From Acidimicrobiales bacterium (GTDB lineage Bacteria > Actinomycetota > Acidimicrobiia > Acidimicrobiales > Aldehydirespiratoraceae): a DNA stretch of 64,000 nucleotides. The notes under the pieces are model-generated. The model was not told the origin of the DNA, did not search any database, and worked only from the letters and a program-made list of their open reading frames with translations. The stretch is from NCBI GenBank assembly GCA_041394245.1, contig JAWKIR010000002.1, positions 1,412,305 to 1,476,304 on the forward strand, written 5' to 3'. This document shows, piece after piece, positions 1 through 64,000 of the stretch. The number at the start of each line of letters is the position of its first letter. The first letter of the stretch is position 1. A program made the position numbers and the translations under genes.

Positions 1-1
1 C

Positions 2-388
2 CGCCACGACCAGGACGTGCCCGACGATGCCCGCGCCGTGCGGATGGCAGCCCACAACACGGCCCGCTGGGACCGGTCGAGGGCCCAGACACAGGCGAAG
101 CTGGATCTGATCGAGCAACTCCTCGAACTCTCGGCCGATGCCGGCGTGCCGCTGACCCACCTGGCCACGGCATGGGCCGCCGAGCACCCGGCCGTCTCGA
201 GCGTCATCATCGGCCCCCGCACGCCCGAACAGCTCGAGGACGCACTCGCCTCGGCCGACGTGCGGCTCGACGAGGGCGTGCTCGACGCGCTCGACGAGCT
301 GCTGCCCCCGGGTCTCGACATCGACACGGTCGACACCAACCGGCCCGAGCCCCACATGGCGCCGCACGCCCGGCGGCGGCGTCGCTGA
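2..388 (+). CDS. aldo/keto reductase, C-terminal fragment (5' end lies outside the window)
   Basis: The frame is open from the window edge. The ...LTHLATAWAAEHPAVSSVIIGPRTPEQLEDAL... tail is typical of AKR C-termini. Confidence 0.7.
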   Translation, partial: RHDQDVPDDARAVRMAAHNTARWDRSRAQTQAKLDLIEQLLELSADAGVPLTHLATAWAAEHPAVSSVIIGPRTPEQLEDALASADVRLDEGVLDALDELLPPGLDIDTVDTNRPEPHMAPHARRRRR

Positions 389-413
389 TCAGGGGCTGCT
401 CACGACCTGATCA
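386..413. terminator. hairpin spanning both stop codons of convergent genes
   Basis: TGATCAGG (386-393) pairs perfectly with CCTGATCA (406-413) around a 12-nt loop. The arms contain the TGA of the + gene and the TGA (tca) of the - gene. There is no U-tract. Confidence 0.3.
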
Positions 414-842
414 GTAGCCCGAGATGTAGTTGGTCAGCTGGCGGGTCTCGGTCTCGAGAGTGCGCACCCGGGCGTTGACGACGTCGCCGATGCTGACGAT
501 CCCGATCAACTCGCCGTCGTCGGTGACCGGGACGTGACGGAAGCGCCGCTCCGTCATCTCGGTCATCAATTGCTCGATGGTCGCGGTCTCGCTGCAGGTG
601 ACGACCTCCCGGGTCATCACCTCTTGCGCCGTCCGGTCGACGGCGTCGCGACCGTGTGCGGCCAGCGCCCGGACGACGTCGCGCTCGGAGATGATCCCGT
701 CGACACGGCGACCGTCGCCCGACACCACGAGGGCACCGACGCCGACGCGAGCGAGCGCCTCGACCACCTCCGTGATCGTCGCTGCGGGGTCGACGGTCGC
801 GACCGCGTTTCCCTTGCGCCGCAGGACTTCGCTGATCAGCAT
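411..842 (-). CDS. CBS-pair domain protein
   Basis: Start taken at MLISEVLRRKG (cat at 840-842). Two CBS repeats are visible (..GALVVSGDGRRVDGIISERDVV.. and ..RHVPVTDDGELIGIVSIGDVV..). Confidence 0.8.
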   Translation of the reverse strand: MLISEVLRRKGNAVATVDPAATITEVVEALARVGVGALVVSGDGRRVDGIISERDVVRALAAHGRDAVDRTAQEVMTREVVTCSETATIEQLMTEMTERRFRHVPVTDDGELIGIVSIGDVVNARVRTLETETRQLTNYISGY

Positions 843-966
843 GGTCTCCAGTGTGACACAGGTCACGTCTTCTGTCAGGAGCATGAACGGGGAGCGGGGC
901 AAGGTCCGAAGTGACAGCGATTTCGGCGGCGGATAGTTTCACATCACCGGCCGTCCGGGGGGACAG

Positions 967-2362
967 ATGCAGCATCGACGACGATTGCGCGGGTTCTGGG
1001 TGGCGGTCGCGACCGCCCTGATGGCGACCGGTTGCCTGGTCGGCCCCATCACCGGGCCTGGACAGAGCTCGCTCTCGACCGGCATCGACGTCGCCGACGT
1101 CGGCTATCAACGAGCCGAGTTCTTTCTCGGTGGCCTGGCCAGCAGCTATGGCAGCGATTCTCCGCTGTCGGCCGACGGAGTCTGGACGGTCACTCCCGAC
1201 GAGCGCCAGGAGCTCTTCTTCACCCGACTCGTGGCCTTGACGCCGACCGATCCGGCCGACTTCAGCGGCACCGTCATCGTCGAATGGATGAACGTGACAT
1301 CCGGGACCGACATCGCGGTCGACTGGCAGATGGCGCACAACAACGTGGTGCGGTCGGGCCATGCCTATGTGGCCGTCACCGCGCAATCCGTCGGGGTCAA
1401 CAACATGCTGGTGACCGACCCGTCGCTACAACAAGCTCAGCCATCCCGGCGACAGCTTCAGCTACGACATCTTCAGCCAGGCCGGGCGGGAGGTCCGGGA
1501 GAACCCGGCACTGCTCGGCGGGCTCGAACCGGAGTACGTGATCGCCACCGGCGAGTCGCAGTCGGCCAGCCGCATGATGACCTATGTCAACGCCGTCCAT
1601 CCGATCGCCGATGTGTTCGACGGGTTCATGATCCACAGCCGCGGCATCAGCGGGTCGTCGTTGCGGCAGGCACCGCTCGGCCAGATCTCGACGCCGCGAC
1701 CCACCTTCATCAGGGGCGACCTGAACGTGCCGGTCTTCGTGGTGCAGGCCGAGGACGACGTCATCCGGTCCAACACCGAGATCCGTCAGCCCGACACCTC
1801 CCAGTTCCGCATGTGGGAGCTGGCGGGCACCTCCCACATCGGCTCCTACATACTGTCGGCCGGGCCGCGAGATCCGGCCGACGGGACCGGAACCGCGCTG
1901 ATGTTCGACTTCATGCGGAACCCGCAGAGCGTCGGATGCGACAAGCCGGTGAACTCGGGACCGCACTGGTTGCTCCTCCAGGCCGCATTCGACAGCCTCG
2001 ACACGTGGGTACGCGGGGGTGGCGCGCCGCCGACCGCCGACCCGCTCGCGGCGGAATCGACCAGTCCGACCGTGTTGGCCCGGGACGCGATCGGCAACGC
2101 GCTCGGCGGTGTCCGGTCGCCGCACGTCGATGTGCCCATCGCACGGATCGACGGGCTGAACAGCGGCCTCGGGTTCTGTGGCCTCTTCGGCAGTACCACA
2201 CCCTTGACCGACGTCGAGCTGGCGGCCCTCTACCCGACCGCGGCCGATTTCATCACGCCCTGGACCGCCTCGGTCAACGCCGCGATCTCTGCAGGATTCA
2301 TCCTCCCGGTCGACGGGCCGGCTCTCATCGCGGCAGCGCAAGCATCCGGCATCGGCGCTTGA
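967..2362 (+). pseudogene. secreted alpha/beta-hydrolase-domain lipoprotein with the reading frame broken near 1423 (pseudogene or sequencing error)
   Basis: Lipobox LMATGC. The N-terminal part is in frame 1 (to ..VTDP) and continues in frame 2 (RYNKLSHPGDSFSYDIF..GESQSAS..). It is colinear with the intact paralogue at 25046-26638 (..DPTRYAPIEHPGDDFSYDIF..GESQSAG..). Confidence 0.6.
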
Positions 2363-2396
2363 CGGCGTCGACGGCCCACGAGTTCGGTCCGACGGG

Positions 2397-3323
2397 TCAG
2401 ACGACCGTCGAGCGGAACTTCTGCATGAGCCACGGCCCAGCCTCGACGGGCTCGTGCCGCGGCTTCTCGCCCGGTGCGACGCAGCCCGGAAGACACTCGA
2501 TCACCGCGTCCCAGTTGGCCATGTGGAAGAAGGCCATCGACTGACGAGGTTCGGGCCTCGGCACGACCCGATGAACGGTCGAGCGCCAACGATCGTTGGT
2601 CCACTGTGCGATCGAGTCGCCGAGGTTGACCACGAACATCTCCGGGTCGGGCGCGACGTCGACCCATGCACCGTCGGCGTCGACGATCTGCAGGCCCCCG
2701 ATCTCGTCGGTGCGCAGGATGGTGAGCGTGCCGTAGTCGGCATGGGCGCCTGCCCGCAGGGCACCGTCGGTCGGCGGCGCGGCCGGGTAGTGAATGGCCC
2801 GCATCGACGTGATCGGTCGATCGATCAGCGGGTCGAAGTGGTTCGCCGGCAGATCGAGGGCCACGGCCATCACCGACAGCAATCGTGCGGCGACCTCGCT
2901 CAGGGCGCGGTAGTAGGCGACCCAGGCCGACCGCAGCGCCGGGACCGCCGCCGGCCACAAGCTCGGTGACCGGATCCATTCCTGGTCGGGCGCCACGGAC
3001 ACATACGGTCCACAGTCGGGGCCGACCGAGAACGACTCCTTCATGTCGGGACGCGCGTCGACATCGTCGAGCGAACGGGCCAGCGTCTCGTAGCCGTAGG
3101 GCGAGAAGCCGTAGGGGTAGCCGGGTTCGGGGAACTCGACGTCGCGTTTGGCGGGCTCGGGCAGGGCGAAGAACTGCGCCGCCGTGTCCCATGCCGCTGC
3201 GGCGACGTCGGGGGCGACGACCGAGAGCGGAACGCGGAAGAAGCCGAGGCTCTCACAGGCATCGGCCATCACCCGCGCCTGCTCGTCGACGGGCGCCGAC
3301 AGATCGACGACGCCGAGTTCCAT
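2397..3323 (-). CDS. 2-oxoglutarate/Fe(II)-dependent oxygenase (isopenicillin N synthase-like family)
   Basis: Start MELGVVDLS (cat at 3321-3323). Motifs: ..RAIHYP.., ..GAHADYGTLTIL.., ..NLGD..WTNDRWRSTVHRV. The 764-aa track ORF is an over-extension. Confidence 0.8.
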   Translation of the reverse strand: MELGVVDLSAPVDEQARVMADACESLGFFRVPLSVVAPDVAAAAWDTAAQFFALPEPAKRDVEFPEPGYPYGFSPYGYETLARSLDDVDARPDMKESFSVGPDCGPYVSVAPDQEWIRSPSLWPAAVPALRSAWVAYYRALSEVAARLLSVMAVALDLPANHFDPLIDRPITSMRAIHYPAAPPTDGALRAGAHADYGTLTILRTDEIGGLQIVDADGAWVDVAPDPEMFVVNLGDSIAQWTNDRWRSTVHRVVPRPEPRQSMAFFHMANWDAVIECLPGCVAPGEKPRHEPVEAGPWLMQKFRSTVV

Positions 3324-4327
3324 CAGGCGACGGCAGCTTCGATCTCGGCCTTCACCTCGTCGGTGAGCAGCGGGATCACGTCGAGGGCGCCGAAGTTCGA
3401 GACGACCTGCTCGACCTTCGACGCGCCGGTGATCACCGTCGACACCGCCGGATTGAGCGTGCACCACGCCAACGCGAGCTGGGCCATCGTGCACCCGAGT
3501 CGATCGGCGATCGGACGCAGGTTCTCGACCTGCGCCACCGCCTCGGCCGCGGTGAGCCGACCGGCGAGCCACTCGTAGCCGTCGAGCGCGGCACGGGAGT
3601 CGGCGGGGATCCCGTCGCGGTACTTGCCGGTCAACAGCCCCGATGCGAGCGGACTCCAGATCGTGTTGCCGTAGCCGTGGTCGTCGACGAGACGGCGATA
3701 GTTCTTCTCGACGTTCTTGCGCTCGAGCAGGTTGTACTGGCTCTGCTCGGTCACCGGCTTGTGCAGGTGGTGACGCTCGGCGATGTCGATCGCCGCCTGG
3801 ATCTCGTCGGCCCGCCACTCGCTGGTTCCCCAGTAGTGGGCCTTGCCCGCGGCGATGATGTCGCTCATCGCCCACACCGTCTCCTCGATCGGCGTCTCCG
3901 GGTCGGCGCGGTGACAGTAGAGGACATCGACGAAGTCGGTCTGGAGACGTTCGAGCGACGCGTCGATCGCCTGCATCAGGTACTTGCGGTTCAGAGTCAT
4001 CCGCATGTTGGGGACGTCGCCGTGGATGCCCATGAACACCTTGGTGGTGAGCACGTAGGACCAGCGCGGCCATCCCAGTTCCTGCAGCACCCGCCCCATG
4101 ATCGCTTCGCTCTCGCCTCGGGCATAGGCCTCGGCGTTGTCGAAGAAGTTGCAGCCGGCCTCGCCGGCCGCCGCCATGCAGTCGAGCGCCAGCGAGTCGT
4201 CGAGCTGGGTGTCGAACGTGACCCAGCTCCCGAACGAGAGCACGCTGACCTTGAGACCGGTACGGCCGAGGCGCCGGTACTCCATGTTGGGGTTGACCTT
4301 CGGGGTGGTGACAGCAGGTGACGACAT
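3323..4327 (-). CDS. aldo/keto reductase, Kv-beta-subunit-like
   Basis: [21 protein letters not shown].., ..[12 protein letters not shown].., ..YCHRADP... Its TGA overlaps the ATG of the downstream oxygenase by 1 nt (TGATG). The true start may be the internal MEYRR at 4285. Confidence 0.85.
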
Positions 4328-4388
4328 GCGCCGACCGTAGCCCGGCTGCTACGAATGGCGAACACATCCGTGGCGGACAGAGGAGTCG

Positions 4389-5288
4389 ATGGTGACTGAT
4401 CCCATCCTGCTGAGCACACTCGACATGGCGCGATTCGTCGCCGACGGCTATCTGCGGTTCGATGCCGTCGTTCCCGACGAGCTCAACCGCACCGTCCTCG
4501 AGGAACTGTCGGCCCTGCTCGGCCACCCCTCCGATGATCCCGGCGAGTTCCAACCCCGCTCCGGCACCCCTCTCTCCGAGTGCTACCCGGCCGACAGCGC
4601 GCTGCGTCGCGTCTACGAACTCCCCGAGATCGCCGGCGCGATCCGATCGCTCGTCGGGGCGAACCCCGTCTTCGACCACCACGCGATCCACTTCAATCCG
4701 GCCGGTTCACCTCGCATCCAGGATCTGCACTGCGACGCGGCGATCGACAGTGACGATCCCACGTTCGACATCCAGCTCTTCTACTTCCCCCACGACGTCG
4801 GCGAGGGCGAAGGCGGCACCCGCTTCGTACCGGGCAGCCATCTTCGCAACATCCACGAGAACAGCGTCGCCCGTTATCAGCACATCGCCGGTGAGAAGTT
4901 CTTTACCGGGCCGGCGGGCACGATCCTCGTGTTCCACCAGGGCGTCTGGCACGCAGGCCAGGACAACCCGTCCGGCAACCACCGCTGGATGTTCAAGCTG
5001 CGTCTCAACCCGACGGAACCGCAGGTTCGCCTCTGGGACACCTCCGACTACGACGAGGTGGCGAAGGGTTCCTGGGATCACATGTTCGCGACCACCGCGC
5101 CGGGCGACACGGTCGCCAACGTCCTGCGCAAGATGCATCCCTGGTCCTTCGACGGCGAGTACCGGATCGAGACCATGGAACGTGTCCGCCTCTGGCGTTA
5201 CCTGAGCGACGATCCCTCGTTCGACGTCGACTGGTACCGCACCCGGATCGAGGGTCGTGCCGCCCTGCTCGAAGGGGCGCGGCGGTGA
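4389..5288 (+). CDS. phytanoyl-CoA dioxygenase (PhyH) family Fe(II)/2OG oxygenase
   Basis: ATG preceded by AGAGGAG. HxD-like LHCDAA, a later GVWHAG histidine, and a typical PhyH N-terminus (FVADGYLRFDAVV). Confidence 0.75.
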   Translation: MVTDPILLSTLDMARFVADGYLRFDAVVPDELNRTVLEELSALLGHPSDDPGEFQPRSGTPLSECYPADSALRRVYELPEIAGAIRSLVGANPVFDHHAIHFNPAGSPRIQDLHCDAAIDSDDPTFDIQLFYFPHDVGEGEGGTRFVPGSHLRNIHENSVARYQHIAGEKFFTGPAGTILVFHQGVWHAGQDNPSGNHRWMFKLRLNPTEPQVRLWDTSDYDEVAKGSWDHMFATTAPGDTVANVLRKMHPWSFDGEYRIETMERVRLWRYLSDDPSFDVDWYRTRIEGRAALLEGARR

Positions 5289-5608
5289 GCGTCGAACGCC
5301 AACAGGTCCTCCAGCTCTACACGACGAACTCCTCCTTCGCGAGCCATGTGGTCGCGTGGGCGTTCCACGACGGAACCGACGGCCAAGGGCCGGGCCTCCC
5401 CGACCGAGGCGACTCGCCGCCCTACGTCACCGGACTCGACGCCCTGCGCGACGGCTGGAGACTCCTGCAGATGTCGCAGCTCCTGCCCCCTCGTGAGGGT
5501 GAGCACCACAAGGTGTCGTATCTGCCCTTCGAGTTCCTCCTCGAGCGCGTCGTCGCGGTCGACGAAGCCATCGCGCCGAACGGCGCGCACAATCGCGGCG
5601 TGCACTGA
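5285..5608 (+). CDS. hypothetical protein (107 aa)
   Basis: GTGA overlap with the PhyH stop. Strong G/C third-position bias by eye. No family recognised. Confidence 0.5.
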   Translation: MSVERQQVLQLYTTNSSFASHVVAWAFHDGTDGQGPGLPDRGDSPPYVTGLDALRDGWRLLQMSQLLPPREGEHHKVSYLPFEFLLERVVAVDEAIAPNGAHNRGVH

Positions 5609-5640
5609 GCCGTCGCCTCGTGGCCGTCTCCGTGACACCG

Positions 5641-6774
5641 ATGCTGACGATCCGGGGCGGAACCGTTCTGCTGCCCGCCGGCAGCACCGAACGGACCGAC
5701 GTCGTGTGCCGCGGACCCGTGGTCGAGTCGGTCGGCCGCCACGGCGCGGCGGGCACCGTCGACATCGACGCGGCGGGCGCCCTCGTCCTCCCCGGGCTGG
5801 TCGACATCCACGGCGACGGATTCGAGCGCACGGTGATGCCCCGACCGGGCGTGTTCGTCGATGTCGCCGCTGCGGTCGCGGAGACCCGGAGTCACCTCCT
5901 CGCAGCCGGTATCACGACCGGCTATGTGTCGGTGACCGACGGCTGGGAGCCCGGGCTGCGCAGCCGGGAGACCCTTCGCGACCTGGTCGCCGCGCTGCGG
6001 GGATCGTCAACCGAACGGTGGGGTCCCGAGCTGCGACTCCACGTGCGCCACGAGCGGTGCAACACCGACGACATCGACGAGCTCCTCGGATGGATCGCCG
6101 ACGGCTCGATCACGATGCTGTCCTACAACGACCACACGCCGGGCGGGATCGCCATGGTCGAGGGCATCACCGAGTTGCAGGTGAAACGATCGGGACTCGG
6201 CCAGGACGCACTGGAGGCCGAACAGCGCGCTGCGGTCGCACGCCGGGAGCTGGGACGGGTGCAGGAGGAGCGACTCGCCCGGGCCGCCCACGACGCTTCC
6301 ATCGCCACGGCGAGCCATGACGCATCGAGCGACACCGACCTTCGCCGCGACCTCGCCCTCGGCGTCGACATCGCCGAGTTCCCGCTGTCGATCGAGCTGG
6401 CGCAGCGTTATCGCGACGCCGGGATCGCGATCCTCCTCGGCGCCCCCAACCTCGTGCGTGGCCATTCCCACCTCGGCAACCTGAGCGTGCGCGATGCCTG
6501 GGAGGCAGGCGTCGCCGACCTGATCTGTTCCGACTACCACTACCAGTCGATGCTCCACGCGCCATTCGTGTTGACATCTCTCGGTGCGTCGCTCCACGAG
6601 GCGTGGCACACCGTGTCGCGCGGTCCGGCCGAAGCAGCGGGCCTCTACGACCGTGGCGTGATCGAGGCCGGCGCCCGCGCCGATCTCATCGTGGTCGAAC
6701 CACCCGAATCGAGCCGTCCGGCCCGGGTGCGCGCCGTCGTGGTCGACGGCCGACTCGCGGCACTCACGCCGTGA
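5641..6774 (+). CDS. PhnM-like amidohydrolase (alpha-D-ribose 1-methylphosphonate 5-triphosphate diphosphatase family)
   Basis: Motifs colinear with E. coli PhnM as I remember it: LPGLVDIHGDGFE, SYNDHTPGG, ASHDA, IAEFP, GAPNLVRGHSHLGN, CSDYHYQSML, GARADLIVV. Alternative GTG starts at 5620 and 5632. Confidence 0.75.
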   Translation: MLTIRGGTVLLPAGSTERTDVVCRGPVVESVGRHGAAGTVDIDAAGALVLPGLVDIHGDGFERTVMPRPGVFVDVAAAVAETRSHLLAAGITTGYVSVTDGWEPGLRSRETLRDLVAALRGSSTERWGPELRLHVRHERCNTDDIDELLGWIADGSITMLSYNDHTPGGIAMVEGITELQVKRSGLGQDALEAEQRAAVARRELGRVQEERLARAAHDASIATASHDASSDTDLRRDLALGVDIAEFPLSIELAQRYRDAGIAILLGAPNLVRGHSHLGNLSVRDAWEAGVADLICSDYHYQSMLHAPFVLTSLGASLHEAWHTVSRGPAEAAGLYDRGVIEAGARADLIVVEPPESSRPARVRAVVVDGRLAALTP

Positions 6775-7283
6775 CCTCGGCCGAGCTCATCCTCTACGCG
6801 ACGCCGACCGGGCCACTCGCCACCGCGCTCGCCGAGGTCTTCGGCCGGATCACCGAACGCGGGGCGACGACCGCGCAGGACTATCCCCCGCACTGCACGC
6901 TCACCGGCTTCTTCCACCGCCATCACGACGAGATCCCGCGCATCGTCGCGGAACTCGACCACGCGGCCACCACGATGGACGGCCCCGTCGGCGGCGTCGA
7001 GATCGTCGACTTGCACCACCGTCCCGACTGGGTCGGACTGGAACTCGCCTCCGATTGGCTCCATCGGCTCACGGCGCGCTTCGTCGAACTCCACACGGTC
7101 GACAGCACCGACGACCCGCTCCGTCCGAAGGACTGGCTCCATCTGAGCATCGGCTACGGCGTCGACGACCTGCAGGCCGCCGTCGATGCAACCGACGATC
7201 TCGACATCGGCCTGGCCTGCGGGTGGGAGGTCGGGATCTGGCAGCGTCATCCCGACGGCGTCTGGTCGCGGCCGGGTCGCTGA
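6771..7283 (+). CDS. 2H (LigT-like) phosphoesterase superfamily protein
   Basis: GTGA overlap with the PhnM-like stop. Two H-x-T/S motifs (PPHCTLTGF and WLHLSIGY) lie about 90 aa apart in a 170-aa protein. Confidence 0.6.
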   Translation: MTSAELILYATPTGPLATALAEVFGRITERGATTAQDYPPHCTLTGFFHRHHDEIPRIVAELDHAATTMDGPVGGVEIVDLHHRPDWVGLELASDWLHRLTARFVELHTVDSTDDPLRPKDWLHLSIGYGVDDLQAAVDATDDLDIGLACGWEVGIWQRHPDGVWSRPGR

Positions 7284-7318
7284 CGGCGATTCCTGCTCGT
7301 TCTCTAGACTCTGGCGCC

Positions 7319-8125
7319 ATGAGCGACGCCAGCCCCGATGATCGCGTCGAACGGCTTCGGTCGCGGCGTGAACCCCCACCGCTCGTCCCCGTGACGGTGG
7401 TCGAGCGGGTCGAGGTCACCCCGCGGCTCCTCCGGCTCACGTTCGAGGCTGCCGGTATCGACGCGATGTGCGCCGAACCGGCCGCCAGCGTTCGGCTCCT
7501 CGTCCCGTCTCCGGGAACGACAGAGCTGATCCTTCCCACATGGAACGGCAACGAGTTCCTGCTGCCCGGCGACGTGCGACCCGCGTTGCGCACGTTCACC
7601 CCGCTCGCGGCCGGGGCACCCGATCGGCTCGCCCTCGAGATCGTCCGTCACGCCGGCGGCGTGGTGTCGCAATGGGCGGAACACGCCGCGGTGGGCTCCC
7701 CCGCGGCCCTCTCGGGGCCGGGACGGGGTGCGGAGTTCTCGCCCGATGCGACAACGTTCCATCTCCTCGGCGACGAAACCGCGGTACCGGCGATCGCGCA
7801 ACTACTCGATCGTCTCGCTCCCACGACGACGATCACGGTGACGGCCGAAGTCGATCGGGACGAGGCGATCCGCCCCCTTCCCCCACACCCCGGGGCGACG
7901 GTCGAGTGGGTCGTGCGGCAGCAGGGCGAGGCGCCCGGTGCACGGCTCGTCGCCGCCGCGAGCGAGCTTGCCGAGATCACCGGGACCACCCACGTCTGGG
8001 CGGCCGGCGAGGCCGCGTCGATGCAGGCGATCCGCAAGCTGCTCTTCGATCGACGCGGCGTCGCCCGATCACAGACGACGATCCGCGGCTACTGGAAGCC
8101 CGAGCGGACCGCCGATCAGGACTGA
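7319..8125 (+). CDS. siderophore-interacting protein / FAD-binding ferric reductase family (SIP, ViuB-like)
   Basis: ..RTFTP.. FAD motif, ..HLLGDETAVPAI.., ..VWAAGEAASMQAIRK..RGYWK. Confidence 0.75.
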   Translation: MSDASPDDRVERLRSRREPPPLVPVTVVERVEVTPRLLRLTFEAAGIDAMCAEPAASVRLLVPSPGTTELILPTWNGNEFLLPGDVRPALRTFTPLAAGAPDRLALEIVRHAGGVVSQWAEHAAVGSPAALSGPGRGAEFSPDATTFHLLGDETAVPAIAQLLDRLAPTTTITVTAEVDRDEAIRPLPPHPGATVEWVVRQQGEAPGARLVAAASELAEITGTTHVWAAGEAASMQAIRKLLFDRRGVARSQTTIRGYWKPERTADQD

Positions 8126-8685
8126 TCTTCGGGTGCCTCGGGGCGGGCGTCGGGCCCGTCGAGATCACCCAGCGCCTCGGCCAGACGCTCGATCATGCCC
8201 TCTTCGAGGTTCGCGTAGACCAGATGCGATCCGGTGAACCGGCGGGCCTCCTCGACGAGTGCGTCGTCGCGGAGGTCGGTGACCAGGAGCGCGACGATCG
8301 CCGACCCGGGGACGACGGCCTGGCGGAACCACTCGACCCACTCGTCGGAGATGCCGAGGTCGATCACCTTCGCGGCGATGGCGCCGGCACCGGCACCAGC
8401 GGCGATGCCTGCGGCCCAGCCGACGGGGCCGCCGATGATCAGCCCGACGAGCCCGGCCCACATCGCCCCGGAGACGGCACTGCGCCCGCTCTGGAGGTCG
8501 GTGGTCTCGACGACCTTGGTGTCGCCCTTCTCGTCCTTGACGATCAGTACCCGATCGTCGAGCACGAGATCACCGCGGGCGGCCATGCCGACGGCCGCAG
8601 TCATGAACTCCTGGGCGCGGTACAGGTCGTCGAACGAGATCCCGACCAGCGTCTGTTGTTTGCCCTCGCTCGCGTCGGCGGTCAT
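8116..8685 (-). CDS. DUF1269-type membrane protein
   Basis: Start MTADASE (cat at 8683-8685). Central Gly-rich TM segment (GAMWAGLVGLIIGGPVGWAAGIAAGAGAGAIAA) flanked by two soluble halves. ATGA overlap with the upstream BVMO. Confidence 0.6.
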   Translation of the reverse strand: MTADASEGKQQTLVGISFDDLYRAQEFMTAAVGMAARGDLVLDDRVLIVKDEKGDTKVVETTDLQSGRSAVSGAMWAGLVGLIIGGPVGWAAGIAAGAGAGAIAAKVIDLGISDEWVEWFRQAVVPGSAIVALLVTDLRDDALVEEARRFTGSHLVYANLEEGMIERLAEALGDLDGPDARPEAPEDQS

Positions 8686-10241
8686 GTACGGAGGATACGG
8701 GAGACAACCCCCGCCCGGTGCGGCGCGGCATCGACGCGGGGATTCGACAGCTCCAGCGCCTCGTCGACCACGGCACCGCGCCGGATCGCCCGATAGTCCT
8801 TGAGGTAGCTCTGATGCACCCGCCACGGCGCCTTCCACCCCTGCCGCGGGAAGAGGTGGGCCGATCGTTGGACATAGCCCGCGGTGAGACCGAGTACCGG
8901 CTCGGACGAGACACTGCGGTCGTGGTTGCGCGGGGTTGCCTGGGCCTTTCCCTGCGCCCGCATCTCGGCGAGGAGACGGGGCACGTACTCACAGGTGAGA
9001 TCGCACTTCAACGTCCACGACGCGTTGGTGTAGCCCACCGCGATCGCGAGGTTGGGCACACCCTCGAGCATCATCCCCCGATACAGCAGCCGCGACGAGA
9101 GGTCGACGACCCCACCGTCGACGACGACCTGCGTCCCGCCCAGGAAGAGCAGCTCGAGCCCGGTCGCGGTCACGACGATGTCGGCCGGCAACTCGATACC
9201 CGAACGCAGGCGGACACCGGTCGCCGTGAAGCGGTCGATCTCGTCGGTCACGACGGACACGTCGCCACGACGGATCGCCGCGAACAGCGTGCCGTCGGGA
9301 TCGGCGCAGAGGCGCTGGTCCCACGGGTCGTAGCGGGGTGTGAAGTGTGTGGCGATGTCGTAGCCGTCGGGCAGCTCGCGTTCGACGCCCTTCAGCAACA
9401 GCGATCGCACCAACTTCGGGAAGCGACGGGCGAAGCGGAAGAAGCCCTGCGAACCCAGCGCCGCGAACCAACGGACCGCAGGCCCCGACCAGCGGTCGGG
9501 CACCACCTTCTCGAGCCTGCCCACGATGGGGTTCTTGTAGGGGACGGCCGCGATGTAGGTGGGCGATCGTTGCAGCATGGTGACGTGGTCGGCCCGGTGG
9601 GTGCTCGCCGGATCGACGAGGGCCGGCACGAGGGTGACGGCGGTCGCGCCACTCCCGATGACGACGACACGGGCCCCCGACGCATCGAAGTCCTCGGGCC
9701 AGAACTGGGGATGGATCACCTGCCCCGAATAGTCTTCGAGGCCGTCGAAGTCGGGGGTGTGTCCCCGGTCGTAGCGGTAGTAGCCGGTGCACGACACGAC
9801 GAAACCGCAGGTGAGGGTGATCCGCCGGTCGGTGCCGACCTCGACCGCCGTCACGTTCCAGCAGGCCTCGGGGGTCGACCACTCGAGGGCGATCACCCGC
9901 AGGCCGAAGCGGATCTTCTCGTCGATCCCGTGTTCGGCTGCTGCGTCGACGATGTAGGCGAGGATGTCGTCGCCGTCGGCGATCGCCTTCTCGCCACGCC
10001 ATGGGCGCCACGGGTAGCCCAGCGTGTACATGTCGCTGTCGGAGCGGACACCCGGGTAGCGGAACAGATCCCACGTACCCCCGATCGCGTCGCGCGCCTC
10101 GAAGATCGCATAGGACAGGTCGGGGTCCGCCGCCTGCAGGTGATAGCCCGCGTCGATGCCGGACAGACCGGCCCCGATGACGAGGACATCCAGGTGTTCG
10201 GGGACGGCCGAGTGTTCGGGCGATGCGACCGTCTCGCTCAT
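8682..10241 (-). CDS. FAD-containing monooxygenase, EthA-like (type I Baeyer-Villiger/flavin monooxygenase)
   Basis: VLVIGAGLSGI Rossmann motif, GGTWDLFRYPG, a second VVVIGSGATAV motif. ATGA overlaps on both sides. Confidence 0.85.
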   Translation of the reverse strand: MSETVASPEHSAVPEHLDVLVIGAGLSGIDAGYHLQAADPDLSYAIFEARDAIGGTWDLFRYPGVRSDSDMYTLGYPWRPWRGEKAIADGDDILAYIVDAAAEHGIDEKIRFGLRVIALEWSTPEACWNVTAVEVGTDRRITLTCGFVVSCTGYYRYDRGHTPDFDGLEDYSGQVIHPQFWPEDFDASGARVVVIGSGATAVTLVPALVDPASTHRADHVTMLQRSPTYIAAVPYKNPIVGRLEKVVPDRWSGPAVRWFAALGSQGFFRFARRFPKLVRSLLLKGVERELPDGYDIATHFTPRYDPWDQRLCADPDGTLFAAIRRGDVSVVTDEIDRFTATGVRLRSGIELPADIVVTATGLELLFLGGTQVVVDGGVVDLSSRLLYRGMMLEGVPNLAIAVGYTNASWTLKCDLTCEYVPRLLAEMRAQGKAQATPRNHDRSVSSEPVLGLTAGYVQRSAHLFPRQGWKAPWRVHQSYLKDYRAIRRGAVVDEALELSNPRVDAAPHRAGVVSRILRT

Positions 10242-11134
10242 GCAGCCCCGGCGAGCATGTGGTTGAGTCGACCCTCGGCGCCGAACAACTCGTCTCGCCA
10301 GGCCTCGAGCAGTTCGTCGGTGTCGTGGTCGTCGGGGTGGAAGTCGCTGCGGTTGTAGTCGCGCAGGCGGCGCCACACGTCCTTGGTGAACATCGGGCTC
10401 TTGCGCAGCCGCCGGACGCTTGCCCGAAGGCGACCACGCCGGTAGGTCTCACGATCCCACAGCAGCGACAGGAAGACATTGAACGAGACCGCCCAGATGA
10501 AGCTCACCGTGATCAGGTTCATCTGCATCTTCCGGGTGCGCTCCGAACCGCCGACCGCCTTGTAGACGTCGAACGCGACCGCCTTGTGCTCGCATTCCTC
10601 GAGCGCGTGCCACAAGAACACGTCGCGCAACTCGGGCGTGCCCAGCTGCTCGCGTACCTCCTCGTTGCTCAGCAGCAACTCGGCGAGGGTGGCCGTGTAG
10701 TGCTCGAGCGCAGCGGTCGCCGCGAGATTGGCGATCGGCGAGGCCAGCCGATCCCTCACCCGGAGGCCGAAGCGGACCGAGCGCTCGATGCGCTTGGTCG
10801 GGTAGCCGAGTTCGGCCAGGCGGTCGTTGAGCACGCGGTGCTCCCTGCCGTGCACTGCTTCCTGCCCGATGAATCCGGCGACGTCGCGCTGCAGCGCCGG
10901 GTCGTCGATCCGGTCGCGGAAGTTGCGCACGGAGCGGACGAAGAAGTCCTCGCCGTCGGGGAACAGGGCGGAGAGGACGGCAGCGAGATGGCTGGCGATG
11001 AGGTCGTCATCGCCGGCGAAGTGCTTGGGGAGCGCCGCGAGCGACTCGTCGAACGAGATGCGGCGAGTGGGCACCGCCCGAGCCGGCGCGGTCTTCGCTG
11101 TGGGCACTGGGGTCGTGGTGGGCACTGTGGTCAT
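10238..11134 (-). CDS. predicted metal-dependent hydrolase (PF10118-like)
   Basis: Start MTTVPTTT (cat at 11132-11134) behind GGAGCCGGAG. ..QEAVHGREH.. and ..LEECEHKAVAFDVY.. His/Glu-rich motifs. Confidence 0.6.
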   Translation of the reverse strand: MTTVPTTTPVPTAKTAPARAVPTRRISFDESLAALPKHFAGDDDLIASHLAAVLSALFPDGEDFFVRSVRNFRDRIDDPALQRDVAGFIGQEAVHGREHRVLNDRLAELGYPTKRIERSVRFGLRVRDRLASPIANLAATAALEHYTATLAELLLSNEEVREQLGTPELRDVFLWHALEECEHKAVAFDVYKAVGGSERTRKMQMNLITVSFIWAVSFNVFLSLLWDRETYRRGRLRASVRRLRKSPMFTKDVWRRLRDYNRSDFHPDDHDTDELLEAWRDELFGAEGRLNHMLAGAA

Positions 11135-11217
11135 GGTGAGCTCCGGCTCCTGGGGAACGTGTCTGCGGATGGCGATTGGGGGATCGCGCGGCGAACGCCG
11201 CCTCGACAACCTACACG

Positions 11218-11255
11218 AATTGAGAGATTTACTCAATCCCTCAATCTGTTATGCT
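11218..11255. promoter_or_regulatory. candidate TetR operator plus extended -10 for a leaderless tetR transcript
   Basis: AT-rich island AATTGAGAGATTTACTCAATCCCTCAATC. ATTGAG (11219-24) is inverted relative to CTCAAT (11232-37), and a second direct CTCAAT lies at 11240-45. TGtTATGCT (11247-55) ends 6 nt before the tetR ATG. Confidence 0.45.
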
Positions 11256-11261
11256 CGTCAC

Positions 11262-11897
11262 ATGTCTCTCGCCCTCGGCCGCGACACTGGATTCGTGACG
11301 ATCACCGATCCCCCGACCGAGAAGGGCGCCCAGACCCGCGACGCGATCCTCACCGTGGCGATCGCCCGCTTCGGGCGCGACGGGTACCGGGCCACATCCG
11401 TTGCCGACATCGCCCGCGACGCCAACGTCAGCGGCACCCTCGCCTACGCCTACTTCGACAACAAGCGGGCACTCTTCCTCGCCGCCCTCGACGCCGACAT
11501 CGCCGCCCTCATCGAGGAAGGGGTGTCGTCGGTGCTCGAGACGCCCGGAGACCAGACCTGGCGAGACTCGCTGGTCTTCACCCTCATCGAGGCCCTCGAC
11601 CGGCGGCCGCTCGCCCGCCGGATGCTCGCCGGCCTCGAGCCCGAGGTCGCCGATCGCATCGTCGAACTTCCGGCGATGGAGGAGCTCCGATCGGCGGTCG
11701 CCGCTCGCCTCCGCGCCGATCAGGGCGTCGGACTGGTGCGAGCCGACATCGATGCCGAGACGATCGGGCACGGCATCGTCGGCATCTTCATCACGATGCT
11801 GCTCGCCGCCGTGCAGTTCGGTGCCGACGCCGGCGCGGCCCACGGACGCGAGATGCTCGCCGTCATCGAGGCCGCCGTCGATCCCCTTCCCCGCTGA
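11262..11897 (+). CDS. TetR/AcrR family transcriptional regulator
   Basis: HTH region [41 protein letters not shown]. Divergent from the EthA-like operon. Confidence 0.85.
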
Positions 11898-12015
11898 GCC
11901 CAACCGGACCCGCAGCCGACACCGCGCACGCACGGCAACCGCCGGTGCGACCACGAGGCGCCGGTGCTGTCAGACTCCGGATGTCCGCCCCATCCACCGA
12001 CCCGCAGTGAGCGCC

Positions 12016-13800
12016 ATGTCTTCAGATTCCGACGCCATCGACCCCGTCGCCGAAGCCCGCGAGCGATACGAGCGCGAGCGTGAGAAGCGCGTGCGCGACG
12101 ACGGACTCGCGCAGTACAAGGAGTTCACCGGCGACTACGCGGACTTCGACCGCGACCCCTGGGTCGTTCCGGGCTTCACGCGCGAACCGGTCGTCGAGGA
12201 ACGCCTCGCCCTCATCGTCGGTGCCGGCTTCGGCGGCATGCTCACCTCGGTCGAGCTGACCCGGCTGGGCATCCGCGACTTCCGCATCATCGACAAAGCG
12301 GGCGACTTCGGCGGCACCTGGTACTGGAACCGCTACCCGGGCTGCATGTGCGACGTCGAGTCCTACACCTACATGCCGCTGCTCGAGGAGACGGGCTACA
12401 TGCCCACCGAGAAGTACGCCAGCGCCACCGAGATCTTCGAGCACTGCCAGCGGATCGGTCGCCACTTCGACCTCTACGACCATGCCCTCTTCCAGACGGA
12501 GATGGAAACGGCCGAGTGGGACGACGACGCCGAGCACTGGAACATCACGACCACCCGCGGCGACCGCATCGCGGCGAAGTTCCTGATCACCGCCGGCGGC
12601 ATCCTCCACAAGGCGAAGCTGCCCGGCATCGAAGGCATCGAGACCTTCGCCGGACGGTCGTTCCACACCGCCCGCTGGGACTACTCCTACACCGGCGGCA
12701 GCGCGACGACGCCGATGGACAAGCTCGCCGACAAGACGGTCGGCATCATCGGTACCGGTGCGACGGCGGTCCAGGTCGTCCCCCAGCTGGCCCGCACCGC
12801 GAAGGACGTCTACGTCTTCCAGCGGACACCGTCCGCGGTCGGGGTGCGCAACAACGGCCCGACCGACGTGGAGTGGTTCTCGAGCCTCGAGCCGGGTTGG
12901 CAGGAGGAGCGCATGCGCAACTTCACGGCGGCGGTCACCGGCGAGAAGCCCGAGCAGGACCTCGTCGGCGACGGCTGGACCCGCATTCTCTGGGAGAACA
13001 CCAACATCCAGGCCGAGAGCCCCGAGCAACGCCGCGAACTCGACCAGGCCGACTTCGAGGTCATGGCGGAACTCCGCCAGCGGGTCGAGGACACCGTCCA
13101 CGATCCCGAGACGGCCGAGAAGCTCAAGCCCTGGTACGGCAAGCACTGCAAGCGGGTCTGCTTCCACGACGACTACCTGGCCGCGTTCAACGAGCCCAAC
13201 GTGCACCTCGTCGACACCGACGGCCGGGGCGTGCGCGAGATCGGTCCGGCCGGGCCCATCGTCGACGGCAAGCAGTACGACCTCGACCTGCTGATCTTCG
13301 CCTCCGGCTTCGAGGTGACCACCGGCCTGGTGCGCAGGCTGGGGTTCGACCCGGTCGGCCGCAACGGCACGCGGCTGAGCGAACGATGGGGCGACGGCGC
13401 CCACACCCTGCACGGCATCCTCACCGCGGACTTCCCGAACATGTTGGTCATCAGCACCGTGCAGGCCGGCTTCGGCACCAACTTCGTCCATTTCCTGTCC
13501 GAGTCGGCCCGTCATGTGGCGTGGATCGTGGCCACATGCGAGTCGGAGGGAATCGCCTCGATCGAGGCGACCGTCGAGGCCGAGGACGAGTGGCTGTCGG
13601 TGCTGCACGGCGTGGCCATGGGTCTCGCCGAGTATTCCCTGACCTGCACGCCGGGCTACTACAACAGCGAGGGCAGCTTCACCCCGGAGGGTGCCCGCAA
13701 TCTCGTCTACCCCGGAAGCCTGATGCACTACGCCGGCTATCTCCAGCGCTGGCGCGAATCCGGCGACATGGCGGGAACCCGCCTGACGCACACGTCCTGA
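12016..13800 (+). CDS. Baeyer-Villiger monooxygenase (cyclohexanone/phenylacetone monooxygenase-like)
   Basis: [23 protein letters not shown] fingerprint [12 protein letters not shown], second GTGATAVQ motif. Start MSSDSD at 12016. Confidence 0.85.
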
Positions 13801-13803
13801 TCT

Positions 13804-13825
13804 CCGACCGACGATCTCGGGTCGG
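13804..13825 (+). terminator. weak stem-loop after the BVMO gene
   Basis: CCGACCGA / TCGGGTCGG (one bulge) with loop CGATC. No U-tract. Confidence 0.3.
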
Positions 13826-13898
13826 CAATCTCCTAAATGATTGCACCTTAGGTTCGTCGTGCTACGTTGTCGGCGTCTTCGGAGGGGAGGGGGGGTCC

Positions 13899-14717
13899 TT
13901 GCAGCCTGACGATGCAGAGCAGGATTCGCGGCTCGGCGACAAGATCATCGCGAACGGAGTCCACCGCTACTTCGGCGGCGCCGGGTCCGAACGGATCCAT
14001 GCGATGGGTCCGGTCGACCTGACGATCCGCGACGGCGAGTTCGTGTGTCTCGTCGGACCATCGGGCTGCGGCAAGTCGACGTTCCTGCGCATGGTCGCCG
14101 GCTTGATCGGACCGAGCGAAGGCTCCGTCGAACTCTCGACCCGCTCCGACACCCAGTCGACGGCGATGGTGTTCCAGGACTATTCGATCTTCCCGTGGAA
14201 GCGGGTGATCGACAACGCCCGCTACGGCCTCGACATCCAGGGCGTGAAGAAGAAGGAAGGCAACGAACGGGCGCTCGCGTACCTCGAGAAGCTGGGGCTC
14301 GGCGAACGGGCCCGGTCGTGGCCGCACACGCTCTCGGGCGGCATGAAGCAGCGGGTGGCCATCGCCCGCGCACTCGCCGTCGAACCACAGATCCTGTTGA
14401 TGGACGAGCCGTTCGCCGCCCTCGATGCCCAGATGCGCCAGATCCTCCAGGACGAGCTCCTCGCCCTCTGGCAGGCAGACCGCCGGACCGTGCTGTTCAT
14501 CACCCACAGTCTCGAAGAGGCCGTGCTTCTCGGCGACCGCGTCCTCGTGATGTCGTCGCGCCCGGGCCGGATCATCGCCGACATCTCGGTGCCGTTCGAG
14601 CGGCCCCGCAGCAACGAGATCCGGGACAGTCCCGAATTCGCGGCGATGACCAGTCAGCTCTGGCGACTCCTGCGCGCCGAAGTCGAGCCCGACCGAGAGG
14701 AGACCGTCGAGCCATGA
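13899..14717 (+). CDS. ABC transporter ATP-binding protein (NitT/TauT nitrate/sulfonate/bicarbonate type)
   Basis: TTG start behind GGAGGGGAGGGGGGG. Walker A GPSGCGKST, signature LSGGMKQR, Walker B LLMDEP. Confidence 0.85.
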   Translation: MQPDDAEQDSRLGDKIIANGVHRYFGGAGSERIHAMGPVDLTIRDGEFVCLVGPSGCGKSTFLRMVAGLIGPSEGSVELSTRSDTQSTAMVFQDYSIFPWKRVIDNARYGLDIQGVKKKEGNERALAYLEKLGLGERARSWPHTLSGGMKQRVAIARALAVEPQILLMDEPFAALDAQMRQILQDELLALWQADRRTVLFITHSLEEAVLLGDRVLVMSSRPGRIIADISVPFERPRSNEIRDSPEFAAMTSQLWRLLRAEVEPDREETVEP

Positions 14718-15610
14718 GCGACGATCCCGTGCAAGCCGCACGCGCCGAACTCACCACCCATTCCCTCGAGCGGGTCGTGCGGGTGCCCTCACCGGCCGAC
14801 CGCGACCCCAACAAGTACCTGCGCCGGCGCCGCATCATCGAGACCACCCTCGCCGTCGCATTCCCGGTGCTGATCCTGACCCTGTGGCAGGTTGCCGCCT
14901 CGGCCGAGTGGATCGACCGCCGCTTCTATCCACCGCCGAGCGACATCGCCGGCGAGATCGGCCGCACCTTCAAGGAGAACCCGAAGGGCAACTGGTGGGT
15001 CGACATCGGGATCAGTGTCCGCCGCATGCTCTGGGGCTACGGCTGGGGTGTGTTCTTCGGCCTCCTGTTCGGCGTCACGATGGGCACGTTCCGCACCCTG
15101 CGGGTCACGCTCGAACCGACGCTCAACGCTCTCTACACCGTGCCGAAGCTCGCCCTCATCGGCATCTTCCTCATCGTGCTCGGATTCGACGACAAGCCGC
15201 TCATCGCCGTCATCGCCGTCACGGTGTTCTTCTTCGTCTGGATCCAGTCGATGGCCGCAGTGCTCGCGGTGTCGGACCAGCTCCAGGAGACGGCGAAGTC
15301 GTTCGGGAGTTCCCGCCTGCAGACGTTCCGCCACGTGATCCTGCCGGCCTCGCTCCCCCAGATCTTCCTCGGCCTGCGGGTGGCGGCCGGGGTGGCGGTG
15401 CTGACCCTCATCGGCGTGGAGTTCGTCTTCTCGCCGGGGCTCCAGGGCATCGGCTATCGGATCAACAACGCCCGCACCGTGCTCGATCCACTCCAGGCCT
15501 ACGTCGGACTCTTCGTCGCCGCGGTCCTCGGGGTGCTGTTCGTCGCGGTGATCCAGTTCCTGTCCAGGTTGGCAACACCCTGGGCATCCAATGACCGATC
15601 CGTCCTGTGA
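14714..15610 (+). CDS. ABC transporter permease (NitT/TauT type)
   Basis: ATGA overlap with the ATPase gene. Multiple TM segments and a binding-protein-dependent permease layout. Confidence 0.8.
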   Translation: MSDDPVQAARAELTTHSLERVVRVPSPADRDPNKYLRRRRIIETTLAVAFPVLILTLWQVAASAEWIDRRFYPPPSDIAGEIGRTFKENPKGNWWVDIGISVRRMLWGYGWGVFFGLLFGVTMGTFRTLRVTLEPTLNALYTVPKLALIGIFLIVLGFDDKPLIAVIAVTVFFFVWIQSMAAVLAVSDQLQETAKSFGSSRLQTFRHVILPASLPQIFLGLRVAAGVAVLTLIGVEFVFSPGLQGIGYRINNARTVLDPLQAYVGLFVAAVLGVLFVAVIQFLSRLATPWASNDRSVL

Positions 15611-15687
15611 CGGTCCGGCGCCAGCAAGCAAGTCAGACAGAGAAAGACACGGACCATCCGGTCCGTTCCAACAGGGGGTTCCCATCC

Positions 15688-16962
15688 ATGAAACGCACTT
15701 CCAAAGCGCTCCGCCTCTTGGCGGTCGCACTCACATTGACCTTGGTCGCGGTCGCATGCGGTGACGATGCCGACGACTCGACGGCGACCGACAGCGGCGA
15801 CACCAGCGACAGCGGCGACACCGGTGACAGCGGTGACAGCGGCGACAGCGGCGACGACATGGACAGTGGCGACGACATGGACAGCGGCGACGACGACGGC
15901 GACGTCGACAGTGGCTTCGTCGAGGGGTGCAGCGAAGCATCGGTGACCGATCCGTCGATCATCGACCCGAGCCGCCAGGTCGCCCGTTGCGAGCCCGGGT
16001 TCCCGGCTCCCGTGCCGCTTCCCGAGCGGGAGACCGTCGTGGTCGCATCCGCGTTCCGCCTCGAGTTCAACTCACCGCTGCTCCTCGCGATCTCACAGGG
16101 TGAGTTCGACAAGGAGAACATCGACATCGAGTTCGTCAACATCGGCTACTCCGACGCGGTTCCCCAGATGGCGAGCGGCGACATCGACGTGGCCGTGGGC
16201 GGTATCGAGATCGCTCTGTTCAACGCCGGCAACCTCGGCCTCGACGTGCGAGCGACCCTCGGCAACTACTTCCCGCCGGATGCAGGCAACTACGACGTCG
16301 CCCAGACAGGTCTGTGGTGCCGCCGCGATGCCTTCTCGAACCCGGACGATCCTGACCTGCTGGAAGTCGCCGACCTGAAGTGGTCGTCGTCGGTCGGCAA
16401 GGGCTCCGTCTCGGTGTACTACAGCATCGCCGAGATCGAGCGTCAGACCGGTCAGGACCTCGACGTGACCGACACGGTGATCGAGGCCATCCCGAATGCC
16501 GACGCCCTGACGGCGCTGCAGAACAACGGCGTCCAGTGTGCCGTGCTGCTCGACCCGTTCTGGCTCGATGCCCAGCAGGACCCGAACTTCTTCCTTGCCG
16601 CGAGCCAGACCCCGGGTGAGCCCCTCGGTCAGTACTCCTTCGGCAAGCGGCTGCTCGAGAACCGTGAGCTCGGCGTGGCGTTCGCCCGTGCATTCATCCG
16701 TTCCGTGAACACCTACTACCAGGGCGACTACCACAGCGACGACGCCGTGATGGACCTGATCTCCGCCGAGATCGACCGGCCCGTCGACGACCTTCGTCTG
16801 GTTCCCTCACTCGTCATGGACTGGGAGATCCGTGAAGGCACGACGACTCGTGTCCAGGAGCTGTTCATCGACGGCGGAACGATCACCGAATTCGACACGC
16901 CCGTCGATGAGAGCCTGATCGTCGACCGCAGCTTCTACCTCGAGGCTGTCGGCGCGAGCTGA
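15688..16962 (+). CDS. ABC substrate-binding lipoprotein (NMT1/THI5-like, NitT/TauT family) with an acidic repeat linker
   Basis: ATG behind AGGGGG. Lipobox LVAVAC. Operon position after the permease. The fold assignment is weaker than for the ATPase and permease. Confidence 0.65.
   Translation: MKRTSKALRLLAVALTLTLVAVACGDDADDSTATDSGDTSDSGDTGDSGDSGDSGDDMDSGDDMDSGDDDGDVDSGFVEGCSEASVTDPSIIDPSRQVARCEPGFPAPVPLPERETVVVASAFRLEFNSPLLLAISQGEFDKENIDIEFVNIGYSDAVPQMASGDIDVAVGGIEIALFNAGNLGLDVRATLGNYFPPDAGNYDVAQTGLWCRRDAFSNPDDPDLLEVADLKWSSSVGKGSVSVYYSIAEIERQTGQDLDVTDTVIEAIPNADALTALQNNGVQCAVLLDPFWLDAQQDPNFFLAASQTPGEPLGQYSFGKRLLENRELGVAFARAFIRSVNTYYQGDYHSDDAVMDLISAEIDRPVDDLRLVPSLVMDWEIREGTTTRVQELFIDGGTITEFDTPVDESLIVDRSFYLEAVGAS
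15790..15915 (+). repeat. in-frame GACAGCGGCGAC-based tandem repeats encoding a (DSGD..)n linker
   Basis: Encodes DSGDTS DSGDTG DSG DSG DSGDDM DSGDDM DSGDDD GDVDSG. Nucleotide units are near-identical. Confidence 0.75.
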
Positions 16963-16997
16963 CGACTCCGGTAGCGGACAACCGAAGCAACACCGAA

Positions 16998-17031
16998 GGA
17001 ACTCCCCCGACCGATGCGTCGGGGGAGTTCC
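16998..17031. terminator. bidirectional stem-loop between convergent genes
   Basis: Perfect 14-bp stem GGAACTCCCCCGAC / GTCGGGGGAGTTCC with 6-nt loop CGATGC. Confidence 0.55.
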
Positions 17032-17055
17032 TCGCGTTGCGGGCGGGACGCGCCC

Positions 17056-17994
17056 TCAGCCGAGGCGCTCGTCGACCGCAGCGGCCGCTGCCATGCCGGA
17101 GAGGAAGGCACCCTCGACCTTGGGGCCGGCGAACGCCTCGCCGGCGAGGGCCACCACCGGTGCGCTGCCCCACACGACGGTGGGTTCCGGATGGACCTCG
17201 ACGGGACCCGCGTAGCGCCATCGCTGGACCTGGGCGGCAACGATCGATGCATCACCGAGCAGCGATCCGACCCGACCCGTCGCGAACGCCACGACATCGT
17301 CGTCGGTACGCCCCCAGTACTCGTGGCTGCGATCGTTCGACAGGTGCACCGTGAGCGCCGGAACGGGCGAGATCCCCTTGGCCTGGTTGTCGGTCAGGAA
17401 GGCGAGGTCGTCGCCCTCGGCGAACTGGCAGCCGCCGTGAGGCGGCATCGCGGTCGGTGCCCGATCGAGCGTGGCGAGGATCGCGATGGTCGGCTTGTAG
17501 GCGATCCCCGCGAGTCGCGTCGCCGTCGCCGGTTCGGGCAGCAGGCCGGAGAACGACAGGATCGCGAGGCTCTGGGGTACCGGGGCCGTGACGACGTAGG
17601 CATCGGCCGGATACTCGCGGACGTCGGCGACCATGCAGCCGAGCTCCGGCTCGATCCCTGCGTCGGTCGCCATCCACTTGCACAGCGACGTCATCCCCTC
17701 GGCGCCTCGCCAACGGGGATGGCCGTCGGGTGTCGCCTGAAAGCCGTGGGTCCACTCGATGACGGCACCGGCGAGCTTCGCCCGCTCGACCACCGCGGCG
17801 AACGCCGAGGAGCGCACGGTGAAGAACTGTGCGCCGTGATCGAAACGAGCGTCGCCGATCCGGCGGCTGGCCATCCGGCCACCGACACCCCGGGCCTTGT
17901 CCAGCACCCGAACCGAGTGCCCCTGGGCGCGCAACACGCGCGCTGCCGACAGTCCGGCAATGCCCGCGCCGATGACCACGACGTCGCTGCTCAT
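17056..17994 (-). CDS. NAD(P)/FAD-dependent oxidoreductase (renalase/amine-oxidase-like, COG3380 type)
   Basis: N-terminal VVVIGAGIAGLSAA..LDKARGVGGRM dinucleotide-binding motif. C-terminal GEAF..VEGAFLSG. Confidence 0.7.
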   Translation of the reverse strand: MSSDVVVIGAGIAGLSAARVLRAQGHSVRVLDKARGVGGRMASRRIGDARFDHGAQFFTVRSSAFAAVVERAKLAGAVIEWTHGFQATPDGHPRWRGAEGMTSLCKWMATDAGIEPELGCMVADVREYPADAYVVTAPVPQSLAILSFSGLLPEPATATRLAGIAYKPTIAILATLDRAPTAMPPHGGCQFAEGDDLAFLTDNQAKGISPVPALTVHLSNDRSHEYWGRTDDDVVAFATGRVGSLLGDASIVAAQVQRWRYAGPVEVHPEPTVVWGSAPVVALAGEAFAGPKVEGAFLSGMAAAAAVDERLG

Positions 17995-18075
17995 CCCGCC
18001 ACGCTAGGCGTCGCGTCGCGGATTCGGGACCGAGGTCCCTGGCCGATCGGGCCGGTCTGTGGCCCCACTGGGGAG

Positions 18076-19143
18076 GTGAAGCGCCGTCTCCTGATCTCCC
18101 TCGCCTCGATCGCCCTCCTGCTCACCTCGTGCGCCGACGACGCCACCACGACCTCGCCGATCGGTACCAGCACGACCTCGACCCCGGCCACGACGTCGCC
18201 GCCCACGACCCCCACGTCGTCATCGCCAACGACCCCGCCGACGACACCGACAACGACCACCACGACGGTTCCCGCCCCGCTGTGCGACCCGAGCGGTCCC
18301 CTGGCCGTGATCGAGGGCGCCTTGGCGACGGCCCGGCTGGCGGTACCGACCGGATGGGACACCGACCCGACCGACACGTCGTTCGCCGAACGCACCGCAA
18401 CCGGCGAGCTCTACGCCGAACGCCTCGGCCTCGACTGTGGGCTGCTCCTCGCGGCCGACGACACCACCGGGCAATGGCTCGTCGTTGCGGCGTGGACCGG
18501 CCGACGTGCGGCGTTCGCAGTGCAGACGACCGCTCGACCGTCGGAGCCGTTCCGGGCCCAGGCGGTGGTGCGCCTCCCGGTCGGCGACCTCACCGGCGAG
18601 TACCTGTCCGACGACATGTCGCTGTGGGGCGTCTCCGGCGCCGATGACGAATCGATCGTGATCGGCCATGCCGACTACTCCTTCGGCCCCGCTGCGAAGG
18701 ACTGGGACTCCGGAACCCGCGACTTCTTCGAGCCCGAGATCAGCGTCCCGGCCGAGCAGCACGCCCTCGATGCCCTGGAGGCCGCCGGCATGCGCAACGT
18801 GGGTATCGCCCAGCCCACCGAGGTCGGCAGCGAGGAAGGCTATGCCCAGTTCATCTCGACCACCGGGCAGATCTCGGTGGCCGACGTCGCACCGACCGGC
18901 TGGTTCGACCCCATGACGCCGCGCTACTACACGGGCGAGACGAGCATCGAGACGATCGGAGGCGTCGACGTGCGCGTCACCCTGCCGAAGCCCGACGACA
19001 ACCTCGGCTTCGTCCAGGCCGCCGAAGTCGCGTTCGCCTGCGACGACTACGTGTGGCTCCTCGAACCACCCTTCAACGGGACGGCCGACGAGATGGTCGC
19101 CTCCGCCGCTGCCGTCATCGGCACCGAGGAGTGTCGGGGCTGA
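18076..19143 (+). CDS. hypothetical lipoprotein with a Thr/Pro-rich linker
   Basis: GTG start. Lipobox LLTSC followed by TTTSPIGTSTTSTPATTSPPTTPTSSSPTTPPTTPTTTTTT. No domain recognised. Confidence 0.55.
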   Translation: MKRRLLISLASIALLLTSCADDATTTSPIGTSTTSTPATTSPPTTPTSSSPTTPPTTPTTTTTTVPAPLCDPSGPLAVIEGALATARLAVPTGWDTDPTDTSFAERTATGELYAERLGLDCGLLLAADDTTGQWLVVAAWTGRRAAFAVQTTARPSEPFRAQAVVRLPVGDLTGEYLSDDMSLWGVSGADDESIVIGHADYSFGPAAKDWDSGTRDFFEPEISVPAEQHALDALEAAGMRNVGIAQPTEVGSEEGYAQFISTTGQISVADVAPTGWFDPMTPRYYTGETSIETIGGVDVRVTLPKPDDNLGFVQAAEVAFACDDYVWLLEPPFNGTADEMVASAAAVIGTEECRG

Positions 19144-19152
19144 GAGCCGGGT

Positions 19153-19593
19153 TCAGCCGCTGATGTCGGCGAACGCGGTCACCCGGTCGGGCCGGAGGCG
19201 CACGAGCCACTCGTCGTCGCCACCGTTGCGGGCACCGAAGTCCTCCGCTCTGTCCGCACCCATGTAGCGACCGCCGATACGGGTCGCGAACGCCAGGCGG
19301 GTCGTCGGTTCGTCGATGAGTTCGACCTGGCCGTCGATCTTCACGAAGCCGTACGGCGGGTGCTCCTCGTCGACCACGAGCGACACCCGAGGGTCTCGGG
19401 CGAACGCCTTCGCCTTGCCGGATGCCCTCGCGGTGTTGAACACGAGATCGAAGCCGGCGTCGTGCTCATCGAGCACGAACCAGACCGGGGTCACGGCAGG
19501 CCGACCCGATTTCGTCACCCATGCGAGCTTTCCCGTGCGGGTGCCCGTTGCCAGAAACGCCCGGGTCTCCTCGTCGTCGAGCGGTCGCGCCAT
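19153..19593 (-). CDS. PPOX-class (pyridoxamine 5'-phosphate oxidase fold) probable F420-dependent enzyme
   Basis: 146 aa. ..TGKLAWVTKSGRPAVTPVWFVLD.. split-barrel signature. Confidence 0.75.
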   Translation of the reverse strand: MARPLDDEETRAFLATGTRTGKLAWVTKSGRPAVTPVWFVLDEHDAGFDLVFNTARASGKAKAFARDPRVSLVVDEEHPPYGFVKIDGQVELIDEPTTRLAFATRIGGRYMGADRAEDFGARNGGDDEWLVRLRPDRVTAFADISG

Positions 19594-19672
19594 GACCCGA
19601 CTGTAGGCCCGGGTCGGTTCCGCGGGCCATCGGCTTCGCTAGTGTCGGCCGGACACGGCGAGAGGAGACCCC

Positions 19673-20602
19673 ATGCGGCCGTTCCGTTTCGGTGTCCAGA
19701 TCAACACGACCACGCCCGGCATGACCTGGGCCGACACCGCACGGCGGGTCGAGGACCTCGGGTTCTCGACCCTCGTCATGCCGGACCACTTCGAGGACCA
19801 GCTCGCGGTTGCCCCGGCCCTTGCCGTCGCCGCGCAGGCGACCACGACACTGCGCGTGGGCGCGCTCGTGTTCGGCAACGACTATCGCCATCCCGTCGTG
19901 CTCGCCAAGGACATGGCGACCCTCGACGTGCTGTCCGACGGCCGGATGGAGTTCGGCATCGGCGCCGGCTGGATGCGCTCCGACTACGACGCTGCGGGCA
20001 TGTCCTATGACCGACCCGGGGAACGCATCGACCGGATGCTGGAGTCGATCGAGATCATCAGAGGCCTCTTCGGCGACGGTCCCGTCGACTTCGCCGGCGA
20101 CCACTACACCATCTCGGGTCTCGACGGGCTCCCGAAGCCGGTGCAGACCCCTCCCCCGCTGCTGATCGGTGGCGGCGGGAAACGCATGTTGACCATCGCC
20201 GCGCAACACGCCGACATCGTGGGGGTCACCGCCAATCTGAAGGCCGGCGAGATCGGCCCCGATGCCGTGGCCGACATCACCCCCGCCCGGTTCGACGAGA
20301 AGCTCGAGTGGGTGCGCGACGCCGCCGGCGACCGCATGGCCGACATCGAACTCAACTCGCTCGTGATGTCGACGCAGGTGGTCGATGACCAGCAGGCGGC
20401 GATCGAGGGCACCGCCGCCCTGTTCGGACTCGACCCGGCCGAGGCCGCGGCGAGTCCGATCCTCCTGGTCGGCTCGCCGGATCAGATCGTCCGCCAGCTC
20501 GAGGAACGGCGTGAACGGTGGGGCTTCAGCTACTTCATCGTGCAGGGACTCGACACCGCCATCGCCCTCGAGCCGGTGGTGGCCCGCCTGGCCGGCGGCT
20601 GA
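19673..20602 (+). CDS. LLM-class (luciferase-like) F420-dependent oxidoreductase
   Basis: MRPFRFGVQ.., ..STLVMPDHF.., ..EFGIGAGW.. typical of the LLM family. Divergent from the PPOX gene. Confidence 0.8.
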   Translation: MRPFRFGVQINTTTPGMTWADTARRVEDLGFSTLVMPDHFEDQLAVAPALAVAAQATTTLRVGALVFGNDYRHPVVLAKDMATLDVLSDGRMEFGIGAGWMRSDYDAAGMSYDRPGERIDRMLESIEIIRGLFGDGPVDFAGDHYTISGLDGLPKPVQTPPPLLIGGGGKRMLTIAAQHADIVGVTANLKAGEIGPDAVADITPARFDEKLEWVRDAAGDRMADIELNSLVMSTQVVDDQQAAIEGTAALFGLDPAEAAASPILLVGSPDQIVRQLEERRERWGFSYFIVQGLDTAIALEPVVARLAGG

Positions 20603-20660
20603 AACCCGGCGACCGGTACCGGTCGCAGCTTTCCACCGGGCGGCGACCGTGACACGCTGA

Positions 20661-23600
20661 GTGGCCGTGATCCGACGTTTCCTCGTACTCATGGTCGCCG
20701 CCGGCCTCGGCGCGACCACCCTCGGCGCAGTCCCCCCTGCGGCCACGGCGGCGGCCGCGCAGGACGGGCGGGTCGTACCCGGCGCCGGACTGCCGCGCCC
20801 ACGCGCAGTGTTCACCCCGGGCTCGGAGGCCGACCTCGCCGCCCGACTCGAGCGGGAGCCCTATCGGAGCATCTTCCTCGACGCACACGCGCTCCACGAG
20901 GCCCGCCGCCTGAGTCGCACGCCCGGCGATCCGGATCGCAACGCCCAGAAGGACATGGCACGGGCCGCACGCTTCCTCGCCTTCGCCTACGCGCTCGACC
21001 GCACGGTCATCAACGGCGAGATCGTCCCCTTTCCCGACGACGCGACCCGCCGCGCAGCCGGCGAGATCGTGGAGGAACTCCTCCTCGGGCTCTTCAACCG
21101 CAGCCGTTTCGCCGTACCGCCGCCGATCGGCGGATGGGATCGCGACATCGACACCGCCGGCGAGATCCTCCAGTGGTCGGGGGCCTTCGACACCATGCTC
21201 GGTGCCGGTTACGACTTCGGCGGCAACGACCGGACGATCGCCGACCTGCTGATCGATCTCACCAGTGAGCTGTATCGGAACTACACGGACCCGGCGACCG
21301 CGGGTGGCGTCGCCAACCTCCACCAGAACAACCATCGATCGAAGAGCGGTGCCGCGATGGCAACCGCCGCGGTCGTCCTCGCCGAGTACGCACCCGGCGC
21401 GGCCGACGACCCCGACGGCAGCCGCGACCCACTGAAATGGTGGGACTATGGCACCACCCAGGTCGACGAGGCGCTGCGCCACATCCTCGTCACCGGCGAC
21501 GGCGCCTACTCCGAGGGGCCCCACTACCAGCGATTCACCACCGAGACGATGGCGCCGTTCTTCGGAATGTGGGACCGCATCCTCGGCGACGACGGCTGGA
21601 CGACCGCCGACGGGCGTCGCATCCCGGCGATCCACACGACCGCCCAGTTCGGTCTCACGCAGGACTGGATGCTCGCGCTCACCCTCCCCGACGGCACCCT
21701 CGCACCGATCGACGACTCCAACACCGATGAAGCCCACTACTTCGGCGCGCTGCCCGTGCTCCCCAACCGGGCCGCGTATGCCTGGAGGTGGGCCACCGCC
21801 GAGCCGGCGTTCGTGTGGGAGGCATCGACCGACCTCGCCGTCGACAGCATCGTGGCGTTCGACGACACGATCGTGCCCGCGCCGCCTGCAGGGTCGCCGA
21901 CCTCGTTCTGGTACGAGGGCGGCAATGCCGTCTTCCGGTCGGACTGGTCACCCGACGCAACGATGGTCATCGCCCAGGGCGAAGGCATCACCGCCTCCCT
22001 GTTCGGCCGCGACTCGACCGGCGCCGGTCGCTCCCCCCAGAGCCACGAACACATCGAGCCCGGCTCGTACCTGCTCTACGCCGAGGGGTCGATGCTCGTG
22101 CTCGACCCGGGCTACCTCAGCTTCGGCGCCCATGGTCAGGTGCTGGAGGCCCGCGACCACAACATGGTGCTCGTCGACGGCGTCGGACCCGAGGCGATGC
22201 TGGCCAACTCACTCGACTGGTTGTCCGATCCATACGGACCGCCACCCCAGGACGGGTTCGCGTCGATCCATTCGACCCTCGACACCGACCGCCTCGACAG
22301 TGCCGTCGTCACGACCCGCTACGGCGGCGAGACCGACATCGAGCTGCATCGCCGATTCCTGTTCGTCGACAACCGCTACCTCGTCATCGCCGACGAGATC
22401 ACGCCCGACGGTACCGGGCCGGTCGAACTCGACTGGCTGGTGCACGGCAACGGCGGTGGCAGCAGCGGCGGCACCTACGTGGCCGGCGGTGATGGCGGTA
22501 CCTGGACCCAGGGCGGCGCCCGTCTGACCACCGCGATCGCGACCTCGGTCGGGGCCCCGACGATCACCTCCCGGATCGAGGAGCACGAGTCGCCCACGGA
22601 CCGCGGACTCGCCCTCACCCACGAGGTGCAGTACGCGTCCGTCGACGCGACCGGCCCGGTTCACGCCGTCCAGGTGCTCATCCCCTCGTCGCTGTCCGAC
22701 ACCGCGCCGACCATCGCCACCGGAACCGATGCCGACGGCGCCGTCGTGGTGACGATCGACGATCCCGCCGCCGGTCGAACGGCGACGGTGTCGTGGGTCG
22801 GGGAGGATCTCGCCCTCCTCGACGTGTCATCCGATGCCGGCGACCCGATCGCCTTCGCGACCACCGACCACGTGTCGGCGGGCTCGGTCGACCTGCGAGC
22901 GCCGGGCGCTTCCGCCGTGGGGCTCTCGGCGATCGACCGCGGCGGGTGGGAGGTCATCGCCGACGATCCGGCCCATTCGCTCTACCTCGACGGTGTCGGA
23001 CCAGGACACCTCGACGGTGCGTGCGCTGCGTTCGGTACCGGGTCACAGGTGAGGATCGACCCGAGCGGATCGATCCGGTCCCGTTGGGTGGCCGATCCGC
23101 TCGACGCCCGCCCGGGCGCGGTCGTCGCGGCGGCGCCGTCCAGGGTCGGGGTCGGGACCCGGGTGCCACTCGATGGCCGCCGATCGTGCGACCCGGCCGG
23201 GGACGACCTCACGCCCTCGTGGGAGCTGGTGTCGGCACCGCGGGGTTCCTCGTGGGTACTCGACGGCACCGACGGATGGACACCCACCCTCTCGGTCGAC
23301 GCGACCGGTACGTTCCGGGTGCGCCTCACGGTGACCGACGAGGCGGGCAACGTCTCCGACCCGGTCGAGGTCGTTATCGCCGGCGGCGATCGGTGCGGCG
23401 ACGAACGCGACGACGATCTCGACGGACTCTTCGACGCGGCGGACCCCGACTGCGACGGACCGGAACCGGAACCGGCCGTCGATGCCATCGGCTTCATCAC
23501 GGACACGTCCTATATCGGCGCGATCGAGACATCGCCCGACCGAGCGGACGTGCGACGCGATCCGAGCGGCGCGATCGACTCGATCGCGATGACCGCAGTC

Positions 23601-23807
23601 GAGGGTTCCCGCGTGATGGCTGCGTACCTCCACACCGGTCACGACCCGGAGCGGGCCACGGGATTGGTCGTGCTCATCGACCCCGACTCCGGCCTGTTCC
23701 GTATCCGGTTCTGGAACGGTCGCATCATCGAGATACGTCCGGGTGTGATCGGCGGAATCGACGATGCCGCGTCGATGATCTGGATCGTCGTCGACGAACG
23801 TTCGTAG
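20661..23807 (+). CDS. secreted heparinase II/III-like (alginate-lyase-like) polysaccharide lyase family protein with a PKD-like domain and a C-terminal unknown domain
   Basis: Signal peptide. NNHRSKSG.. lyase-like N-domain. SHEHIEPGSYLLY..LDPGY (heparinase II/III-type H-x-H motif). PKD-like ..TPTLSVDATGTFRVRLTVTDEAGNVSDPVEVVI. Asp-rich CGDERDDDLDGLFDAADPDCDG. Confidence 0.55.
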   Translation: MAVIRRFLVLMVAAGLGATTLGAVPPAATAAAAQDGRVVPGAGLPRPRAVFTPGSEADLAARLEREPYRSIFLDAHALHEARRLSRTPGDPDRNAQKDMARAARFLAFAYALDRTVINGEIVPFPDDATRRAAGEIVEELLLGLFNRSRFAVPPPIGGWDRDIDTAGEILQWSGAFDTMLGAGYDFGGNDRTIADLLIDLTSELYRNYTDPATAGGVANLHQNNHRSKSGAAMATAAVVLAEYAPGAADDPDGSRDPLKWWDYGTTQVDEALRHILVTGDGAYSEGPHYQRFTTETMAPFFGMWDRILGDDGWTTADGRRIPAIHTTAQFGLTQDWMLALTLPDGTLAPIDDSNTDEAHYFGALPVLPNRAAYAWRWATAEPAFVWEASTDLAVDSIVAFDDTIVPAPPAGSPTSFWYEGGNAVFRSDWSPDATMVIAQGEGITASLFGRDSTGAGRSPQSHEHIEPGSYLLYAEGSMLVLDPGYLSFGAHGQVLEARDHNMVLVDGVGPEAMLANSLDWLSDPYGPPPQDGFASIHSTLDTDRLDSAVVTTRYGGETDIELHRRFLFVDNRYLVIADEITPDGTGPVELDWLVHGNGGGSSGGTYVAGGDGGTWTQGGARLTTAIATSVGAPTITSRIEEHESPTDRGLALTHEVQYASVDATGPVHAVQVLIPSSLSDTAPTIATGTDADGAVVVTIDDPAAGRTATVSWVGEDLALLDVSSDAGDPIAFATTDHVSAGSVDLRAPGASAVGLSAIDRGGWEVIADDPAHSLYLDGVGPGHLDGACAAFGTGSQVRIDPSGSIRSRWVADPLDARPGAVVAAAPSRVGVGTRVPLDGRRSCDPAGDDLTPSWELVSAPRGSSWVLDGTDGWTPTLSVDATGTFRVRLTVTDEAGNVSDPVEVVIAGGDRCGDERDDDLDGLFDAADPDCDGPEPEPAVDAIGFITDTSYIGAIETSPDRADVRRDPSGAIDSIAMTAVEGSRVMAAYLHTGHDPERATGLVVLIDPDSGLFRIRFWNGRIIEIRPGVIGGIDDAASMIWIVVDERS

Positions 23808-23836
23808 CCGCCGAAGATCCGACAGCGCGGGAATAC

Positions 23837-23880
23837 GTCAACTTTGACATGGTTGTACGTTCTGATACGTCAATCTTGAC
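23837..23880. promoter_or_regulatory. two palindromic operator-like sites upstream of yceI-marR
   Basis: GTCAActTTGAC (23837-48) and GTCAAtcTTGAC (23869-80), each inside a repeated ATACGTCAA..TTGAC context. Centres are 32 bp apart. Confidence 0.5.
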
Positions 23881-23915
23881 GCATCTCCGTCACACCGACC
23901 GAAAGCACGTTCACC

Positions 23916-24473
23916 ATGAGCACCACCACCTCCTCCCTCCCCCTCACCTCCGGCACCTGGCCGGTCGACGCGGCGCACAGCAGTGTCGAATTCACCGTGC
24001 GCCACCTCGGCCTCAGCAAGGTCCGCGGCCGCTTCAACGACTTCGACGCCACGCTGACCGTGGGCAGCTCGCTCGACGACGTCGCCGTCACGGCCACGAT
24101 CGGCCTCGCCAGCGTCGACACCAACAACGCCGACCGCGATGCCCATCTGCGCAGCACCGACTTCTTCGACACCGAGAGCCACCCTCGCATGACCTTCGTG
24201 TCGACCGCCATCACCGATCGCGGCGACGGCTCCTACGGTCTCACCGGCGACCTGTCCCTCAACGGCGTCACCCAGACCGTGGTCCTCGATGTCGAGTTCA
24301 ACGGCACCGAGGACTACCCGATGGACGGGTCGGTCCACGCAGGCTTCTCGGCGACCGGCGTGTTGTCGCGCAAGTCATTCGGGATCGAGTTCGACGTGCC
24401 GCTCGGGGCCGACAAGGTGGCCATCGGCGACAAGGTCAACCTCGATCTCGAGATCCAGTTCGTCCGGCCGTGA
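23916..24473 (+). CDS. YceI family protein
   Basis: ..WPVDAAHSSVEFTVRHLGLSKVRGRF..DRDAHLRS.DFFD... Confidence 0.85.
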   Translation: MSTTTSSLPLTSGTWPVDAAHSSVEFTVRHLGLSKVRGRFNDFDATLTVGSSLDDVAVTATIGLASVDTNNADRDAHLRSTDFFDTESHPRMTFVSTAITDRGDGSYGLTGDLSLNGVTQTVVLDVEFNGTEDYPMDGSVHAGFSATGVLSRKSFGIEFDVPLGADKVAIGDKVNLDLEIQFVRP

Positions 24474-24514
24474 ACACCGGAGCCGGGGCGGAGCCCCCAC
24501 CCGTCCCGGCTCCC

Positions 24515-25042
24515 ATGGCCTCAACTAGATTGCCGCCCGTGGGGAACAACGGCCGCGAAGCCGACGTGCAATGGCTCGACGACGACGAGCAGGCGGCCTG
24601 GTGGGCGCTGCTGGAAGTCGGCTCGGGCCTCTTCGACGCGTTGTCGGCAGATCTGCGCAGGATCGCCGACCTCACCCTCGAGGACTACGAGGTCCTCCAC
24701 CTGCTGTCGTCCCAGGAACACCACCGGCTGCGCATCGGCCGACTCGCCGACGAGATGCTCTCGAGCCGGACCCGGTTGTCGCAGCGGATCGACCGACTCA
24801 CCGAGCGCGGGCTCGTCGGCCGGGAACGCTGCCCGTCCGACGGACGAGCGATCAACGTCGTGCTCACCGACCGGGGCCACGCGCTGCTCGTCGACATCGC
24901 TCCGCGCCACCTCGAGTCGGTGCGCCACCATGTCTTCGATCAACTCGACCCGGACGACGTGACGGCGATGGCAACCGGTCTGGGCAAGGTCGCCGAGCAC
25001 CTCCACGCCCTGCGGGCCGGCGAAAAGCCCGCCGGCTGCTGA
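24515..25042 (+). CDS. MarR family transcriptional regulator
   Basis: ..LTLEDYEVLHLLS..RIGRLADEMLSSRTRLSQRIDRLTERGLV.R..DGRAINV.LT. Alternative GTG start at 24566. Confidence 0.8.
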   Translation: MASTRLPPVGNNGREADVQWLDDDEQAAWWALLEVGSGLFDALSADLRRIADLTLEDYEVLHLLSSQEHHRLRIGRLADEMLSSRTRLSQRIDRLTERGLVGRERCPSDGRAINVVLTDRGHALLVDIAPRHLESVRHHVFDQLDPDDVTAMATGLGKVAEHLHALRAGEKPAGC

Positions 25043-25045
25043 TCC

Positions 25046-26638
25046 CTAGGCGGGGACTGCGGCCGCGTCCGCTTCGGCGACGAGCTGTTCGACGCCCTCC
25101 GGCAGCAGGAACCCGGCATCGGCCGCCGCCTGCGCCGACTCCCGCACCTGGGTCACATAGTCCTCATGGGTCGGATAGCGCGCCGCCAGCACCTCCGCGT
25201 CGAGCGGTGTGGTCGACCCGAACAACGAGCAGATCACGCTCGCGCCGGGCCGGCTCTCACCCGTGTGGACGGCCCGGGGGACGTCGACGTCGGGCGTCCG
25301 GATCCCCCCGAGCGCGATGCCGAGCTCGTCGCGGGCGATGCGACCATCGACGATCTCGAGCTCGGGTGCCGCGGCGGGCGGCGTGCCGTCGACCACCCAT
25401 GCCACCAGGTCGCTCCAGGCTCGGCGCAACACCACCGGCTGTGGACCCTCGTTGATCGGGCCGCACAGCTCGGTGAAGTCGGGAAGCACGCGATCGGGTT
25501 CGATCTCCCGACCGGACGCGTTGCCCCACACGAGCTGCGAGATGTCGGCGTGGGCGGCACCCGCGACCTCCCACGTCACCAGGAGGTCGGTGTCGGGCTG
25601 GCGAGCCGCGAACGCTCGGGCGACATCAGTCTCCGTCTGGAACCACAGGATCGGGTCGGCGAGGTCGGTCCGGAAGTTGAGGACCGCCGGCCCCGAGGCC
25701 CCGGCCGCGAGCGCGGCGCCGCCGAGGCGGCTGTGCACGAGGAACCCGTCGTAGATGTCGGCGAGCGGGTGCACGCCGTTGATGTAGGTCGTCAACCGGC
25801 CGGCCGACTGTGATTCGCCGAGGGCGATGACGTGCTCGGGCTGCACGCCACCGAGCGGGTCGGCACCGTCGGGTCGGCGGATCGCCTGCGCCGCCTGGGA
25901 GAAGATGTCGTAGGAGAAATCGTCGCCCGGATGCTCGATCGGGGCATAGCGGGTGGGATCGGCGGTCTTGATGGGAGTGGCGGTGACGCCGGGGATCGGG
26001 ATGCCGATGCCGGGCCCGTCGACCCCGGAGAACTGCGCCGACACGCCCACCCAGGTCGTGCCCCGGCCCATGAGCTCGGGATAGAGGAAACCGAAGTCGG
26101 GATCGGCGTCCTGCCCGCCCGAGACGTTGAGCCATTCGATGCCGACGACACCGTTCGCGTCGGTGGGATCGGCCGGACGACGCACGAGGATCCGCGTCGT
26201 GAACGGCGCCGTGGCGGCTGGCTCGACCTCCCACATGCCGTCCTGGCCGAGCTCGCCGACCGGGGCGTAGCTCGTCGCCTCGCCGCTGATGAAGAACTCC
26301 TCCTCGACGTAGCCATACTCGTCGAGCACCTCGCGGGGCGCAGGGTTCGCGGGCAGACCGCCACGATCGCCGCCGGTGACGGGTCCCTCGACCGTCGCCA
26401 CGGCGACCGCATCGCCGCGCACGGGCATCGTCGTCGTCGTGGTGACGGTGGGCGTCGGGGCAACCGTCGTCGTCGCGTCCGCGATCGTCGTGGTGCTGTC
26501 GGCGATCGCCTCCGACCCGCTGCCGCCGCCCGAGCACGCACCCGCCAGGAGCACGAGGGCGATCGCCGGCGCCGACCATCGGTACACGACCGTCGGGCGA
26601 GCACACGACGGGAGGGTGTGAGGATGAGCACGGCGCAT
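25046..26638 (-). CDS. secreted alpha/beta-hydrolase-domain lipoprotein (intact paralogue of 967-2362)
   Basis: Start MRRAHPH (cat at 26636-38). Lipobox LLAGAC, Thr-rich linker, GESQSAG nucleophile-elbow-like motif. Colinear with the frameshifted copy. Confidence 0.65.
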   Translation of the reverse strand: MRRAHPHTLPSCARPTVVYRWSAPAIALVLLAGACSGGGSGSEAIADSTTTIADATTTVAPTPTVTTTTTMPVRGDAVAVATVEGPVTGGDRGGLPANPAPREVLDEYGYVEEEFFISGEATSYAPVGELGQDGMWEVEPAATAPFTTRILVRRPADPTDANGVVGIEWLNVSGGQDADPDFGFLYPELMGRGTTWVGVSAQFSGVDGPGIGIPIPGVTATPIKTADPTRYAPIEHPGDDFSYDIFSQAAQAIRRPDGADPLGGVQPEHVIALGESQSAGRLTTYINGVHPLADIYDGFLVHSRLGGAALAAGASGPAVLNFRTDLADPILWFQTETDVARAFAARQPDTDLLVTWEVAGAAHADISQLVWGNASGREIEPDRVLPDFTELCGPINEGPQPVVLRRAWSDLVAWVVDGTPPAAAPELEIVDGRIARDELGIALGGIRTPDVDVPRAVHTGESRPGASVICSLFGSTTPLDAEVLAARYPTHEDYVTQVRESAQAAADAGFLLPEGVEQLVAEADAAAVPA

Positions 26639-26706
26639 ACCGAGACGATAATCCCGGAACTTCGGTCGATTTGTGGCCCCTGGCTGCCCGGGGCGACGCT
26701 TCCCCC

Positions 26707-28254
26707 ATGCACCGCCTCCGGATCCTGCTCGCCGTCGTCCTCCTGGCCGCCGCATGCGGCACCGACGACCCGCTCGAGAACCTCGCCGCCACGCCCACAT
26801 CGCCCGTCGCCACGTCGACCACGGTCGGCGCCGACACGCCGCCGGTCTCGATGCCCGATGCCACCGAACCCCGCGACTGGGCGCTCCCGGGCGCCGACTA
26901 CCACAACTCGCGGCAGGCGATCGGCTCCTCGATCGATGCCGGCACCGTCGAACTGCTGGCCCGGGCGTGGTCCGCGGAGATGGCCGGCCCGCTCTCCACC
27001 GTGCCGATCGTGGTCGACGGCGTGGTCTATGCCCAGGCGGGCAACGGCGCAGTGAGCGCCATAGACGCGTCGACGGGCGAGGTGCGGTGGACGAGCGCAC
27101 CGACGGGATTCAACATCGGACCGTTCGGCGCAGCGGTGGCCGATGGTCGGGTCTTCGCCGTCTACGGGTCGACCGGTGTGGTCGCCCTCGACGCCGCCAC
27201 CGGCGACGAGGTCTGGGTCGCCGAGATCACCGCAACCCCGACGACGGGCATCGACATCCAGCCGGTCGTCTACGACGGGCTCGTGTTCGTCAGCACCGTG
27301 CCCGTGAGCATCAGCGGCATCTATGTCGGCGGGGATCGCGGTGTGCTCCATGCACTGGACGCGGCGACCGGTGAGGTGGTGTGGACGTTCGACACGGTCC
27401 TCGGCGACGACCTGTGGGGCAACCCCGACGTGAACTCCGGCGGCGGGTCCTGGTATCCGCCCGCGATCGATCCCGAACGGGGTCTCGTCTATTGGGGCGT
27501 GGCCAACCCGGCGCCGTTCCCCGGCACCGCCGAGTTCCCCAACGGCTCGAGCCGACCGGGTCCCAACCTCTACACGAACTCCGCGGTGGCGCTCGACATC
27601 GCGACGGGTGAGCTGCAGTGGTACCACCAGGTCATCCCGCACGACATCTTCGACCGCGACCTGGTCCACACGATGATCGTCGACCTCGCCGACGGGTCCG
27701 ACCTCGTCGTCGCCACCGGCAAGGGGGCGACCGTCGTCGGCATCGACCCCGACACCGGAGCGCCGCTGTGGGAGACACCGGTCGGTCGCCACGAGAACGA
27801 CGAACTCGACGAGATCGCTGCGGGGACGACCGTCTACCCGGGCACGTACGGCGGGGTGCTCACCCCACCGGCCTCGGCCGACGGAACCGTCTACGTCGCC
27901 ACACTCAACGCGCCGTCGACGCTCTCCCCCGACGCGACCTTCTACTTCGGGGGCGACCTGGGCACGGAACCCGGTGAGGTCGTGGCGATCGACGCGGCCT
28001 CCGGCGGCGTCCTCTGGGCCACCTCGGTTCCCGGCGATCCGTTGGGCGGTGTGGCCGTCGTCAACGACCTGCTCCTCACCGCGCTGCTCGACGGCACCGT
28101 GCTCGCGCTCTCGCGAGCCACCGGTGAGATCGTCCACGAGCTGAGCGCTCCCGGCGGGATCAACGGCTGGATGTCGGTGGTCGACGACACGATCTACGTG
28201 CCGGTGGGCCAGGCGTCGCCGCCACAGATCGTCGCGTACCGGGTCCCGGGCTGA
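26707..28254 (+). CDS. PQQ-like beta-propeller lipoprotein (quinoprotein dehydrogenase-like)
   Basis: Lipobox LLAAAC. Seven A(L/I)DAxTGxxxW-type blade motifs. PHDIFDRD resembles the quinoprotein P-H-D-x-W-D-x-D motif. Confidence 0.65.
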   Translation: MHRLRILLAVVLLAAACGTDDPLENLAATPTSPVATSTTVGADTPPVSMPDATEPRDWALPGADYHNSRQAIGSSIDAGTVELLARAWSAEMAGPLSTVPIVVDGVVYAQAGNGAVSAIDASTGEVRWTSAPTGFNIGPFGAAVADGRVFAVYGSTGVVALDAATGDEVWVAEITATPTTGIDIQPVVYDGLVFVSTVPVSISGIYVGGDRGVLHALDAATGEVVWTFDTVLGDDLWGNPDVNSGGGSWYPPAIDPERGLVYWGVANPAPFPGTAEFPNGSSRPGPNLYTNSAVALDIATGELQWYHQVIPHDIFDRDLVHTMIVDLADGSDLVVATGKGATVVGIDPDTGAPLWETPVGRHENDELDEIAAGTTVYPGTYGGVLTPPASADGTVYVATLNAPSTLSPDATFYFGGDLGTEPGEVVAIDAASGGVLWATSVPGDPLGGVAVVNDLLLTALLDGTVLALSRATGEIVHELSAPGGINGWMSVVDDTIYVPVGQASPPQIVAYRVPG

Positions 28255-28377
28255 CGACAGCGCCGCGAGTGGAATCATTCCTCCCCCGAGGCCCTCGGCG
28301 GGACTGCAGCCATCGGGACCACCCGCACTACCATCCCGTGCTGGTCGGACCGCGACGAACGGCCGAGGGGGCACAAC

Positions 28378-29613
28378 ATGCAACAGCGACGAATCGAGTA
28401 CGCCGGGTCGGTCCATGACCAGCGCGAGATCGACGCGGTCATTGCCGTGTTGACGGGCGGCCCCACCGCGTTGCGTATCGGCCGCAACGTCCGGGCGATG
28501 GAACAGCGCGTGGCCGAACTGTTCGGCATGTCCCGAGGCGTCATGGTCAACTCGGGGTCCTCCGCGCTCTACCTCGCTGTCGAACTCCTCGACCTCGACC
28601 CCGGGGACGAGATCATCACCTCGTCGGTCACCTTCTCGACCGACATCGCCCCGATGTACCGGGCCGGCCTCGTCCCCGTCTTCGTCGATGTCACCCCCGA
28701 CACATTCCAGATCGACGTCGAGCGCATCGAAGAGATGATCGGGCCGCGCACCAAGGCGATCCTCGCCCCCAACCTCATCGGCAATGCGCCCGACTGGGAT
28801 CGCATCCGCGAGATCGCCGACCGCCACGACCTGATGGTCATCGAGGACTCGTGCGATGCGCTCGGGCTCACCCTTCGCGGCACGCCGACCGGCACCCGCG
28901 CCGACATCACGGTCACCAGCTTCGCCCTGTCCCACATCATCACGGCGGCCGGCACGGGAGGCATGGTCTGCGTCCACGACGACGATCTCGCCGACCGCGC
29001 ACTCCTGCTGCGCCGTTGGGGACGCCGATCGGAGATCCAGCTGTTCGGGTCCCGCAAGGGTGAAGGCGATCGATTCTTCTCCGCCATCGACAGCGGCCCG
29101 GGCGACCGGGAACTCGAGTACGACAACCTGTTCATCTTCGACGAGGTGGGCTGGAACTTCGAACCGTCGGAGATCTCCGCGGCCTTCGGTCTGGTCCAAC
29201 TCGACAAGCTGCCCGACAATCTCGCCCGTCGGCAGCGGAGCTTCGAGCTCACCGCCGCGGGCGTGGCACGCCACCCCGACCTGTTCACGCTGCCCAGCCT
29301 CACCGACGGCGTCGAGACCGGCTGGCACATGTTCCCGTTCCTCATCAACCCGGCGTCGGGCATCCGCCGCAGCGAACTCCAGCAGTGGATGGAGTCCCAC
29401 GGCGTCGACACCCGCATGGTCTGGACCGGCAACGCCGCCCGGCAGCCGGCCTTCCACGGCAAGCCGATGCGGCTTCCCCCCGACGGGCTTCCCAATGCCG
29501 ACCACGTGATGGAGTGGGGTCTGGTGCTGCCCAACAGCCACTCGCTCGACGACGACGACTGTGCCTACATCGGCGAGTGCCTCACCGCGTTCGTCGAACG
29601 CGACGAACGCTGA
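28378..29613 (+). CDS. DegT/DnrJ/EryC1/StrS-family protein, RfbH (CDP-4-keto-6-deoxyglucose 3-dehydrase E1)-like
   Basis: NSGSSAL, GLVPVFVDV, RTKAI, IEDSCDALG, TSFALSHIITAAGTGG (His where aminotransferases carry Lys), TGNAARQPAF. Confidence 0.7.
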   Translation: MQQRRIEYAGSVHDQREIDAVIAVLTGGPTALRIGRNVRAMEQRVAELFGMSRGVMVNSGSSALYLAVELLDLDPGDEIITSSVTFSTDIAPMYRAGLVPVFVDVTPDTFQIDVERIEEMIGPRTKAILAPNLIGNAPDWDRIREIADRHDLMVIEDSCDALGLTLRGTPTGTRADITVTSFALSHIITAAGTGGMVCVHDDDLADRALLLRRWGRRSEIQLFGSRKGEGDRFFSAIDSGPGDRELEYDNLFIFDEVGWNFEPSEISAAFGLVQLDKLPDNLARRQRSFELTAAGVARHPDLFTLPSLTDGVETGWHMFPFLINPASGIRRSELQQWMESHGVDTRMVWTGNAARQPAFHGKPMRLPPDGLPNADHVMEWGLVLPNSHSLDDDDCAYIGECLTAFVERDER

Positions 29614-29615
29614 GC

Positions 29616-31004
29616 ATGCGGCACGCCTGGGCGACGGTCGCCGTCGTGGCCATGGCGACCTTCCAGGTCGCCATGACCCTGTCGGCGGTCTTCGTGGTCT
29701 TCGTCGACCTGGGCGACTATTTCCCCGAGGCGAGCAATGCCGAGCTCTCGTGGGCGATCAACTCCTTCACGATCGTGAGCGCGTCGACGGTGGTCCTCGG
29801 CGCCGCCATCGGCGACCAGTGGGGTCGCAAGCGGATCGCATTGCTGGGCACCGCACTCTTCGCCGCCGGCTCGGTCGTCGCCGGCACGGCACCCGGGGTC
29901 GGCATCCTGATCTTCGGCCGCTGCATCCAGGCCCTCGGTGCCGCACTGTCGGGGCCGTCGTCACTCGCGCTCGTGTTGGAGGCATTTCCCTTCGAGCGCC
30001 GCGGGATCGCGATCGGCGTCTTCACGATGGGCGGCGGGCTCGCCGCTGCAGCCGGCCCCGCGGTCGGCGGCTTCATCGTCGAACACCTGGGGTGGCGGTG
30101 GGCCTTCCTCGTGGTCGTGCCCGTCGGTGTGCTGTCGGTCGTCGTGGGTGCGATCGTCTTCAAGGAGAGCTACGGGGTCCGCCGCGAACGACTCCCCGAC
30201 CCCATCGGTTCGCTGATGCTGATGTTCGGCGTCGGTTCGCTGATCCTGGCTCTCGTCCAGACCGACGAGTGGGGGTGGCTCGACCGCCGCACCCTGACCG
30301 CGACGGTCGCCGGCCTGCTGCTCGTCACCGCACTGCTCGTCCGCTCCGCGCGCCATCCGGCCCCGATCATCGATCTGACCCTGTATCGCCATCGCAGCTT
30401 TCGGGCCGGCAACGTCAGCCTCGCGACGTTCGCGGCCAGCTTCTTCACGATGCAGTTCGCGGCGATCTTCTTCCTGACCGAGGTGTGGGGCTACGAGATC
30501 GGACGGGCGGGCCTGCTCGCCTCTCCCTTCTTCCTGGCCACCGGCCTGATGGGCCCCGTGGCCGGTCGCATGGTGGATCGCGTCGGCCCGCGCCCGGTCG
30601 TCGCCACCGGTGCCGCGCTCTGGACCGTTGCCATCCTGGTTCTGGCGTTGGTGATCGGCGAAGAACCTGCGATCGGGCTCTGGCTGGTGGTGGTCGTGAC
30701 CGGGGGCATCGGGTCCGGCCTGTTCTGGGGGGCCGCGCCGACCCTGGCCGTCGAGGAGCTCGACGGGCCGGGCTTCGCTCGAGCCGGCGGCATCAACCAG
30801 ACGATGCAGAACACCGGCAACGCGCTGGCCATCGCGATCGCCATCACCCTCCTCGGCAACGACCCGTCGATCACCGACTTCACGCCGGTGTTCGCGATGA
30901 TCGTCGGCGTCGGGGCGTTGACCACTGCGATCGCTTGGAGTGCCGGTCCCCGGTTGGGCCGGACTCCGGTGCCGCCGCTGCCGGCGACCACGTTCATCGA
31001 ATAG
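29616..31004 (+). CDS. MFS transporter (DHA2/EmrB-like, about 14 TM)
   Basis: ATG 2 nt after the upstream stop. ..GDQWGRKR.. MFS motif A-like. Hydrophobic throughout. Confidence 0.8.
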   Translation: MRHAWATVAVVAMATFQVAMTLSAVFVVFVDLGDYFPEASNAELSWAINSFTIVSASTVVLGAAIGDQWGRKRIALLGTALFAAGSVVAGTAPGVGILIFGRCIQALGAALSGPSSLALVLEAFPFERRGIAIGVFTMGGGLAAAAGPAVGGFIVEHLGWRWAFLVVVPVGVLSVVVGAIVFKESYGVRRERLPDPIGSLMLMFGVGSLILALVQTDEWGWLDRRTLTATVAGLLLVTALLVRSARHPAPIIDLTLYRHRSFRAGNVSLATFAASFFTMQFAAIFFLTEVWGYEIGRAGLLASPFFLATGLMGPVAGRMVDRVGPRPVVATGAALWTVAILVLALVIGEEPAIGLWLVVVVTGGIGSGLFWGAAPTLAVEELDGPGFARAGGINQTMQNTGNALAIAIAITLLGNDPSITDFTPVFAMIVGVGALTTAIAWSAGPRLGRTPVPPLPATTFIE

Positions 31005-31015
31005 GGGGAGACGAC

Positions 31016-31801
31016 ATGGCGCTGCTGGACGACCGGGTGTGTGTGGTGGTGGGCGTCGGCCCGGGCATGGGTCGAGATGCCGCCCTTCGATGCGCCGCCG
31101 AAGGTGCCGATGTCGTCCTCGCGGCGCGCTCGGCCGAGCGACTCGAGATGGTGGCGGCCGAGGTCCGCGCCCAGGGCCGCCGCGCCCTGTGCGTCCCGAC
31201 GGACGCGACCGACGATGCCTCCGTCGCCGCGCTGGTCGAGGCCACCGTCACCGAGTTCGGTCGGCTCGACGTGCTGGTCAACAATGCGTTCCGCCAGCCA
31301 CCGTTCGAGACGCTCGAAGAGGTCTCGATGGAGACCTGGAACGACAGCCTCGACATCAACTGCACTGCCGCCTTGCGCACCAGCAAGGCGGTACTCCCCA
31401 CGATGCGGGCCCAGGGGAAGGGATCGATCGTCAACGTCGCGACGATGTCGATCCGCAACAATCGACCGAACTTCGGGGCCTATGCCGCGGCGAAGTCCGC
31501 CCTCACGTCGCTCACCCGCACCCTCGCCAACGAGGTCGGCCCGGACGGCATCCGGGTCAATGCCGTCTGCCCCGGCTTCATCCTCGGCGACTCGGTGCGC
31601 ACCTATCTCGCGTCGACGGCCGCACAGAACGGCATCACCTACCAAGAGCAGTACGACCGGATCACCGAGCAGATCCCCCTCCGGTTCATTCCCGACTCGG
31701 CTCAGATCTGCGGAACCATCGTCTTCTACGCGTCGGACCTCTCGATCGCCTGCACGGGGACCAGCCTCGACGTCAACGGCGGCCAGTGGATGACCTGGTG
31801 A
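31016..31801 (+). CDS. SDR family oxidoreductase
   Basis: ATG behind GGGGGAG. VVVGVGPGMG, NNAF, YAAAK catalytic motif. Confidence 0.85.
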   Translation: MALLDDRVCVVVGVGPGMGRDAALRCAAEGADVVLAARSAERLEMVAAEVRAQGRRALCVPTDATDDASVAALVEATVTEFGRLDVLVNNAFRQPPFETLEEVSMETWNDSLDINCTAALRTSKAVLPTMRAQGKGSIVNVATMSIRNNRPNFGAYAAAKSALTSLTRTLANEVGPDGIRVNAVCPGFILGDSVRTYLASTAAQNGITYQEQYDRITEQIPLRFIPDSAQICGTIVFYASDLSIACTGTSLDVNGGQWMTW

Positions 31802-31814
31802 TCCGAGGTCGCCG

Positions 31815-32201
31815 CTAGGGGTGCGTCGGTCGGGCCTGTTCGAGGCGAAGCTCGACACCGCAGGTCGCACCGAGCTCGGTCAACGGCGCCCGCACCGAGG
31901 TTTCGGCATCCCACACCCACGCCTCGACCTCGTCGAGCCACTCCTCGAAGGCGAGCGCCTCGTTGATCCGCTTGCGCACGAAACGAGCGGCGTCGACGGT
32001 CGTCACCGCCGCGTCGATGACGCGTTCGCTCGCGTCACGGTCGGGAGCGGCGGCCACCTCCGGCGCGAGCGCAAGGGCCGACTCCACGCCGGCCGCGGCC
32101 AGCGCCTCGAGCTTTTGCGCCTCGGCCCGCTCGGAGTTCTTGCGCTCACGACGTCGAGCCTTCTTGCGCTCTTCCTTGGACTTGCCCATGGGCTCGGTCA
32201 T
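31815..32201 (-). CDS. hypothetical protein with a Lys/Arg-rich N-terminus
   Basis: Protein-like composition, unlike the overlapping + strand ORF. No family recognised. Start uncertain (32201 or 32189). Confidence 0.45.
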   Translation of the reverse strand: MTEPMGKSKEERKKARRRERKNSERAEAQKLEALAAAGVESALALAPEVAAAPDRDASERVIDAAVTTVDAARFVRKRINEALAFEEWLDEVEAWVWDAETSVRAPLTELGATCGVELRLEQARPTHP

Positions 32202-32282
32202 CCGCGCACGCTACCGAAATCGGCGCCGCGATCGATGCGAACGCCAGCGGCGACCCTCGAGTGACGACGCCATTGCTACGTT

Positions 32283-34394
32283 GTGCGTGTGGCAGCACTC
32301 GACGACGCGGATCGGCTCGCGGCGCTCCAGGACAGCGGCCTCCTCGGTGGTGACCCGCTTCCCGGTCTCGACGGCGTGCTTCGCATCGCTCGCCATGTCA
32401 TGGGCACATCGACGGTCATGTTCACCGCAGTCGACGTCGACCGCCAGGTGTTCGTCGACCACATCGGTCTGAACGAGGCCTGGGCGAGCGCCGGCCAGAC
32501 CCCGCTGTCGCACTCGTACTGTCGCCTGGTCGTCACGGGAGACGCGCCGTTGGTCGTACGCGACGCTCCGAACGACGAACGGGTGCGGAACAACCCGGCG
32601 ACCGCCGAGGCGAGCATCGGCGCCTACCTCGGCGTGCCCGTGCGATCCGTCGACGGCCACATCCTCGGTTCGCTGTGTGCGCTCGACGGCTCCCCCCGCG
32701 CCTGGACGAACGACCAGATCCGCGTCCTGACGGATCTCGCCGGTGCCATCGAGGTCGAACTCACTCTGCGCGACACCACCAGGGAGCTGGCCGACCGACT
32801 GACATCGGAGTCGCTCGAACGGGGGTTCGAGGAGTCGATGACCGCCCTCGCGGCGGCGACGTCGCGATCATGGACCGTCGACGCGGTGGTGCGCTCCATC
32901 GTCGAGAACGCGAAGGCGGCCACCGGCGCCGCGGTGGTCACCGTTGCCCTCCACGAGGACGACACCCTTCGCATCTTCGATGCCCGGGAGCCTGGCACGA
33001 GCGGCGAGGACGGATGGCACACGACCGACATCGACACCCCGTCGCCCATGACCGACGCGGCACGCAACGGGCGGACACTGATCCTCCCGGACCCACCGGC
33101 GATGGCCGAGTGGCCCGAGTTCGCCGACACGATGGCGGACCTCGACCTGCAGTCCTACATCGCGATGCCGGTGGGCACGACCGACAGCGGAGCGAGGGCG
33201 GTCATCGGCGTCGGCTGGACGAGCCCGATGAAGAGCCGCGACATGCCGCGCCCGGTCGCCCGTCTCGCCACACTGGCTCGACACGGGCTCGATCGGGCCC
33301 ACAGCCACGAGACGGCGCGGGTCCATGCCGAACTCCTCGAGACCCTCGTCCTACCCGAGACACTCCCGTCGGTTCCTGATCTCGACATCGCGGGGGTCTA
33401 TCTTCCGCCCTCGGCCGGCCAGCGGGTCGGCGGCGACCTCTACGACGCCGTGACCCGCGACGACGGGCGCATCGCGTTGATCGTCGCCGATGCGGCCGGC
33501 CACGACGTCGTCGGCTCGCTCGTCACCAGCCGGGTGCGCAACGCCTTCACGATGTTGTCCCTCGACCTTCGCAGCCCCGCCCACACGATGCGCGCCATCA
33601 ATCGCTACCTGATGCGCTCGACCATCACGACACACATCACCGCCGTCGTGGCGCTCGTCGATCTCGAAACCGGCACCGTGACCATCGCGAACGCCGGCCA
33701 CCTCCAACCCCGGCTGCGCCGCGCCGACGGGCGGGTCGATCGCGTCGGTCCGGCCGGAGAACCACTGCTCGGCCTCCAGACATTCGACTATCACGAAGCC
33801 GAGGTGCCCTTCGACGAGGGCGACAGACTACTCCTGTTCACCGACGGCCTGATCGAGTGGCGGGACCGACCGCTGACGGCGAGCGAGCAGGCGCTCGACG
33901 ACATGCTCGGCGCCCTCGGCACGGAAGGATCAGCCGCCGCCGTGGATCGCCTCTCGTCGGCGCTGCCCTCACGGGACGACGATCTGGCGCTGATGCTGCT
34001 CACGCGGCGCGCTCCGGCACGCGACCACGGGCTCGAGTTGGAGTGGCCGGCCGCCGAGATCTCGCTCGGCAACGCCCGGTCTCGATTGTCGCGATGGCTG
34101 GACGGTCATCCGCGGCTCGACGACATCGTGTTGATCGCGACCGAGCTCCTCACCAACGCCCGCACGGCCAGCGACCGGCCCGACCGACCGGTGACGCTCC
34201 GCGCCTCCCGAGACGACCACTCGGTGTGCCTACGCGTCACGAACCACGGTCCGGCACTCCCGACGGGGACACCGCCGATGCCCGACGCAGCGAACATCCG
34301 CGGACGAGGCCTCGCAATCGTCGCCGCGGTCGCAGACCTGCGCATCGAGAACGTCGACGGCCAGGTGACGGTCGAGGCCCGTCTGTCCGACTAG
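32283..34394 (+). CDS. multidomain partner-switching regulator: GAF-GAF-PP2C (SpoIIE) phosphatase-RsbW-like HATPase domain
   Basis: Two GAF-like sensor regions. PP2C motifs GGDLYD, ADAAGHD, LFTDGL. C-terminal TELLTNA N-box and GRGLAIVAAVAD G2-like box. Confidence 0.8.
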   Translation: MRVAALDDADRLAALQDSGLLGGDPLPGLDGVLRIARHVMGTSTVMFTAVDVDRQVFVDHIGLNEAWASAGQTPLSHSYCRLVVTGDAPLVVRDAPNDERVRNNPATAEASIGAYLGVPVRSVDGHILGSLCALDGSPRAWTNDQIRVLTDLAGAIEVELTLRDTTRELADRLTSESLERGFEESMTALAAATSRSWTVDAVVRSIVENAKAATGAAVVTVALHEDDTLRIFDAREPGTSGEDGWHTTDIDTPSPMTDAARNGRTLILPDPPAMAEWPEFADTMADLDLQSYIAMPVGTTDSGARAVIGVGWTSPMKSRDMPRPVARLATLARHGLDRAHSHETARVHAELLETLVLPETLPSVPDLDIAGVYLPPSAGQRVGGDLYDAVTRDDGRIALIVADAAGHDVVGSLVTSRVRNAFTMLSLDLRSPAHTMRAINRYLMRSTITTHITAVVALVDLETGTVTIANAGHLQPRLRRADGRVDRVGPAGEPLLGLQTFDYHEAEVPFDEGDRLLLFTDGLIEWRDRPLTASEQALDDMLGALGTEGSAAAVDRLSSALPSRDDDLALMLLTRRAPARDHGLELEWPAAEISLGNARSRLSRWLDGHPRLDDIVLIATELLTNARTASDRPDRPVTLRASRDDHSVCLRVTNHGPALPTGTPPMPDAANIRGRGLAIVAAVADLRIENVDGQVTVEARLSD

Positions 34395-35119
34395 GAGCGG
34401 TACTCGGGATTCTGGTCGGCCGCATTCGTGACGTGTGACCACTCCCCCACCGTGTTTCCCTCGGTCGGGAATCCTCCGCGGTCTCGCAGCATGCGGGCCG
34501 TGTGCATGAGGTTCCACGCCATGACCGTGCAGTTCTTGTTGGTGAACTCGCTGTCGTACCCGGCCGGTGTCGTCTGTCCGTCGATCTCGTCGCCGTAGCT
34601 GGGTCCGGGACCGATAGATCCGAGCCAGCCACAGTCCGCACCAGGAGGAATGACGTAGCCGATGTGTTGCAGGGCGTAGAGCACATCGCGGGCGACGGCC
34701 TTCACACCGTCCTCGTTGCCGGTCACGACACAGCCGGCCGTCTTGCCGTAGTACACGTACTGGCCCCGATCGTTGGTCTCGGCACTGTTCGCATACATCC
34801 GCTCGATCGCGAGCGTCGCCACACTCGACTTCGCTCCCAGCCAGATCGGCGAGCCGACCACCAGAATGTCGGCCGCCTCGATGCGGTCCTGGATCATCGG
34901 CCAGTCGTCGACCGGCGCGCTGTGTTCGGTCATGTCCTTGTCCATGCCGAAGGGGATCCGGTGGTCGAGTGCGTGCACCACCTCGACCGCGACCCCCTCG
35001 GCTTCCATGATCCCGGCCGCCCGCTGCACCAGTCGCATGGTGTGCGACTCGCTCGGGTCGCGTTTCAGCGAGCAGTTGAGGAAGAGGGCGGAGAGGTCGG
35101 AGAATCCCACGTCGGTCAT
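34391..35119 (-). CDS. flavodoxin-like NAD(P)H-dependent FMN reductase family protein
   Basis: Start MTDVGFSD (cat at 35117-19). ..LFLNCSLK.., ..ILVVGSPIWLG.. The stop overlaps the convergent upstream gene by 4 nt. Confidence 0.7.
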   Translation of the reverse strand: MTDVGFSDLSALFLNCSLKRDPSESHTMRLVQRAAGIMEAEGVAVEVVHALDHRIPFGMDKDMTEHSAPVDDWPMIQDRIEAADILVVGSPIWLGAKSSVATLAIERMYANSAETNDRGQYVYYGKTAGCVVTGNEDGVKAVARDVLYALQHIGYVIPPGADCGWLGSIGPGPSYGDEIDGQTTPAGYDSEFTNKNCTVMAWNLMHTARMLRDRGGFPTEGNTVGEWSHVTNAADQNPEYRS

Positions 35120-35128
35120 GGCCGGGCG

Positions 35129-35154
35129 ATACCCACCGACCGGCACCGGCAAAC
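35129..35154 (-). promoter_or_regulatory. SigF/SigB-type promoter candidate (GGTTT-N16-GGGTAT)
   Basis: Minus strand reads CAGGTTT GCCGGTGCCGGTCGGT GGGTAT CGCCCGGCC ATG. The -10 ends 9 nt before the ATG at 35119. Confidence 0.55.
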
Positions 35155-35160
35155 CTGCGG

Positions 35161-35202
35161 TTGCGTCAGGCCGCGATTGCGTCAGGCCACTATCGCGTCA
35201 GG
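35161..35202. repeat. three direct GCGTCAGG repeats with a 16-bp period
   Basis: ttGCGTCAGGcc (35161-72), ttGCGTCAGGcc (35177-88) and tcGCGTCAGG (35193-202). They lie just upstream of the -35 of the promoter candidate and overlap the antiporter stop codon. Confidence 0.6.
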
Positions 35203-36931
35203 AAGGCGCGCGGATGACGATCGCTCGTTCGTTCTCCCCGAGCGCCACCGATCGGCCTGCGAAGTGGACCCGGCCCGCGGCATCGATCACACACACGAGC
35301 TCGGAGTCGTCCTCACCCTCGTCGAGCGGGCCGTCGACGACGACGAGCGAAGCGCCCTGGGCGTAGAGCTCGCTGAGGCGTTCGGCATTGAGATGCTCGG
35401 GCAGGACGAGCCGCGGGTTCACAGTCTGCGTGGTCCCGGGTTCGGAGAGCGTTTCGAGCGCAGCGAGTCCGAAGACGTTGGCCGACCCGATCTCCTCGGC
35501 CAGGCGTTTCGCGCTGAACGCGTCGAGGTGGTCGGTTCCGGAGAGGACCACTCCCGTGCCGACCCCGATCGCAGCGATCGCTTCGTCGAATGCGTGACCG
35601 TCGAGCCTGCCCTGGAACGCGAGCAGACCGAGAGCAGCCGCCCGGTCGGCCTCCTCCTCGTCGAGTCCGAGCAACAGCGTCACCACACCGGCTTCGGTGA
35701 GTCGCTCGGCCAGCTCGATCGCGAACGGACTGCCGCCCACGATCGCCACACCGGAAGGTTCGGGCTTGGCGACCCTCAGTCGACGAGCGACCCCGCGGGC
35801 GAGCACGCTCGTCACGACGACGGTGGTCACGACCACCGTGAACACCGTGGGCACGAGGGGTCCGGGATCGATGCCCTCGTGGTCGAGTTCGATCGCGAAG
35901 AGCGACGCGACGGCCGCGGCGACCACACCGCGGGGCGCCATCACCATCAGGAAGCCCCGATCGGCTCGCCCCAATTGTGTGCCGATGGTAGAAGCCACGA
36001 CGGCCAGGGGGCGGGCGAGAACCATCAGGACAGCGGCGAGCAGGACCGAGGGAATCAGCCCATCGACCACCACGTCGAGGTCGACTCGCGCGCCGAGCAC
36101 GATGAACAGCACACCCAACACCGTGGTGCCGAGGTTCTCGTTGAATTCGGTGATGCGCGCCGCCGGAATGAACTGCTGGTTGGCGAAGGCCATTCCCAGC
36201 AACGTGACGGCCAACAAGCCTGCCTCCGGACGCAGCAGGTTCGCCGTAGCGAACGCGCCGAGCACCGCGGCCAGGGTGAGGGGCACGTGGAGACGGTCGG
36301 CGACGAGGCGACTCCGGAGCGCACCGACCAGCACCAGGGCGACGATCGCACCGACCACCGCACCGGCCCCGAAGGTGCTGAGGAGACGCAGGAGGATCCG
36401 GCCGACCGATCGCTCCTCGACGATCGCGTCGAGCACGCCGATCGCCAGCGAGGCACCGATGGGGTCGATCAGGATGCCTTCCCACTTCAGGACCGATCCG
36501 GCAGGCTCGCGGGGACGAACGACGCGCAGCAGCGGAGCGATCACGGTGGGGCCCGAGACCGTGAGGATGGCGGCCATGAGCACCGCGATGTCGGTGTCGA
36601 CATCGAAGAGCAGCAGCGTGAAGACGGTTCCCACCGCCCACGAGACGGCAACCCCGATCGTGACCAGGCGGAGTACCGGTTGACGCGCCGTCCCGAGGGA
36701 CTTCCAGTGCAACCCCGTCCCACCCTCGAAGAGGAGAATCGCGACTCCGAACGACACTCCGGTGAACAGCAGCTCACCGAAGATCTCGTCCGGGTCCATC
36801 ACTGTTCCCAGGCCCATGCCGGCGACCAGGAGGAACAGCACCGACGGAACCCGGAGTCGGGCACCGAGCATCTGGCATCCGATCGCTGCGCCGGCGATGA
36901 CGGCAACGGCGGTCTGTGGATCGGTGATCAT
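35198..36931 (-). CDS. cation:proton antiporter (CPA1, Na+/H+ exchanger family) with a C-terminal RCK/TrkA-N-like domain
   Basis: About 10-12 TM segments, then ..GVAIVGGSPFAIELAERL.. Rossmann-like cytosolic domain. Confidence 0.8.
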   Translation of the reverse strand: MITDPQTAVAVIAGAAIGCQMLGARLRVPSVLFLLVAGMGLGTVMDPDEIFGELLFTGVSFGVAILLFEGGTGLHWKSLGTARQPVLRLVTIGVAVSWAVGTVFTLLLFDVDTDIAVLMAAILTVSGPTVIAPLLRVVRPREPAGSVLKWEGILIDPIGASLAIGVLDAIVEERSVGRILLRLLSTFGAGAVVGAIVALVLVGALRSRLVADRLHVPLTLAAVLGAFATANLLRPEAGLLAVTLLGMAFANQQFIPAARITEFNENLGTTVLGVLFIVLGARVDLDVVVDGLIPSVLLAAVLMVLARPLAVVASTIGTQLGRADRGFLMVMAPRGVVAAAVASLFAIELDHEGIDPGPLVPTVFTVVVTTVVVTSVLARGVARRLRVAKPEPSGVAIVGGSPFAIELAERLTEAGVVTLLLGLDEEEADRAAALGLLAFQGRLDGHAFDEAIAAIGVGTGVVLSGTDHLDAFSAKRLAEEIGSANVFGLAALETLSEPGTTQTVNPRLVLPEHLNAERLSELYAQGASLVVVDGPLDEGEDDSELVCVIDAAGRVHFAGRSVALGENERAIVIRAPS

Positions 36932-37047
36932 CGAACGCCACCCCTCATCGCCTCGACGGCGAGCCGTCGACGCGCCTGCCGCGAGCGCGGCGCACCCGAT
37001 GAACGGATAGATTTCGCCCGAGCGTCGCGGAGCCCGGAGGACACATC

Positions 37048-37350
37048 GTGGAGATTCAGCCGATCGTGCAGGACGACGGCACCCGTGTCGCGGTGCACGG
37101 CGAAGCCGACGCCGACAATTGCCACGAACTCGGGGCCGCGCTCCTCGACGAGTCGTTGATCGGCCCCGTCCGTCTCGACCTGGCCGGGCTGTCGTTCCTC
37201 GACTCCTCGGCGGTCAGCGAGCTGCTCGGCATCCAGCAGGAGTTGGCGACACGCGGCATCGAACTGTCGATCGTCGAGACCTCGCCGGCCGTGCACCGCG
37301 TCCTCGAGATCACGGGCCTTCTCGACGTTTTCGGCATCGACGCGAGCTGA
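37048..37350 (+). CDS. STAS-domain anti-sigma-factor antagonist (RsbV/SpoIIAA/RsfA-RsfB-like)
   Basis: 100 aa, GTG start. ..LDLAGLSFLDSSAVSELL.. with the conserved Ser position. ..VLEITGL...F. Confidence 0.8.
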   Translation: MEIQPIVQDDGTRVAVHGEADADNCHELGAALLDESLIGPVRLDLAGLSFLDSSAVSELLGIQQELATRGIELSIVETSPAVHRVLEITGLLDVFGIDAS

Positions 37351-37357
37351 ACGCAAC

Positions 37358-38140
37358 TCAGCCCCGCCCGAGGCCCGTTGTGCCCGGCCCGATCTGCTCA
37401 CGGAGCGTCTCGAGCGAGCGTCGGATCAGGCGGCTCACGTGCATCTGGCTCACGCCGACCCGTTCGGCGATCTCCGATTGCGTGAGCGATCCTGCGAAGC
37501 GCAGCTCGAGAATCTCGCGTTCACGCGGCGGAAGGGTCTCGAGCAGACCACTGATCGCCATCTTGGTGTCGAACCGATCCACGTCGACATCGGTCGTCGT
37601 GAGAGCGGGTGGTGTCGCGCGGGGCGCCTCGTCGGCCGATGATGCCGCACTGTCGATGCTCGACGCCCGATAGGACCGCTGCACGTCGAGGGCCTCGAGT
37701 ACCGCGTCGGTGTCGAGTCCGGTCTCGGCGGCGATCTGATCCACGGTCGGTGACGCGCCGAGCCTGAGCGCCAGTTCGTCGACGACGGCGCGCACATGGA
37801 GCGATCGCTCCTGCAGCGACCGCGGAACGTGCACGGACCACGTGGCGTCGCGAAAGTAGCGCTTGAGCTCCCCGTCGATGGTCCGACCGGCGAAGGTGGA
37901 GAACTGCACGCCGATCGACGGGTCGAACCGGTCGACTGCCTTGACGAGTGCGAGCATCGCCACCTGACGGAGATCAGCGCTTTCGGCGCCACGGTCTCGG
38001 TAGCGAGCGGCGAAGTACTCGGCCAGCGGCACGAACGACTCGACGATCGCGTTGCGATTCGTCTCGCTCGGATCGGCGGCGAACGCCTCGAAGAGCCGGT
38101 CGCGATCCGAGGCGTTCGCCCCGGGTCGCTCAGACGGCAT
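37358..38140 (-). CDS. RNA polymerase sigma factor, SigB/SigF/SigG subfamily
   Basis: Start MPSERPG (cat at 38138-40). DLRQVAMLALVKAVDRFD, WSVHVPRSLQE, LTQSEIAERVGVSQMHVSRLIRRSL. Closely parallels M. tuberculosis SigF as I remember it. Confidence 0.9.
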   Translation of the reverse strand: MPSERPGANASDRDRLFEAFAADPSETNRNAIVESFVPLAEYFAARYRDRGAESADLRQVAMLALVKAVDRFDPSIGVQFSTFAGRTIDGELKRYFRDATWSVHVPRSLQERSLHVRAVVDELALRLGASPTVDQIAAETGLDTDAVLEALDVQRSYRASSIDSAASSADEAPRATPPALTTTDVDVDRFDTKMAISGLLETLPPREREILELRFAGSLTQSEIAERVGVSQMHVSRLIRRSLETLREQIGPGTTGLGRG

Positions 38141-38522
38141 CGACAGCGGCCTTGGCCTTCGACAGACGAATACGACGCCGTCCGCTCTCGGACTCGTCCA
38201 GCTGGAAGTCATCGACCGTCGCACCGAGGATCGCTTCGACGAGATCGTCGACACCGACCGGCGCGAGCGCCTCACCGGTGCGCACGCCGACGATCTCGAC
38301 CACGCCGTCGGACGCGTCGAGCGTCAACGTGACCTCGCCGCCGACCTCGTCGTCGGCCAGAAGCCAGGTGAGCGCCTCGGTGACGGCGAGACGGAGATCA
38401 TCGAGCTCCTCGACGTCGAACCCGGCCGCTGCGCCGACCGCGGCGGCATTCAACCGACCGACGACGAGATACCCCGGGCGAGCGGGAAACCCGATCCTGA
38501 GTTGATCGATCTCATTGGGCAC
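38130..38522 (-). CDS. anti-sigma factor, UsfX/RsbW-like with a degenerate HATPase fold
   Basis: GTG start behind GGAAGAGGA. Overlaps the sigma gene by 11 nt. DLRLAVTEALTWLL corresponds to the UsfX DLRLAVDEVCTRLI region. No DxGxG or G2 box seen. Confidence 0.65.
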   Translation of the reverse strand: MPNEIDQLRIGFPARPGYLVVGRLNAAAVGAAAGFDVEELDDLRLAVTEALTWLLADDEVGGEVTLTLDASDGVVEIVGVRTGEALAPVGVDDLVEAILGATVDDFQLDESESGRRRIRLSKAKAAVDAV

Positions 38523-38536
38523 AGCGTGTCCTCTTC

Positions 38537-38563
38537 CTGTGACGCGTCTTGCTGTGACGCGTC
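38537..38563. promoter_or_regulatory. two copies of CTGTGACGCGTC, each containing the 8-bp palindrome GACGCGTC
   Basis: 38537-48 and 38552-63, 15-bp period. They sit 15-41 nt upstream of the anti-sigma GTG. Confidence 0.4.
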
Positions 38564-38606
38564 GCCGGCACGAGGCGAAGCCTACGCGCCGGCGCGGTCC
38601 ATGGGC

Positions 38607-38750
38607 TCACGTGAAGACACTCACACCGCCGGGACCCACGAGCAGGCCGACGATGATCAGCACGGCACCGTAGGTGAACTGCTTGCGCACGACGGCGACG
38701 ATTCCGGAAACGACGAGGATGACGGCGAGGAGCCAGAGGAGAAACGACAT
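38607..38750 (-). CDS. small membrane protein (47 aa, GPGG motif)
   Basis: MSFLLWLLAVILVVSGIVAVVRKQFTYGAVLIIVGLLVGPGGVSVFT gives two TM helices. ATG behind AGGAATATCCC. Confidence 0.55.
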   Translation of the reverse strand: MSFLLWLLAVILVVSGIVAVVRKQFTYGAVLIIVGLLVGPGGVSVFT

Positions 38751-38798
38751 GGGATATTCCTGCTTTCTTGTGGTTGGTTCTTTGTGATGCTGGAAGGG

Positions 38799-38824
38799 GT
38801 ACCCGGAGCGCGGAGGTCCGAAAC
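38799..38824 (-). promoter_or_regulatory. SigF/SigB-type promoter candidate (GGGTTT-N16-GGGTAC)
   Basis: Minus strand reads CGGGTTT CGGACCTCCGCGCTCC GGGTAC, 48 nt upstream of the small-membrane-protein ATG. Confidence 0.55.
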
Positions 38825-38829
38825 CCGGT

Positions 38830-39273
38830 TCAATCGGCCCGTGCTTCGGCCATGCCGGCCCGGTAGGCGGTGGCGAGCGCCTGCTTCTCGATGTCGTCGA
38901 GCGCCTTTCCCGCCAGCTGGAACACCTCTTGTTCCTCCTCCCGGAGGTGATGCAGGAGGCGGTGCTCGAGCTCACGGGCGGTCACCAGGAACTGGGGTGC
39001 CGACATGTCGTAGCCGTCGAGCTGCTCGATGAAGTCCTCGAGTTCCTTGTGCTCGGCAACACTGTGACGCGCCATCTCCTGCGTCAGATCGTCACCCATC
39101 AGCGGCACGTAGAACTGACGTTCCTCGTGCACCGCGTGAGCGGACAACTCGTCCTTGAGTTCCTCGAACGAGGCCTCCCGGGCCTCGCTCGCGCCGGTTG
39201 TGTCGAGGAGCTCCCCGATCAGCCGACGCTGCCGTTCGTGGTCCTCGCGAAGCGCTTCGAAGATCGTCATCAT
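38830..39273 (-). CDS. hemerythrin HHE cation-binding domain protein
   Basis: Start MMTIFEAL behind AAGGA. ..REDHERQR.., ..HAVHEERQFY.., ..VAEHKELE.., ..LEHRLLHHLREEE.. His/Glu ligand pattern. Confidence 0.8.
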   Translation of the reverse strand: MMTIFEALREDHERQRRLIGELLDTTGASEAREASFEELKDELSAHAVHEERQFYVPLMGDDLTQEMARHSVAEHKELEDFIEQLDGYDMSAPQFLVTARELEHRLLHHLREEEQEVFQLAGKALDDIEKQALATAYRAGMAEARAD

Positions 39274-39339
39274 CTCGTGTCCTTTCAGGATTCCGACGTC
39301 TCGCCGTGGGCCGACGTCGTGGGCGGTGAGGGAGCGGAC

Positions 39340-39364
39340 GTACCCGACCGCGTCGGGTTCAAAC
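39340..39364 (-). promoter_or_regulatory. SigF/SigB-type promoter candidate (GGGTTT-N15-GGGTAC)
   Basis: Minus strand reads GGGGTTT GAACCCGACGCGGTC GGGTAC, 66 nt upstream of the hemerythrin ATG. Confidence 0.55.
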
Positions 39365-39397
39365 CCCCGTGTGGCCGATTGCGGGAGCATGCGCATC

Positions 39398-39423
39398 GTT
39401 TAGCTGCACGCGACGGCGGGTAT
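39398..39423 (+). promoter_or_regulatory. SigF/SigB-type promoter candidate (GTTT-N16-GGGTAT)
   Basis: ATCGTTT AGCTGCACGCGACGGC GGGTAT, 32 nt upstream of the ATG at 39456 (RBS AGGAGA). Confidence 0.6.
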
Positions 39424-39455
39424 GCCCGACGCGAACCCACACACAGGAGAACCCC

Positions 39456-39863
39456 ATGGGCGCCATCCGCAAGGCCTTGTCGATCACGACCCTCGGAGTC
39501 GTGAACTGGCGAAGCAAATCCGAACTGCTCGAGATCGAGCGTGCTGCGCTGGACGAGACGAGCGAGAAGCTCGCCGAGCAGCAGGCGAAGGCAGAACGCC
39601 TCGGCCGGCGGGCGAGGAAGGCCGAGAAGAGGGCCCGCAAGGCCGAGCTGAACGAGCTGAAGACCGCAAGGTCCGCCCGCCGCCGACGCCGCTTCCTGCG
39701 CCGCAAGCAGAAGGTGGCCCTCGCCGCGAAGGGCGCAACCGCGGATGCGAGCGCCGCCGCTTCCGCTCAGTCCCGACGCGCCCGTCGCAAGCTCCGCCGA
39801 GCGGAGAAGAAGGCTCGGTCGCAGGTCGACGCCGTCACCGACGCAGTCCACGACCTCGCCTGA
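39456..39863 (+). CDS. hypothetical Lys/Arg-rich coiled-coil-like protein (135 aa)
   Basis: ATG behind AGGAGA. ..AERLGRRARKAEKRARKAELNELKTARSARRRRRFLRRKQK... No family recognised. Confidence 0.55.
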   Translation: MGAIRKALSITTLGVVNWRSKSELLEIERAALDETSEKLAEQQAKAERLGRRARKAEKRARKAELNELKTARSARRRRRFLRRKQKVALAAKGATADASAAASAQSRRARRKLRRAEKKARSQVDAVTDAVHDLA

Positions 39864-39904
39864 GGTCTCTCACCAGGTCCTGTCACCGCCTGGCGAGCCG
39901 GCCG

Positions 39905-41335
39905 CTACGGTCCGATCATTCCGCGTTCGTCGGGGGCGAGCAGCCCCGTCGGCACGTCGGGATCCTCGAACGGCAGCGCGGGGCGGGAGTACTCGACCGT
40001 CCCGAGTGCCATGGTGAACAAGTCGACGGCGTCGCGCAGCACCGCTTCGTCGATGCCGTGCCGATCGGCGACGAGGTCGACCAGCTCCTCGCCCGATGCG
40101 CGGGCGTCACGTTGGGCGACGGCAGCGGCGTCGTAGCCGATCAGCGGCGCCAAGGCCGTCACGATCGCCTGTGATCCCTCTGCGAGCGCACGACACCGCT
40201 CGAGGTGGGGCACGACCTTCGCCACCACCTTCTCTGCGAGCATGTCGGCTGCTGCGGTCAGCAGATCCAGCGAGTCGAGCAGGTCGTGCACGATGAGCGG
40301 CAGGTAGGTGTTGAGTTCGAGCGCGCCGCGCGATCCGGCGTGGGTGATCCCAGCGTCGTTGCCGATGACTCGGGCGACGATCTGGTTCACCACCTCGGGA
40401 ATCACCGGGTTGACCTTGCCCGGCATGATCGACGACCCGGGTTGCAACTCCGGCAGCTCGATCTCGCCGAGACCGGCGGTCGGACCGCTCGCCATCAGCC
40501 GGAGATCGTTGGCGATCTTGTCGAGGGAACACGCGACGGTCTTCGCCCGTCCGGAGAGATCGACCAGGTCGTCGTGCGCTCCCTGGAGGGCGAAGTGGTT
40601 CGGACAGGGGGTCAGGTCGAGGCCGGTGGACACGGCGAGTTCGTGGATCGCCCGTTCGGCGTAGCCGGGCGGCGCATTGAGGCCGTTGCCGACCGCGGTC
40701 CCACCGAGCGGGAGCCGCCCCAGGTTCGCCATGAGCGAGTCGATCCGGGAGCGACCGTCGACCACCTGTTGGCGGTAGCCACCGAACTCCTGGCCGAGCG
40801 TGATCGGCACCGCGTCCTGCATGTGGGTGCGACCGACCTTCACGACGTGCCGGCTGTTGACCTCGTGCAACCCGAGCTCCCGCTCGAGCCGGGCGAGCGC
40901 GGACACGAGACGGTTCGCCGCCTCGAGCACTGCTATCCGGCTGCCGCTCGGCATCACGTCGTTGCTCGACTGCCCCAGATTCACATGATCGATCGGGTGA
41001 ACCGGGGTTCCGTCGAGGAGCTGTTCCGCCCGTGCCGCGACCACCTCGTTGACGTTCATGTGGGTCGATGTCGCCGAACCGGTCTGAAACACGTCGACGA
41101 CGAACTGGTCGTCCCATGCGCCGGTGCGGATCTCCTCACAGGCCGTGGCGATCGCCTCGGCGATCGGGCTCGGCAACCGTTCGGGCACCAGGTCGCACAG
41201 CACGCCGGCCGCCGCCGCCTTGATCCTCGCGACGGCGTGGACGACGGGGAGCGGGAACACGACACCGGACGCGTCGAAGTTCTCCACCGCCAGGCGGGTG
41301 TGCTCGCCGTAGAGGGGGACGCTGGGAGTCGTCAT
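39905..41335 (-). CDS. aspA: aspartate ammonia-lyase (class II fumarase/aspartase family)
   Basis: Start MTTPSVPLYGEH (cat at 41333-35). Signature GSSIMPGKVNPVIPEVVNQ is aspartase-type rather than the fumarase PTQCEA type. ATGA overlap with the upstream gene. Confidence 0.75.
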   Translation of the reverse strand: MTTPSVPLYGEHTRLAVENFDASGVVFPLPVVHAVARIKAAAAGVLCDLVPERLPSPIAEAIATACEEIRTGAWDDQFVVDVFQTGSATSTHMNVNEVVAARAEQLLDGTPVHPIDHVNLGQSSNDVMPSGSRIAVLEAANRLVSALARLERELGLHEVNSRHVVKVGRTHMQDAVPITLGQEFGGYRQQVVDGRSRIDSLMANLGRLPLGGTAVGNGLNAPPGYAERAIHELAVSTGLDLTPCPNHFALQGAHDDLVDLSGRAKTVACSLDKIANDLRLMASGPTAGLGEIELPELQPGSSIMPGKVNPVIPEVVNQIVARVIGNDAGITHAGSRGALELNTYLPLIVHDLLDSLDLLTAAADMLAEKVVAKVVPHLERCRALAEGSQAIVTALAPLIGYDAAAVAQRDARASGEELVDLVADRHGIDEAVLRDAVDLFTMALGTVEYSRPALPFEDPDVPTGLLAPDERGMIGP

Positions 41336-42747
41336 CCTCCGTCCTCGCCGAACGTCCGGTCTCTGGATGTTGCGGGGAACCGACCTGACCAGGGCGTCTC
41401 TGTCGTCCAGTCGGGCTGCACATCGGCATGCGCTCCATCGATGATCGCCCGACCGTCGACGAGGTCGACCAGCGGCGCGACCACGGGATCCGGACCCGAC
41501 CGCACACCGGCCGGGTCGGCCAACGCGTCCGGGAAGAAGGCGAGGAGTCCGTCGACGACACCCTGGATCTGGCCGGCGAGCCCGCACCGGGCACCTTCGA
41601 CCACCCTGGCCGACGAGACCTGGAGGGATTCGGCGACCGCGGGCAGGCGTTCGGCGCCGCTCCTGGCCGCGTCCAGGTGACCGGCGATCGCCAGACCCTC
41701 GGTCTTGCAGGGCAGGCACTGTCCGCAGCTCTCGACCGACAGGAACGAGGCGGCTGCCCGCGCGATCGCAACCGGATGGGTCCCCTTCGCGAAGACCCGG
41801 ATCGCCGCCGCGCCGATCGGCAGCGACGTCTCGGCGTCGGGTTGTGGGACCATCGGTCTGTCGAGGTGACCGGCCGGGATCAGCGGATACGACACGCCGT
41901 TGAGCACGGCCGCGGCATCATCGGCGCCGTCGCCGACCACGTCGCGCAACGAGGTGCCGACCGGGAACTCCTCGACTCCGGCGACAGGAACGTCGCCGCT
42001 GACGGTGGCGAGAAAGGTCGCCACCGGCCATTCGGGACGATCCGCACCGTGATACCGGATCACGTGAGCGACACGAGCAAGCGTTTCGACATTGTGGACG
42101 AGCGCGGGCGGCGGCAGGGTCCCCTCGTCGAACGGCGCAGCCATCGCAGTCGACGCGGGCGATCCCGTCCCGTCCATGTCGAGCGCGCCATGTCGCCATG
42201 GTGGTCCGATACGAGGGAAGGGCTGATGGCCGACGACCACCTCGAGCAGCGCAGACTCCTCGCCGAACAGGTACCGGTCGGGCCCGTAGACGAACACCAC
42301 CTCGGCAATGCGCTCGGTCGCCAACGCCTGCACCTCCGCTACCGCCGACTTCAGTCGGGCGACCTCGGTCGCGAAGCTCTCCTTCGTCGCGATGACGATG
42401 GTGTCGGCCCCGACGGCGCGGGCGGCGATGACCGCTCCCTCGACGACCGAATAGGGGTCCCGGCGTATCAGCATTCGATCCTTGAACGAACCGGGCTCGC
42501 CCTCGGCCGCGTTCACGACCAGCGACGGCGCCGCCTCCACGGATCGGAAGCGGTTCGTCGTCCGCCACTTCGTCGCGACCGGGAACCACGCTCCCCCGCG
42601 GCCACGAAGACCGGCCTCGTCGATGACGTCGATCGTCGCTTCGGCGCCGAGGAGGGACGCTGCGAGGATCGCGTCGCCGGCTCGGGCTCGCAGGTGATGC
42701 GAGTACGACGCGACAGGGGCGGGCGGCAGCACGGAGTTCGGGTCCAT
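41332..42747 (-). CDS. NuoF-like (complex I 51-kDa subunit family) FMN/NADH/4Fe-4S protein, stand-alone
   Basis: GLRGRGGAWFPVATKW, NAAEGEPGSFKDR, YLFGEESALLE, ESCGQCLPCK. Start MDPNSV at 42747 (alternative 42777). Confidence 0.7.
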   Translation of the reverse strand: MDPNSVLPPAPVASYSHHLRARAGDAILAASLLGAEATIDVIDEAGLRGRGGAWFPVATKWRTTNRFRSVEAAPSLVVNAAEGEPGSFKDRMLIRRDPYSVVEGAVIAARAVGADTIVIATKESFATEVARLKSAVAEVQALATERIAEVVFVYGPDRYLFGEESALLEVVVGHQPFPRIGPPWRHGALDMDGTGSPASTAMAAPFDEGTLPPPALVHNVETLARVAHVIRYHGADRPEWPVATFLATVSGDVPVAGVEEFPVGTSLRDVVGDGADDAAAVLNGVSYPLIPAGHLDRPMVPQPDAETSLPIGAAAIRVFAKGTHPVAIARAAASFLSVESCGQCLPCKTEGLAIAGHLDAARSGAERLPAVAESLQVSSARVVEGARCGLAGQIQGVVDGLLAFFPDALADPAGVRSGPDPVVAPLVDLVDGRAIIDGAHADVQPDWTTETPWSGRFPATSRDRTFGEDGG

Positions 42748-42756
42748 GGCGCCGCC

Positions 42757-42782
42757 GTACCCCTGCGCCACGCCCATCAAAC
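42757..42782 (-). promoter_or_regulatory. SigF/SigB-type promoter candidate (GTTT-N16-GGGTAC)
   Basis: Minus strand reads CATGTTT GATGGGCGTGGCGCAG GGGTAC GGCGGCGCC ATG. The -10 ends 9 nt before the ATG at 42747. Confidence 0.5.
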
Positions 42783-42790
42783 ATGGCGGT

Positions 42791-42816
42791 GTTTGGCACG
42801 ACCGGTCGGCGGGTAG
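42791..42816 (+). promoter_or_regulatory. SigF/SigB-type promoter candidate (GTTT-N16-GGGTAG)
   Basis: GGTGTTT GGCACGACCGGTCGGC GGGTAG, 34 nt upstream of the ATG at 42851. Its -35 is back to back with the divergent -35. Confidence 0.5.
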
Positions 42817-42850
42817 GGCGACCATCGACCATCGACACTCGGAGCTGAAG

Positions 42851-43303
42851 ATGACACCGCACCCGACCGACTCGAGCCCACTCGACCCCACCTTCGCGAG
42901 AGGATCGGACACTCTCGTCACGGTGCTCGCCAGCGCCGCGGCCGCGGGGTACGCGACCGCCATGACGGTGTCTCCCGGTGCCGTGATGGTTTGCGGCAAC
43001 TGTGCCGAGCACGCTGCTGCGCGTGCCGTTTCCGTCGACCGCTACCGGCGTCTGGAAGGCGCCAGCGACGCAGCTGATCTCATGCTCGTCGCCTTGGTTC
43101 GCTGTCCTCACTGCGAGATCGGCGGCACGCTCACCTTCGGCTACGGGCCGAACTCGGGAGTCGACGACGACGATTTCCTGTCGGAACTGGATCTGGGCGA
43201 CGCAACGCAACGGGCTGACGGGTTTGTCGCCGACCACGAGGCCGCCGACCACGAGAGGGCCGGTCTCCGGGACCCGGACCACGCCCAAGGAGGAACGACG
43301 TGA
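42851..43303 (+). CDS. hypothetical Zn-ribbon protein (CxxC...CxxC)
   Basis: ATG behind GGAG. VCGNCAEH ... RCPHCEIG, 37 residues apart. Acidic C-terminus. GTGA overlap with the following USP gene. Confidence 0.55.
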   Translation: MTPHPTDSSPLDPTFARGSDTLVTVLASAAAAGYATAMTVSPGAVMVCGNCAEHAAARAVSVDRYRRLEGASDAADLMLVALVRCPHCEIGGTLTFGYGPNSGVDDDDFLSELDLGDATQRADGFVADHEAADHERAGLRDPDHAQGGTT

Positions 43304-43809
43304 AGATTCTGCTGGCAGTCGACGACAGTGCGACGAGCTACGAAGCAGCGCTCGTCGTCTCACAATGGTTCGGCGACGACGCGTCGATCGTGGCACTGCA
43401 CGTCGGCACCGTCACGCCGACACTCTCGTCGACGGAGCATCTGGCCGTCGGCGGGTCCGGCTACCCCGTGTTCGCGCTTCCCGCGCTGCGAGAACGCATG
43501 ACGGAGATCACGCGCGCGGCCCGTGAGGTCGCAGCTCGCGCCGCCAACCTCACGGACGGTTCGGTCCGCACGGAGCAGGGGGATCCGGCCGACGTCATCG
43601 TCGCGGTCGCGGCCGAGATAGATGCCGACCTCATCGTGGTCGGCACCGGAGATCGATCGTGGCTCTCCCGCCTGCTCAACCCGTCGGTGAGCTCGACCGT
43701 GGCCGAGAAGGCGCCGTGCTCGGTCCTCGTCGTCCGGTCCGGCGCACTGGGTGAATCGACACTGGGTGAATCGACACTGGGGGAATCGACAGTGGGGGAA
43801 CCGACATGA
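43300..43809 (+). CDS. universal stress protein (UspA family) with a C-terminal LGEST repeat
   Basis: MKILLAVDDS.., ..ADLIVVGT.., ..VAEKAPCSVLVV... Ends in ALGESTLGESTLGESTVGEPT. Confidence 0.8.
   Translation: MKILLAVDDSATSYEAALVVSQWFGDDASIVALHVGTVTPTLSSTEHLAVGGSGYPVFALPALRERMTEITRAAREVAARAANLTDGSVRTEQGDPADVIVAVAAEIDADLIVVGTGDRSWLSRLLNPSVSSTVAEKAPCSVLVVRSGALGESTLGESTLGESTVGEPT
43747..43806 (+). repeat. 15-bp tandem repeat x4 at the 3' end of the USP gene
   Basis: CTGGGTGAATCGACA, CTGGGTGAATCGACA, CTGGGGGAATCGACA, GTGGGGGAACCGACA. The last unit supplies the A of the next gene's ATG. Confidence 0.9.
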
Positions 43810-44843
43810 CAGCGGTGCATCCGCCCCGCGTGACCACGGCTGAACTCCAACACCTCGCCCGCGGGCAGGCACCGTTCGTGTCGATCTATGTCGACACCCG
43901 CACCGCGCACCGAGACACGCTCGTGCAGCGCGTCGCCGCCGTCGCCGACGGCCTCTGCGTCCTCGGCGCGCCGGACGACATCGTGCGTCGGACGACCACG
44001 GCGTTCCTGGCGCCGCCCGCCGATCGCGCCGGCCTCGCCGTTGTCGCGTCCAGCGACGGTCGGACCGTCGTCGCGTCCTCGCCCGAACCGTTCGAGCGGG
44101 ACGTCGGTTTGTACTCCCGGGTCCCGTACCTCGGGCCGATGATCGAGATCGCCCAACAATCGATCACACATGCCGTCGTGCGCGACACCGAGCACGGCGT
44201 GCCCGACCTCACGGTGTTCGGCGCGGACGGCAGCGTCCAGACGACCACCGCGGCGGCACCACAGCGCACCGACGACGTGCTCGCGGAAGTCGTTCGCCAC
44301 GATCCGGCCGTCGTTTTCGTCGTCGGAGACGCCCCGACGTCGATGGTCACCCACCTCGAGCGAATGGTCGCCGAGAACCGCCTCCGCCCCGACTGCAGGA
44401 TCGAGCCCCTCGACGAGGGAACCGACGACGACGTCGCCGACGCCGTCGTGCGCCACGCCGCCGGCGTGGTGGCCTCCCACAAGGTCGAGTTGCTGCGCGA
44501 GTTCCGCTTCGAACGCTCGCACGGGCGGGCCGTCGACGGCATCGACGCGGTTGTCGCGGCGGTCAACGCCGGACTGGTCGCCACCTTGATCCTCAACGCC
44601 GACCCCGACGACCATCGTCGGGCGATCGTCGGCTCCGAGGGAGACATCGTCCCCCTGGACGGTCCGGTCGCCTCTCCGTCACCCGCCGTCGACGAGGTCC
44701 CGCTCGTCGACGCGCTCATCTGGGCCACTCTGGCCCGCGGGGGCGCCGGCGCGGTCATCCCGACGACCGGCGACGGCGGACCGGCCGACGACATCGGAGC
44801 GCTGCTGATCCCGCGACCGGCGAACGGTCTCATCGACCGGTGA
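43806..44843 (+). CDS. bacterial eRF1-like (baeRF / Rv2629 / Balon-like) protein; the CDS is well supported but the function is tentative
   Basis: ATGA overlap with the USP gene. 345 aa. The N-terminus ..LQHLARGQAPFVSIYVDTRTAH.. resembles the ..GPWASVYLDTS.. start of actinobacterial proteins annotated Vms1/Ankzf1- or Rv2629-like (from memory). USP neighbourhood. Confidence 0.45.
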   Translation: MTAVHPPRVTTAELQHLARGQAPFVSIYVDTRTAHRDTLVQRVAAVADGLCVLGAPDDIVRRTTTAFLAPPADRAGLAVVASSDGRTVVASSPEPFERDVGLYSRVPYLGPMIEIAQQSITHAVVRDTEHGVPDLTVFGADGSVQTTTAAAPQRTDDVLAEVVRHDPAVVFVVGDAPTSMVTHLERMVAENRLRPDCRIEPLDEGTDDDVADAVVRHAAGVVASHKVELLREFRFERSHGRAVDGIDAVVAAVNAGLVATLILNADPDDHRRAIVGSEGDIVPLDGPVASPSPAVDEVPLVDALIWATLARGGAGAVIPTTGDGGPADDIGALLIPRPANGLIDR

Positions 44844-44870
44844 CGCCGGCACCACGATCGAGGGCCTGAC

Positions 44871-46442
44871 TCAGGGATGCGCCGTGCGGAACCGGACCTC
44901 TCGCTCGAGACTGGTCGACAGCAGACCGCTGCGCTCCTCCGCCGCGAAGACCTCCAGCTCGGCGCTCTCGCCGTCGGCGACGTGCAGCTCGATGTCGAGC
45001 CGCGTGTCGGAGATGGTCACTCCGGTGCGTTCCACGACCCGTCGATAGCTGCGATCGAGCCCGATGCCCACGCGCAGCAGCCCGGCCAGGACCCGCACCG
45101 TGTGCTGGTCCTGCTCTGGGAGGGCGGAGAACTCGAGATGACGGGGCCGCGGTTCGCTCTTGCGGTGATAGCGGGCGACGAGCGCGATCAGCTCGAGCTC
45201 CTGCTCGGTGAACCCCAACAATTGCTCGGAGTTGCGGATCAGGTAGTAGGAGTGCTTGTGGTGGGCGGCGTGTGCGATGAAACGCCCGACGTTGTGGAGG
45301 ACGCCGGCCGCCTCGAGGATCTCCCGCTCGGGCTCACCCAAACCGTGGATCGGGGCGGTCTCGTCGAACAGCCCGAGTGCAAGGTCGGTCGCGTGCTTCG
45401 CATGGGCGACGTCTTCGTCGAAGCGGTCCGCAACGGCGAGCACGCTGCGGCGCCGGAGGTCGGGAAGGTGATGCAGCGCGCCCTTCGCCCCGGCCCGTCG
45501 GTCCAGCCGATCGAGAACGACCCCCTCGCGTAGCGCGTTGGGTGACACCACCATCTCGTCGATGCCGAAGGCTCGGAACAGCTGCTGCAGCAGGATCGCG
45601 CCGGCGACGATCACATCGGCGCGTGCCTCGTCGAGCCCGGCGAGATCGGCGCGATCCTCCGGCGTCGGTCGTTCGACGAGGGCGTTCACCACCGAACTGA
45701 GTCCCTCACGGGTGAGCACCAGATTGTCGATCGTCCGCACTGTCCGGCCCTCCATTCGGGCTGCCATCGTGGCGACGGTCTCGATGGTCCCCGAGCAGCC
45801 GATCGCCACCTCGTGGCCCAGTGCCCCGACCTCGTTCGCGACCGTCGAGAGGAACGACTTCAGGTACGACTTCAGCTGCCTGACCGACCCCTCGGCGACG
45901 ACACCTCCGGGCATGAAGCCGTCGGTCAGCCGAATGTGACCGAGCTTCATCGAGCGGACCAGCAGGGGTTCGGTCTCGCAGCCGACCACGATCTCCGTCG
46001 ACCCACCCCCGATGTCGATGACCAGATGGTTGCCCGATCCGACTGCGACTGCACTGAGCGCGCCCAGATGGATGAGTCGCGCCTCCTCCACACCGGCGAT
46101 CACCTCGAGGCGCACACCGGTCCGGCGGCGCACCTCGCGCAGAAACGCACGCGGATCGGCCGACTCGCGGACCGCGCTCGTCGCTACCGCGACCAGTTCG
46201 GCGTCGTAGCCCGCCGCGATCTGGGCGAACCGATCGACGGCGGCGATGGCACGTTCCACCGCATCCGGATCGAGCGACTTCATGTCGCGCTCGCCCGACC
46301 CGAGGCGGACCTTCTCGCGATCGCGGGCGATCACGTCGAGCGGTCCGAGCGGCGTCGCCCGGGCGATGACGAGGTGGACGGAGTTCGTGCCGACGTCGAT
46401 CGCCGCGAGCGGTCGTTCGGCATCGGGACTCGTGTCTGTCAC
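44871..46442 (-). CDS. Ppx/GppA family exopolyphosphatase / guanosine pentaphosphate phosphohydrolase with a C-terminal HD-like region
   Basis: AAIDVGTNSVHLVI, IDIGGGSTE, GCSGT ASKHA-fold motifs. ..HHKHSYYLI.. in the C-domain. Confidence 0.85.
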   Translation of the reverse strand: MTDTSPDAERPLAAIDVGTNSVHLVIARATPLGPLDVIARDREKVRLGSGERDMKSLDPDAVERAIAAVDRFAQIAAGYDAELVAVATSAVRESADPRAFLREVRRRTGVRLEVIAGVEEARLIHLGALSAVAVGSGNHLVIDIGGGSTEIVVGCETEPLLVRSMKLGHIRLTDGFMPGGVVAEGSVRQLKSYLKSFLSTVANEVGALGHEVAIGCSGTIETVATMAARMEGRTVRTIDNLVLTREGLSSVVNALVERPTPEDRADLAGLDEARADVIVAGAILLQQLFRAFGIDEMVVSPNALREGVVLDRLDRRAGAKGALHHLPDLRRRSVLAVADRFDEDVAHAKHATDLALGLFDETAPIHGLGEPEREILEAAGVLHNVGRFIAHAAHHKHSYYLIRNSEQLLGFTEQELELIALVARYHRKSEPRPRHLEFSALPEQDQHTVRVLAGLLRVGIGLDRSYRRVVERTGVTISDTRLDIELHVADGESAELEVFAAEERSGLLSTSLEREVRFRTAHP

Positions 46443-46516
46443 ACCGAGACCCTACGCATGCAATCGGCGTGTCCGGCGGCTTCCGCAGCGACGACGACAC
46501 GGTACGCGTTGCGTCG

Positions 46517-47023
46517 TCATGGTCGGGGTCGGCGCCGTGGGCCGCGGCGCTCCTCCATCTGTCGATTGACCTCGTCGACGAACCCCGGCGTCTGACGTCC
46601 TGCGGTGACACGACTCACTGCGACATACGAGGCCGCGCCCACCGGAATGGGGAGCCAGAAGTTGATCAGCCGGTACGCCACGACCCCGATCGATGCCTCG
46701 GCCCGAGGCGTACCGAAGCCCACGAGCGTCGGGATGAGGATCGCCTCGATGACACCGAGTCCGCCGGGACTGACCGGAACCGCCGCCATCACGTTGGCGA
46801 GGCCGTAGGCGACCAGCAGACCCACGACACCGGGACGGTGGCCGAAGGCCGACAGCATGATCCACAACGCCGCCGCGTCGAGCAACCAGTTCGCCGCGGC
46901 GAGCACCACCACCATCCGGAGACGGGAGCGGTCCCGTTCGAGCATCCTGAGCAGATCGGCCAACTGCAGCATCGACTCGCGAACCCGACGGAACTCCGGG
47001 GATCCCGCGAGCCACTTCGACAT
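46517..47023 (-). CDS. C-terminal half of a lysylphosphatidylglycerol-synthase-TM-like (UPF0104, flippase-like) membrane protein; possibly a truncated remnant
   Basis: Four TM helices with the VSPGGLGVIEA motif. The upstream in-frame sequence is non-hydrophobic and antisense to the SnoaL gene. Confidence 0.45.
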   Translation of the reverse strand: MSKWLAGSPEFRRVRESMLQLADLLRMLERDRSRLRMVVVLAAANWLLDAAALWIMLSAFGHRPGVVGLLVAYGLANVMAAVPVSPGGLGVIEAILIPTLVGFGTPRAEASIGVVAYRLINFWLPIPVGAASYVAVSRVTAGRQTPGFVDEVNRQMEERRGPRRRPRP

Positions 47024-47128
47024 CCCGGGTGACCGCACGGTCGAGATCGGAACCAGCGTCAACCTCTGATCCCGGTCGGCGCTTGCTATGGTCGCCGCCG
47101 ACCGACGAGCTCTGAGGTGGGACACGAG

Positions 47129-47563
47129 ATGGATGCCGAGACCAACAAGGCGATCGTCCGGCAGTACTGGGATGCGCTCGCCGCCCGCGACTGGGACGCC
47201 ATGATGGCGCTGCTCACCGACGACGCCGAATACACCGATGTCGGCGCGGGCGGCCGGGCCGGGATCGGACCCGAAGGGGTGGTGGCCCGCTTGAAGATCG
47301 GAATCGAGTCGCTGTCCGACTATCGGCATCTGCCCGGCGAGAAGATGATCGCCGAGGGAGATCTCGTGATGACCGAACACACCGAGCAGTGGCACTTCCA
47401 CACCGGCGAGGTCTTCGACCATTCGTTCGTCTCGGTCACCGAACTGCGTGACGGCAAGATCTTCCGCTGGCACGACTACAGCAACATCTCGAACATCTAC
47501 GACAACGCACCGCAGTGGTGGCTCGAGGACGTCGCCCGCCGGGCGAGCGAGCTACCGCAGTAG
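47129..47563 (+). CDS. SnoaL/limonene-1,2-epoxide-hydrolase-like (NTF2 fold) protein
   Basis: ATG behind GAGGTGGGA. ..NKAIVRQYWDALAARDWDAMMALLTDDAEY... Confidence 0.7.
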   Translation: MDAETNKAIVRQYWDALAARDWDAMMALLTDDAEYTDVGAGGRAGIGPEGVVARLKIGIESLSDYRHLPGEKMIAEGDLVMTEHTEQWHFHTGEVFDHSFVSVTELRDGKIFRWHDYSNISNIYDNAPQWWLEDVARRASELPQ

Positions 47564-47590
47564 CGACGCCGCCGGCTCTGCCGCGGCCGG

Positions 47591-49318
47591 TCAGGTACGG
47601 ACGAGGCGACCGGGGCGGGCGCCGGTGTCGACGCCGTAGCGCCGGGTGACGGCGCCGTTGACGATGGTGGCGACATAGCCGGTGACGTCTTGGAGGATGC
47701 GGCGACCACCGGCCGGAAGGTCGTCGACGGGACGCGGCGCATGCAGCGTGAGCCCCTCGAAGTCGATCACGTTGAGGTCGGCCCGCTTGCCGACCTCGAT
47801 CGTGCCCCGGTCGGTCAGTCCGACCGCGGCGGCGGTCTCCGCGGTCTGCTTGCGCACCACGGTCTCGAGCGGCAGCGTCGCCCCGCGGGAGCGGTCACGG
47901 GCCCAATGGGTGAGGAGGTAGGTCGTCACCGACGCGTCGCAGATCATCTTCACGTGGGCACCGCCGTCGGAGAGGCCGATGACGGTGTCGGGGTGCGTGA
48001 TCATCTCGGCCAACGGATCCCCGCTGACCTGGGGGTAGTTGGTGAACGCGCCGAGCAGGTAGTCGCCGGCCGCCAGGTGGTCGTAGAGCACGTCCCACGG
48101 ATCTCTTCCGGTCGCCGCGGCGATCCCGGCGACCGACATCTCCGGCGTGGGCTCGTAGTCGGGCTCCGGTCCGAGGGGGAACACCAGGTGCCACATGTGC
48201 GGCATCGACTCGCACAGGCCCTCGAACTGGCGACGGGGATCCGGGGCGAGGTCGTCCTCGCCGAGGATGGCGGCCTTCACCTCGGGCTTGCGAAGCTCCT
48301 CGAGGAGTTGGTCGAGCGGCAACGAATCCTCGAGGCGTCGGAAGGTGGGTCGCCGCATCAACCCGTGGTACGACGCGGCCCCGAGCAGCATGCCGCCGGG
48401 CCGCGCGCCGACCTGGGGGATGAGGTGCGCCCCCTTGGCGTTCTCCTCGGCCACCAACGCGAGCTGGTCTCGCCAGAGTTCCGGCGCACCCATGGTCTGG
48501 ACCATCAGGAACGGCACCGCCAGCCCGGCCGAGCGGGAGACGTCGGCCATGAGGGCGATCTCGCCCAGCGTCAGCTCGTGGTCGCCGCCGGTCTCCCCCA
48601 TGGGCACGACTTCGAACAACCCGCCGCCGGCCTCGACGACTGCGGCGGCAAGACCGGTCAGCTCGTCGGCCCCGGCGTAGGTACCGGGCACGAGCTCGCC
48701 GTCGAGCGACTTGTGGTTCATCGAGCGTGATGTCGAGAACCCGACCGCGCCGGCCTCGACGCCTTCACGAACGAGTCGGGCCATCTCGGCGACGTCGGCC
48801 TCGGTGGCGTCCTCGTTCTTCGCCCCGCGCTCCCCCATCACGTAGACCCGCAGCGGGGCGTGGGGCATGAACACCGCAATGTCGAGGGCGAACTCGCGGC
48901 GACCGAGCGCATCGAGGTACTCCGGGAAGGTCTCCCACTCCCACTGGATGCCTTCGTGCAGGGCCGTTCCCGGGATGTCCTCGACGCCCTCCATCAGTTC
49001 GACCAGCCAGTTCTCCTGTCCGGGCCGAACGGGGGCGAAGCCGACGCCGCAATTGCCGGCGACCACCGTCGTCACGCCATGACTGGCCGAGGGGTCGAGC
49101 ACCGGATCCCATGTGGCCTGTCCGTCGTAGTGCGTGTGGATGTCGACGAACCCCGGCGTCACGAGGAGTCCGGTGGCGTCGATCGTCTCGGTCGCGTCGC
49201 CATCGACGTCGGCACCCACCGCGACGATCACTCCGTCGGCGATGGCAATGTCGCCCACGAACCGGTCGCGGCCCGTGCCGTCGACGATCGTTCCACCCTT
49301 GATGACGAGATCGAACAT
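47591..49318 (-). CDS. N-acyl-D-amino-acid deacylase (D-aminoacylase) family amidohydrolase
   Basis: Start MFDLVIKGG (cat at 49316-18). PGFVDIHTHYD, HGVTTVVAGNCG, GLSDGGAH, GKRADLNVID. Confidence 0.8.
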   Translation of the reverse strand: MFDLVIKGGTIVDGTGRDRFVGDIAIADGVIVAVGADVDGDATETIDATGLLVTPGFVDIHTHYDGQATWDPVLDPSASHGVTTVVAGNCGVGFAPVRPGQENWLVELMEGVEDIPGTALHEGIQWEWETFPEYLDALGRREFALDIAVFMPHAPLRVYVMGERGAKNEDATEADVAEMARLVREGVEAGAVGFSTSRSMNHKSLDGELVPGTYAGADELTGLAAAVVEAGGGLFEVVPMGETGGDHELTLGEIALMADVSRSAGLAVPFLMVQTMGAPELWRDQLALVAEENAKGAHLIPQVGARPGGMLLGAASYHGLMRRPTFRRLEDSLPLDQLLEELRKPEVKAAILGEDDLAPDPRRQFEGLCESMPHMWHLVFPLGPEPDYEPTPEMSVAGIAAATGRDPWDVLYDHLAAGDYLLGAFTNYPQVSGDPLAEMITHPDTVIGLSDGGAHVKMICDASVTTYLLTHWARDRSRGATLPLETVVRKQTAETAAAVGLTDRGTIEVGKRADLNVIDFEGLTLHAPRPVDDLPAGGRRILQDVTGYVATIVNGAVTRRYGVDTGARPGRLVRT

Positions 49319-49359
49319 GCGCCGACGGTAGTGGCACCTCCGTCGGGCGACCCAACCCT

Positions 49360-49629
49360 TCAGGCCGTGATCGCGTCTCGTCCGACTCCCACACAGGTGT
49401 CGGTGGTGGCCGGCGCGGCGATGCGGTGGACGACCCGACGTTCGCTCGCGTCGTTGACCGCGTAGTGCTGCACGGCCTGCTGGTCCCAGATCAGCAGGTC
49501 GCCCTCCGTCCAGCGGTGACGGAACGCATACTCGGGCTTTTGCATGTGGCGCAGGAGCAGATCGAGCAGCATCTCCGCCTCGAGCCCGTCGAGCAACTCC
49601 TGACACCTTTCTACCGAACAAGGTAGGTG
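49360..49629 (-). pseudogene. remnant of a TauD/TfdA-family Fe(II)/2OG dioxygenase (C-terminal about 85 aa only)
   Basis: ..LLDLLLRHMQKPEYAFRHRWTEGDLLIWDQQAVQHYAVNDASERRVVHRI matches the family C-terminus. The frame opens only at 49629, inside the hairpin that follows the ABC operon. Confidence 0.55.
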
Positions 49630-49633
49630 TCAG
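49600..49633 (-). terminator. compound stem-loop after the ABC exporter operon
   Basis: CTGACAC(c ttt)CTACC gaacaa GGTAG GTGTCAG gives 12 bp with a bulge. No U-tract. Confidence 0.4.
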
Positions 49634-49643
49634 AAGGTCGCCG

Positions 49644-51542
49644 CTAGAGGATCTCGTCGCGGGCAGCGCCGGCGAACTGCGAGTTGTAGAGCCGGGCGTA
49701 GGCGCCGTTCCGCCTGAGCAGCTCGTCGTGGGATCCCTGTTCGACGATGTCGCCGTCCTCCATCACGAGGATGATGTCGGCACCACGGATCGTCGACAGA
49801 CGATGGGCGATGACGAAGCTGGTGCGGTTCTCCCGCACCGAGTTCATGGCCTCCTGGATGAGGACCTCGGTGCGGGTGTCGACCGAGCTGGTGGCCTCGT
49901 CGAGGATCAGGATCGTCGGATCGTTCAGGAATGCCCGGGCGATGGTGAGGAGCTGCTTCTCCCCCTGGCTGATGCTGTCGCCGTTCTCGGAGATGACCGT
50001 GTCGTAGCCATCCGGCAGCCGTCGCACGAAACGATCGACATAGGTGACGCGGGCTGCTTCCATGATCTCGGCCTCGGTCGCCGCGGGATTGCCGTACGCG
50101 AGGTTCTCGCGGATCGTCCCTTCGAACAGCCAGGTGTCCTGCAGGACCATGCTGATCTGGGAGCGGAGCTCGTCTCGGGGCAGCTCCGTGATGTCGTGGC
50201 CATCGAGCGTGATGCGGCCGCCGTCGATCTCGTAGAACCGCATGAGGAGGTTGACGAGGGTGGTCTTGCCCGCGCCCGTCGGGCCGACGATCGCGACGGT
50301 CTGCCCGGGTTCGGCCACGACCGACAGGTCCTCGATCAGCGGACGGTCGGCAACATAGGAGAACGCGACATGGTCGAACACGACCCGTCCCTGGACGGGG
50401 ATCGACAGGCTCGCTCCGTGCGCGTCGGGTGATTGCTCATCGGCGTCGAGGACCTCGAGCACCCGCTCGAGCGATGCGATGCCCGACTGGAACACGGTGG
50501 CCATCGAGGCGAGCTGGCTCATCGGTTGCGAGAACTGGCGGGCGTACTGGATGAGCGCCTGCATGTCGCCCACCGTGATCGCGCCGCTGGTGATCCGGAG
50601 CCCACCGATGACGGCGATCATGACGTACTGGATGTTGCCCACGAACATCATGACCGGCTGGATGAGGCTGGACAGGAACTGGGCGCCGAAGCTGGCGTCG
50701 TGGAGCTCGCGATTGTGTTCGTGGAACGCAGCCGCCACCTCGTCGCGACGGCCGAACGCGGCGACGACCTCGTGCCCGGTGAAGACCTCCTCGACGTGCC
50801 CGTTGAGCGTGCCGGTGTGCGCCCACTGGGCCATGAACCGCGGCCGGGCCCGGCCGGCGATCATCTTCATGCCCCAAAGCGACAGCGGCATCGTGACGAG
50901 GGCGACCAGCGTCATGAGCGGTGAGATCACCAGCATCATCACCACCACGCCGACCAGGGTCAGCACCGAGGTGAGGATCATGGCCATCGACTGCTGGAGG
51001 CTCTGCGACAGGTTGTCGATGTCGTTGGTGACCCGGCTGAGGAAGTCGCCTCGGGCCTGCGTGTCGAGATACGCGAGCGGCAAACGGTTCAGCTTCGCCT
51101 CGACCGATCGGCGAAGCGAGTACATGGCCCGCTGCACGATGCCCGCGAGCATGAACCCCTGGCCGTAGGAGAGCGCCCAGCTGAGGAGGTAGACGCCGCC
51201 GATGAAGAACAGGGTCGAATGGAGCTCGTCGAAGTCGATGCCGTCGGGGCTCCGCAGTCCGTCGACGATCACGTCGGTGGCGCGGCCCAAGAGGCGCGGC
51301 CCGATCACGACCAGGGAGACACTCGACACGGCGAGGAAGGCGACGATCCACACCCGGGCCCGTTCGGGGGTGAGGATCACCCAGAGCCGGCGCAACGAGG
51401 CAGTGAAGTTCTCGCTCCGCACGGTCGGCATCGCCATGCCGGAACCGAAGCTGCGGGTCCGTTCCGACGGGTTGCCGGCGTTCTCCATGATCCGGCGGTC
51501 TTCTTCGCTGGTGCGCTTGGAGTCGTCGTCGGTCGACGTCAT
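49644..51542 (-). CDS. ABC exporter, fused permease/ATPase (heterodimer partner 2)
   Basis: Start MTSTDDD (cat at 51540-42). Six-TM domain, Walker A GPTGAGKTT, signature ISQGEKQ (degenerate LSGGQ), Walker B ILILDEATS. Confidence 0.85.
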   Translation of the reverse strand: MTSTDDDSKRTSEEDRRIMENAGNPSERTRSFGSGMAMPTVRSENFTASLRRLWVILTPERARVWIVAFLAVSSVSLVVIGPRLLGRATDVIVDGLRSPDGIDFDELHSTLFFIGGVYLLSWALSYGQGFMLAGIVQRAMYSLRRSVEAKLNRLPLAYLDTQARGDFLSRVTNDIDNLSQSLQQSMAMILTSVLTLVGVVVMMLVISPLMTLVALVTMPLSLWGMKMIAGRARPRFMAQWAHTGTLNGHVEEVFTGHEVVAAFGRRDEVAAAFHEHNRELHDASFGAQFLSSLIQPVMMFVGNIQYVMIAVIGGLRITSGAITVGDMQALIQYARQFSQPMSQLASMATVFQSGIASLERVLEVLDADEQSPDAHGASLSIPVQGRVVFDHVAFSYVADRPLIEDLSVVAEPGQTVAIVGPTGAGKTTLVNLLMRFYEIDGGRITLDGHDITELPRDELRSQISMVLQDTWLFEGTIRENLAYGNPAATEAEIMEAARVTYVDRFVRRLPDGYDTVISENGDSISQGEKQLLTIARAFLNDPTILILDEATSSVDTRTEVLIQEAMNSVRENRTSFVIAHRLSTIRGADIILVMEDGDIVEQGSHDELLRRNGAYARLYNSQFAGAARDEIL

Positions 51543-53275
51543 GTCGGGGCCTCCTGACGAAGCTGCGAGTCCACGATCTCGGCATAGGTCGGGCAGGTCG
51601 TGAGCAGCGTCTCGTGCGTGCCGATCCCGACGACCTCGCCCGCTTCCAGGACGATCGTCTGGTCGGCGTCGATCACCGTCGAGATGCGCTGGGCGACGAT
51701 GATGACCGTCGCATCGCGGGTCGTCTCCTTCAGCGCCTCGCGCAGCCTCGCCGCGGTGACCACGTCGAGCGCCGAGAACGAGTCGTCGAAGACGTAGACC
51801 TCCGGGCGAACGATCAGCGCCCGGGCGATCGCCAACCGCTGGCGCTGGCCGCCCGAGAGGTTCGCGGCCCCCTGCTGCACCGGCGCGTCGAGTCCGTCCG
51901 GAAGTGCCCGCACGAAGTCGGCCGCCTGCGCAGTCTCGAGGGCGGCCCACATCTCGGCGTCGGTGGCGTCGGGTCGAGCGAAACGGAGGTTGGAGGCGAT
52001 GGTTCCGGAGAACAGGAACGGCCGCTGAGGAACGAAGCTGACGGTGGCGGCGAGCAGGTCGGCGTCGATGTCGCGCACATCGTGGCCGTTGATGCGCACG
52101 GTCCCCTCGGTCGTGTCGAACAGGCGAGGGACGAGACCGACCAGCGTCGACTTGCCGGCACCGGTGCTCCCGAGGATCGCCGTCGTCTGACCGGCCTCCG
52201 CCCGGAATCCGATCCCGTCGAGGACGGGCTTCTCGGCACCGAAGTACTGGAACCCCACACCGTCGAACTCGACGACCGCTCGCTGGGTGAACGCGGTGAC
52301 CGGCGCGGTCGACGCAGGCAAGGAGCTCGAGACCCCGAGCGTCTCGACGATGCGATCGGCGGCCACCGCGGCGCGGGGAATCATCGACAGCATGAAGGTG
52401 GCCATGACGATCGCCATGAGGATCTGGACGAGGTAGCTGAGGTAGGCGACCAGCGAGCCCAACTGCATCGTGCCGGCGTCGATCCGGTCGGCCCCGACCC
52501 ACAGCACGGCGATGCTGGCCATGTTGATCGTCAACATCACCGTGGGGAACATCCCGGCCATGATCCGCCCCGCCCGCAGCGACGCATCGGTCAGATCCTC
52601 GTTGGCCGCCGCGAAGCGGACCGACTCCTCGCGCTCGCGCACGAACGCTCTGACCACCCGGACGCCGGTGATCTGCTCCCGTACGACCAGGTTGATCCGG
52701 TCGATGTAGGTCTGCATCCGCTGGAACGCGGGCACCATGCGAGAGACGAGGAACCCGAGCACGACCACGGCGGCCGGCATGCTCACCATCAGCACCGGCG
52801 AGAGTCCCGGCTCTTCGCGCACGGCCATGATCACGCCGACGATCATCGTCATCGGCGCGGCGATCATCATCGTGCACACCAGCACCACCAGGGTCTGCAC
52901 CTGCTGCACGTCGTTGGTGATACGGGTGATGAGTGTCGGTGCGCCGAAGTGACCGACCTCGCGAGCCGAGAACGACATGACCTTGTCGAAGAGGTCGCGG
53001 CGGACGTCACGCCCGAAGGCCATCGCGGCGCGGGCGCCGAACCAGACCGCCCCGATCGAGAAGACGATCTGCAGGAGCGAGAACCCGACCATGACCGCAC
53101 CGGTTCGGCGGATGAAGTCGTTGTCGCCGGCCAGGACGCCCTGGTCGATGATCGACGCGTTGAGGGTGGGCAGCACGAGCGCGGCAGTGGTCTGCACCGC
53201 CTGCAGCACGACGACGATCGCCATGATGTTCCGGTACGGGCCGAGATGACTCCGCAACAGCCGCAGCAGACTCAT
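51539..53275 (-). CDS. ABC exporter, fused permease/ATPase (heterodimer partner 1)
   Basis: Start MSLLRLL behind GGAAGGGGGGG. GSTGAGKST, LSGGQRQR, VYVFDDSFS. ATGA overlap with partner 2. Confidence 0.85.
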   Translation of the reverse strand: MSLLRLLRSHLGPYRNIMAIVVVLQAVQTTAALVLPTLNASIIDQGVLAGDNDFIRRTGAVMVGFSLLQIVFSIGAVWFGARAAMAFGRDVRRDLFDKVMSFSAREVGHFGAPTLITRITNDVQQVQTLVVLVCTMMIAAPMTMIVGVIMAVREEPGLSPVLMVSMPAAVVVLGFLVSRMVPAFQRMQTYIDRINLVVREQITGVRVVRAFVREREESVRFAAANEDLTDASLRAGRIMAGMFPTVMLTINMASIAVLWVGADRIDAGTMQLGSLVAYLSYLVQILMAIVMATFMLSMIPRAAVAADRIVETLGVSSSLPASTAPVTAFTQRAVVEFDGVGFQYFGAEKPVLDGIGFRAEAGQTTAILGSTGAGKSTLVGLVPRLFDTTEGTVRINGHDVRDIDADLLAATVSFVPQRPFLFSGTIASNLRFARPDATDAEMWAALETAQAADFVRALPDGLDAPVQQGAANLSGGQRQRLAIARALIVRPEVYVFDDSFSALDVVTAARLREALKETTRDATVIIVAQRISTVIDADQTIVLEAGEVVGIGTHETLLTTCPTYAEIVDSQLRQEAPT

Positions 53276-53403
53276 CGTGTTTCGCCCCCCCTTCCGATCA
53301 GCCGACAACAGTTTCTAGCCAGCCGAGACCGCGACCGACGAACTCCGGCGGTCCGCCATCGCGAGGATCGACCAGGGGCCGCGCCGTCACCTACCGTCGA
53401 GTC

Positions 53404-54495
53404 GTGCGAAGATCCTGTTCGGCAATGGTGATGTGCGTGCTTCTGGCATCGGCGTGTTTGAGAACACCGGCCGAGGAAGCGGGGATCGACTTCGGCTACG
53501 CCATCGACCCGGGGCCTCTGGCGACCGACCCGATCTACCAGACGATCGTGCGCAACGATGCCACGATCGTCACCCCCGAGAATCACATGAAGTGGAGCCT
53601 GATCCATCCGGGTCCGAACACCTACGACTTCACCCTGGCCGACCAGATCGTCGCCACCGCCGCAGCGAACGGACAGTCGGTACGGGGCCACACGTTGGTG
53701 TGGCATTCGCAGCTGCCTGCGTGGGTCACCAGCGGCATCTGGACCCGCGAGACGTTGCTCTCCGTGCTCGAGGACCACATCACCACCGTCGTCTCGCACT
53801 ATCGAGACAACTTCCCCGGTGTCGTCACCCAATGGGATGTCGTGAACGAGGCGTTCCACGCCGACGGCACCCGACGAGACACCATCTGGCAGCAGGTGAT
53901 CGGCGACGACTACATCGAGCTGGCCCTGCAGTTCGCGCGAGCCGCCGACCCCGACGCCGAGCTCTACATCAACGACTTCTACGACAATGTGATCGTCGCC
54001 GCCGACAGCCAGTTGAACGGTCTGCCCGCGGGTCCGGGGGCCTCTCCCGACCGCACCGACTGCGCCCTGGTGCCGAAATGTGCGGCGACGCGGACGCTGG
54101 CGACCGACTTCTCGAACCGGGGTGTTCCGATCGACGGCATCGGCTTCCAGGCACATCTGTTCGGCCAGCAGGCCACCGACTATGCGGAGCTGGCGTCGTG
54201 GGTCGGCCCGTTGGGACTCGAGTGGGCGATCACCGAGCTCGATGTCGCGCTCCTGGCCGCCCAGGGCGACGACAACGCGGCTCTGACCGCGCAAGCCGAC
54301 GCCTACGCCAAGGTGGTCGACGCATGCGTCGGTGATCCGGCGTGCGACACGATCGTGCTGTGGGGGGTGAGCGACGCCCACAGTTGGATCCCCGGGACGA
54401 CGTTCGGCCTCCTCGATCACGGCCTGCTGTACGACCACGACAATGTGCCCAAACCGGCGTTGGTGGCCGTCTACGACAGCCTCACGGCCGAGTAG
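53404..54495 (+). CDS. endo-1,4-beta-xylanase, glycoside hydrolase family 10
   Basis: Lipobox-like LLASAC. GHTLVWHSQLP, WDVVNEA (acid/base Glu), ITELDV (nucleophile Glu). Confidence 0.85.
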   Translation: MRRSCSAMVMCVLLASACLRTPAEEAGIDFGYAIDPGPLATDPIYQTIVRNDATIVTPENHMKWSLIHPGPNTYDFTLADQIVATAAANGQSVRGHTLVWHSQLPAWVTSGIWTRETLLSVLEDHITTVVSHYRDNFPGVVTQWDVVNEAFHADGTRRDTIWQQVIGDDYIELALQFARAADPDAELYINDFYDNVIVAADSQLNGLPAGPGASPDRTDCALVPKCAATRTLATDFSNRGVPIDGIGFQAHLFGQQATDYAELASWVGPLGLEWAITELDVALLAAQGDDNAALTAQADAYAKVVDACVGDPACDTIVLWGVSDAHSWIPGTTFGLLDHGLLYDHDNVPKPALVAVYDSLTAE

Positions 54496-54537
54496 CGATC
54501 CACGCCAGGTGGCGCTGCGCCGTGTGGGGCATCGCGC

Positions 54538-55353
54538 TCAGATGCTGATCGTCGCGCCGACGAACTCGACGGTGAACGCCTCGCACCAGACGAGCGCCGT
54601 GTAGGGACCTGCGGCGAGTTCGGTGCCGGGCGCCAGTTCGTAGCTCTGGTCGCCGACATTGCCCTTGAGTGCACCGAGGTGGATCGCACCATCGGCCAGT
54701 GAGGTCTGGTCGGCGCCGGGCACGAGGTACACCTCGAGGTCGGGCCCGTTCTGGATGTCGAAGTTCTCGAATCGCAGCACCAGCGACCCGTCGGGGTTCT
54801 CGAAGATGCCGGCATCGCCCGTTCCCGAATGGCCGGCAAGGCCGACGAACGAGCCCGCACCGAGCAGCGCGGGTCCGTTGGGCGGAGGTGCCTCGGTCGT
54901 CGGCGGGGTCGTGTCGACCGTGGGCTCCTCCTCGATCGACGGGGTCGTGGGAGTCGGATTCGTCGGCGTGGCGGGGGCCGCCGGCTGGTCGGCCGAGGGC
55001 TCGTCGGCCGACGCGAGTTGCTCGGCGATCGATGTCGAGAACGCCTCGTCGACCACATCGTCGATGAAGTAGGGCGAGATCAGCCACCAGTTGACGATCG
55101 CGAACGGCACCAGCAACACGACCAGTCTCACGATCGCCGGGACGCGGTAGCGGAGCATCGCGACGAACGCGATCGCCGCGAGCACCGTGCCGCCGACGGT
55201 GAACAGGATGGTCCGGCCGTTCTCGAACGGGGCCTCGAGGATCTCCGGCTCGATGAGGACCAGCAGGAGCAGGACCGCCGCGACTGCGGCGGCAACGATC
55301 AGTTCCAGGCGGGTGATGCGGCCGACCGTACGGCGAGAGGGTGTCTCGTTCAT
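54538..55353 (-). CDS. DM13-domain membrane protein
   Basis: Three N-terminal TM helices, a Pro/Thr linker, then GSFVGLAGHSGTGDAGIFENPDGSLVLRFENFDIQNGPDLEVYL (DM13-type). Confidence 0.6.
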   Translation of the reverse strand: MNETPSRRTVGRITRLELIVAAAVAAVLLLLVLIEPEILEAPFENGRTILFTVGGTVLAAIAFVAMLRYRVPAIVRLVVLLVPFAIVNWWLISPYFIDDVVDEAFSTSIAEQLASADEPSADQPAAPATPTNPTPTTPSIEEEPTVDTTPPTTEAPPPNGPALLGAGSFVGLAGHSGTGDAGIFENPDGSLVLRFENFDIQNGPDLEVYLVPGADQTSLADGAIHLGALKGNVGDQSYELAPGTELAAGPYTALVWCEAFTVEFVGATISI

Positions 55354-55403
55354 GATGTGAGGTCAACGACCTCCGCACGAGAATCGTTCCCGACGTCGCC
55401 CCG

Positions 55404-57074
55404 TCAGGCGCCCCGCAGGACCACACCGGGCCGGCCCGAGACGTCATCGGGAACCTGCTCGCCGTCCACACGGATGGGCACGCCGTTGACGAGGACGTGT
55501 CGCATCCCGACTGGCGCGTCGGCCGTCAGCCGCTCGCCGGTGGCCGGGAAGTCCCGCACCCGCCGGAGGGGTCCTGGCGCCACGGTCGCCGGATCGAACA
55601 CCACCAGGTCCGCGGCCCGGCCCACCTCGATGACCCCGCGGTCGGCGAGTCCGTAGACCTCGGCGGGCTCCGCAGTGAGCTTGTGGATCGCCCGCTCCAG
55701 CGACATGACCTGACGTTCCCGCACCCAGTTGCCCAGGAGGTCCGTCGCGAAGCAGGCATCGCAGAGCTGGCTGACGTGAGCTCCCGAGTCGGCCAGGCCG
55801 AGCAGCACACCGTCGCGCGGGAGCAGCCAGGCGATCGCGTCCTCGTCGTTGTTCGCCAGCACCGAGCTGAACCGGGTGCGCAGGTCCTCTTCGAGCGAGA
55901 GATCCAGCACGACATCGAGTGGCGTACACCCCCGCTCCTCGGCCAGCTCGACCACGCCCCGGCCGATCAGCTCGGGATGCGCCTCGGACTCGGCAACCGA
56001 CAGCGCCGGCCAGTTCACCGGCAGCGCGCCGGACCGGCCCGACACCTCGTCCCACGCCTCCGCCCGCCACGACGGGTCGGCGTAGGCGGCGATCCGCTCC
56101 TCACGGGAGCCGTCCATGAGCTTCGCGAAGGCCGGCCGCATGTTCATCGTGAACGGCTCCTCCATGTTCATCTGGAAGATCAGCGGGCGACACGACACCT
56201 GCGGCCAGACCTCCACTCCCCCGGCGCGGGCCACGTCGTGCTCGCCGATCACCCCCTCGTGGTAGGGCCGGCCGGCGAACGTGAGCAGCGCGGTCCACGT
56301 GATCGGGCGGCCGATCTCGCGCTGCAGCGCGAACATGTCGTCGTTGGAGAACACCCCGCCCGGCAGGAGGGCGACGACACCCCGACCGGCGGCCCGAAGC
56401 GGCTCCACCAGAGCACGAACTTCGTCCAGGTCGGCGACGCGCGACGGGACCGGCCGGCCACGATCACCGTTGTGCGTCGGCGCAGCCGACGTGGCGAACC
56501 CGATGGCGCCGGCGTCGAGCGCGTCGGCGACGATCCCGCGCATCTCCTCGATCTCGTCGGCGGTCGCCGCCCGCTCGTAGGCGTCGTCGCCCATCACGTA
56601 GAGACGGACCGCGGTGTGACCGACGTAGCAGCCGTAGTTGAGGCCGACCCCGCGGGACTCGACCGCGTCGAGGTACTGGCCGAACGACTCGAACTCGGAC
56701 CACGGCACCCCGACGGTGAGCGTGTCGAGGCTCATGTCCTCGACGTGCTGGAGGGTGCGGCTCAAGATGCCGACGCCCTCGCTCCTTGTCGGCGCGATCG
56801 AGAACCCGCAGTTGCCTGCGACGACGGTGGTGACGCCATGGAACGCCGACGGCGTGAGCCCCGGGTCCCAGAAAACCTGCGCGTCGTAGTGCGTGTGGAT
56901 GTCGATGAACCCCGGGGCGACGACGTGCCCCGACGCATCGAGTTCGCGCTCGCCGTGCAAGTCCGGCCCGACTGCGGCGATGCGTCCCCCGTCGACGGCG
57001 ACGTCGGCGACCCTGCCCGGCGCGCCGGTCCCGTCGACGACGGTTCCGCCTCGGATCACGAGCTCGTACGACAT
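55404..57074 (-). CDS. N-acyl-D-amino-acid deacylase family amidohydrolase (paralogue of 47591-49318)
   Basis: Start MSYELVIRGG behind AAGGGGGA. PGFIDIHTHYD, HGVTTVVAGNCG, GLADSGAH, GRAADLVVFD. Confidence 0.8.
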   Translation of the reverse strand: MSYELVIRGGTVVDGTGAPGRVADVAVDGGRIAAVGPDLHGERELDASGHVVAPGFIDIHTHYDAQVFWDPGLTPSAFHGVTTVVAGNCGFSIAPTRSEGVGILSRTLQHVEDMSLDTLTVGVPWSEFESFGQYLDAVESRGVGLNYGCYVGHTAVRLYVMGDDAYERAATADEIEEMRGIVADALDAGAIGFATSAAPTHNGDRGRPVPSRVADLDEVRALVEPLRAAGRGVVALLPGGVFSNDDMFALQREIGRPITWTALLTFAGRPYHEGVIGEHDVARAGGVEVWPQVSCRPLIFQMNMEEPFTMNMRPAFAKLMDGSREERIAAYADPSWRAEAWDEVSGRSGALPVNWPALSVAESEAHPELIGRGVVELAEERGCTPLDVVLDLSLEEDLRTRFSSVLANNDEDAIAWLLPRDGVLLGLADSGAHVSQLCDACFATDLLGNWVRERQVMSLERAIHKLTAEPAEVYGLADRGVIEVGRAADLVVFDPATVAPGPLRRVRDFPATGERLTADAPVGMRHVLVNGVPIRVDGEQVPDDVSGRPGVVLRGA

Positions 57075-57228
57075 GTCGTCCCCCTTGTGCGACTCGCCGT
57101 AGTGAACCACGTCGCCGGCGCGCTGAACAGCGAGCTCCGCAGGCCCACGCCGGCGGAGACGGTCCGGTGCCGACCCGTCGCCGTACCGTCCGCGAGCTCG
57201 CAGGTCCCGAGGCTCCGACGCGGCCGGC

Positions 57229-58032
57229 TCAGCGGTGGCTGGCCTTGTTGTAGCGGCCGACCGACAGCGGCCCGAACACGGCGACGATGAGCGCAACCCA
57301 GCCGAGGGTGTAGAGCACCGGGTGCTGGAGCGGCCACGCGTCGGGTTCGGGGGTGCCCTCGGGGATGTTGCCGAAGAGCTCGCGGCAGGCCTGCGTGACG
57401 GTCGAGACCGGGTTCCATTCGGCGAACGCCTTCAACGGACCGGGCAGATCGTCGGACGGCACGAAGGTGTTGGCCACGAAGCTGAGCGGAAAGATCACCA
57501 TGAACGAAGCGTTGTTGACGACCTCCACGCTCGGCACGAGCAGCGCCACGTAGGCCATGATCCACGACACCGCGTAGGCGAACAGGAGCAACAGGAAGAT
57601 CCCGAGAACGGCATCGAGGATCGACCCCCGAATGCGCCAGCCGACGGCGAGGCCGGTGACGGCCATGATCAGCAGGGAGAGCAGGTTGTAGACGACGTCG
57701 CTGATGGTGCGCCCGGCCAGCACGGCGGCCCGGGACATCGGCAGCGAGCGGAACCGATCGATGATTCCCTTCTGCATGTCCTCGGCGATACCGGCGCCCG
57801 TGAACGTGGCACCGAACATGACGGTCTGGGCGAAGATGCCGGCGATCAGGAACTCGCGATAGCTGGTCCCTTCGACGGCGATCGAGTTGCCGAACACGTA
57901 GCCGAACAGCAGCACGAACATGACCGGCGACATCAGCACGAACACCATCACCTCGGGCACCCGGGTGATCTTGATCACGTTGCGCTTCGCGATGACCGCG
58001 GTGTCGGCCAACATCCAACGGAGCTGGTTCAT
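57229..58032 (-). CDS. ABC-2 type transporter permease (DrrB-like)
   Basis: Start MNQLRWML. ATGA overlap with the ATPase gene. Six TM segments. Confidence 0.8.
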   Translation of the reverse strand: MNQLRWMLADTAVIAKRNVIKITRVPEVMVFVLMSPVMFVLLFGYVFGNSIAVEGTSYREFLIAGIFAQTVMFGATFTGAGIAEDMQKGIIDRFRSLPMSRAAVLAGRTISDVVYNLLSLLIMAVTGLAVGWRIRGSILDAVLGIFLLLLFAYAVSWIMAYVALLVPSVEVVNNASFMVIFPLSFVANTFVPSDDLPGPLKAFAEWNPVSTVTQACRELFGNIPEGTPEPDAWPLQHPVLYTLGWVALIVAVFGPLSVGRYNKASHR

Positions 58033-59012
58033 CGTGCGTCCTCCGAGCCGTCGTCGGTGCGGGATCCGTTCTCGCCGGCGTGATGACCGGTGAGGGTGAG
58101 GAACACGTCGTCGAGGGTCGGTCGACGCAGCCCGACGTCGCTCACTTCGATGTGCGCCTCGCCGAGACCCTGCAGGGTGCGAGCGAGCGACTCGGCGCCT
58201 CCCGACACCGGCGCCAACAGCCGTCTCGCCGTCTCGGTGACCTCGACGTCGCCCACGGCCACGGTCGTCAACACCGACCGGGCGGTCTCCAGGTCGGCCG
58301 GATCCGCCACGATCACCTCGATGCGTTCGCCGCCGATCCGGGTCTTGAGCTCGTCGGCCGTGCCCTGGGCGATGGCCTGCCCGTGGTCGATCACCACGAT
58401 GTCGTCGGCCAGCTGGTCGGCCTCCTCCATGTACTGCGTGGTGAGCAACAGGGTGGACCCCCGCTCGACCAGCTCGCGGATGATCACCCACAGGTCGATG
58501 CGGCTGCGGGGGTCGAGCCCGGTGGTGGGCTCGTCGAGGAACAGCACGGGCGGCGACGCCACCAGCGCGCCGGCCAGATCGAGGCGGCGCCGCATGCCTC
58601 CCGAGTAGGTCTTCACCGGCCGATCGGCCGCGTCGACCAGGTCGAAGCGTTCGAGGAGTTCGGTGGCCCGGGCCCGCGACGCCTTGGCGCCCATCCGGTA
58701 GAGACGGCCGACCATGTCGAGGTTCTCGTAGCCGGTGAGCACCTCGTCGACCGCGGCGAACTGTCCCGACAGCCCGATCCGTCGCCGCACCTCGTCCGGC
58801 TCCGAGATGAGGTCGGCACCGGCGATGGTGGCCTGCCCCTCGTCGGGCACGAGCAACGTCGACAGGATCGACACCGCGGTGGTCTTGCCCGCGCCGTTGG
58901 GCCCGAGGAGACCCAGCACGGTTCCTTCGGGCACCGTGAGATCCAGCCCGGCCAGTGCGGTCACCTCGCCGTAGCGCTTCACCAGGCCGGTGGCACGGAT
59001 CGCATCAGTCAT
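58029..59012 (-). CDS. ABC transporter ATP-binding protein (DrrA/daunorubicin-resistance type)
   Basis: GPNGAGKTT, YSGGMRRRL, LFLDEPTTGLD, and a C-terminal regulatory extension. Confidence 0.85.
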   Translation of the reverse strand: MTDAIRATGLVKRYGEVTALAGLDLTVPEGTVLGLLGPNGAGKTTAVSILSTLLVPDEGQATIAGADLISEPDEVRRRIGLSGQFAAVDEVLTGYENLDMVGRLYRMGAKASRARATELLERFDLVDAADRPVKTYSGGMRRRLDLAGALVASPPVLFLDEPTTGLDPRSRIDLWVIIRELVERGSTLLLTTQYMEEADQLADDIVVIDHGQAIAQGTADELKTRIGGERIEVIVADPADLETARSVLTTVAVGDVEVTETARRLLAPVSGGAESLARTLQGLGEAHIEVSDVGLRRPTLDDVFLTLTGHHAGENGSRTDDGSEDAR

Positions 59013-59157
59013 CGTTGGTCCTCCGCCGTTCGATCAGAAGAAGAAGGTATCCGGGAGGTGTGACACTCGGCGGAGGTTTCCGGTTCCGGGCCGGGATGCC
59101 CGACCCGCGTCCGTTTGCTACAAAGAGTCCGGGACGACGTCGGGACGAGGGGGACTC

Positions 59158-61158
59158 ATGCGACGGATCGTGGTGCTGCTGTTGGCGTTCGGACTGGTGG
59201 CCACGGCCTGCCATCCGCATCGGGGCGGGCGACACCACCGCGATCCGAAGGACCGCTTCAACGGCACGATCGACCTGACCCTCGATCAGGACACGGCGTG
59301 CGAGTTCATCGGCCACGAGTGTGCGCTGCCGTTCCCGAGCAACCACTTCGCCGACCGGCGGGGCACCTCCGGCCGGATCCACCACGTCGCCATACCCGAG
59401 GTGGCCCTCCCGGTCAACGGTGCCGAAGCATCGGTCGACGCTTCGCGCCTCAACGCCAACGACGGGTTCAGCCCGGGTGCCGCCGCGCTGGCACTTGTCC
59501 CCGGCGTGGACCCCGAGGGATCGGGTCTCGCACCCGTCACCGACATCGCCCGTTCGCTCGATGCCGACTCCGGCAGCGTCGTGCTCGACGCGACCACCGG
59601 TGAGCGCTGGCCGCACTGGGCCGAGCTCGATGCCAATGCGGTCGATCCCGAGCGCCAGGTGCTCTACGTCAGGCCGGCGGAGAACTACCCGAACGGGCAT
59701 CGGATCATCGTCGCCCTGCGCAACCTGGTCGACCACGACGGCGCCCCCATCGAGCCGACCGATGCGTTCCGGGCCTACCGCGATCGCCTCCGCAGCGACG
59801 TGCGCGAGGTGGAGGCCCGCCGACCCGACATGGAGCGCATCTTCGGCGAGCTGGAGCGGGCCGGCGTCGAGCGTGGCGACCTGGTGCTCGCGTGGGAGTT
59901 CACGGTCATCTCGACCGGCGACCTCACCGCTCCACTCCTGCGCATGCGCGACGATGCGTTCCGCCGTCTCGACGGTGGATCGCCCACGTTCACCGTCGAT
60001 CGCGACGAGGTGCCCGCCGGCGCGTCGTACCGCCTGATCGAGGGCACCTACGACGTGCCGCTGTACCTCACCGGCGACGGCACGGCCGGCAACGGGCTCA
60101 ACCTCGACCGCCGGGGACGACCGACCGTCAACGGCTCGTGGTCCGCCGTGTACCGCTGCATGATCCCCGCGGTGGCGACCGGGGAGACGCCGGGCCGGGG
60201 CCTGATCTACGGCCACGGTCTTCTCGGCACGAGGAACCAGGTGACCTCGACCGGCCCCCGCCTGCTGGCCGAGAACCACAACCACGTGGTCTGCGGCACG
60301 GACCTGATCGGCATGGCCGCGGAGGACGTCCCCCACGCGATCAGGGTGCTCGGCGACGCGAGCCTCTTCCCCACCCTGGCCGACCGTCTGCTCCAGGGCC
60401 ACCTCAACACGCTGTTCCTCGGGCGTCTGATGCGCCACGCCGAGGGATTCGCCGCGCACCCTGCGTTCCAGGACGACGCCGGCGCACCCCGCCTCGACAC
60501 CTCCGAGCTCGGCTACTACGGCATCAGCCAGGGCGGGATCATGGGTCCGGTCTCCACCGCCGTCTCGACCGACTGGGACGTCGGCGTGTTCGGCGTGCCG
60601 GGCATGAACTACAGCACGCTGCTCAACCGCAGCGTCGACTTCGACACGTTCCAGCTCGTGCTCAACCCGGCCTACCCCGACAAGGTCGACCAGGCGCTGC
60701 TGTTGGACCTGATGCAGATGCTGTGGGACCGCAGCGAGGGCAACGGCTACGCGGCCTACTTCGACGAGCCGCTCCGCGGTCAGCGGGAGAAGCGGGCCCT
60801 GCTGCACGGGGCGCTGGGCGACCACCAGGTGGCCAATGTCGCGATGGACGTGATGGCCCGCACCATGGGGGCGTCGGTGGTGTGGCCGGCCGTGGCGCAG
60901 GACCGCTCGACCGACGTCGAGCCGTTCTGGGCGATCCCTCGCATCACGTCGTACCCCTTCGCCGGATCCGCCGTCGTGCTGTGGGACACCGGCTCACCCG
61001 TGCCGCCGATCACCAACACTCCCCCTCGCGACGGTGAAGACCCTCACGAGGATCCCCGTCGCCATCTCCCCGCCATCGAACAGATCGACCACTTCCTGCG
61101 GACGGGCGAGGTCATCGACGTGTGCGGCGGGGCACCCTGCGTCGCACCGGCGACCTGA
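59158..61158 (+). CDS. secreted lipoprotein, probable alpha/beta-hydrolase-fold esterase or lipase
   Basis: ATG behind GAGGGGGA. Lipobox LVATAC. GISQGG nucleophile-elbow motif, later GDHQV and EDPH as possible Asp/His triad members. Confidence 0.45.
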   Translation: MRRIVVLLLAFGLVATACHPHRGGRHHRDPKDRFNGTIDLTLDQDTACEFIGHECALPFPSNHFADRRGTSGRIHHVAIPEVALPVNGAEASVDASRLNANDGFSPGAAALALVPGVDPEGSGLAPVTDIARSLDADSGSVVLDATTGERWPHWAELDANAVDPERQVLYVRPAENYPNGHRIIVALRNLVDHDGAPIEPTDAFRAYRDRLRSDVREVEARRPDMERIFGELERAGVERGDLVLAWEFTVISTGDLTAPLLRMRDDAFRRLDGGSPTFTVDRDEVPAGASYRLIEGTYDVPLYLTGDGTAGNGLNLDRRGRPTVNGSWSAVYRCMIPAVATGETPGRGLIYGHGLLGTRNQVTSTGPRLLAENHNHVVCGTDLIGMAAEDVPHAIRVLGDASLFPTLADRLLQGHLNTLFLGRLMRHAEGFAAHPAFQDDAGAPRLDTSELGYYGISQGGIMGPVSTAVSTDWDVGVFGVPGMNYSTLLNRSVDFDTFQLVLNPAYPDKVDQALLLDLMQMLWDRSEGNGYAAYFDEPLRGQREKRALLHGALGDHQVANVAMDVMARTMGASVVWPAVAQDRSTDVEPFWAIPRITSYPFAGSAVVLWDTGSPVPPITNTPPRDGEDPHEDPRRHLPAIEQIDHFLRTGEVIDVCGGAPCVAPAT

Positions 61159-61221
61159 CGCAACCGAGGGCGACGCGGAGGCGGTGCTCATGTAGGGACG
61201 GCCGGCGCCGACTGGGAACCG

Positions 61222-63276
61222 ATGGCCTCCGCCCTTCGACTCGCGCGCCGGACCCCGCTCCTCTTCAGGTTCGGTGTCGTCTCGCTGGTCGTGGTCGTCG
61301 GCATCGGGCTCGGACTCGGTGTCGTCTTGTCGGGAACCGTCCGCGACCGGGCCATCGCCGACGCCGCCAGAACCGGCGAGGTCGCCGCGAACGTCGGGGT
61401 ACGTCCCTTCCTGGAACCCGAGGACCTGACGCGTGACTTCCGACCGCTCCCCGACGAACGTCTCGCCGCGCTGGACGAGTCGCTGGGATCGAGCCTCTCA
61501 CCCGGCGGGATCGTCCGCCTCAAGGTGTGGAACCGCCAGCACTGGGTCGTCTACTCCGACAACACCGCACTTCGGACCCGTTGGTTCGCCGGCGCCGAGA
61601 CGTTGGAACAAGCGTTCGCCGGGGAGATCACCTCGGAGATCACCGACCTCAGCGCCCCGGAGGAACGCGAGGAACGCGAGTTCGGCGAACTCCTCGCCGT
61701 GTACATCCCACTGCGGGTCGGTGCCGACGGCGAGTTCTCCGCCGACGAGACGGGCGAGGTCGTGGGCGCGTTCGAGATCTACCTGCCGTTCGCGCCGATC
61801 GCCGCCGCGATCCGGGCCGACACCAACCGCCTGTGGGCGGTGCTCACCATCGGTCTCGCGTTGCTGTATCTCTCCGTGTTCCGGATGGTGGCGAGCGCGT
61901 CGCGGCGGCTGAAGGAGCAGGCCGAGGAGAACCTCCATCTGGCGTCACACGACTCGCTCACGGGGCTGATGAACCGCGACGCGTTCGTCGCCCACCTCGC
62001 GACCCGAGCCACCCGCCTGCCCCGCCCCACCGGGTCCCGCGGCCTGGCGACAGCGGATCGCGACCTCCTGCTGCTCTGTGACCTCGACGGGTTCCAGACG
62101 ATCAACGACACCCTCGGCCACGATCGCGGCGATCGGCTGCTGCGCATCGTCGGGGAACGGATCGCGACCGACCTCCGGCCCGACGACGTCGTCGCCCGGA
62201 TGGGGGGCGACGAGTACGCCGTGCTGCTGCACGATCTCGGCGACGATCAGGTCGATTCACTGGTCGCGAGGCTCCTCGAGCGCATCGAGGAGCCGGTCGA
62301 GCTCGACGGACTCACGCTGGAGGTGCGGGCGACGTTCGGCGCGGTGCGCCTCGACGACGCGGCGACCGACGGCGAGCGGCTGCTGCAACAGGCCGACATC
62401 GCGATGTACGCCGCGAAGTCGCGACACAGCCGGCTGGAGTTCTTCCGCAACGAGCTCGACAACTACTCGAGCGACGCGCTCGCGCTGGCCTCGGAGATCC
62501 GGGTCGGGATCGGCGACGAGCAGTTCATCCTGCACTATCAGCCGAAGCTCGACCTCGCCTCCCGGGCGATCATCGGCGCCGAGGCGCTCGTGCGGTGGAA
62601 CCATCCGACTCGCGGGTTCGTCCCGCCGGGCGACTTCATCGGAACGGTCGAGCAGCTCCCGATCGGGCGACTGCTCACCGACCACGTGCTCACGATGGCG
62701 GTCGCCGAGGCCACCCGTTGGCACACCGATGGAAGGGACCTGTCCGTGTCGGTGAACCTCTCGACGCGTGACATCGCCGACCCGACGCTGGCCGACTCGA
62801 TCGCCCGGTTGCTCGCCGACTCCGGGCTCCCGGCCGGTTCGCTCGTCCTCGAGCTCACCGAATCGACGCTCCTGGTCGACCTCGACCGGGCCCTCGAGAC
62901 GCTCGGGCGGTTGCGCTCGCTCGGCTGCGGTGTCGCGATCGACGACTTCGGCACCGGGTACGCGTCGTTGAGCTATCTGTCGGAGCTTCCACTGACCGAA
63001 TTGAAGATCGACCAGAGCTTCGTCACCGGGATCGAGCTCGAGCAACGATCCCGGGCGCTGGTGGAGCACTGCATCAGCATCGGCCACAGCCTGGGGCTGG
63101 CCGTGACCGCCGAGGGCATCGAGACCGAGCCGGTCCTCGAACTCCTCGCCGACATGGGCTGCGACACCGCACAGGGCTACTTCATCGCCCGGCCCATGCC
63201 CCGGGAGGAGTTCCTCGCCTTCACCGACGAGTTCTCGGCCACGACGTTCCTCCGGGAAGGAAACCCATCGACATGA
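61222..63276 (+). CDS. membrane sensor diguanylate cyclase/phosphodiesterase (2TM extracytoplasmic domain-GGDEF-EAL)
   Basis: Two TM helices flanking a domain of about 170 aa. RPDD I-site 5 aa before GGDEY. EAL domain with AEALVRW, ELTES, DDFGTGY. Confidence 0.85.
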   Translation: MASALRLARRTPLLFRFGVVSLVVVVGIGLGLGVVLSGTVRDRAIADAARTGEVAANVGVRPFLEPEDLTRDFRPLPDERLAALDESLGSSLSPGGIVRLKVWNRQHWVVYSDNTALRTRWFAGAETLEQAFAGEITSEITDLSAPEEREEREFGELLAVYIPLRVGADGEFSADETGEVVGAFEIYLPFAPIAAAIRADTNRLWAVLTIGLALLYLSVFRMVASASRRLKEQAEENLHLASHDSLTGLMNRDAFVAHLATRATRLPRPTGSRGLATADRDLLLLCDLDGFQTINDTLGHDRGDRLLRIVGERIATDLRPDDVVARMGGDEYAVLLHDLGDDQVDSLVARLLERIEEPVELDGLTLEVRATFGAVRLDDAATDGERLLQQADIAMYAAKSRHSRLEFFRNELDNYSSDALALASEIRVGIGDEQFILHYQPKLDLASRAIIGAEALVRWNHPTRGFVPPGDFIGTVEQLPIGRLLTDHVLTMAVAEATRWHTDGRDLSVSVNLSTRDIADPTLADSIARLLADSGLPAGSLVLELTESTLLVDLDRALETLGRLRSLGCGVAIDDFGTGYASLSYLSELPLTELKIDQSFVTGIELEQRSRALVEHCISIGHSLGLAVTAEGIETEPVLELLADMGCDTAQGYFIARPMPREEFLAFTDEFSATTFLREGNPST

Positions 63277-64000
63277 TCCGCACCAACATCCGCACCGGCC
63301 TCCTGTTCGTCGCCGTGCTGTTCGTCGGCGCCTGCGGCGACGCGCCGGCGAACGAGGACGCCGGCCCCGTCTTCGCGCTCGACCGGTCGGTCGCCGACGA
63401 GATCCAACCGGTCGATCCCGACCGAACCGCAGTGGCGTCGGCACCCGTCCTGCGCTCACTGCTCCAGGCCCAGCTCACCGAACACAGCGACTTGTCGATC
63501 CTCGCGATGCGCCAAGCGGTCGACGGGACCGTGGAACCGTCCACGGTCGACGCACTGACCGCCAACACCGACTCGCTCACGCTGTCGCTCGGGTTGGTGT
63601 ACGGCCCCGAGGGCGCGGCGGCCTTCGATCAGCTGTGGACGAACCACATCGAGTTCTTCAACGACTACGCGCGGGCGATCGGGGCGGGTCGCACCGCCGA
63701 AGCCGAGCGGGCGGTCGCCGACCTCGACCACTACGAATCGGACTTCTCGAGCTACGCCGATGTCGTCACCAGCGGCAACGCCGACTTCCACGCCGTCGTG
63801 CACGTGCTCCACGGGCACATCACACAGCTGCTCGAGCAGGCCGATGCGTGGGCGACGGGCGACTTCGAACGCTCGTACTCGCTGTCGGCCGACGCACATC
63901 GGCACATGGACGTGATCGCCGGCGCGCTGGCGACCGGCATCGCGCTCCAGCAACCCGACGCGTTCCCGGGCGCGGTCGACGACCCGATCGCCGTGCGATG
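63273..64000 (+). CDS. hypothetical lipoprotein (3' end lies outside the window)
   Basis: ATGA overlap with the GGDEF-EAL stop. My translation MIRTNIRTGLLFVAVLFVGACGD... stays open to the window edge. It is not in the ORF track because no stop is reached. Confidence 0.55.
   Translation, partial: MIRTNIRTGLLFVAVLFVGACGDAPANEDAGPVFALDRSVADEIQPVDPDRTAVASAPVLRSLLQAQLTEHSDLSILAMRQAVDGTVEPSTVDALTANTDSLTLSLGLVYGPEGAAAFDQLWTNHIEFFNDYARAIGAGRTAEAERAVADLDHYESDFSSYADVVTSGNADFHAVVHVLHGHITQLLEQADAWATGDFERSYSLSADAHRHMDVIAGALATGIALQQPDAFPGAVDDPIAVR

Follow-up and report, generated by a model that had tools for sequence, protein, structure and literature searches.

A 12.5-kb stretch of the chromosome of an uncultured Acidimicrobiales bacterium encodes a mycobacterial-type SigF sigma factor, the proteins that switch it on and off, and six genes or operons that each have a SigF-type promoter. 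This raises the question as to whether the block is a self-contained module, as put forward in an earlier note on this DNA, that is conserved or moves as a unit, or whether it represents the sigF locus of the chromosome plus those members of a SigF (general stress) regulon that lie close to sigF. The evidence set out below makes the second reading very likely. We analysed 64 kb (the window) out of a 2.95-Mb contig, calling genes from third-position GC together with Pfam and NCBIfam searches, which bear out all of the gene positions and domains claimed in the note.

Regulatory genes of the locus

The sigma factor (37358-38140, minus strand) is a group 3 member of the SigB/SigF/SigG family (TIGR02980, 246 bits, cut-off 234) in which Pfam finds regions 2, 3 and 4, and its start at 38140 is consistent with homologues. 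The protein is only about 45-47% identical to SigF homologues from actinobacteria; the NCBIfam model of B. subtilis SigB (TIGR02941) matches at 1.3e-53, under its cut-off, and among solved structures the nearest full-length sigma is chain H of 8X6G (2e-41), listed in the PDB simply as 'RNA polymerase sigma factor'. The sigma start overlaps by 11 nt with a gene (38130-38522, minus strand) for a short, putative RsbW/UsfX-like anti-sigma without kinase motifs. Assignment scores for this protein are weak (RsbW NCBIfam model, 6e-8; HATPase_c_2, 23.8 bits, under cut-off). The closest solved anti-sigma is the RsbW of PDB entry 6M36 (1e-5); a Trp stands for the N-box Asn in the window protein, and the mycobacterial anti-SigF RsbW also lacks an Asn at that position.

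The gap ahead of the anti-sigma gene (38523-38606, minus strand) contains two GC-rich hairpins and two copies of a CTGTGACGCGTC repeat (at 38537 and 38552), has a predicted fold of -46.7 kcal/mol (z = -2.5) and may be a terminator, an attenuator or a regulator-binding site. Transcription from the promoter of the neighbouring GPGG gene (38800-38824, minus strand) could possibly read through into anti-sigma-sigF. Autoregulation of the pair is uncertain, because no SigF-type promoter was found directly upstream of it in the window and two strong hairpins precede the nearest one; among related loci, 15 have the motif ahead of the anti-sigma gene or of sigF itself.

The candidate antagonist is an RsfB/SpoIIAA-like STAS protein (37048-37350, plus strand; ant_ant_sig TIGR00377, 61 bits, over cut-off) with a conserved Ser53 within the motif DSS. 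The first Ser of this motif aligns to the SpoIIAA phospho-serine in 1TH8, a position that is substituted in the 1TID sequence. The last regulator (32283-34394, plus strand) is a fusion of two GAF domains, a SpoIIE/PP2C domain (1.4e-33) and an RsbW-type kinase domain (HATPase_c_2, 7.6e-11), for which no SigF motif was found upstream. Its 12 full-length orthologues have an identical architecture (37-62% identity), and in two related loci (L001 and L003) the gene adjoins anti-sigma-sigF. Read directly in the sequence, the kinase domain retains the N-box E...N; its G1 box is atypical (NHGPA), so that the kinase may be inactive, and one study cited in PMC10950880 reported the kinase of M. tuberculosis Rv1364c to be inactive. 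Domains, family scores, Ser53 and the state of the N-box support a mycobacterial-type partner switch built from a SigF/UsfX/RsfB/Rv1364c-type set, which is how the regulators had first been read.

SigF-type promoters and the genes behind them

Scanning the 64 kb with the pattern GTTT-N14-19-GGGWA gave six matches against 0.75 expected, a number reached in 0 of 100 shuffles. All six read GTTT-N15-16-GGGTA, lie in intergenic sequence between 35130 and 42815 and are directed at a gene; when one mismatch is allowed, three further sites appear outside, all of them inside coding regions. The motif is the published, experimentally derived SigF consensus of M. smegmatis, GTTT-N14-19-GGGTA (PMC4694148), and the claim of a single promoter type for the interleaved effectors is supported. 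Across 212 sites in related loci, spacers of 16 (113 sites), 15 (64) and 17 nt (35) match what would be expected of a working promoter. The note had six of seven transcription units carrying the motif; the six sites stand, but the denominator is about ten possible units, since four have no motif, namely the three regulator units (GAF-PP2C-kinase, STAS and anti-sigma-sigF) and an antiporter gene. Two of the promoters apparently give leaderless mRNAs, and four form two back-to-back divergent pairs.

The first promoter (35130-35154, minus strand) serves a gene for a protein of the NADPH-dependent FMN reductase family (34391-35119, minus strand; FMN_red PF03358, 8.7e-15). Only 10 nt lie between its -10 GGGTA and the ATG, and the mRNA is therefore probably leaderless; orthologues in four related loci (L082, L248-L250) are 76-87% identical, two of them (L248 and L250) behind the same promoter with a gap of 11 nt. 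The adjacent CPA1-type cation/proton antiporter (35198-36931, minus strand; Na_H_Exchanger PF00999, 1e-35) has an uncharacterised C-terminal extension of ~190 aa and scores under the cut-offs of the NCBIfam K+/H+ antiporter models, and reading its upstream region revealed no SigF-type promoter. On the other side of sigF, the promoter at 38800-38824 precedes the gene for a 47-aa small membrane protein with a GPGG motif (38607-38750, minus strand; NF040511, 79.5 bits, cut-off 33), homologues of which are encoded near sigF in L022, L025, L119 and L128, with a SigF-type promoter in L119 and L022. The first divergent pair consists of the promoter of a hemerythrin-domain protein gene (39341-39364, minus strand) and that of a K/R-rich protein gene (39398-39422, plus strand). 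The hemerythrin protein (38830-39273, minus strand; PF01814, 7e-15) is proposed to be an effector or a feedback element, and its orthologue in L253 (62%) is likewise under a SigF-type promoter. The 135-aa K/R-rich coiled-coil protein (39456-39863, plus strand) matches no Pfam family and belongs to an uncharacterised family of ~40 homologues, with an aligned, conserved N-terminus MGxIRKTxSIxTLGxVNxRSKxE; in L252/L253 its orthologue has GTTT-N15-GGGTA ~60 nt upstream of the start.

The second divergent pair, 8 bp apart, drives two operons (promoters at 42758-42782, minus strand, and 42791-42815, plus strand), and such pairs are kept in L243-L246. On the minus strand, a stand-alone NuoF-like protein (41332-42747; NADH/FMN/4Fe-4S module; Complex1_51K PF01512, 2e-34; NADH_4Fe-4S PF10589, 2e-8) is joined through an ATGA overlap to a class II aspartase/fumarase-family lyase (39905-41335; Lyase_1, 5.7e-83; top NCBIfam model aspartate ammonia-lyase, under its cut-off), which is predicted to be translationally coupled to it. 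As for the FMN reductase gene, 10 nt separate GGGTA and ATG, which makes a leaderless mRNA probable. The promoter is kept in L244-L246, the spacing and the gene pair itself recur in L246, and NuoF-like homologues in L175, L180, L186 and L200 have the same promoter ahead. On the plus strand, genes for a C4 zinc-ribbon-like protein (42851-43303), a universal stress protein (USP; 43300-43809; PF00582, 1.2e-22) and a divergent bacterial aeRF1-like (baeRF) protein (43806-44843) are linked by GTGA and ATGA overlaps; USP and Zn-ribbon genes also overlap in relatives, in reversed order. The Zn-ribbon family is rare and uncharacterised (13 matches in 5.8 billion protein clusters), with four invariant Cys and the motif RRLEGASDAAD, and an AlphaFold model (pLDDT 80) found no fold match in the PDB. 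Taken alone, the window protein gives a weak basis for the eRF1-like call (PF18845, 22.9 bits, 1.3e-4, cut-off 31.5), and the alignment shows its catalytic-loop segment deleted; the call is supported by a homologue (L095, 17900-18934) that matches baeRF_family2 at 2e-41. In L003, a further homologue is under its own SigF-type promoter.

Conservation in relatives and the nature of the cluster

Only parts of the block are present in the nearest relatives by sigF (63% and 57% identity). Each promoter-gene cassette recurs in independent relatives, with differing order and linkage to sigF: the NuoF-like/USP-Zn-ribbon cassette is found on ~10-kb contigs without sigF, and the GAF-PP2C-kinase/FMN-reductase pair on contigs without sigF in the sequence available. 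In relatives the motif also stands ahead of genes for Dps-like ferritin, CsbD, SOD, aldehyde dehydrogenase and CBS proteins, which are typical general-stress genes and suggest further SigF targets elsewhere in the source genome. Dps, CsbD and SOD genes are missing from the block, and part of the regulon probably lies outside it. In 80 related sigF loci, the motif becomes sparser away from the sigma gene, going over 0-10 kb from 0.43 per kb (within 1 kb) through 0.10, 0.06 and 0.06 to 0.03 per kb; control Acidimicrobiia loci, 814 kb in total, have 0.016 sites per kb. The present cluster is a compact case of this general gathering of SigF-type promoters near sigF.

It is improbable that the block unites the regulator with its entire regulon and is kept or moved as a unit. 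All six clean sites do lie inside the 12.5-kb block, with none in the other 51.5 kb, and the source genome is small, with a contig of 2.95 Mb. The control density, however, predicts only ~0.8 sites in those 51.5 kb, so that their absence says little; sub-cassettes rather than the block are common to relatives, the two cassettes named above occur without sigF within 3-10 kb, and the stress genes behind relatives' promoters are absent from the block. We give still less credence to the idea that the promoters are real but read mainly by a SigB/F-type paralogue encoded elsewhere, with sigF adjacency secondary. Several cross-recognising SigB/F paralogues are possible in one actinobacterial genome, and such paralogues cross-recognise GGGTA-type promoters in Streptomyces (PMC8346170); the missing autoregulatory promoter directly upstream of anti-sigma-sigF would also fit. 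Yet enrichment is maximal within 1 kb of sigF homologues and decays outward, the motif precedes anti-sigma or sigF genes in the 15 loci mentioned, and no second SigB/F-type sigma was found among the scanned window genes.

A horizontally acquired or mobile island is very improbable: gene order near sigF is fluid between lineages, but GC content is flat across the window (0.67-0.70), the 64 kb contain no tRNA gene, no meaningful flanking repeats were found at the block and no integrase, transposase or other mobility gene in the window, and the flanking genes are ordinary metabolic ones. Chance matches in a GC-rich genome, conceivable for a specified core of only 9 bases, can be dismissed given the shuffles, the intergenic position and correct orientation of every site and the retention of sites, at the same distance from the ATG, ahead of orthologous genes in other organisms. 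The block is neither a conserved nor a mobile module; of the earlier interpretation, the partner-switch set, the shared promoter type and, by analogy, the hypoxia flavour survive.

Proposed circuit and known systems

Taking the locus as the chromosomal sigF locus with nearby targets, we infer the following protein-protein, kinase and phosphatase steps. The co-translated, non-kinase anti-sigma would keep the sigma inactive in a UsfX/RsbW1-like manner until the unphosphorylated STAS protein (via Ser53) draws it off and frees the sigma. The fusion protein would set the phosphorylation state of the STAS protein through its opposed kinase and phosphatase domains, with the two GAF domains responding to a ligand. 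Free sigma with RNA polymerase would then initiate at the six promoters, presumed to depend on this particular sigma, yielding FMN reductase, GPGG membrane peptide, hemerythrin, K/R-rich protein, NuoF-like protein plus aspartase, and Zn-ribbon/USP/degenerate-baeRF proteins. As to the presumed inducing signal and physiological role, this effector set suggests a redox, respiration-arrest and translation-quiescence response. For the effectors, initially described as hypoxia- or dormancy-flavoured, a hypoxia or respiration-stress flavour is reasonable by analogy, since respiration inhibition and hypoxia induce the SigF regulon of M. smegmatis (PMC7693655, PMC10950880).

The SigF system of M. smegmatis and M. 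tuberculosis likewise has a group-3 sigma, an overlapping upstream anti-sigma without kinase motifs and a separate phosphorylatable STAS antagonist, with kinase and PP2C activities from other proteins (RsbW1/UsfX, RsfB, RsbW2 kinase and RsfR PP2C phosphatase; PMC7693655), and the promoter consensus GTTT-N15-17-GGGTA is common to both. Many of its targets also lie near sigF (PMC4694148, PMC7693655): the M. smegmatis transcriptome lists 28 SigF-dependent genes in a run, MSMEG_1766-1804, ending at sigF (PMC4694148), so that the packaging of regulator and targets, which the note did not recognise as described, has a precedent. Whereas mycobacteria have a separate RsbW2 kinase and a receiver-PP2C under a histidine kinase, the window has a kinase-phosphatase fused to two GAF domains; unlike the mycobacterial system it has no RsfA-type or RsbW3-type component and no SigF promoter directly before the anti-sigma gene, and the NuoF-like/aspartase, USP/Zn-ribbon/baeRF and K/R-rich effectors differ from the mycobacterial set. 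Rv1364c, a PAS-PP2C-GHKL kinase-STAS regulator of SigF (PMC10950880), resembles the fusion by domain description: in both, a small-molecule sensor at the N-terminus is followed by PP2C and an RsbW-type kinase on a single chain. The Rv1364c sensor, however, is PAS rather than GAF-GAF, and its STAS domain is fused, whereas in the window STAS has its own gene at a distance of 2.6 kb.

The partner-switching logic is identical to that of the B. subtilis SigB system (RsbV-RsbW-SigB with RsbU/RsbP phosphatases), and the CsbD and Dps among relatives' targets are typical of such a regulon. Bacillus RsbW, however, is both anti-sigma and kinase, whereas the window anti-sigma lacks the N-box Asn; the window has no stressosome genes and its operon organisation is unlike that of Bacillus. 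The protein encoded at the end of the Zn-ribbon/USP operon is a divergent member of the baeRF-1 clade (Burroughs and Aravind, PMC6514570); most baeRF families are predicted to be non-catalytic ribosome-binding factors tied to translational shutdown under stress (PMC6514570). It differs from that clade in scoring under the Pfam cut-off, in entirely missing the loop segment and in being linked to USP and Zn-ribbon genes instead of a hibernation factor. The cluster exemplifies, in compact form, a known system rather than a new kind, and some of its regulon proteins are uncharacterised.

Genes and SigF-type promoters of the block

The genes of the window were called by third-position GC and then checked against Pfam and NCBIfam, and all those listed in the earlier note proved to be real and correctly placed. 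From left to right, the 12.5-kb block encodes a fusion of two GAF domains, a SpoIIE/PP2C domain and a HATPase_c_2 domain (GAF-PP2C-kinase; 32283-34394, +), an FMN reductase (34391-35119, -; FMN_red in Pfam), an antiporter of the Na+/H+-exchanger family (35198-36931, -; Pfam), a STAS anti-sigma antagonist (37048-37350, +), a SigB/F/G-family sigma factor (37358-38140, -), a 130-aa RsbW-like protein, the putative anti-sigma (38130-38522, -), a small membrane protein with a GPGG motif (38607-38750, -; NF040511, 79.5 bits), a hemerythrin (38830-39273, -; Pfam) and a K/R-rich protein without family match (39456-39863, +). These are followed by a class II aspartase/fumarase (39905-41335, -), the gene of which has an ATGA overlap with that of a NuoF-like protein (41332-42747, -; Complex1_51K and NADH_4Fe-4S), and by three forward-strand genes for a C4 Zn-ribbon protein (42851-43303; four-Cys family alignment), a USP (43300-43809; GTGA overlap with the Zn-ribbon gene) and a baeRF-like protein (43806-44843; ATGA overlap with the USP gene). 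At their convergent ends, the GAF-PP2C-kinase and FMN reductase genes overlap by the palindrome CTAG (34391-34394), which contains both stop codons.

The motif GTTT-N14-19-GGGWA, which matches the SigF consensus determined experimentally in M. smegmatis, GTTT-N(14-19)-GGGTA (PMC4694148), has six sites in 64 kb; shuffled sequences have a mean of 0.75 and a maximum of 4, and none out of 100 reaches six. In the motif scan, these SigF-type promoter sites precede the genes for the FMN reductase (35130-35154, -), the GPGG protein (38800-38824, -), the hemerythrin (39341-39364, -), the K/R-rich protein (39398-39422, +), the NuoF-like protein and aspartase (42758-42782, -), and the Zn-ribbon, USP and baeRF-like proteins (42791-42815, +). 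All six are intergenic and directed at a gene, with GGGTA at -10 and a spacer of 15 or 16 nt. With one mismatch tolerated in either element, only three more sites appear elsewhere in the window, each of them within coding sequence. Upstream of the antiporter, STAS, anti-sigma-sigF and GAF-PP2C-kinase genes, inspection by eye found no SigF motif, degenerate forms included; all that is there are TANNNT-like hexamers, which we discounted as evidence. While six units do bear the motif, as the earlier note had it, the number of possible transcription units is about ten and not seven. Since the GAF-PP2C-kinase, STAS, anti-sigma-sigF and antiporter genes are without a site, the motif (6 of ~10 possible units) marks effectors rather than regulators.

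At the FMN reductase (35119-35134) and NuoF-like (42747-42762) promoters, GGGTA and ATG are exactly 10 nt apart. The same spacing is found in the NuoF-like orthologue of metagenome contig L246 (~3029-3045), and it is 11 nt at the FMN reductase orthologues of the related loci L248 (~12846-12862) and L250 (~3486-3502). A spacing of 10-11 nt would imply leaderless mRNAs, which predicts leaderless SigF-dependent transcripts in organisms sharing only 57-83% protein identity. Four of the six promoters form two back-to-back divergent pairs (39341-39422 and 42758-42815), 33 bp and 8 bp apart; divergent SigF-type pairs, their -35 elements separated by 8-70 bp, also occur in the related loci L010, L013, L021, L022, L082, L095, L243-L246 and L253.

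Between the GPGG and anti-sigma genes, the intergenic sequence forms two strong hairpins when folded (-46.7 kcal/mol, z = -2.5), and sigF might possibly be autoregulated by read-through from the GPGG promoter. The second hairpin is formed by CTGTGACGCGTC, which is present twice with a 15-nt period and has the palindromic core GACGCGTC; the repeat lies shortly before the anti-sigma start (38537-38563) and may bind a regulator or act as an attenuator. Another repeat, GCGTCAGG, occurs three times with a 16-nt period (35163, 35179, 35195) within 35163-35202, between the antiporter stop codon and the FMN reductase promoter with its -35 element, and could serve as an operator or form a structure in the RNA (fold z = -1.9). 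Scans for consensus sigma-70 promoters and intrinsic terminators gave nothing useful, which is unsurprising at 68% GC.

Promoter density around sigF

The strict motif GTTT-N15-17-GGGTA was counted in 80 sigF-centred genome loci and has 136 sites in their 1.29 Mb (0.105 per kb). The density is 0.43 sites per kb within 0-1 kb of sigF, 0.10 at 1-2.5 kb, 0.06 at both 2.5-5 and 5-7.5 kb, and 0.03 at 7.5-10 kb. The NuoF-centred control loci (814 kb), most of them from Acidimicrobiia, have 0.016 sites per kb; relative to these, SigF-type promoters are ~25-fold denser less than 1 kb from sigF and 4-6-fold denser up to ~7 kb. Loci L003, L010, L002, L022, L082 and L119 have 6-9 sites each, many as divergent pairs. 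Genes behind such sites in relatives encode a Dps-like ferritin, CsbD, SOD, aldehyde dehydrogenase and amino-acid decarboxylase, as well as CBS, RsbW-like and STAS proteins and the anti-sigma or SigF itself. In M. smegmatis, 28 SigF-dependent genes lie in MSMEG_1766-1804, a run ending at rsbW-sigF (PMC4694148); the sigF-proximal hot spot is therefore already present in published data, although we saw no passage in the paper that discusses it as a hot spot. The window follows this tendency in compact form, its 6 sites falling within 7.7 kb. It covers 64 kb of a 2.95-Mb contig, and its other 51.5 kb have no site; only ~0.8 sites are expected there at control density, so that their absence does not prove a regulon restricted to the block.

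The six sites adjoining the gene and the enrichment of the motif around its homologues, both correlative, suggest that the sigma factor may read GTTT-N15-17-GGGTA promoters. It is conceivable from the sequences that a different, paralogous sigma factor reads the six promoters; the sigF-centred enrichment of the motif argues against this.

Recurrence of the parts in relatives

The best sigma identity is 63% among species genomes (L001) and 57% among metagenomes (L082), and the sole exact look-up match to the block core is a 2.5-kb Logan contig; run SRR28338158 contains the organism, a member of the Acidimicrobiales. Since close relatives were not found, synteny was judged from distant relatives and effector-centred look-ups. 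The whole block is present in none of 160 sigF-centred loci, and only parts of it recur. For example, L082 has a convergent STAS gene, an FMN reductase (76%) and a hemerythrin (64%), L003 has a hemerythrin (61%), a USP, a GAF-PP2C-kinase and a baeRF-like gene with its own SigF-type promoter, L005 has an FMN reductase, a Zn-ribbon protein, STAS and a hemerythrin, L119 has STAS, GPGG, Zn-ribbon and USP genes, and in L025 and L022 a GPGG gene lies beside the anti-sigma-sigF operon. A 421-aa membrane protein beside the L082 FMN reductase was considered as an antiporter homologue and rejected, not being homologous to that of the window.

Effector-centred look-ups retrieved cassettes, i.e. a SigF-type promoter and the gene(s) it serves, on other contigs. 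In L244, L245 and L246, a NuoF-like gene (57%) faces a USP (60%)-Zn-ribbon (52%) pair in a divergent unit with back-to-back SigF-type promoters, and sigF is absent from these ~10-kb contigs. Only in L246 does an aspartase gene (62%) follow and overlap the NuoF-like gene; when GTDB species genomes were scanned for NuoF-like homologues, 0 of 80 loci had an aspartase partner, and given L246 the pair is not unique to the window. In one Actinomycetota MAG (L164, 7490-8203, -), a distant sigF-like sigma gene (26% identity) lies directly downstream of, and convergent with, a NuoF-like homologue. L248-L250 retain the convergent GAF-PP2C-kinase/FMN reductase pair, the two genes being 18 nt apart in L248 and overlapping by 25 nt in L250. 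The promoter of the FMN reductase gene is likewise present in L248 and L250, and the 10 kb upstream in L248 are free of sigF. In L253, a K/R-rich family member and a hemerythrin orthologue (62%) each have a SigF-type promoter, with no sigF within 6 kb. Because the parts recur with their promoters, variously ordered and with or without a nearby sigF, the conserved units are single promoter-gene cassettes, whereas their order and linkage to sigF are fluid.

These data bear directly on the proposal of the earlier note that the block is a self-contained partner-switching island with its own local regulon. The SigF-type switch with adjoining, promoter-bearing targets is upheld, but the block is not a conserved unit and its cassettes recur without a nearby sigF, making a truly self-contained regulon unlikely. 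We would give only slim odds to the further-reaching reading that the block is the entire SigF regulon of a small (~3 Mb) Acidimicrobiales genome and that sigF-proximal hot spots of reshuffled cassettes organise SigF regulons across Actinomycetota, a principle not stated explicitly before. If true, this would amount to a minimal general stress response of six single-promoter cassettes, several with families lacking known function (the USP/C4 Zn-ribbon pair, the NuoF-like module with aspartase, the loop-less baeRF and the K/R-rich small protein).

A mobile genomic island has no support: GC composition is flat across the window, no integrase, transposase or tRNA/att-type boundaries were found, Rfam, tRNA and repeat searches of the window were empty or at chance level, and the flanking genes have ordinary functions (PQQ propeller protein, DegT aminotransferase, MFS transporter, short-chain dehydrogenase, Ppx/GppA, LPG-synthase-like protein, SnoaL, amidohydrolase and ABC transporter). 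Chance matches to the motif are excluded by the shuffles and by the retention of the promoters before orthologues in relatives. At the block edges, the Ppx/GppA phosphatase gene (44871-46442, -; polyphosphate or (p)ppGpp metabolism) is convergent with the baeRF-like gene and has no SigF-type promoter, and a 128-aa ORF (31815-32201, -), whose GC3 is well in keeping with coding, is divergent from the GAF-PP2C-kinase gene. The ORF product, which matches no family, has a very basic N-terminus, KSKEERKKARRRERK; its position is taken by a 67-aa gene in L248 and L249.

Effectors, switch proteins and their mycobacterial counterparts

By analogy, the effectors point to redox/respiration stress and quiescence. 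Hypoxia and inhibition of respiration induce the mycobacterial SigF regulon (PMC7693655; PMC10950880), and the effector set fits that pattern, so that the hypoxia or dormancy flavour proposed initially holds as an analogy. Among the effectors behind this reading are the FMN reductase, the USP and the stand-alone NuoF-like NADH/FMN/Fe-S module, the last of which keeps its FMN, NADH and N3-cluster motifs (by eye); the aspartase could supply fumarate. Since a hemerythrin-like protein represses sigF in M. smegmatis (PMC4295536), a feedback role for the window hemerythrin is possible. This protein also weakly matches the NCBIfam 'PA2171 family ribosome-binding persister protein' (2e-9; 37 bits, cut-off 190), which does not make it a member but offers a lead given the baeRF-like gene nearby. 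The baeRF-like protein itself is below Pfam membership (22.9 bits, cut-off 31.5; baeRF family 2/3, PF18844/PF18845) and its homology has indirect support, via L095 (baeRF_family2 at 2e-41; BLASTP 4e-11). It is without the catalytic loop in the alignment, and its clade has a predicted role in translational shutdown (PMC6514570). A scan with this protein as query gave no matches, and its 3-sequence alignment proved too divergent for use in searches. Among 5.8 billion clusters, the C4 Zn-ribbon family numbers only 13 members; its RRLEGASDAAD motif is invariant, and its gene in every case overlaps that of a USP, with either of the two coming first. Its AlphaFold model is confident (core pLDDT >90), and a PDB fold search with it gave no significant match (best E = 0.07, TM-score <0.3). 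The USP has a C-terminal tandem repeat, GESTL GESTL GESTV GEPT (43750-43809), beyond the matched Usp domain (residues 2-146). The K/R-rich family, with no Pfam entry, comprises ~40 small proteins, some from Acidimicrobiales, with a nearly invariant N-terminus (MGxIRKTxSIxTLGxVNxRSKxE) followed by a basic coiled coil.

The locus provides a SigF-type stress context for unannotated families (C4 Zn-ribbon as USP partner, K/R-rich MGxIRK, stand-alone NuoF-like and degenerate baeRF) and a clean, compact SigF-type switch and target set for the class Acidimicrobiia, for which the SigF and partner-switching papers retrieved by our searches report no experiments. The sigF-proximal promoter density is a modest general observation that helps regulon prediction in uncultured actinobacteria. 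The added value of the locus, likewise modest, lies in these uncharacterised cassette proteins and the cross-locus statistics; the understanding of partner switching is unchanged.

The sigma factor scores 246.3 bits against TIGR02980 (curated cut-off 234.35), placing it in the family, and has regions 2, 3 and 4 (PF04542, PF04539, PF04545). The putative cognate anti-sigma gene lies immediately upstream with an 11-nt overlap, in one operon, as also in L001-L003. Its size and position suit an RsbW/SpoIIAB-fold anti-sigma; scores are weak (HATPase_c_2 23.8 bits, below the 27.4 cut-off and covering the N-terminal half only; NCBIfam RsbW models 6e-8; PDB RsbW 6M36 1e-5). The STAS protein is above the TIGR00377 cut-off (61 bits), and Ser53 in its DSS aligns with the SpoIIAA phospho-serine. 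In the fusion, the SpoIIE (PP2C) domain is matched over its full length (1.4e-33) and is predicted to act on STAS, and the C-terminal HATPase_c_2 domain (7.6e-11), a candidate serine kinase, keeps, as read from the sequence, the N-box E...N with an atypical G1 box. In the proposed mechanism, a ligand of the GAF domains would alter the balance of kinase and phosphatase, STAS in its dephosphorylated form would capture the anti-sigma, and the sigma factor so released would start transcription at the six promoters. The GAF-GAF-PP2C-kinase architecture is a rare one, with 12 orthologues of full length (37-62% identity); the gene directly follows anti-sigma-sigF in L001, the closest genome locus, and is a few kb off in L003.

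The locus is a SigF partner-switching system of known type with part of its regulon adjoining, and its switch is similar to that of mycobacteria. In M. smegmatis, RsbW1 serves solely as anti-sigma, and RsfB Ser63 is targeted by a separate kinase, RsbW2, and the PP2C phosphatase RsfR (PMC7693655; PMC10950880). The window anti-sigma has Trp at the position of the ATP-Mg-binding N-box Asn (aligned with RsbW 6M36), the mycobacterial anti-SigF RsbW in the PDB is also without Asn there, and the window STAS has the aligned phospho-serine position. M. tuberculosis Rv1364c has a PAS-PP2C-kinase-STAS architecture, whereas the window fusion has another sensor (GAF-GAF) and an unfused STAS; lacking PAS and a fused STAS, it is not of the Rv1364c type by architecture, although the way it would work recalls Rv1364c.

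Follow-up and report, generated by a model that had tools for sequence, protein, structure and literature searches.

A cluster of six intergenic sites matching the bipartite motif GTTT-N15/16-GGGTA surrounds a gene for a group-3 sigma factor in the window, the 64 kb stretch of DNA analyzed here (Table 1). It is highly probable, in our view, that they serve as promoters for RNA polymerase bound to that sigma factor, which retains nearly all of the residues known to contact such elements and whose homologues in other Actinomycetota are accompanied by the same motif.

Table 1. Predicted promoter sites and genes of the locus, with positions in the window
Feature	Position	Strand	Sequence, evidence, or context
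Site 1	35129..35154 (scan match 35130-35154)	-	GTTT-N16-GGGTAT; faces FMN reductase gene
Site 2	38799..38824 (scan match 38800-38824)	-	GTTT-N16-GGGTAC; upstream of GPGG protein/anti-sigma/sigma operon
Site 3	39340..39364 (scan match 39341-39364)	-	GTTT-N15-GGGTAC; faces hemerythrin gene
Site 4	39398..39423 (scan match 39398-39422)	+	GTTT-N16-GGGTAT; faces gene for K/R-rich 135-aa protein
Site 5	42757..42782 (scan match 42758-42782)	-	GTTT-N16-GGGTAC; faces NuoF-like gene
Site 6	42791..42816 (scan match 42791-42815)	+	GTTT-N16-GGGTAG; faces Zn-ribbon/Usp/baeRF-like operon
GAF-PP2C (SpoIIE) phosphatase-RsbW-like kinase fusion	32283..34394	+	Pfam SpoIIE, GAF, HATPase_c_2
NADPH-dependent FMN reductase family protein	34391..35119	-	Pfam FMN_red, E 8.6e-15; target of site 1
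STAS-domain anti-sigma-factor antagonist	37048..37350	+	Pfam STAS; TIGR00377 above cut-off
Group-3 sigma factor, SigB/SigF/SigG subfamily, 260 aa	37358..38140	-	TIGR02980; Pfam r2, r3, r4
UsfX/RsbW-like anti-sigma factor (probable), 130 aa	38130..38522	-	Weak hits and position
GPGG-motif small membrane protein, 47 aa	38607..38750	-	NF040511, 79.5 bits (cut-off 33)
Hemerythrin-domain protein, 147 aa	38830..39273	-	Pfam Hemerythrin; target of site 3
K/R-rich 135-aa protein	39456..39863	+	Target of site 4
Two-gene operon	39905..42747	-	Target of site 5; 4-nt gene overlap
Aspartase/class II fumarase-family lyase	39905-41335	-	Pfam Lyase_1 and FumaraseC_C
NuoF-like flavoprotein	41332-42747	-	Pfam Complex1_51K and NADH_4Fe-4S
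Three-gene operon	42851..44843	+	Target of site 6; 4-nt overlaps
Zn-ribbon-like protein, 4-Cys	42851-43303	+	First gene of site 6 operon
Universal stress protein (Usp)	43300-43809	+	Pfam Usp, E 1.2e-22
baeRF_family3-like protein (weak)	43806-44843	+	22.9 bits, below cut-off

Six motif matches in four intergenic gaps

An exhaustive scan of both strands, a check proposed in the sequence-only reading, returns the same six sites and sequences that had been picked out there by eye, and finds no exact match outside four intergenic gaps (35120-35197, 38751-38829, 39274-39455, and 42748-42850). Each site points toward the start codon named for it earlier, and at sites 1 and 2, where the neighboring genes are co-directional and strand is thus informative, the orientation is correct in both cases. 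All six are packed within 7.7 kb, including two back-to-back pairs, with the -35 elements 33 bp apart in the divergent pair formed by sites 3 and 4 and only 8 bp apart in that formed by sites 5 and 6. The -35 GTTT is perfect throughout, the last base of the -10 hexamer is usually C or G, not A or T, and the spacers have no common sequence. Widening the spacer to N13-19 adds no match on either strand of the 64 kb window, while allowing one mismatch adds two, at 9781-9805(-) and 38777-38801(+), the latter because site 2 carries the palindrome GGGTACCC. GGGTA by itself is not notably enriched in the window (39 observed versus 29.6 expected), and the signal therefore lies in the bipartite arrangement.

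Dinucleotide shuffles of the window give an expected count of 0.05, and none of 100 shuffles contained six matches. The earlier estimate of about 0.3 chance matches per window was thus somewhat too high, and the enrichment is stronger than first claimed. The G+C content of the four site-bearing gaps is slightly lower than that of the window (66.1% versus 68.6%), as would suit a chance grouping in intergenic DNA somewhat richer in A+T; however, simulated DNA of intergenic composition yields 0.015 matches per 11 kb and 0.004 per relevant 442 nt, and the enrichment recurs across 160 independent loci (see below). Based on the window and homologue-locus scans we reject chance clustering, which is extremely improbable.

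A sigma factor with conserved promoter-contacting residues

The sigma factor scores 246.3 bits against TIGR02980 (cut-off 234.35) and stays below the NCBIfam cut-offs for mycobacterial SigF (232.7 versus 372) and Bacillus SigB (182 versus 315), so that it is a member of the family and not a demonstrated orthologue of either. Its best matches are found in Acidimicrobiales MAGs at 57-63% identity, and its best PDB match, aligned without gaps, is S. aureus sigma-B (8x6g; E 2e-41). For the open complex of the latter, residue contacts to the -35 GTTT and to the -10 GGG and A have been published, with GGGTA in register -15 to -11 (PMC11156646). We observe that 10 of these 11 contact residues are kept in the window sigma: R237, S231, M233, Q232, and R240 match the -35 contacts, R107, R97, and R94 match those to -15G, -14G, and -13G, and the F83 and R71 contact positions are likewise matched. 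The single change is F79 to I76. In at least 158 of 160 sigma homologues the base-contacting residues are invariant.

By analogy with this structure, the -35 GTTT would be read by sigma region 4 and the GGG, as double-stranded DNA, by the stretch in which region 2 ends and region 3 begins. The A of GGGTA would be the flipped -11 base, which would place the transcription start about 10 nt after this A.

Recurrence of the motif around homologous sigma genes

Across 160 homologous sigma gene loci from other Actinomycetota (1.29 Mb), the motif occurs 137 times against 3.4 expected, an approximately 40-fold enrichment, and an independent metagenome set contributes 76 further sites in 0.5 Mb. Spacers of N16 (75 sites), N15 (37), and N17 (24) are followed by 0-4 sites for each other length. 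Within 1 kb upstream of the sigma gene there are 6.9 sites per 10 kb, compared to 0.3-0.7 at greater distances and 0.03 at random, and this peak points to autoregulation. At 38 of 143 sites (27%), a gap of 9-10 nt separates hexamer and start codon, compared to 1.9% of control positions, and sites 1 and 5 of the window, both at 9 nt, share this geometry. A crude test for facing an ORF discriminates poorly and is uninformative, being passed by 92% of sites versus 84% of random positions. Genes recurrently bearing the motif in these relatives encode sigma, anti-sigma, and STAS proteins, Dps, CsbD, hemerythrin, and CBS proteins.

Three of three relatives (L082, L003, and L005) carry a site with at most one mismatch at the hemerythrin orthologue (control rate, 2.6%), and these orthologues align from residue 1. 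A site also accompanies the GPGG protein orthologue in two of four relatives, while the Usp and baeRF-like orthologues of L003 have one exact site each. No motif was found at six FMN reductase orthologues or at the one NuoF-like orthologue in the relatives, so these two promoters are not conserved. The SigF/SigB-type promoter assignment of the sequence-only reading, with the neighboring sigma gene serving the sites, is supported by the TIGR02980 match, the contact residues, the enrichment at homologue loci, the target orthologues, and the published mycobacterial consensus (PMC4694148).

The main readers of such promoters might instead be SigB/F-like paralogues, one or several, with genes at other places in the genome, the adjacent sigma being one of several readers or a minor one. 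Invariant contact residues across the family imply that paralogues would read the same motif; moreover, some related genomes have more than one SigB/F-like sigma, with two loci (L028 and L057) in at least one MAG, and the nine SigB homologues of S. coelicolor cross-recognize promoters of this consensus (PMC8346170), so the adjacent sigma need not be the only or main reader. However, the 64 kb window holds no second SigB/F/G-family sigma, and the concentration of the motif within 1 kb upstream of family sigma genes, together with the six sites flanking the window sigma, argues for a cognate, autoregulated pairing. We thus regard paralogues as unlikely main readers.

Even less probable, in our view, is a transcription factor operator or a short dispersed repeat in place of a promoter. 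Repeats do occur at the sites: an inverted repeat (ACCCGAC-CGC-GTCGGGT, 39342-39358) inside a spacer, a short inverted repeat CGACCGGTCG inside the spacer of site 6, and tandem direct repeats next to site 1 and in the leader of the anti-sigma gene. Yet the six sites have no repeat family in common, their spacers are dissimilar, and their half-sites are unlike each other and nonpalindromic. Orientation to the downstream gene is fixed, as is the 9-10 nt distance to leaderless start codons, and the half-sites are the very bases touched by sigma-B in the solved open complex.

Predicted transcripts and target genes

Reading the sites as promoters of the neighboring sigma, we predict leaderless mRNAs for the FMN reductase gene and the NuoF-like/lyase operon, because the hexamers of sites 1 and 5 end 9 nt before ATG 35119 and ATG 42747, respectively, and the sigma-B structure puts +1 on the A of each. 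The remaining four promoters would produce leaders of 23-57 nt with Shine-Dalgarno sequences. Predicted starts lie near 38788-38790 for site 2 (leader of about 39 nt), near 39330 for site 3 (about 57 nt, with an AAAGGA ribosome-binding site), near 39433 for site 4 (AGGAGA ribosome-binding site), and near 42826 for site 6. Site 2, whose first gene encodes the GPGG protein, would drive the sigma's own operon and thereby provide positive autoregulation. No terminator-like site was found between the hemerythrin gene and site 2, and read-through from that gene into the sigma operon is therefore possible.

We predict stress and redox genes as the targets, namely, those for hemerythrin, Usp, the FMN reductase, and the NuoF-like flavoprotein, in addition to the sigma operon. 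With the Zn-ribbon and K/R-rich proteins as further members, the local regulon would resemble a general-stress/redox response of the mycobacterial SigF type. The K/R-rich protein matches no family in Pfam or NCBIfam, and all NCBIfam equivalog scores for the NuoF-like/lyase operon are below cut-off.

A putative partner-switching module

The gene preceding that of the sigma factor, which overlaps its start codon by 11 nt, probably encodes an anti-sigma factor. Its profile scores are subthreshold (HATPase_c_2, 23.8 bits versus a cut-off of 27.4; RsbW, E 6e-8, below cut-off) and it is without the N-box Asn (..LAVTEALTWLL..). Over 63 aa the protein shares 32% identity with the product of the ORF preceding M. 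gastri sigF, and its position relative to the sigma gene is conserved in relatives. The STAS gene is convergent with the sigma gene, a layout identical in L082, and the window scan finds no SigF-type site upstream of it. The GAF-PP2C-kinase fusion, which has orthologues adjoining the L001 sigma gene and close to that of L003, is likely the input module of a partner switch. Sigma activity would presumably be gated posttranslationally: the UsfX-like anti-sigma may hold the sigma until the STAS protein, controlled in turn by the neighboring GAF-PP2C-kinase protein, frees it under stress.

Comparison with known systems

In promoters served by S. coelicolor SigB and its eight homologues, the -10 element nearly always has GGG and carries A as its fifth base; 12-14 nt separate the two hexamers, and mapped start sites fall 8-10 nt past the hexamer (PMC8346170). 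The window shares the -10 GGG, the position-5 A, and the hexamer spacing, as well as a high-G+C actinobacterial host. Unlike the often degenerate Streptomyces -35 (GNNT), GTTT is perfect in six of six window sites; a single such sigma is visible in the 64 kb, and nothing in the window ties it to development or to osmotic stress.

The sigma-B consensus of B. subtilis and S. aureus, GTTTWW-N~14-GGGWAW, corresponds to GTTT-N16-GGGTA in the present notation. Besides this consensus and the 10 of 11 S. aureus contact residues, the window resembles the RsbV-RsbW-SigB systems of Bacillus and Staphylococcus in its predicted autoregulated operon and in what we infer to be STAS/anti-sigma partner-switch control. 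In relatives, the motif accompanies CsbD and Dps, which classically belong to SigB-type stress regulons. In contrast, the window sigma is below the SigB equivalog cut-off, its sixth -10 base is mostly C/G rather than A/T, its anti-sigma appears to be without the kinase N-box, and the STAS gene stands outside the sigma operon. To our knowledge, leaderless transcription is not characteristic of Firmicutes.

The mycobacterial comparison considers M. smegmatis MSMEG_1804 and M. tuberculosis SigF, with regulators of the UsfX/RsbW, RsfA/RsfB, and Rv1364c types. The M. smegmatis SigF consensus is GTTT-N14-19-GGGTA, many sites are positioned 8-11 nt ahead of the start codon, a SigF-dependent gene cluster adjoins sigF, and the mycobacterial rsbW-sigF operon has its own SigF site (PMC4694148); start sites mapped as hypoxia-induced likewise have GGGTA at -10 (PMC6448022). 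The window is alike in its consensus and, as predicted here, in its start codon-proximal promoters (i.e., leaderless mRNAs), a dependent cluster beside the sigma, and an autoregulated operon. Its anti-sigma resembles the M. gastri UsfX-like ORF, both being without the N-box Asn, and the window likewise has a PP2C-kinase fusion and a STAS antagonist. However, the host belongs to another, Acidimicrobiia-like class, the sigma is below the NCBIfam SigF cut-off, the operon starts with a GPGG small membrane protein, and the multidomain regulator carries a GAF domain in place of PAS and lacks a fused STAS. The predicted targets also differ, comprising hemerythrin, the NuoF-like/lyase operon, and the Zn-ribbon/Usp/baeRF-like operon, and the window packs its six promoters, two back-to-back pairs among them, into 7.7 kb. 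We therefore view this locus as a new example of the familiar SigF/SigB stress-sigma system in an uncultured Acidimicrobiales-like actinobacterium, rather than as a new regulatory kind.

Six bipartite sites are concentrated around the sigma factor gene

Scanning both strands of the entire 64 kb window (68.6% G+C) for GTTT-N15/16-GGGTA returns exactly six matches and none beyond these, the same six, identical in sequence, that the sequence-only reading had proposed as promoters. Five have a 16-nt spacer and one a 15-nt spacer (15 to 17 nt from GTTT to GGGTA equals 13 to 15 nt between hexamers), and widening the spacer to 13 to 19 nt yields no additional site on either strand of the window. With one mismatch permitted, only 9781-9805(-) and 38777-38801(+) are gained, the latter being a by-product of the palindrome GGGTACCC within site 2. 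All six sites are confined to four intergenic gaps (35120-35197, 38751-38829, 39274-39455, and 42748-42850) and every one faces a start codon, which bears out their description as intergenic and correctly oriented. Sites 1 and 2 lie in gaps between codirectional genes, where strand is informative, and strand is correct at both; sites 3 to 6 form two divergent back-to-back pairs with -35 elements 33 bp and 8 bp apart.

A chance cluster is ruled out by the match counts. Dinucleotide-preserving shuffles of the window give a mean of 0.05 matches and a maximum of one, so the enrichment noted earlier stands and exceeds what the accompanying, somewhat high estimate of 0.3 chance hits suggested. Simulated DNA of intergenic composition contains 0.015 matches per 11 kb, or 0.004 over the 442 nt that the four gaps span together. 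GGGTA by itself is barely enriched in the window (39 observed versus 29.6 expected), and therefore the signal resides in the bipartite arrangement. It is also unlikely that the sites represent a dispersed repeat or operator, since their half-sites differ from each other, their spacers have no sequence in common, their orientation and distance from the start codon are fixed, and no repeat family joins them. The region shows no compositional anomaly hinting at a recently acquired island, scans of 34000-45000 for sigma-70-type promoters and intrinsic terminators were empty, and no RNA families (Rfam) were found in the window.

Genes, predicted promoter sites, and repeats around the sigma factor gene, with the number of orthologues preceded by a site
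Feature	Position	Strand	Evidence or remark	Orthologues with site
GAF-PP2C(SpoIIE)-HATPase_c_2 fusion protein	32283-34394	+	domain matches	
FMN reductase family	34391-35119	-	family match	0/6
Site 1	35130-35154	-	exact GTTT-N16-GGGTA match; faces FMN reductase gene	
Tandem repeat at site 1	35157-35204		two 16-nt copies, GCG[G/A]TTGCGTCAGGCC, plus a degenerate third	
Na+/H+ exchanger family	35198-36931	-	family match	
STAS anti-sigma antagonist	37048-37350	+	Pfam and TIGR00377, above cut-off	
Sigma factor, regions 2, 3, 4	37358-38140	-	TIGR02980, 246.3 bits (cut-off 234.35); Pfam regions 2, 3, 4	
130-aa protein	38130-38522	-	weak RsbW/HATPase_c_2 similarity; 11-nt overlap with sigma gene start	
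Tandem repeat in presumed anti-sigma leader	38532-38561	-	15 nt x2, GACGCGTCACAG[C/G]AAGA	
GPGG-motif small membrane protein	38607-38750	-		2/4
Site 2	38800-38824	-	exact GTTT-N16-GGGTA match; faces GPGG protein gene	
Hemerythrin	38830-39273	-		3/3
Site 3	39341-39364	-	exact GTTT-N15-GGGTA match; faces hemerythrin gene	
Inverted repeat at site 3	39342-39358		perfect, ACCCGAC-CGC-GTCGGGT	
Site 4	39398-39422	+	exact GTTT-N16-GGGTA match; faces K/R-rich protein gene	
K/R-rich protein	39456-39863	+	no family match	
Aspartase/fumarase-family lyase	39905-41335	-	4-nt overlap with NuoF-like gene	
NuoF-like flavoprotein	41332-42747	-		0/1
Site 5	42758-42782	-	exact GTTT-N16-GGGTA match; faces NuoF-like gene	
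Site 6	42791-42815	+	exact GTTT-N16-GGGTA match; faces Zn-ribbon gene	
Inverted repeat at site 6	42800-42809		short, perfect, CGACCGGTCG	
Four-cysteine Zn-ribbon-like protein	42851-43303	+		2/4
Universal stress protein (Usp)	43300-43809	+		1/2
baeRF_family3-like protein	43806-44843	+	weak similarity	1/1
Ppx/GppA phosphatase	44871-46442	-		

The encoded sigma factor carries the matching DNA-contact residues

The sigma factor passes the SigB/SigF/SigG subfamily model TIGR02980 and falls below the specific models for SigF (NF005514, 232.7 versus 372 bits) and SigB (TIGR02941, 182 versus 315 bits), and is therefore filed at the subfamily level only. It is best regarded as a SigB/F/G-family member with SigF-like organization and not as a SigF or SigB orthologue. 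Its best solved-structure match is the Staphylococcus aureus sigma-B open promoter complex (8x6g, E 2e-41), with an alignment that is ungapped across region 2/3. In sigma-B, the -35 element is contacted by R241 (-35G), S235 (-34T), M237 (-33T), Q236 (-32T), and R244 (backbone); R110, R100, and R97 contact -15G, -14G, and -13G of the -10 element, which is double-stranded there, F79 and F86 form the pocket of the flipped -11A, and R74 touches the backbone (PMC11156646). At these positions the window's sigma factor has R237, S231, M233, Q232, R240, R107, R97, R94, I76, F83, and R71, identical in 10 of 11 cases, the exception being the hydrophobic replacement of F79 by I76. Each of the seven residues that contact bases is unchanged in at least 158 of 160 homologous sigma factors, drawn from 80 genomic and 80 metagenome loci. 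The adjacent sigma factor and its contact residues, together with the motif-sigma linkage in relatives, support the SigF/SigB-type (group 3 sigma) promoter reading of the sites. No further sigma factor of this family is encoded within the 64 kb window; a live alternative to control by the adjacent gene product is that paralogous SigB/F-like sigma factors from other parts of the genome use the six sites too, or even predominate there.

The locus also encodes a STAS antagonist and, in the GAF-SpoIIE-HATPase_c_2 protein, a PP2C phosphatase. Assignment of the anti-sigma factor is weaker. The 130-aa protein directly upstream of the sigma factor, the presumed anti-sigma factor, matches only the N-terminal half of HATPase_c_2 (23.8 versus 27.4 bits) and RsbW with an E value of 6e-8, both below cut-off, and has Trp where the ATP-binding N-box Asn is expected (LAVTEALTWLL). 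It is 32% identical over 63 aa to the UsfX-like open reading frame upstream of sigF in Mycobacterium gastri, and the kinase N-box Asn is absent in both. The protein probably binds the sigma factor but does not act as a kinase; nearby, an RsbW-type kinase domain occurs only in the GAF-PP2C fusion protein.

The motif accompanies homologous sigma genes in relatives

The nearest sigma matches come from Acidimicrobiales MAGs (63%, 56%, and 53% identity) and a marine metagenome contig (57%). No close relative was found in the genome and metagenome scans (best sigma identity, 63% and 57%), so fine-scale phylogenetic footprinting of orthologous intergenic regions is impossible, and the organism is poorly sampled. 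Neither the hemerythrin nor the lyase has an exact-protein contig on record, and the GPGG protein has only a 2.5 kb Logan contig, 99.64% identical to 37001-39478, whose 9 mismatches all fall outside the sites and which is too similar for footprinting.

Across the 80 genomic sigma loci (1.29 Mb), GTTT-N14-17-GGGTA occurs 137 times versus 3.4 expected, with 37 N15, 75 N16, and 24 N17 spacers and 0 to 4 for each other length from 10 to 22. The independent set of 80 metagenome loci contributes 76 further sites in 0.5 Mb. Site density per 10 kb is 6.9 over the kilobase immediately upstream of the sigma gene, 1.3 to 1.8 within 2 kb, and 0.3 to 0.7 beyond, with a random level of approximately 0.03, a profile that looks like the signature of an autoregulated sigma factor whose regulon is dispersed but partly clustered nearby. 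In the related loci, a crude coding mask covering 78% of bases takes in only 29% of sites. The GC3-based gene caller behind such figures mis-frames several genes and served only for rough coding fractions. A statistic scoring whether a site faces a coding-like open reading frame within 220 nt was uninformative (92% of sites versus 84% of random positions) and was dropped in favor of the distance-to-start peak and the coding mask. Among the genes recurring downstream of the sites are those for the sigma factor itself, UsfX/RsbW-like anti-sigma factors, STAS proteins, Dps, CsbD, hemerythrin, and CBS-domain proteins, all classic members of stress regulons.

Site geometry predicts leaderless transcripts, and divergent pairs recur

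The sigma-B structure places GGGTA at -15 to -11, which makes -10 the last position of the hexamer and sets +1 ten bases past the A. Exactly 9 nt separate the hexamer from the ATG at sites 1 and 5 (ATG at 35119 and 42747), and the sigma-B register accordingly predicts +1 on the A of the start codon; the FMN reductase and NuoF-like mRNAs are predicted to be leaderless. Among the 143 exact sites of the window and the 80 genomic loci, the distance from hexamer to start codon is 9 nt in 21 cases and 10 nt in 17, adjacent distances being represented by 1 to 3 sites each. These two distances account for 26.6% of sites versus 1.9% of random positions, which suggests that the leaderless geometry is not peculiar to the window. 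The remaining four sites, with predicted starts near 38789, 39330, 39433, and 42826, have predicted leaders of approximately 23 to 57 nt with visible AGGA/GGAG-type ribosome-binding sites. Two inverted repeats were observed within sites, one overlapping the -10 element of site 3 and one inside the site 6 spacer. They may function as operators or may have arisen by chance in G+C-rich DNA.

Divergent back-to-back pairs number 19 among the 143 sites, with 1 to 76 bp between -35 elements, and convergent pairs are absent from the same set. Two of the divergent pairs are in the window (42783-42790 and 39365-39397 between the -35 elements) and 17 more in related loci, making this a recurrent architecture of SigF-type promoters. 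Where the spacing is tightest, the upstream DNA required by the two holoenzymes would overlap.

Target genes differ in how widely the site is conserved

An orthologue was counted as having a site if the 200 nt preceding its start codon contained one with no more than one mismatch; for random segments the control rate is 2.6%. The resulting counts (see the table) suggest that some targets are long-standing regulon members, while the two leaderless targets look like lineage-specific recruits. Hemerythrin sites include GGTT-N16-GGGTA (locus L082) and GTTT-N16-GGGCA (locus L003), variants that both occur among Mycobacterium smegmatis SigF promoters (PMC4694148). Hemerythrin, Usp, GPGG-motif, and Zn-ribbon proteins are thereby nominated as recurrent members of the stress regulon.

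For hemerythrin, a public Logan gene call (L081, 83-649, corresponding to window 38830-39396(-)) starts at an ATG at 39396 and gives a protein of 188 aa, which would place sites 3 and 4 inside coding sequence. This call is probably over-extended, because orthologues in three loci (L003, L005, and L082) align with the 147-aa model from its residue 1 to 3 onward and the ATG at 39273 has an AAAGGA ribosome-binding site ahead of it. A practical use of the sites is thus to expose automatic gene calls in the public record that swallow promoters.

The NuoF-like flavoprotein (FMN and 4Fe-4S domains) is stand-alone and translationally coupled to an aspartase/class II fumarase-family lyase (39905-42747(-)). 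Every specific NCBIfam model remained below cut-off for both, and they constitute an unusual gene pair beneath a predicted leaderless stress promoter. In one relative (L004), a NuoF-like homologue adjoins STAS, anti-sigma, and sigma genes. Two genes at which the window scan found no SigF-type site flank the cluster: one encodes a Ppx/GppA polyphosphate/(p)ppGpp phosphatase, the other a transporter of the Na+/H+ exchanger family whose C-terminal extension is long. They may be stress genes of related function that are controlled in another way.

Tandem repeats lie beside two of the regulatory regions

In the leader of the presumed anti-sigma gene, the second copy of a 15-nt tandem repeat abuts the ribosome-binding site. 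Tandem repeats also occur upstream of anti-sigma genes in relatives, as two 18-nt copies at the same place in L082, as longer arrays in L007 and L062, and again in L139, with unlike sequence in each genome. They may be a regulator site or RNA-level element, or slippage duplications. A further set of 16-nt repeats lies within the 78-nt interval that follows the antiporter gene, immediately ahead of the -35 element of site 1, and may be an activator or repressor site or an UP-like element. An enrichment search for the core shared by the two tandem repeats (GCGTCASRG) was negative. We consider it improbable that the 7.7 kb, from an Acidimicrobiales lineage that has hardly been sampled, form an autonomous and autoregulated stress/redox island with an undescribed second regulatory layer, in which holoenzymes at -35 elements 8 and 33 bp apart would share or compete for DNA, and the genome-specific repeats by site 1 and in the anti-sigma leader would be sites for a regulator tuning sigma/anti-sigma stoichiometry.

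Relation to known SigF and SigB systems

Searching the literature turned up no work on SigF-type regulation for Acidimicrobiia, an Actinomycetota class abundant in soils and oceans. We infer transcription from the six sites, its start positions, its dependence on the sigma factor, its inducing signal, and the partner-switch logic. The locus offers a clean, testable regulon seed for the class; its six start sites are predicted to the nucleotide or nearly so, and two of them would give leaderless mRNAs.

In M. smegmatis, the SigF consensus is GTTT-N14-19-GGGTA, many sites lie 8 to 11 nt from a start codon, and rsbW-sigF is bordered by a stretch of dependent genes (MSMEG_1766-1802) (PMC4694148). 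Genome-wide start-site mapping placed GGGTA at the -10 position of 56 hypoxia-induced promoters, and approximately one-quarter of M. smegmatis transcripts are leaderless (PMC6448022). Streptomyces SigB homologues use the same elements, with mapped starts 8 to 10 nt past the hexamer and mutual cross-recognition of promoters (PMC8346170). The promoter code and its protein-DNA contacts are conserved across deep actinobacterial lineages. The six-site cluster reveals no new mechanism: it has the code and geometry of mycobacterial SigF, together with a STAS antagonist, a multidomain PP2C-kinase regulator, local clustering of predicted targets, and a sigma operon that is predicted to be autoregulated and to include a putative anti-sigma gene, in a host from another actinobacterial class.

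Follow-up and report, generated by a model that had tools for sequence, protein, structure and literature searches.

A stand-alone NuoF-like gene overlaps a fumarase-like lyase gene behind a predicted SigF/SigB-type promoter in an Acidimicrobiia-type bacterium

We analysed a 64,000-nucleotide stretch of DNA (hereafter the window) from an Acidimicrobiales bacterium (GCA_041394245.1 JAWKIR010000002.1:1412305-1476304). Two overlapping minus-strand genes appear to form a bicistronic operon in this high-GC, Acidimicrobiia-type organism, the first encoding a NuoF-like protein and the second a fumarase-like lyase, with a SigF/SigB-type promoter motif upstream. The operon lies in a gene island whose members carry this motif upstream, and adjoins a putative partner-switching sigma-factor module (Table 1).

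Table 1. Genes and sequence features at the locus, in window coordinates.
Feature	Position	Strand	Description and basis
GAF-PP2C (SpoIIE)-HATPase_c_2 protein	32283-34394	+	Pfam
FMN reductase	34391-35152	-	Regulatory context 32283-38522
Na+/H+ antiporter	35198-36931	-	Named only from a homologue (L090 Na_H_Exchanger)
STAS	37048-37350	+	Named only from homologues, PF01740-annotated genes (L081)
Group-3 sigma factor	37358-38275	-	Sigma regions 2-4
Anti-sigma kinase-like ORF	38130-38522	-	Weak HATPase_c_2
Hemerythrin-domain protein	38830-39267	-	PF01814, 56 bits; own SigF-type motif at 39341-39364
Lyase gene, aspartase/fumarase superfamily	39905-41335	-	476 aa; ATG at 41335, stop 39907-39905 (included in coordinates)
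Lyase C-terminal tail, residues 446-476	39908-40000	-	Core P-x-(L/V)-P-(F/G)-E-(D/K), mostly with G-x-(I/V)-G-P
Lyase SS-loop signature GSSIMPGKVNP, residues 300-310	40406-40438	-	Alignments A2, A3
Lyase His92 codon	41060-41062	-	Replaces Asn of GSGT-S-N-MN, three residues after the substrate-binding Thr
ATGA overlap, NuoF-like stop/lyase start	41332-41335	-	Read from sequence
NuoF-like gene	41332-42747	-	471 aa; ATG at 42747, TGA 41334-41332 (included in coordinates)
C388, fourth cluster ligand	41584-41586	-	In the NuoF-like gene
CxxCxxC (C341, C344, C347), N3-type [4Fe-4S] site	41707-41727	-	PF10589 match
Glycine-rich loop GRGGAWF, residues 49-55	42583-42603	-	Alignments A1, A6
SigF/SigB-type motif GTTTGATGGGCGTGGCGCAGGGGTA (GTTT-N16-GGGTA)	42758-42782	-	Ends 10 nt before the NuoF-like ATG
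Second SigF-type motif, back-to-back	42791-42815	+	For the divergent operon; motif scan
4-Cys small protein	42851-43303	+	First gene of divergent operon 42851-44843; alignment A5
Usp	43300-43809	+	Divergent operon; Pfam
baeRF-family-3-like protein	43806-44843	+	Divergent operon; Pfam

The NuoF-like protein contains GRGGAWFP, NAAEGEPGSFKDR, YLFGEESALLE and ESCGQCLPCK plus the fourth cysteine C388, and is matched by PF01512 (119 bits) and PF10589 (34 bits). The NuoF motifs that the original prediction had claimed for a protein of about 471 residues are thus confirmed by the reading frame, the motifs and Pfam. An FMN/NADH domain is combined with a reduced SLBB-like beta-grasp, a 4Fe-4S four-helix domain and a family-specific C-terminal stretch of approximately 65 residues. 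The AF2 model (pLDDT 81, pTM 0.84) superposes on Aquifex NuoF chains with TM-scores of 0.70-0.79 (Foldseek). The protein lies well under all the NuoF equivalog cut-offs (TIGR01959/NF010120): NCBIfam TIGR01959 gives 157 bits against a cut-off of 558.65, and the further comparisons give 137 versus 389 and 105 versus 749 bits. No NuoE/NuoG, complex I, hydrogenase or formate dehydrogenase partner is present among the scanned window genes (called genes within 17-53308, with gaps that fall mostly in the lower half), in line with the predicted stand-alone character, and the 13 related loci with called genes hold no nuo, hox, fds, hyd or other Fe-S partner genes. The protein belongs to a large, uncharacterised stand-alone family.

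We compared the protein with the canonical motif set (GRGGAGF, NADEGEPG, YxCGEE, PRxKPPF and CxxCxxC...C), assuming for the cofactor and nucleotide residues the roles given in the T. thermophilus literature. F55, K60, E84, Y159, E163/E164, W184 and the four cysteines are kept; G54 has become Trp, D81 Ala, the Lys of PRxKPP Gly and the Phe of KWSF Thr. The Trp54 that replaces the last glycine of GRGGAGF is invariant in 9/9 members of the window's subclade (alignments A1 and A6), and the other 20 family members in alignment A1 have glycine there. The CxxCxxC cysteines are invariant in the 26 family members aligned. Overall, the protein seems to retain the FMN/NADH motifs and the four cysteines of an N3-type [4Fe-4S] cluster. 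Since the Gly to Trp exchange, the change of NADE to NAAE and the loss of the PRxKPP lysine all affect the nucleotide site, NADH use and even FMN binding by this subclade are not certain.

The downstream gene had been read as an aspartate ammonia-lyase, an assignment that our comparisons do not support. The encoded lyase contains GSSIMPGKVNPVIPEVVNQ and the C-terminal tail quoted originally, and matches PF00206 (279 bits) and PF10415 (37 bits). In a PDB sequence search, mycobacterial class II fumarases (368-380 bits) score above aspartases (281-295 bits). The best 50 fold matches of the AF2 model (pLDDT 88) are all fumarase-type, comprising 48 deposited fumarases and two chains of a Brucella 'fumarate lyase:delta crystallin', with TM-scores of 0.86-0.93 and identities of 45-47% to the Mycobacterium fumarases. 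Among the nearest relatives outside its own clade, all that carry a source name are class II fumarate hydratases. The lyase scores 404 bits with the fumC model TIGR00979 and 369.5 with the aspA model TIGR00839, below the cut-offs of both (664.75 and 681.2); the FumC cut-off is also missed by actinobacterial proteins that NCBI names fumarases (P0214, 560 bits; P0138, 523 bits). NF008909, the NCBIfam 'aspartate ammonia-lyase' model, is also the top match of NCBI-named fumarases, and NCBI labels the lyase homologue in locus L081 only 'lyase family protein'. The 'aspartase-type' motif put forward originally is not diagnostic, because Mycobacterium fumarases carry GSSIMPGKVNPVLPE; nor does the SS-loop signature GSSxMPxKxN discriminate, being common to fumarases and aspartases. 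The aspartate ammonia-lyase label is therefore not supported, with fumarases ahead in PDB bit scores, fold ranking and HMM scores.

Within the lyase alignments, T89, S123/S124/N125, T170/H171, S301/S302, K307, N309 and E314 are invariant; we take these to correspond to T100, S139/S140/N141, T187/H188, S318, K324, N326 and E331 of E. coli fumarase. The SS loop is invariant save for G306 and V308 (alignments A2 and A3), and the fumarase-type GQSSND motif is kept. The lyase keeps every catalytic residue and is a divergent offshoot, or paralogue, of the class II fumarases of actinobacteria. A neighbour-joining tree places it in a separate clade of 11 proteins. At positions otherwise invariant in fumarases it has His92 for Asn, Asn for Thr in GTAVGTG and Leu for Phe in FELN, and it lacks an N-terminal segment. 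Position 92 is His in 11/11 clade members and Asn in the 8/8 other fumarase-type sequences aligned, including the L085 lyase. The C-terminal extension of about 30 residues noted originally is likewise a clade trait, present in 11/11 members and absent from canonical fumarases; the AF2 model gives it low to moderate confidence. A lyase subclade without a NuoF neighbour has R instead of Q in GRTHL(Q/R)DA. Because the clade-specific changes lie beside catalytic residues, the substrate may be neither malate nor aspartate.

The predicted ATGA overlap between the two genes is present, and a 4-nt (A/G)TGA overlap recurs in five other loci (L081, L083, L084, L092 and L093), whose proteins are 55-57% (NuoF-like) and 62-69% (lyase) identical to those of the window. 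The pairing thus recurs in related uncultured bacteria and is not confined to the source genome, while the genes downstream of the pair differ between lineages. A GGAGG precedes the lyase ATG in the window; as it abuts the start codon and is missing from the five other overlap loci, it is not a conserved Shine-Dalgarno site. The overlap is consistent with translational coupling, although overlaps of 4 nt occur widely in operons of high-GC genomes and are no proof that two products act together. Metatranscriptome contigs reach only the 3' part of the lyase gene and could reflect DNA carry-over; the public RNA runs give no coverage of this organism.

The pair is not always intact. L082 has the NuoF-like gene and no lyase, in L094/L095 (one sample) the two genes are on separate contigs, and subclade-B lyases keep the tail without an adjacent NuoF-like gene. 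In the wider NuoF-like family, 78/80 metagenome loci lack a fumarase neighbour. A fumarase-type gene nevertheless lies beside members of the family divergently in L085/L086 and L101 and co-directionally in L110, and the sister of the window's NuoF-like subclade also adjoins fumarase-type genes. The adjacency has also arisen, then, with fumarases of different lineages and in gene arrangements unlike that of the window. A full-text literature search returned no description of a NuoF-like plus lyase module.

The SigF-type motif occurs 6 times in the window, where chance would give 0.1 occurrences, and every copy immediately precedes a gene. In L081-L086 the motif likewise stands 10-11 nt before the NuoF-like ATG, and in L095 its spacing matches; this conservation in seven related loci upholds the stress promoter proposed originally. 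The gap of 10 nt between the motif and the ATG predicts an mRNA with no leader or almost none. The stretch singled out by the original prediction has its upper limit at 42782, the first base of this motif. Divergent-side motifs are also visible in L083, L084 and L095, and homologues of the divergent Usp operon lie beside the NuoF-like gene in L081-L084 and L092-L094. The motif is absent from 72/75 loci of the wider NuoF-like family. It matches the experimentally derived M. smegmatis SigF consensus, GTTT-N(14-19)-GGGTA, which often lies at a distance of 8-11 nt from the start codon (PMC4694148). The window also encodes a sigma factor, an anti-sigma kinase-like ORF, a STAS protein and a PP2C protein, and the pair is a predicted member of a SigF/SigB-type regulon (group 3 sigma, partner-switching). 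The order of the SigF-motif genes of the island (Usp, hemerythrin, FMN reductase and baeRF-like) is shuffled between loci.

Of the island genes, the hemerythrin gene has a further tie to the NuoF-like family. In the window it is a separate gene, located approximately 640 bp past the lyase stop; in sister clades, hemerythrin is fused to NuoF-like proteins (P0098, P0251, P0264, P0243, L110 and L101). These fusions fall in several 50%-identity clusters of the family, and two of the fusion genes also adjoin fumarase-type genes (L101 and L110). The M. smegmatis SigF regulon includes a hemerythrin as well (PMC4694148). The window hemerythrin is hence a candidate for accepting electrons from the NuoF-like protein or for protecting it. 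Its function could lie in shielding the cluster and not in taking up electrons; C. jejuni hemerythrins are reported to be protective (noted in PMC4660385).

Taken together, the locus is most likely a general-stress operon in which an iron-free fumarase paralogue is paired with a soluble FMN/[4Fe-4S] protein that oxidises NADH and probably serves a di-iron hemerythrin. We infer the biochemical link, and would put the chances of this reading as even. General stress would lead an alternative sigma factor to make the leaderless mRNA, and ribosomes ending the NuoF-like gene would reinitiate on the lyase gene, so that both proteins would be made together. The NuoF-like protein would oxidise NADH at FMN and pass single electrons via the cluster to a soluble acceptor, for which the hemerythrin-type di-iron protein under the same control is the likeliest candidate. 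The reduction of O2, peroxide or NO could be the purpose of this chain, or the maintenance of metal centres in reduced form. The lyase would provide an iron-free fumarate/malate step, or one on a closely related C4-dicarboxylate, under the same conditions, and malate dehydrogenase would link it to the NADH pool. Stress-induced E. coli fumC and the Pseudomonas fumC-sodA operon are arrangements of a similar kind. A bolder version, which we consider unlikely, is that the NuoF-like protein, the hemerythrin-type protein and the lyase form one undescribed soluble Acidimicrobiia stress system, in which an NADH to FMN to [4Fe-4S] to di-iron chain is coupled, by contact or through metabolism, to a fumarase-family enzyme that has acquired a new function; its extreme case would be a NuoF-lyase complex carrying out an NADH-linked C4-dicarboxylate reaction.

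One alternative is that the two are independent stress-regulon genes that became neighbours by chance, the NuoF-like protein working with the hemerythrin or others and the lyase acting as a stress-time fumarase. The mosaic make-up of the island and its shuffled gene order fit this, as do the split pairs (L082 and L094/L095) and the subclade-B lyases that keep their tail away from any NuoF-like gene. However, the 4-nt overlap has been held at 55-69% protein identity while the downstream genes changed, and at least twice more a fumarase-type gene, this time of another fumarase lineage and differently oriented, has come to lie beside a member of the NuoF-like family. For 80 loci, chance would give about 0.2 such adjacencies by our estimate, which assumes roughly 8 neighbour genes of some 3000. 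Co-regulation without further connection is doubtful, though it deserves serious consideration.

We regard as quite unlikely the original proposal, in which the lyase as an aspartase makes fumarate and ammonia from aspartate, the fumarate acts as an electron sink, and NADH is re-oxidised under hypoxia by the NuoF-like protein. The operon and its stress promoter motif are real, an amino-acid permease gene is convergent to the lyase in L092 and L093, and the clade-specific active-site changes leave room for an altered substrate. In addition, the lyase clade has GRTH(L/M)QDAVP, whose LQDAVP resembles Bacillus and E. coli aspartases. Yet that Q is R in the subclade lacking a NuoF neighbour, the fumarase-type GQSSND is kept, and sequence, fold and HMM comparisons all place the lyase nearer to fumarases. 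No fumarate reductase gene is found among the scanned window genes, and no feature of the locus points specifically to hypoxia.

A physical complex is less probable still. Here, a lyase tetramer would dock NuoF-like subunits, for example via the conserved tail, coupling NADH oxidation to a C4-dicarboxylate reaction such as that of a soluble NADH:fumarate reductase-type enzyme. Translational coupling would favour matched output of the two proteins, both have clade-specific changes (Trp54 and a trimmed SLBB lead-in in the NuoF-like protein, His92 and the tail in the lyase), and the adjacency recurs in several arrangements. Against this, the tail also occurs on lyases without an adjacent NuoF-like gene, the lyase fold contains no redox cofactor, and the only chemistry known for the FMN site of NuoF is hydride transfer from NADH and reaction with non-specific acceptors. 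Finally, a sensor role, with the NuoF-like protein reporting the NADH/NAD+ ratio or oxidant damage via its cluster to the partner-switching cascade or the lyase, is most improbable: its gene adjoins the sigma module, its nucleotide site is altered and its family is fused to hemerythrin domains, which the introduction of PMC4660385 describes as O2 or redox sensors in other proteins, but it has no output or DNA-binding domain, its family-wide catalytic-type motifs (GEE, four Cys) fit electron transfer, and most family members are not beside regulators.

The general-stress reading can be set against several known systems. NuoF/Nqo1/NDUFV1 and the HoxF, FdsB, HydB and NfnB input modules share the fold and both Pfam domains of the NuoF-like protein, which keeps the glycine-rich loop, the GEE motif, the aromatic of PPF/W and the CxxCxxC...C site of NuoF. 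It differs from NuoF by an insert of approximately 25 residues after PPWRHG, the extra C-terminal region of approximately 65 residues, NAAE for NADE and, in the window's subclade, GRGGAW for GRGGAG. Unlike nuoF, its gene is monocistronic or lyase-paired, lies under a stress promoter motif and has no NuoE/NuoG-type partner among the scanned window genes.

For the lyase, M. tuberculosis class II fumarase Rv1098c and actinobacterial FumC are the best sequence and fold matches, with the SS loop and the Thr, SSND, Thr-His, Lys, Asn and Glu catalytic positions kept and the motif GSSIMPGKVNPV(L/I)PE in common. Compared with these enzymes, it lacks around 20 N-terminal residues, has the 30-residue C-terminal tail, shows His92 for Asn, GNG for GTG and LELN for FELN, and belongs to its separate 11-member clade. 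E. coli AspA and Bacillus AspB share superfamily, fold and SS-loop signature, but similarity is lower than to fumarases and no aspartase is among the best 50 fold matches; aspartases have STND where the lyase has SSND.

The predicted regulation resembles the mycobacterial SigF regulon in promoter consensus, short start-codon distance, hemerythrin, Usp-type and oxidoreductase genes and partner-switching regulators (PMC4694148). The organism here is of another class (Acidimicrobiia-type), and its sigma dependence is predicted from sequence alone; the M. smegmatis SigF regulon paper mentions neither 'NADH' nor 'fumarate' in its main text (PMC4694148). E. coli fumC (SoxRS) and Pseudomonas fagA-fumC-orfX-sodA are stress- or iron-controlled class II fumarase genes (PMC3377617 and references therein), and the window offers a likeness in its iron-free fumarase-type gene placed in a predicted stress regulon and apparently co-transcribed with a putative redox-defence gene. 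Where those systems use SoxS or Fur, a SigF/SigB-type sigma factor is the predicted regulator here; a predicted Fe-S flavoprotein takes the place of superoxide dismutase, and the lyase is a diverged paralogue of putative activity.

Two long open reading frames (ORFs), both real genes, are arranged in tandem on the minus strand of the window, which has a G+C content of approximately 68%. The upstream one matches Pfam Complex1_51K (119 bits) and NADH_4Fe-4S (34 bits) and the downstream one Lyase_1 (279 bits) and FumaraseC_C (37 bits). Relatives number approximately 4,100 at E <= 1e-10 for the NuoF-like protein (among the candidates scored, with true NuoF included) and at least 8,000 at E <= 1e-30 for the lyase. 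The motifs quoted in the original prediction are all present in the NuoF-like ORF, and, as it had also proposed, no complex I, hydrogenase or formate dehydrogenase partner gene was found among the called genes scanned between 17 and 53308, where gaps fall mostly in the lower half. The ORF coordinates likewise bear out the claimed overlap, in which the NuoF-like stop and the lyase start have four bases, ATGA, in common. The overlap is again ATGA in the related loci L081, L084, L092 and L093 and GTGA in L083. A GGAGG ahead of the lyase start was rejected as a Shine-Dalgarno sequence: since no spacing separates it from the start codon and the other loci show nothing equivalent, the lyase is most likely translated via reinitiation by ribosomes completing the NuoF-like gene.

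Coordinates of features in the window and in related loci (L handles; P0098 is a related database protein)
Feature	Locus	Position	Strand	Remark
NuoF-like ORF	window	ATG 42747 (best start), TGA 41334-41332	-	471 aa
Lyase ORF	window	ATG 41335, end 39905	-	476 aa
SigF-type motif	window	35130	-	upstream of FMN reductase
SigF-type motif	window	38800-38824	-	upstream of 47-aa membrane peptide
SigF-type motif	window	39341	-	upstream of hemerythrin
SigF-type motif	window	39398-39422	+	upstream of basic coiled-coil-like ORF
SigF-type motif	window	42758-42782	-	upstream of NuoF-like-lyase pair
SigF-type motif	window	42791-42815	+	upstream of 4-Cys protein, Usp and baeRF-like genes
Three-domain protein	window	32283-34394	+	GAF-SpoIIE(PP2C)-HATPase_c_2
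FMN_red-family flavin reductase	window	34391-35152	-
STAS protein	window	37048-37350
Group-3 sigma factor	window	37358-38275
Anti-sigma candidate	window	38130-38522		weak HATPase_c_2
Possible membrane peptide	window	38607-38750	-	47 aa
Basic coiled-coil-like ORF	window	39456-39863	+	135 aa
4-Cys protein	window	42851-43303	+	150 aa
baeRF-like protein	window	43806-44843	+	345 aa
Flavin reductase counterpart	L081	14195-14890
Amino-acid permease	L092	9143-10390		convergent to lyase
Amino-acid permease	L093	5697-6872		convergent to lyase
ORF in place of lyase	L095	2583-2942		119 aa
Hemerythrin fusion (P0098)	L087	3219-5171		protein ~650 aa
Hemerythrin fusion	L110	3992-5944		protein ~650 aa
Hemerythrin fusion	L101	~3995-5990		protein ~650 aa

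Directly upstream of the NuoF-like ATG lies GTTTGATGGGCGTGGCGCAGGGGTA, a SigF-type motif. It matches the Mycobacterium smegmatis SigF consensus GTTT-N(14-19)-GGGTA, which in many regulon genes is found 8-11 nt from the start codon and whose regulon takes in a hemerythrin (PMC4694148). GTTT-N14-18-GGGTA occurs six times in the window versus 0.1 expected by chance, each time just upstream of a gene. All six copies, with N15-16 spacing, fall within 7.7 kb (35130-42815), and the two back-to-back motifs between the NuoF-like gene and the divergent operon, separated by 8 nt, form a bidirectional stress promoter region. The orthologous NuoF-like genes in L081, L082, L083, L084 and L085/L086 carry the motif 10-11 nt before the ATG, and L095 has one at matching spacing. 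Given this match and its conservation, together with the matching regulatory genes in the window, the "stress promoter" originally proposed is well supported; dependence of the pair on the sigma factor and a leaderless start of its mRNA are predicted from sequence. The GAF-SpoIIE-HATPase_c_2 protein is likely the input phosphatase/kinase of a partner-switching cascade governing the adjacent sigma factor. Literature searches combining Acidimicrobiia with SigF or related stress terms returned mycobacterial papers alone.

In the stretch 39846-40760, reads of a wastewater metagenome (run X1) cover the window sequence at approximately 7x depth, and a depth spike at 40204-40470 has the look of cross-mapping to the conserved SS loop. 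Two wastewater metatranscriptomes from the same study yielded three short contigs that match the 3' part of the lyase gene exactly, too thin to show co-transcription, and no NuoF-like contigs.

Several neighbouring genes deserve description. The 4-Cys protein has no Pfam family and four conserved cysteines (CxxC...YRRLEGASDAADMMLV..CPxC..GYGPNAG); speculatively, it may be a further metal-binding partner, perhaps of zinc-ribbon or rubredoxin-like type. In L081, L083-L085 and L092-L094, its homologues adjoin Usp, mostly together with a baeRF-like gene, and one is found near the NuoF-like gene in L003. The baeRF-like gene, which appears to be co-transcribed with Usp, gives a weak match to the release-factor-like baeRF_family3 (22.9 bits, under the cut-off) and has homologues of 49-55% identity in L081, L082 and L094. 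Between the lyase and hemerythrin genes is a coiled-coil-like ORF, very rich in Lys, Arg and Ala, with no Pfam match. The possible membrane peptide (MSFLLWLLAVILVVSGIVAVV...GPGGVSVFT) comes directly after the SigF-type motif at 38800-38824. At 76% identity, the flavin reductase is the most conserved neighbour common to the window and L081.

The closest NuoF-like relatives are 50-58% identical and, where named, come from Acidimicrobiia-type metagenome genomes. The pairing is not confined to this genome: a NuoF-like gene followed by a lyase gene with a 4-nt overlap, beside a divergent Usp operon, recurs in L081, L083, L084, L092 and L093. L082 has a gene of the same NuoF-like subclade without a lyase, and in L094 and L095, from one sequencing run, lyase and NuoF-like gene are on separate contigs. 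In L095, the lyase is replaced by an ORF rich in acidic and basic residues, without a Pfam match, that overlaps the NuoF-like stop codon by 4 nt. Coupling is seen in 4 of 6 subclade loci when the count starts from NuoF, which avoids ascertainment through the lyase, and in 6 of the 7 clade members that have genomic context when it starts from the lyase. What follows the lyase varies by lineage (DUF1206 in L081, Usp in L083, an amino-acid permease in L092 and L093), the convergent permease being the sole hint of an amino-acid connection.

The wider NuoF-like family (31-46% identity) has varied neighbours and no constant partner. A fumarase-type gene lies within 4 kb in 2 of the 80 metagenome loci listed from a scan with the subclade alignment, all main-clade relatives of 37-45% identity with no close ones among them; by a rough estimate assuming approximately 8 neighbour genes of approximately 3000, chance would give about 0.2. 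A genome-contig scan with the family alignment, whose generic patterns (ESCGQCxPC, LRGRGGA[GW]F) matched mostly true NuoF genes, found only the family members L001-L007, none with a lyase neighbour. L085, the sister of the window subclade, carries a divergently transcribed canonical-type fumarase gene. Canonical-type lyases also adjoin hemerythrin-fused NuoF-like genes of another branch in L101 (divergent) and L110 (co-directional, 54-bp gap). Fumarase-type genes have thus come to lie beside this family on more than one occasion, and the repeated adjacency in L085/L086, L101 and L110 argues for a functional tie beyond common ancestry of one arrangement. Co-regulation without common function, which the island of genes with SigF-type motifs favours and this repeated adjacency speaks against, is rather unlikely, and is the most probable of the rival explanations.

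The lyase had been taken for an aspartase, whereas sequence, fold, curated models and relatives point to fumarase. The aspartase-type motif GSSIMPGKVNPVIPEVVNQ does not discriminate, as Mycobacterium fumarases have GSSIMPGKVNPVLPE. Among solved structures, mycobacterial class II fumarases score 368-380 bits by sequence versus 281-295 bits for aspartases. In the AF2 model (pLDDT 88), the 50 best fold matches are all fumarase-type entries, with TM-scores of 0.86-0.93 and identities of 45-47% to the M. tuberculosis, M. ulcerans and M. abscessus enzymes. NCBIfam fumC scores 404 bits versus 369.5 bits for aspA. The best-scoring NCBIfam model, NF008909, is named "aspartate ammonia-lyase"; we rejected this name as evidence for an aspartase since the model is also the top match, above the cut-off, of the NCBI-named class II fumarate hydratases P0214 and P0138. 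A nitrosuccinate lyase/CreD-type role was rejected as well (52 bits versus a 650-bit cut-off).

Relatives of the lyase fall off in a sharp step, from ten at 528-684 bits (55-69% identity) to thousands at approximately 440 bits that, where named, are class II fumarate hydratases. In a neighbour-joining tree, the eleven proteins form one clade with two subclades, one NuoF-coupled and the other represented by L094. The clade retains the catalytic positions T89, S123-S124-N125, T170-H171, S301-S302, K307, N309 and E314 but differs from canonical fumarases in an invariant His for Asn three residues past the substrate-binding Thr, GNG for GTG, LELN for FELN, the loss of approximately 20 N-terminal residues and a C-terminal tail with the core P-x-L-P-F-E-D. 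This tail is the extension noted in the original prediction and is conserved throughout the clade. For these reasons, we refer to the protein as a fumarase-lineage lyase, its specificity being putative. Rough estimates make fumarase the leading candidate activity, another C4-dicarboxylate substrate a serious contender and aspartase improbable. Of the NuoF-aspartase module, the adjacent pair therefore stands and the aspartase part is weakened, and a redox-balancing model built on aspartase is improbable.

The AF2 model of the NuoF-like protein (pLDDT 81) adopts the fold of NuoF, with a TM-score of 0.70-0.79 to the Aquifex protein and low confidence in segment 160-211, which includes an insert of approximately 25 residues; the protein scores far under all NuoF equivalog cut-offs. 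Common to 26 family members are the Gly-rich loop, Y-x-x-GEE, PP(W/Y/F), NVET, ESCGQCxPC with a fourth Cys, NAAEGEPGSFKDR where canonical NuoF has NADEGEPG, and a family-specific C-terminal domain with QPDW...SG..PA. In the window subclade, Trp moreover replaces the final Gly of GRGGAG, and the SLBB domain is without its WFR..GT..SPGT lead-in. Thermus thermophilus Nqo1 residues that stack against or bind NADH (F70, K75, E97, E184/E185 and F205) are kept; F78, K202 and D94 are replaced. Cofactor binding looks likely, not certain. Literature searches on NuoF-like or stand-alone NuoF proteins found hydrogenase, Nfn and Fdh modules alone; searches of full texts brought up no paper that deals with the stand-alone family or with a fumarase-type lyase as its partner. 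That the NuoF-like protein and the lyase form a physical complex with a new activity has a slim chance of being right. A sensor role for a protein that keeps its cluster ligands is very improbable.

A C-terminal hemerythrin domain occurs in several separate 50%-identity clusters of the NuoF-like family, in sister clades whose fusion proteins are approximately 650 aa long. It is above the Pfam cut-off in the database proteins P0098, P0251, P0264 and P0243; L110 can be aligned with P0098 from end to end, and the C-terminal extension of L101 (approximately 665 aa) resembles the domain by eye. P0260 and P0262, similarly long, fall among the fusions in the tree, and their extensions have no Pfam match. 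A search with the family-specific C-terminal 65 residues turned up further hemerythrin fusions; against a library of 1.8 billion proteins, it gave 28 weak matches, not enough to count the family. Genomic context is available for three fusion genes, and two of these adjoin a canonical-type class II fumarase gene. The window itself has a separate hemerythrin gene approximately 640 bp past the lyase stop with its own SigF-type motif, and L081 has one 5.8 kb downstream. The C-terminal position would set the di-iron domain beside the cluster-holding helical domain, which fits a cluster that delivers electrons to the di-iron site or, alternatively, one that is protected by it. A protective role has been reported for Campylobacter jejuni hemerythrins (noted in PMC4660385).

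We therefore favour a scheme in which a general-stress sigma factor would drive a leaderless bicistronic mRNA. The NuoF-like protein would oxidise NADH and pass single electrons to a soluble acceptor, most likely a hemerythrin-type protein, and the lyase would supply an iron-free fumarate/malate-type step in the same stress, tied to the NADH pool via malate dehydrogenase. Our confidence is high for the anatomy, that is, an operon with conserved promoter motif and overlap, encoding a fumarase-lineage lyase and a protein with NuoF fold and cluster ligands, with recurrent links to fumarase-type genes and hemerythrin. For anatomy and mechanism taken together, we consider the balance to be even, and our confidence in the specific metabolic link is low.

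The clear, conserved anatomy gives testable leads, and the locus offers functional handles in its predicted stress regulon, the recurrent hemerythrin fusion and the recurrent fumarase-type linkage. Should these links prove functional, they would amount to a new soluble route of redox defence or redox balancing, driven by NADH, in poorly known but abundant actinobacteria of soil, water and wastewater, and to a new functional subgroup in the well-studied fumarase/aspartase superfamily. If they are regulatory only, the locus still gives a clean first picture of how a SigF-type general-stress island is built in Acidimicrobiia-type bacteria. The two proteins come from known superfamilies, each from an unstudied subgroup. 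NuoF usually serves large complexes as their electron-input subunit; the large NuoF-like family, no member of which has been studied, seemingly acts as a single free subunit.
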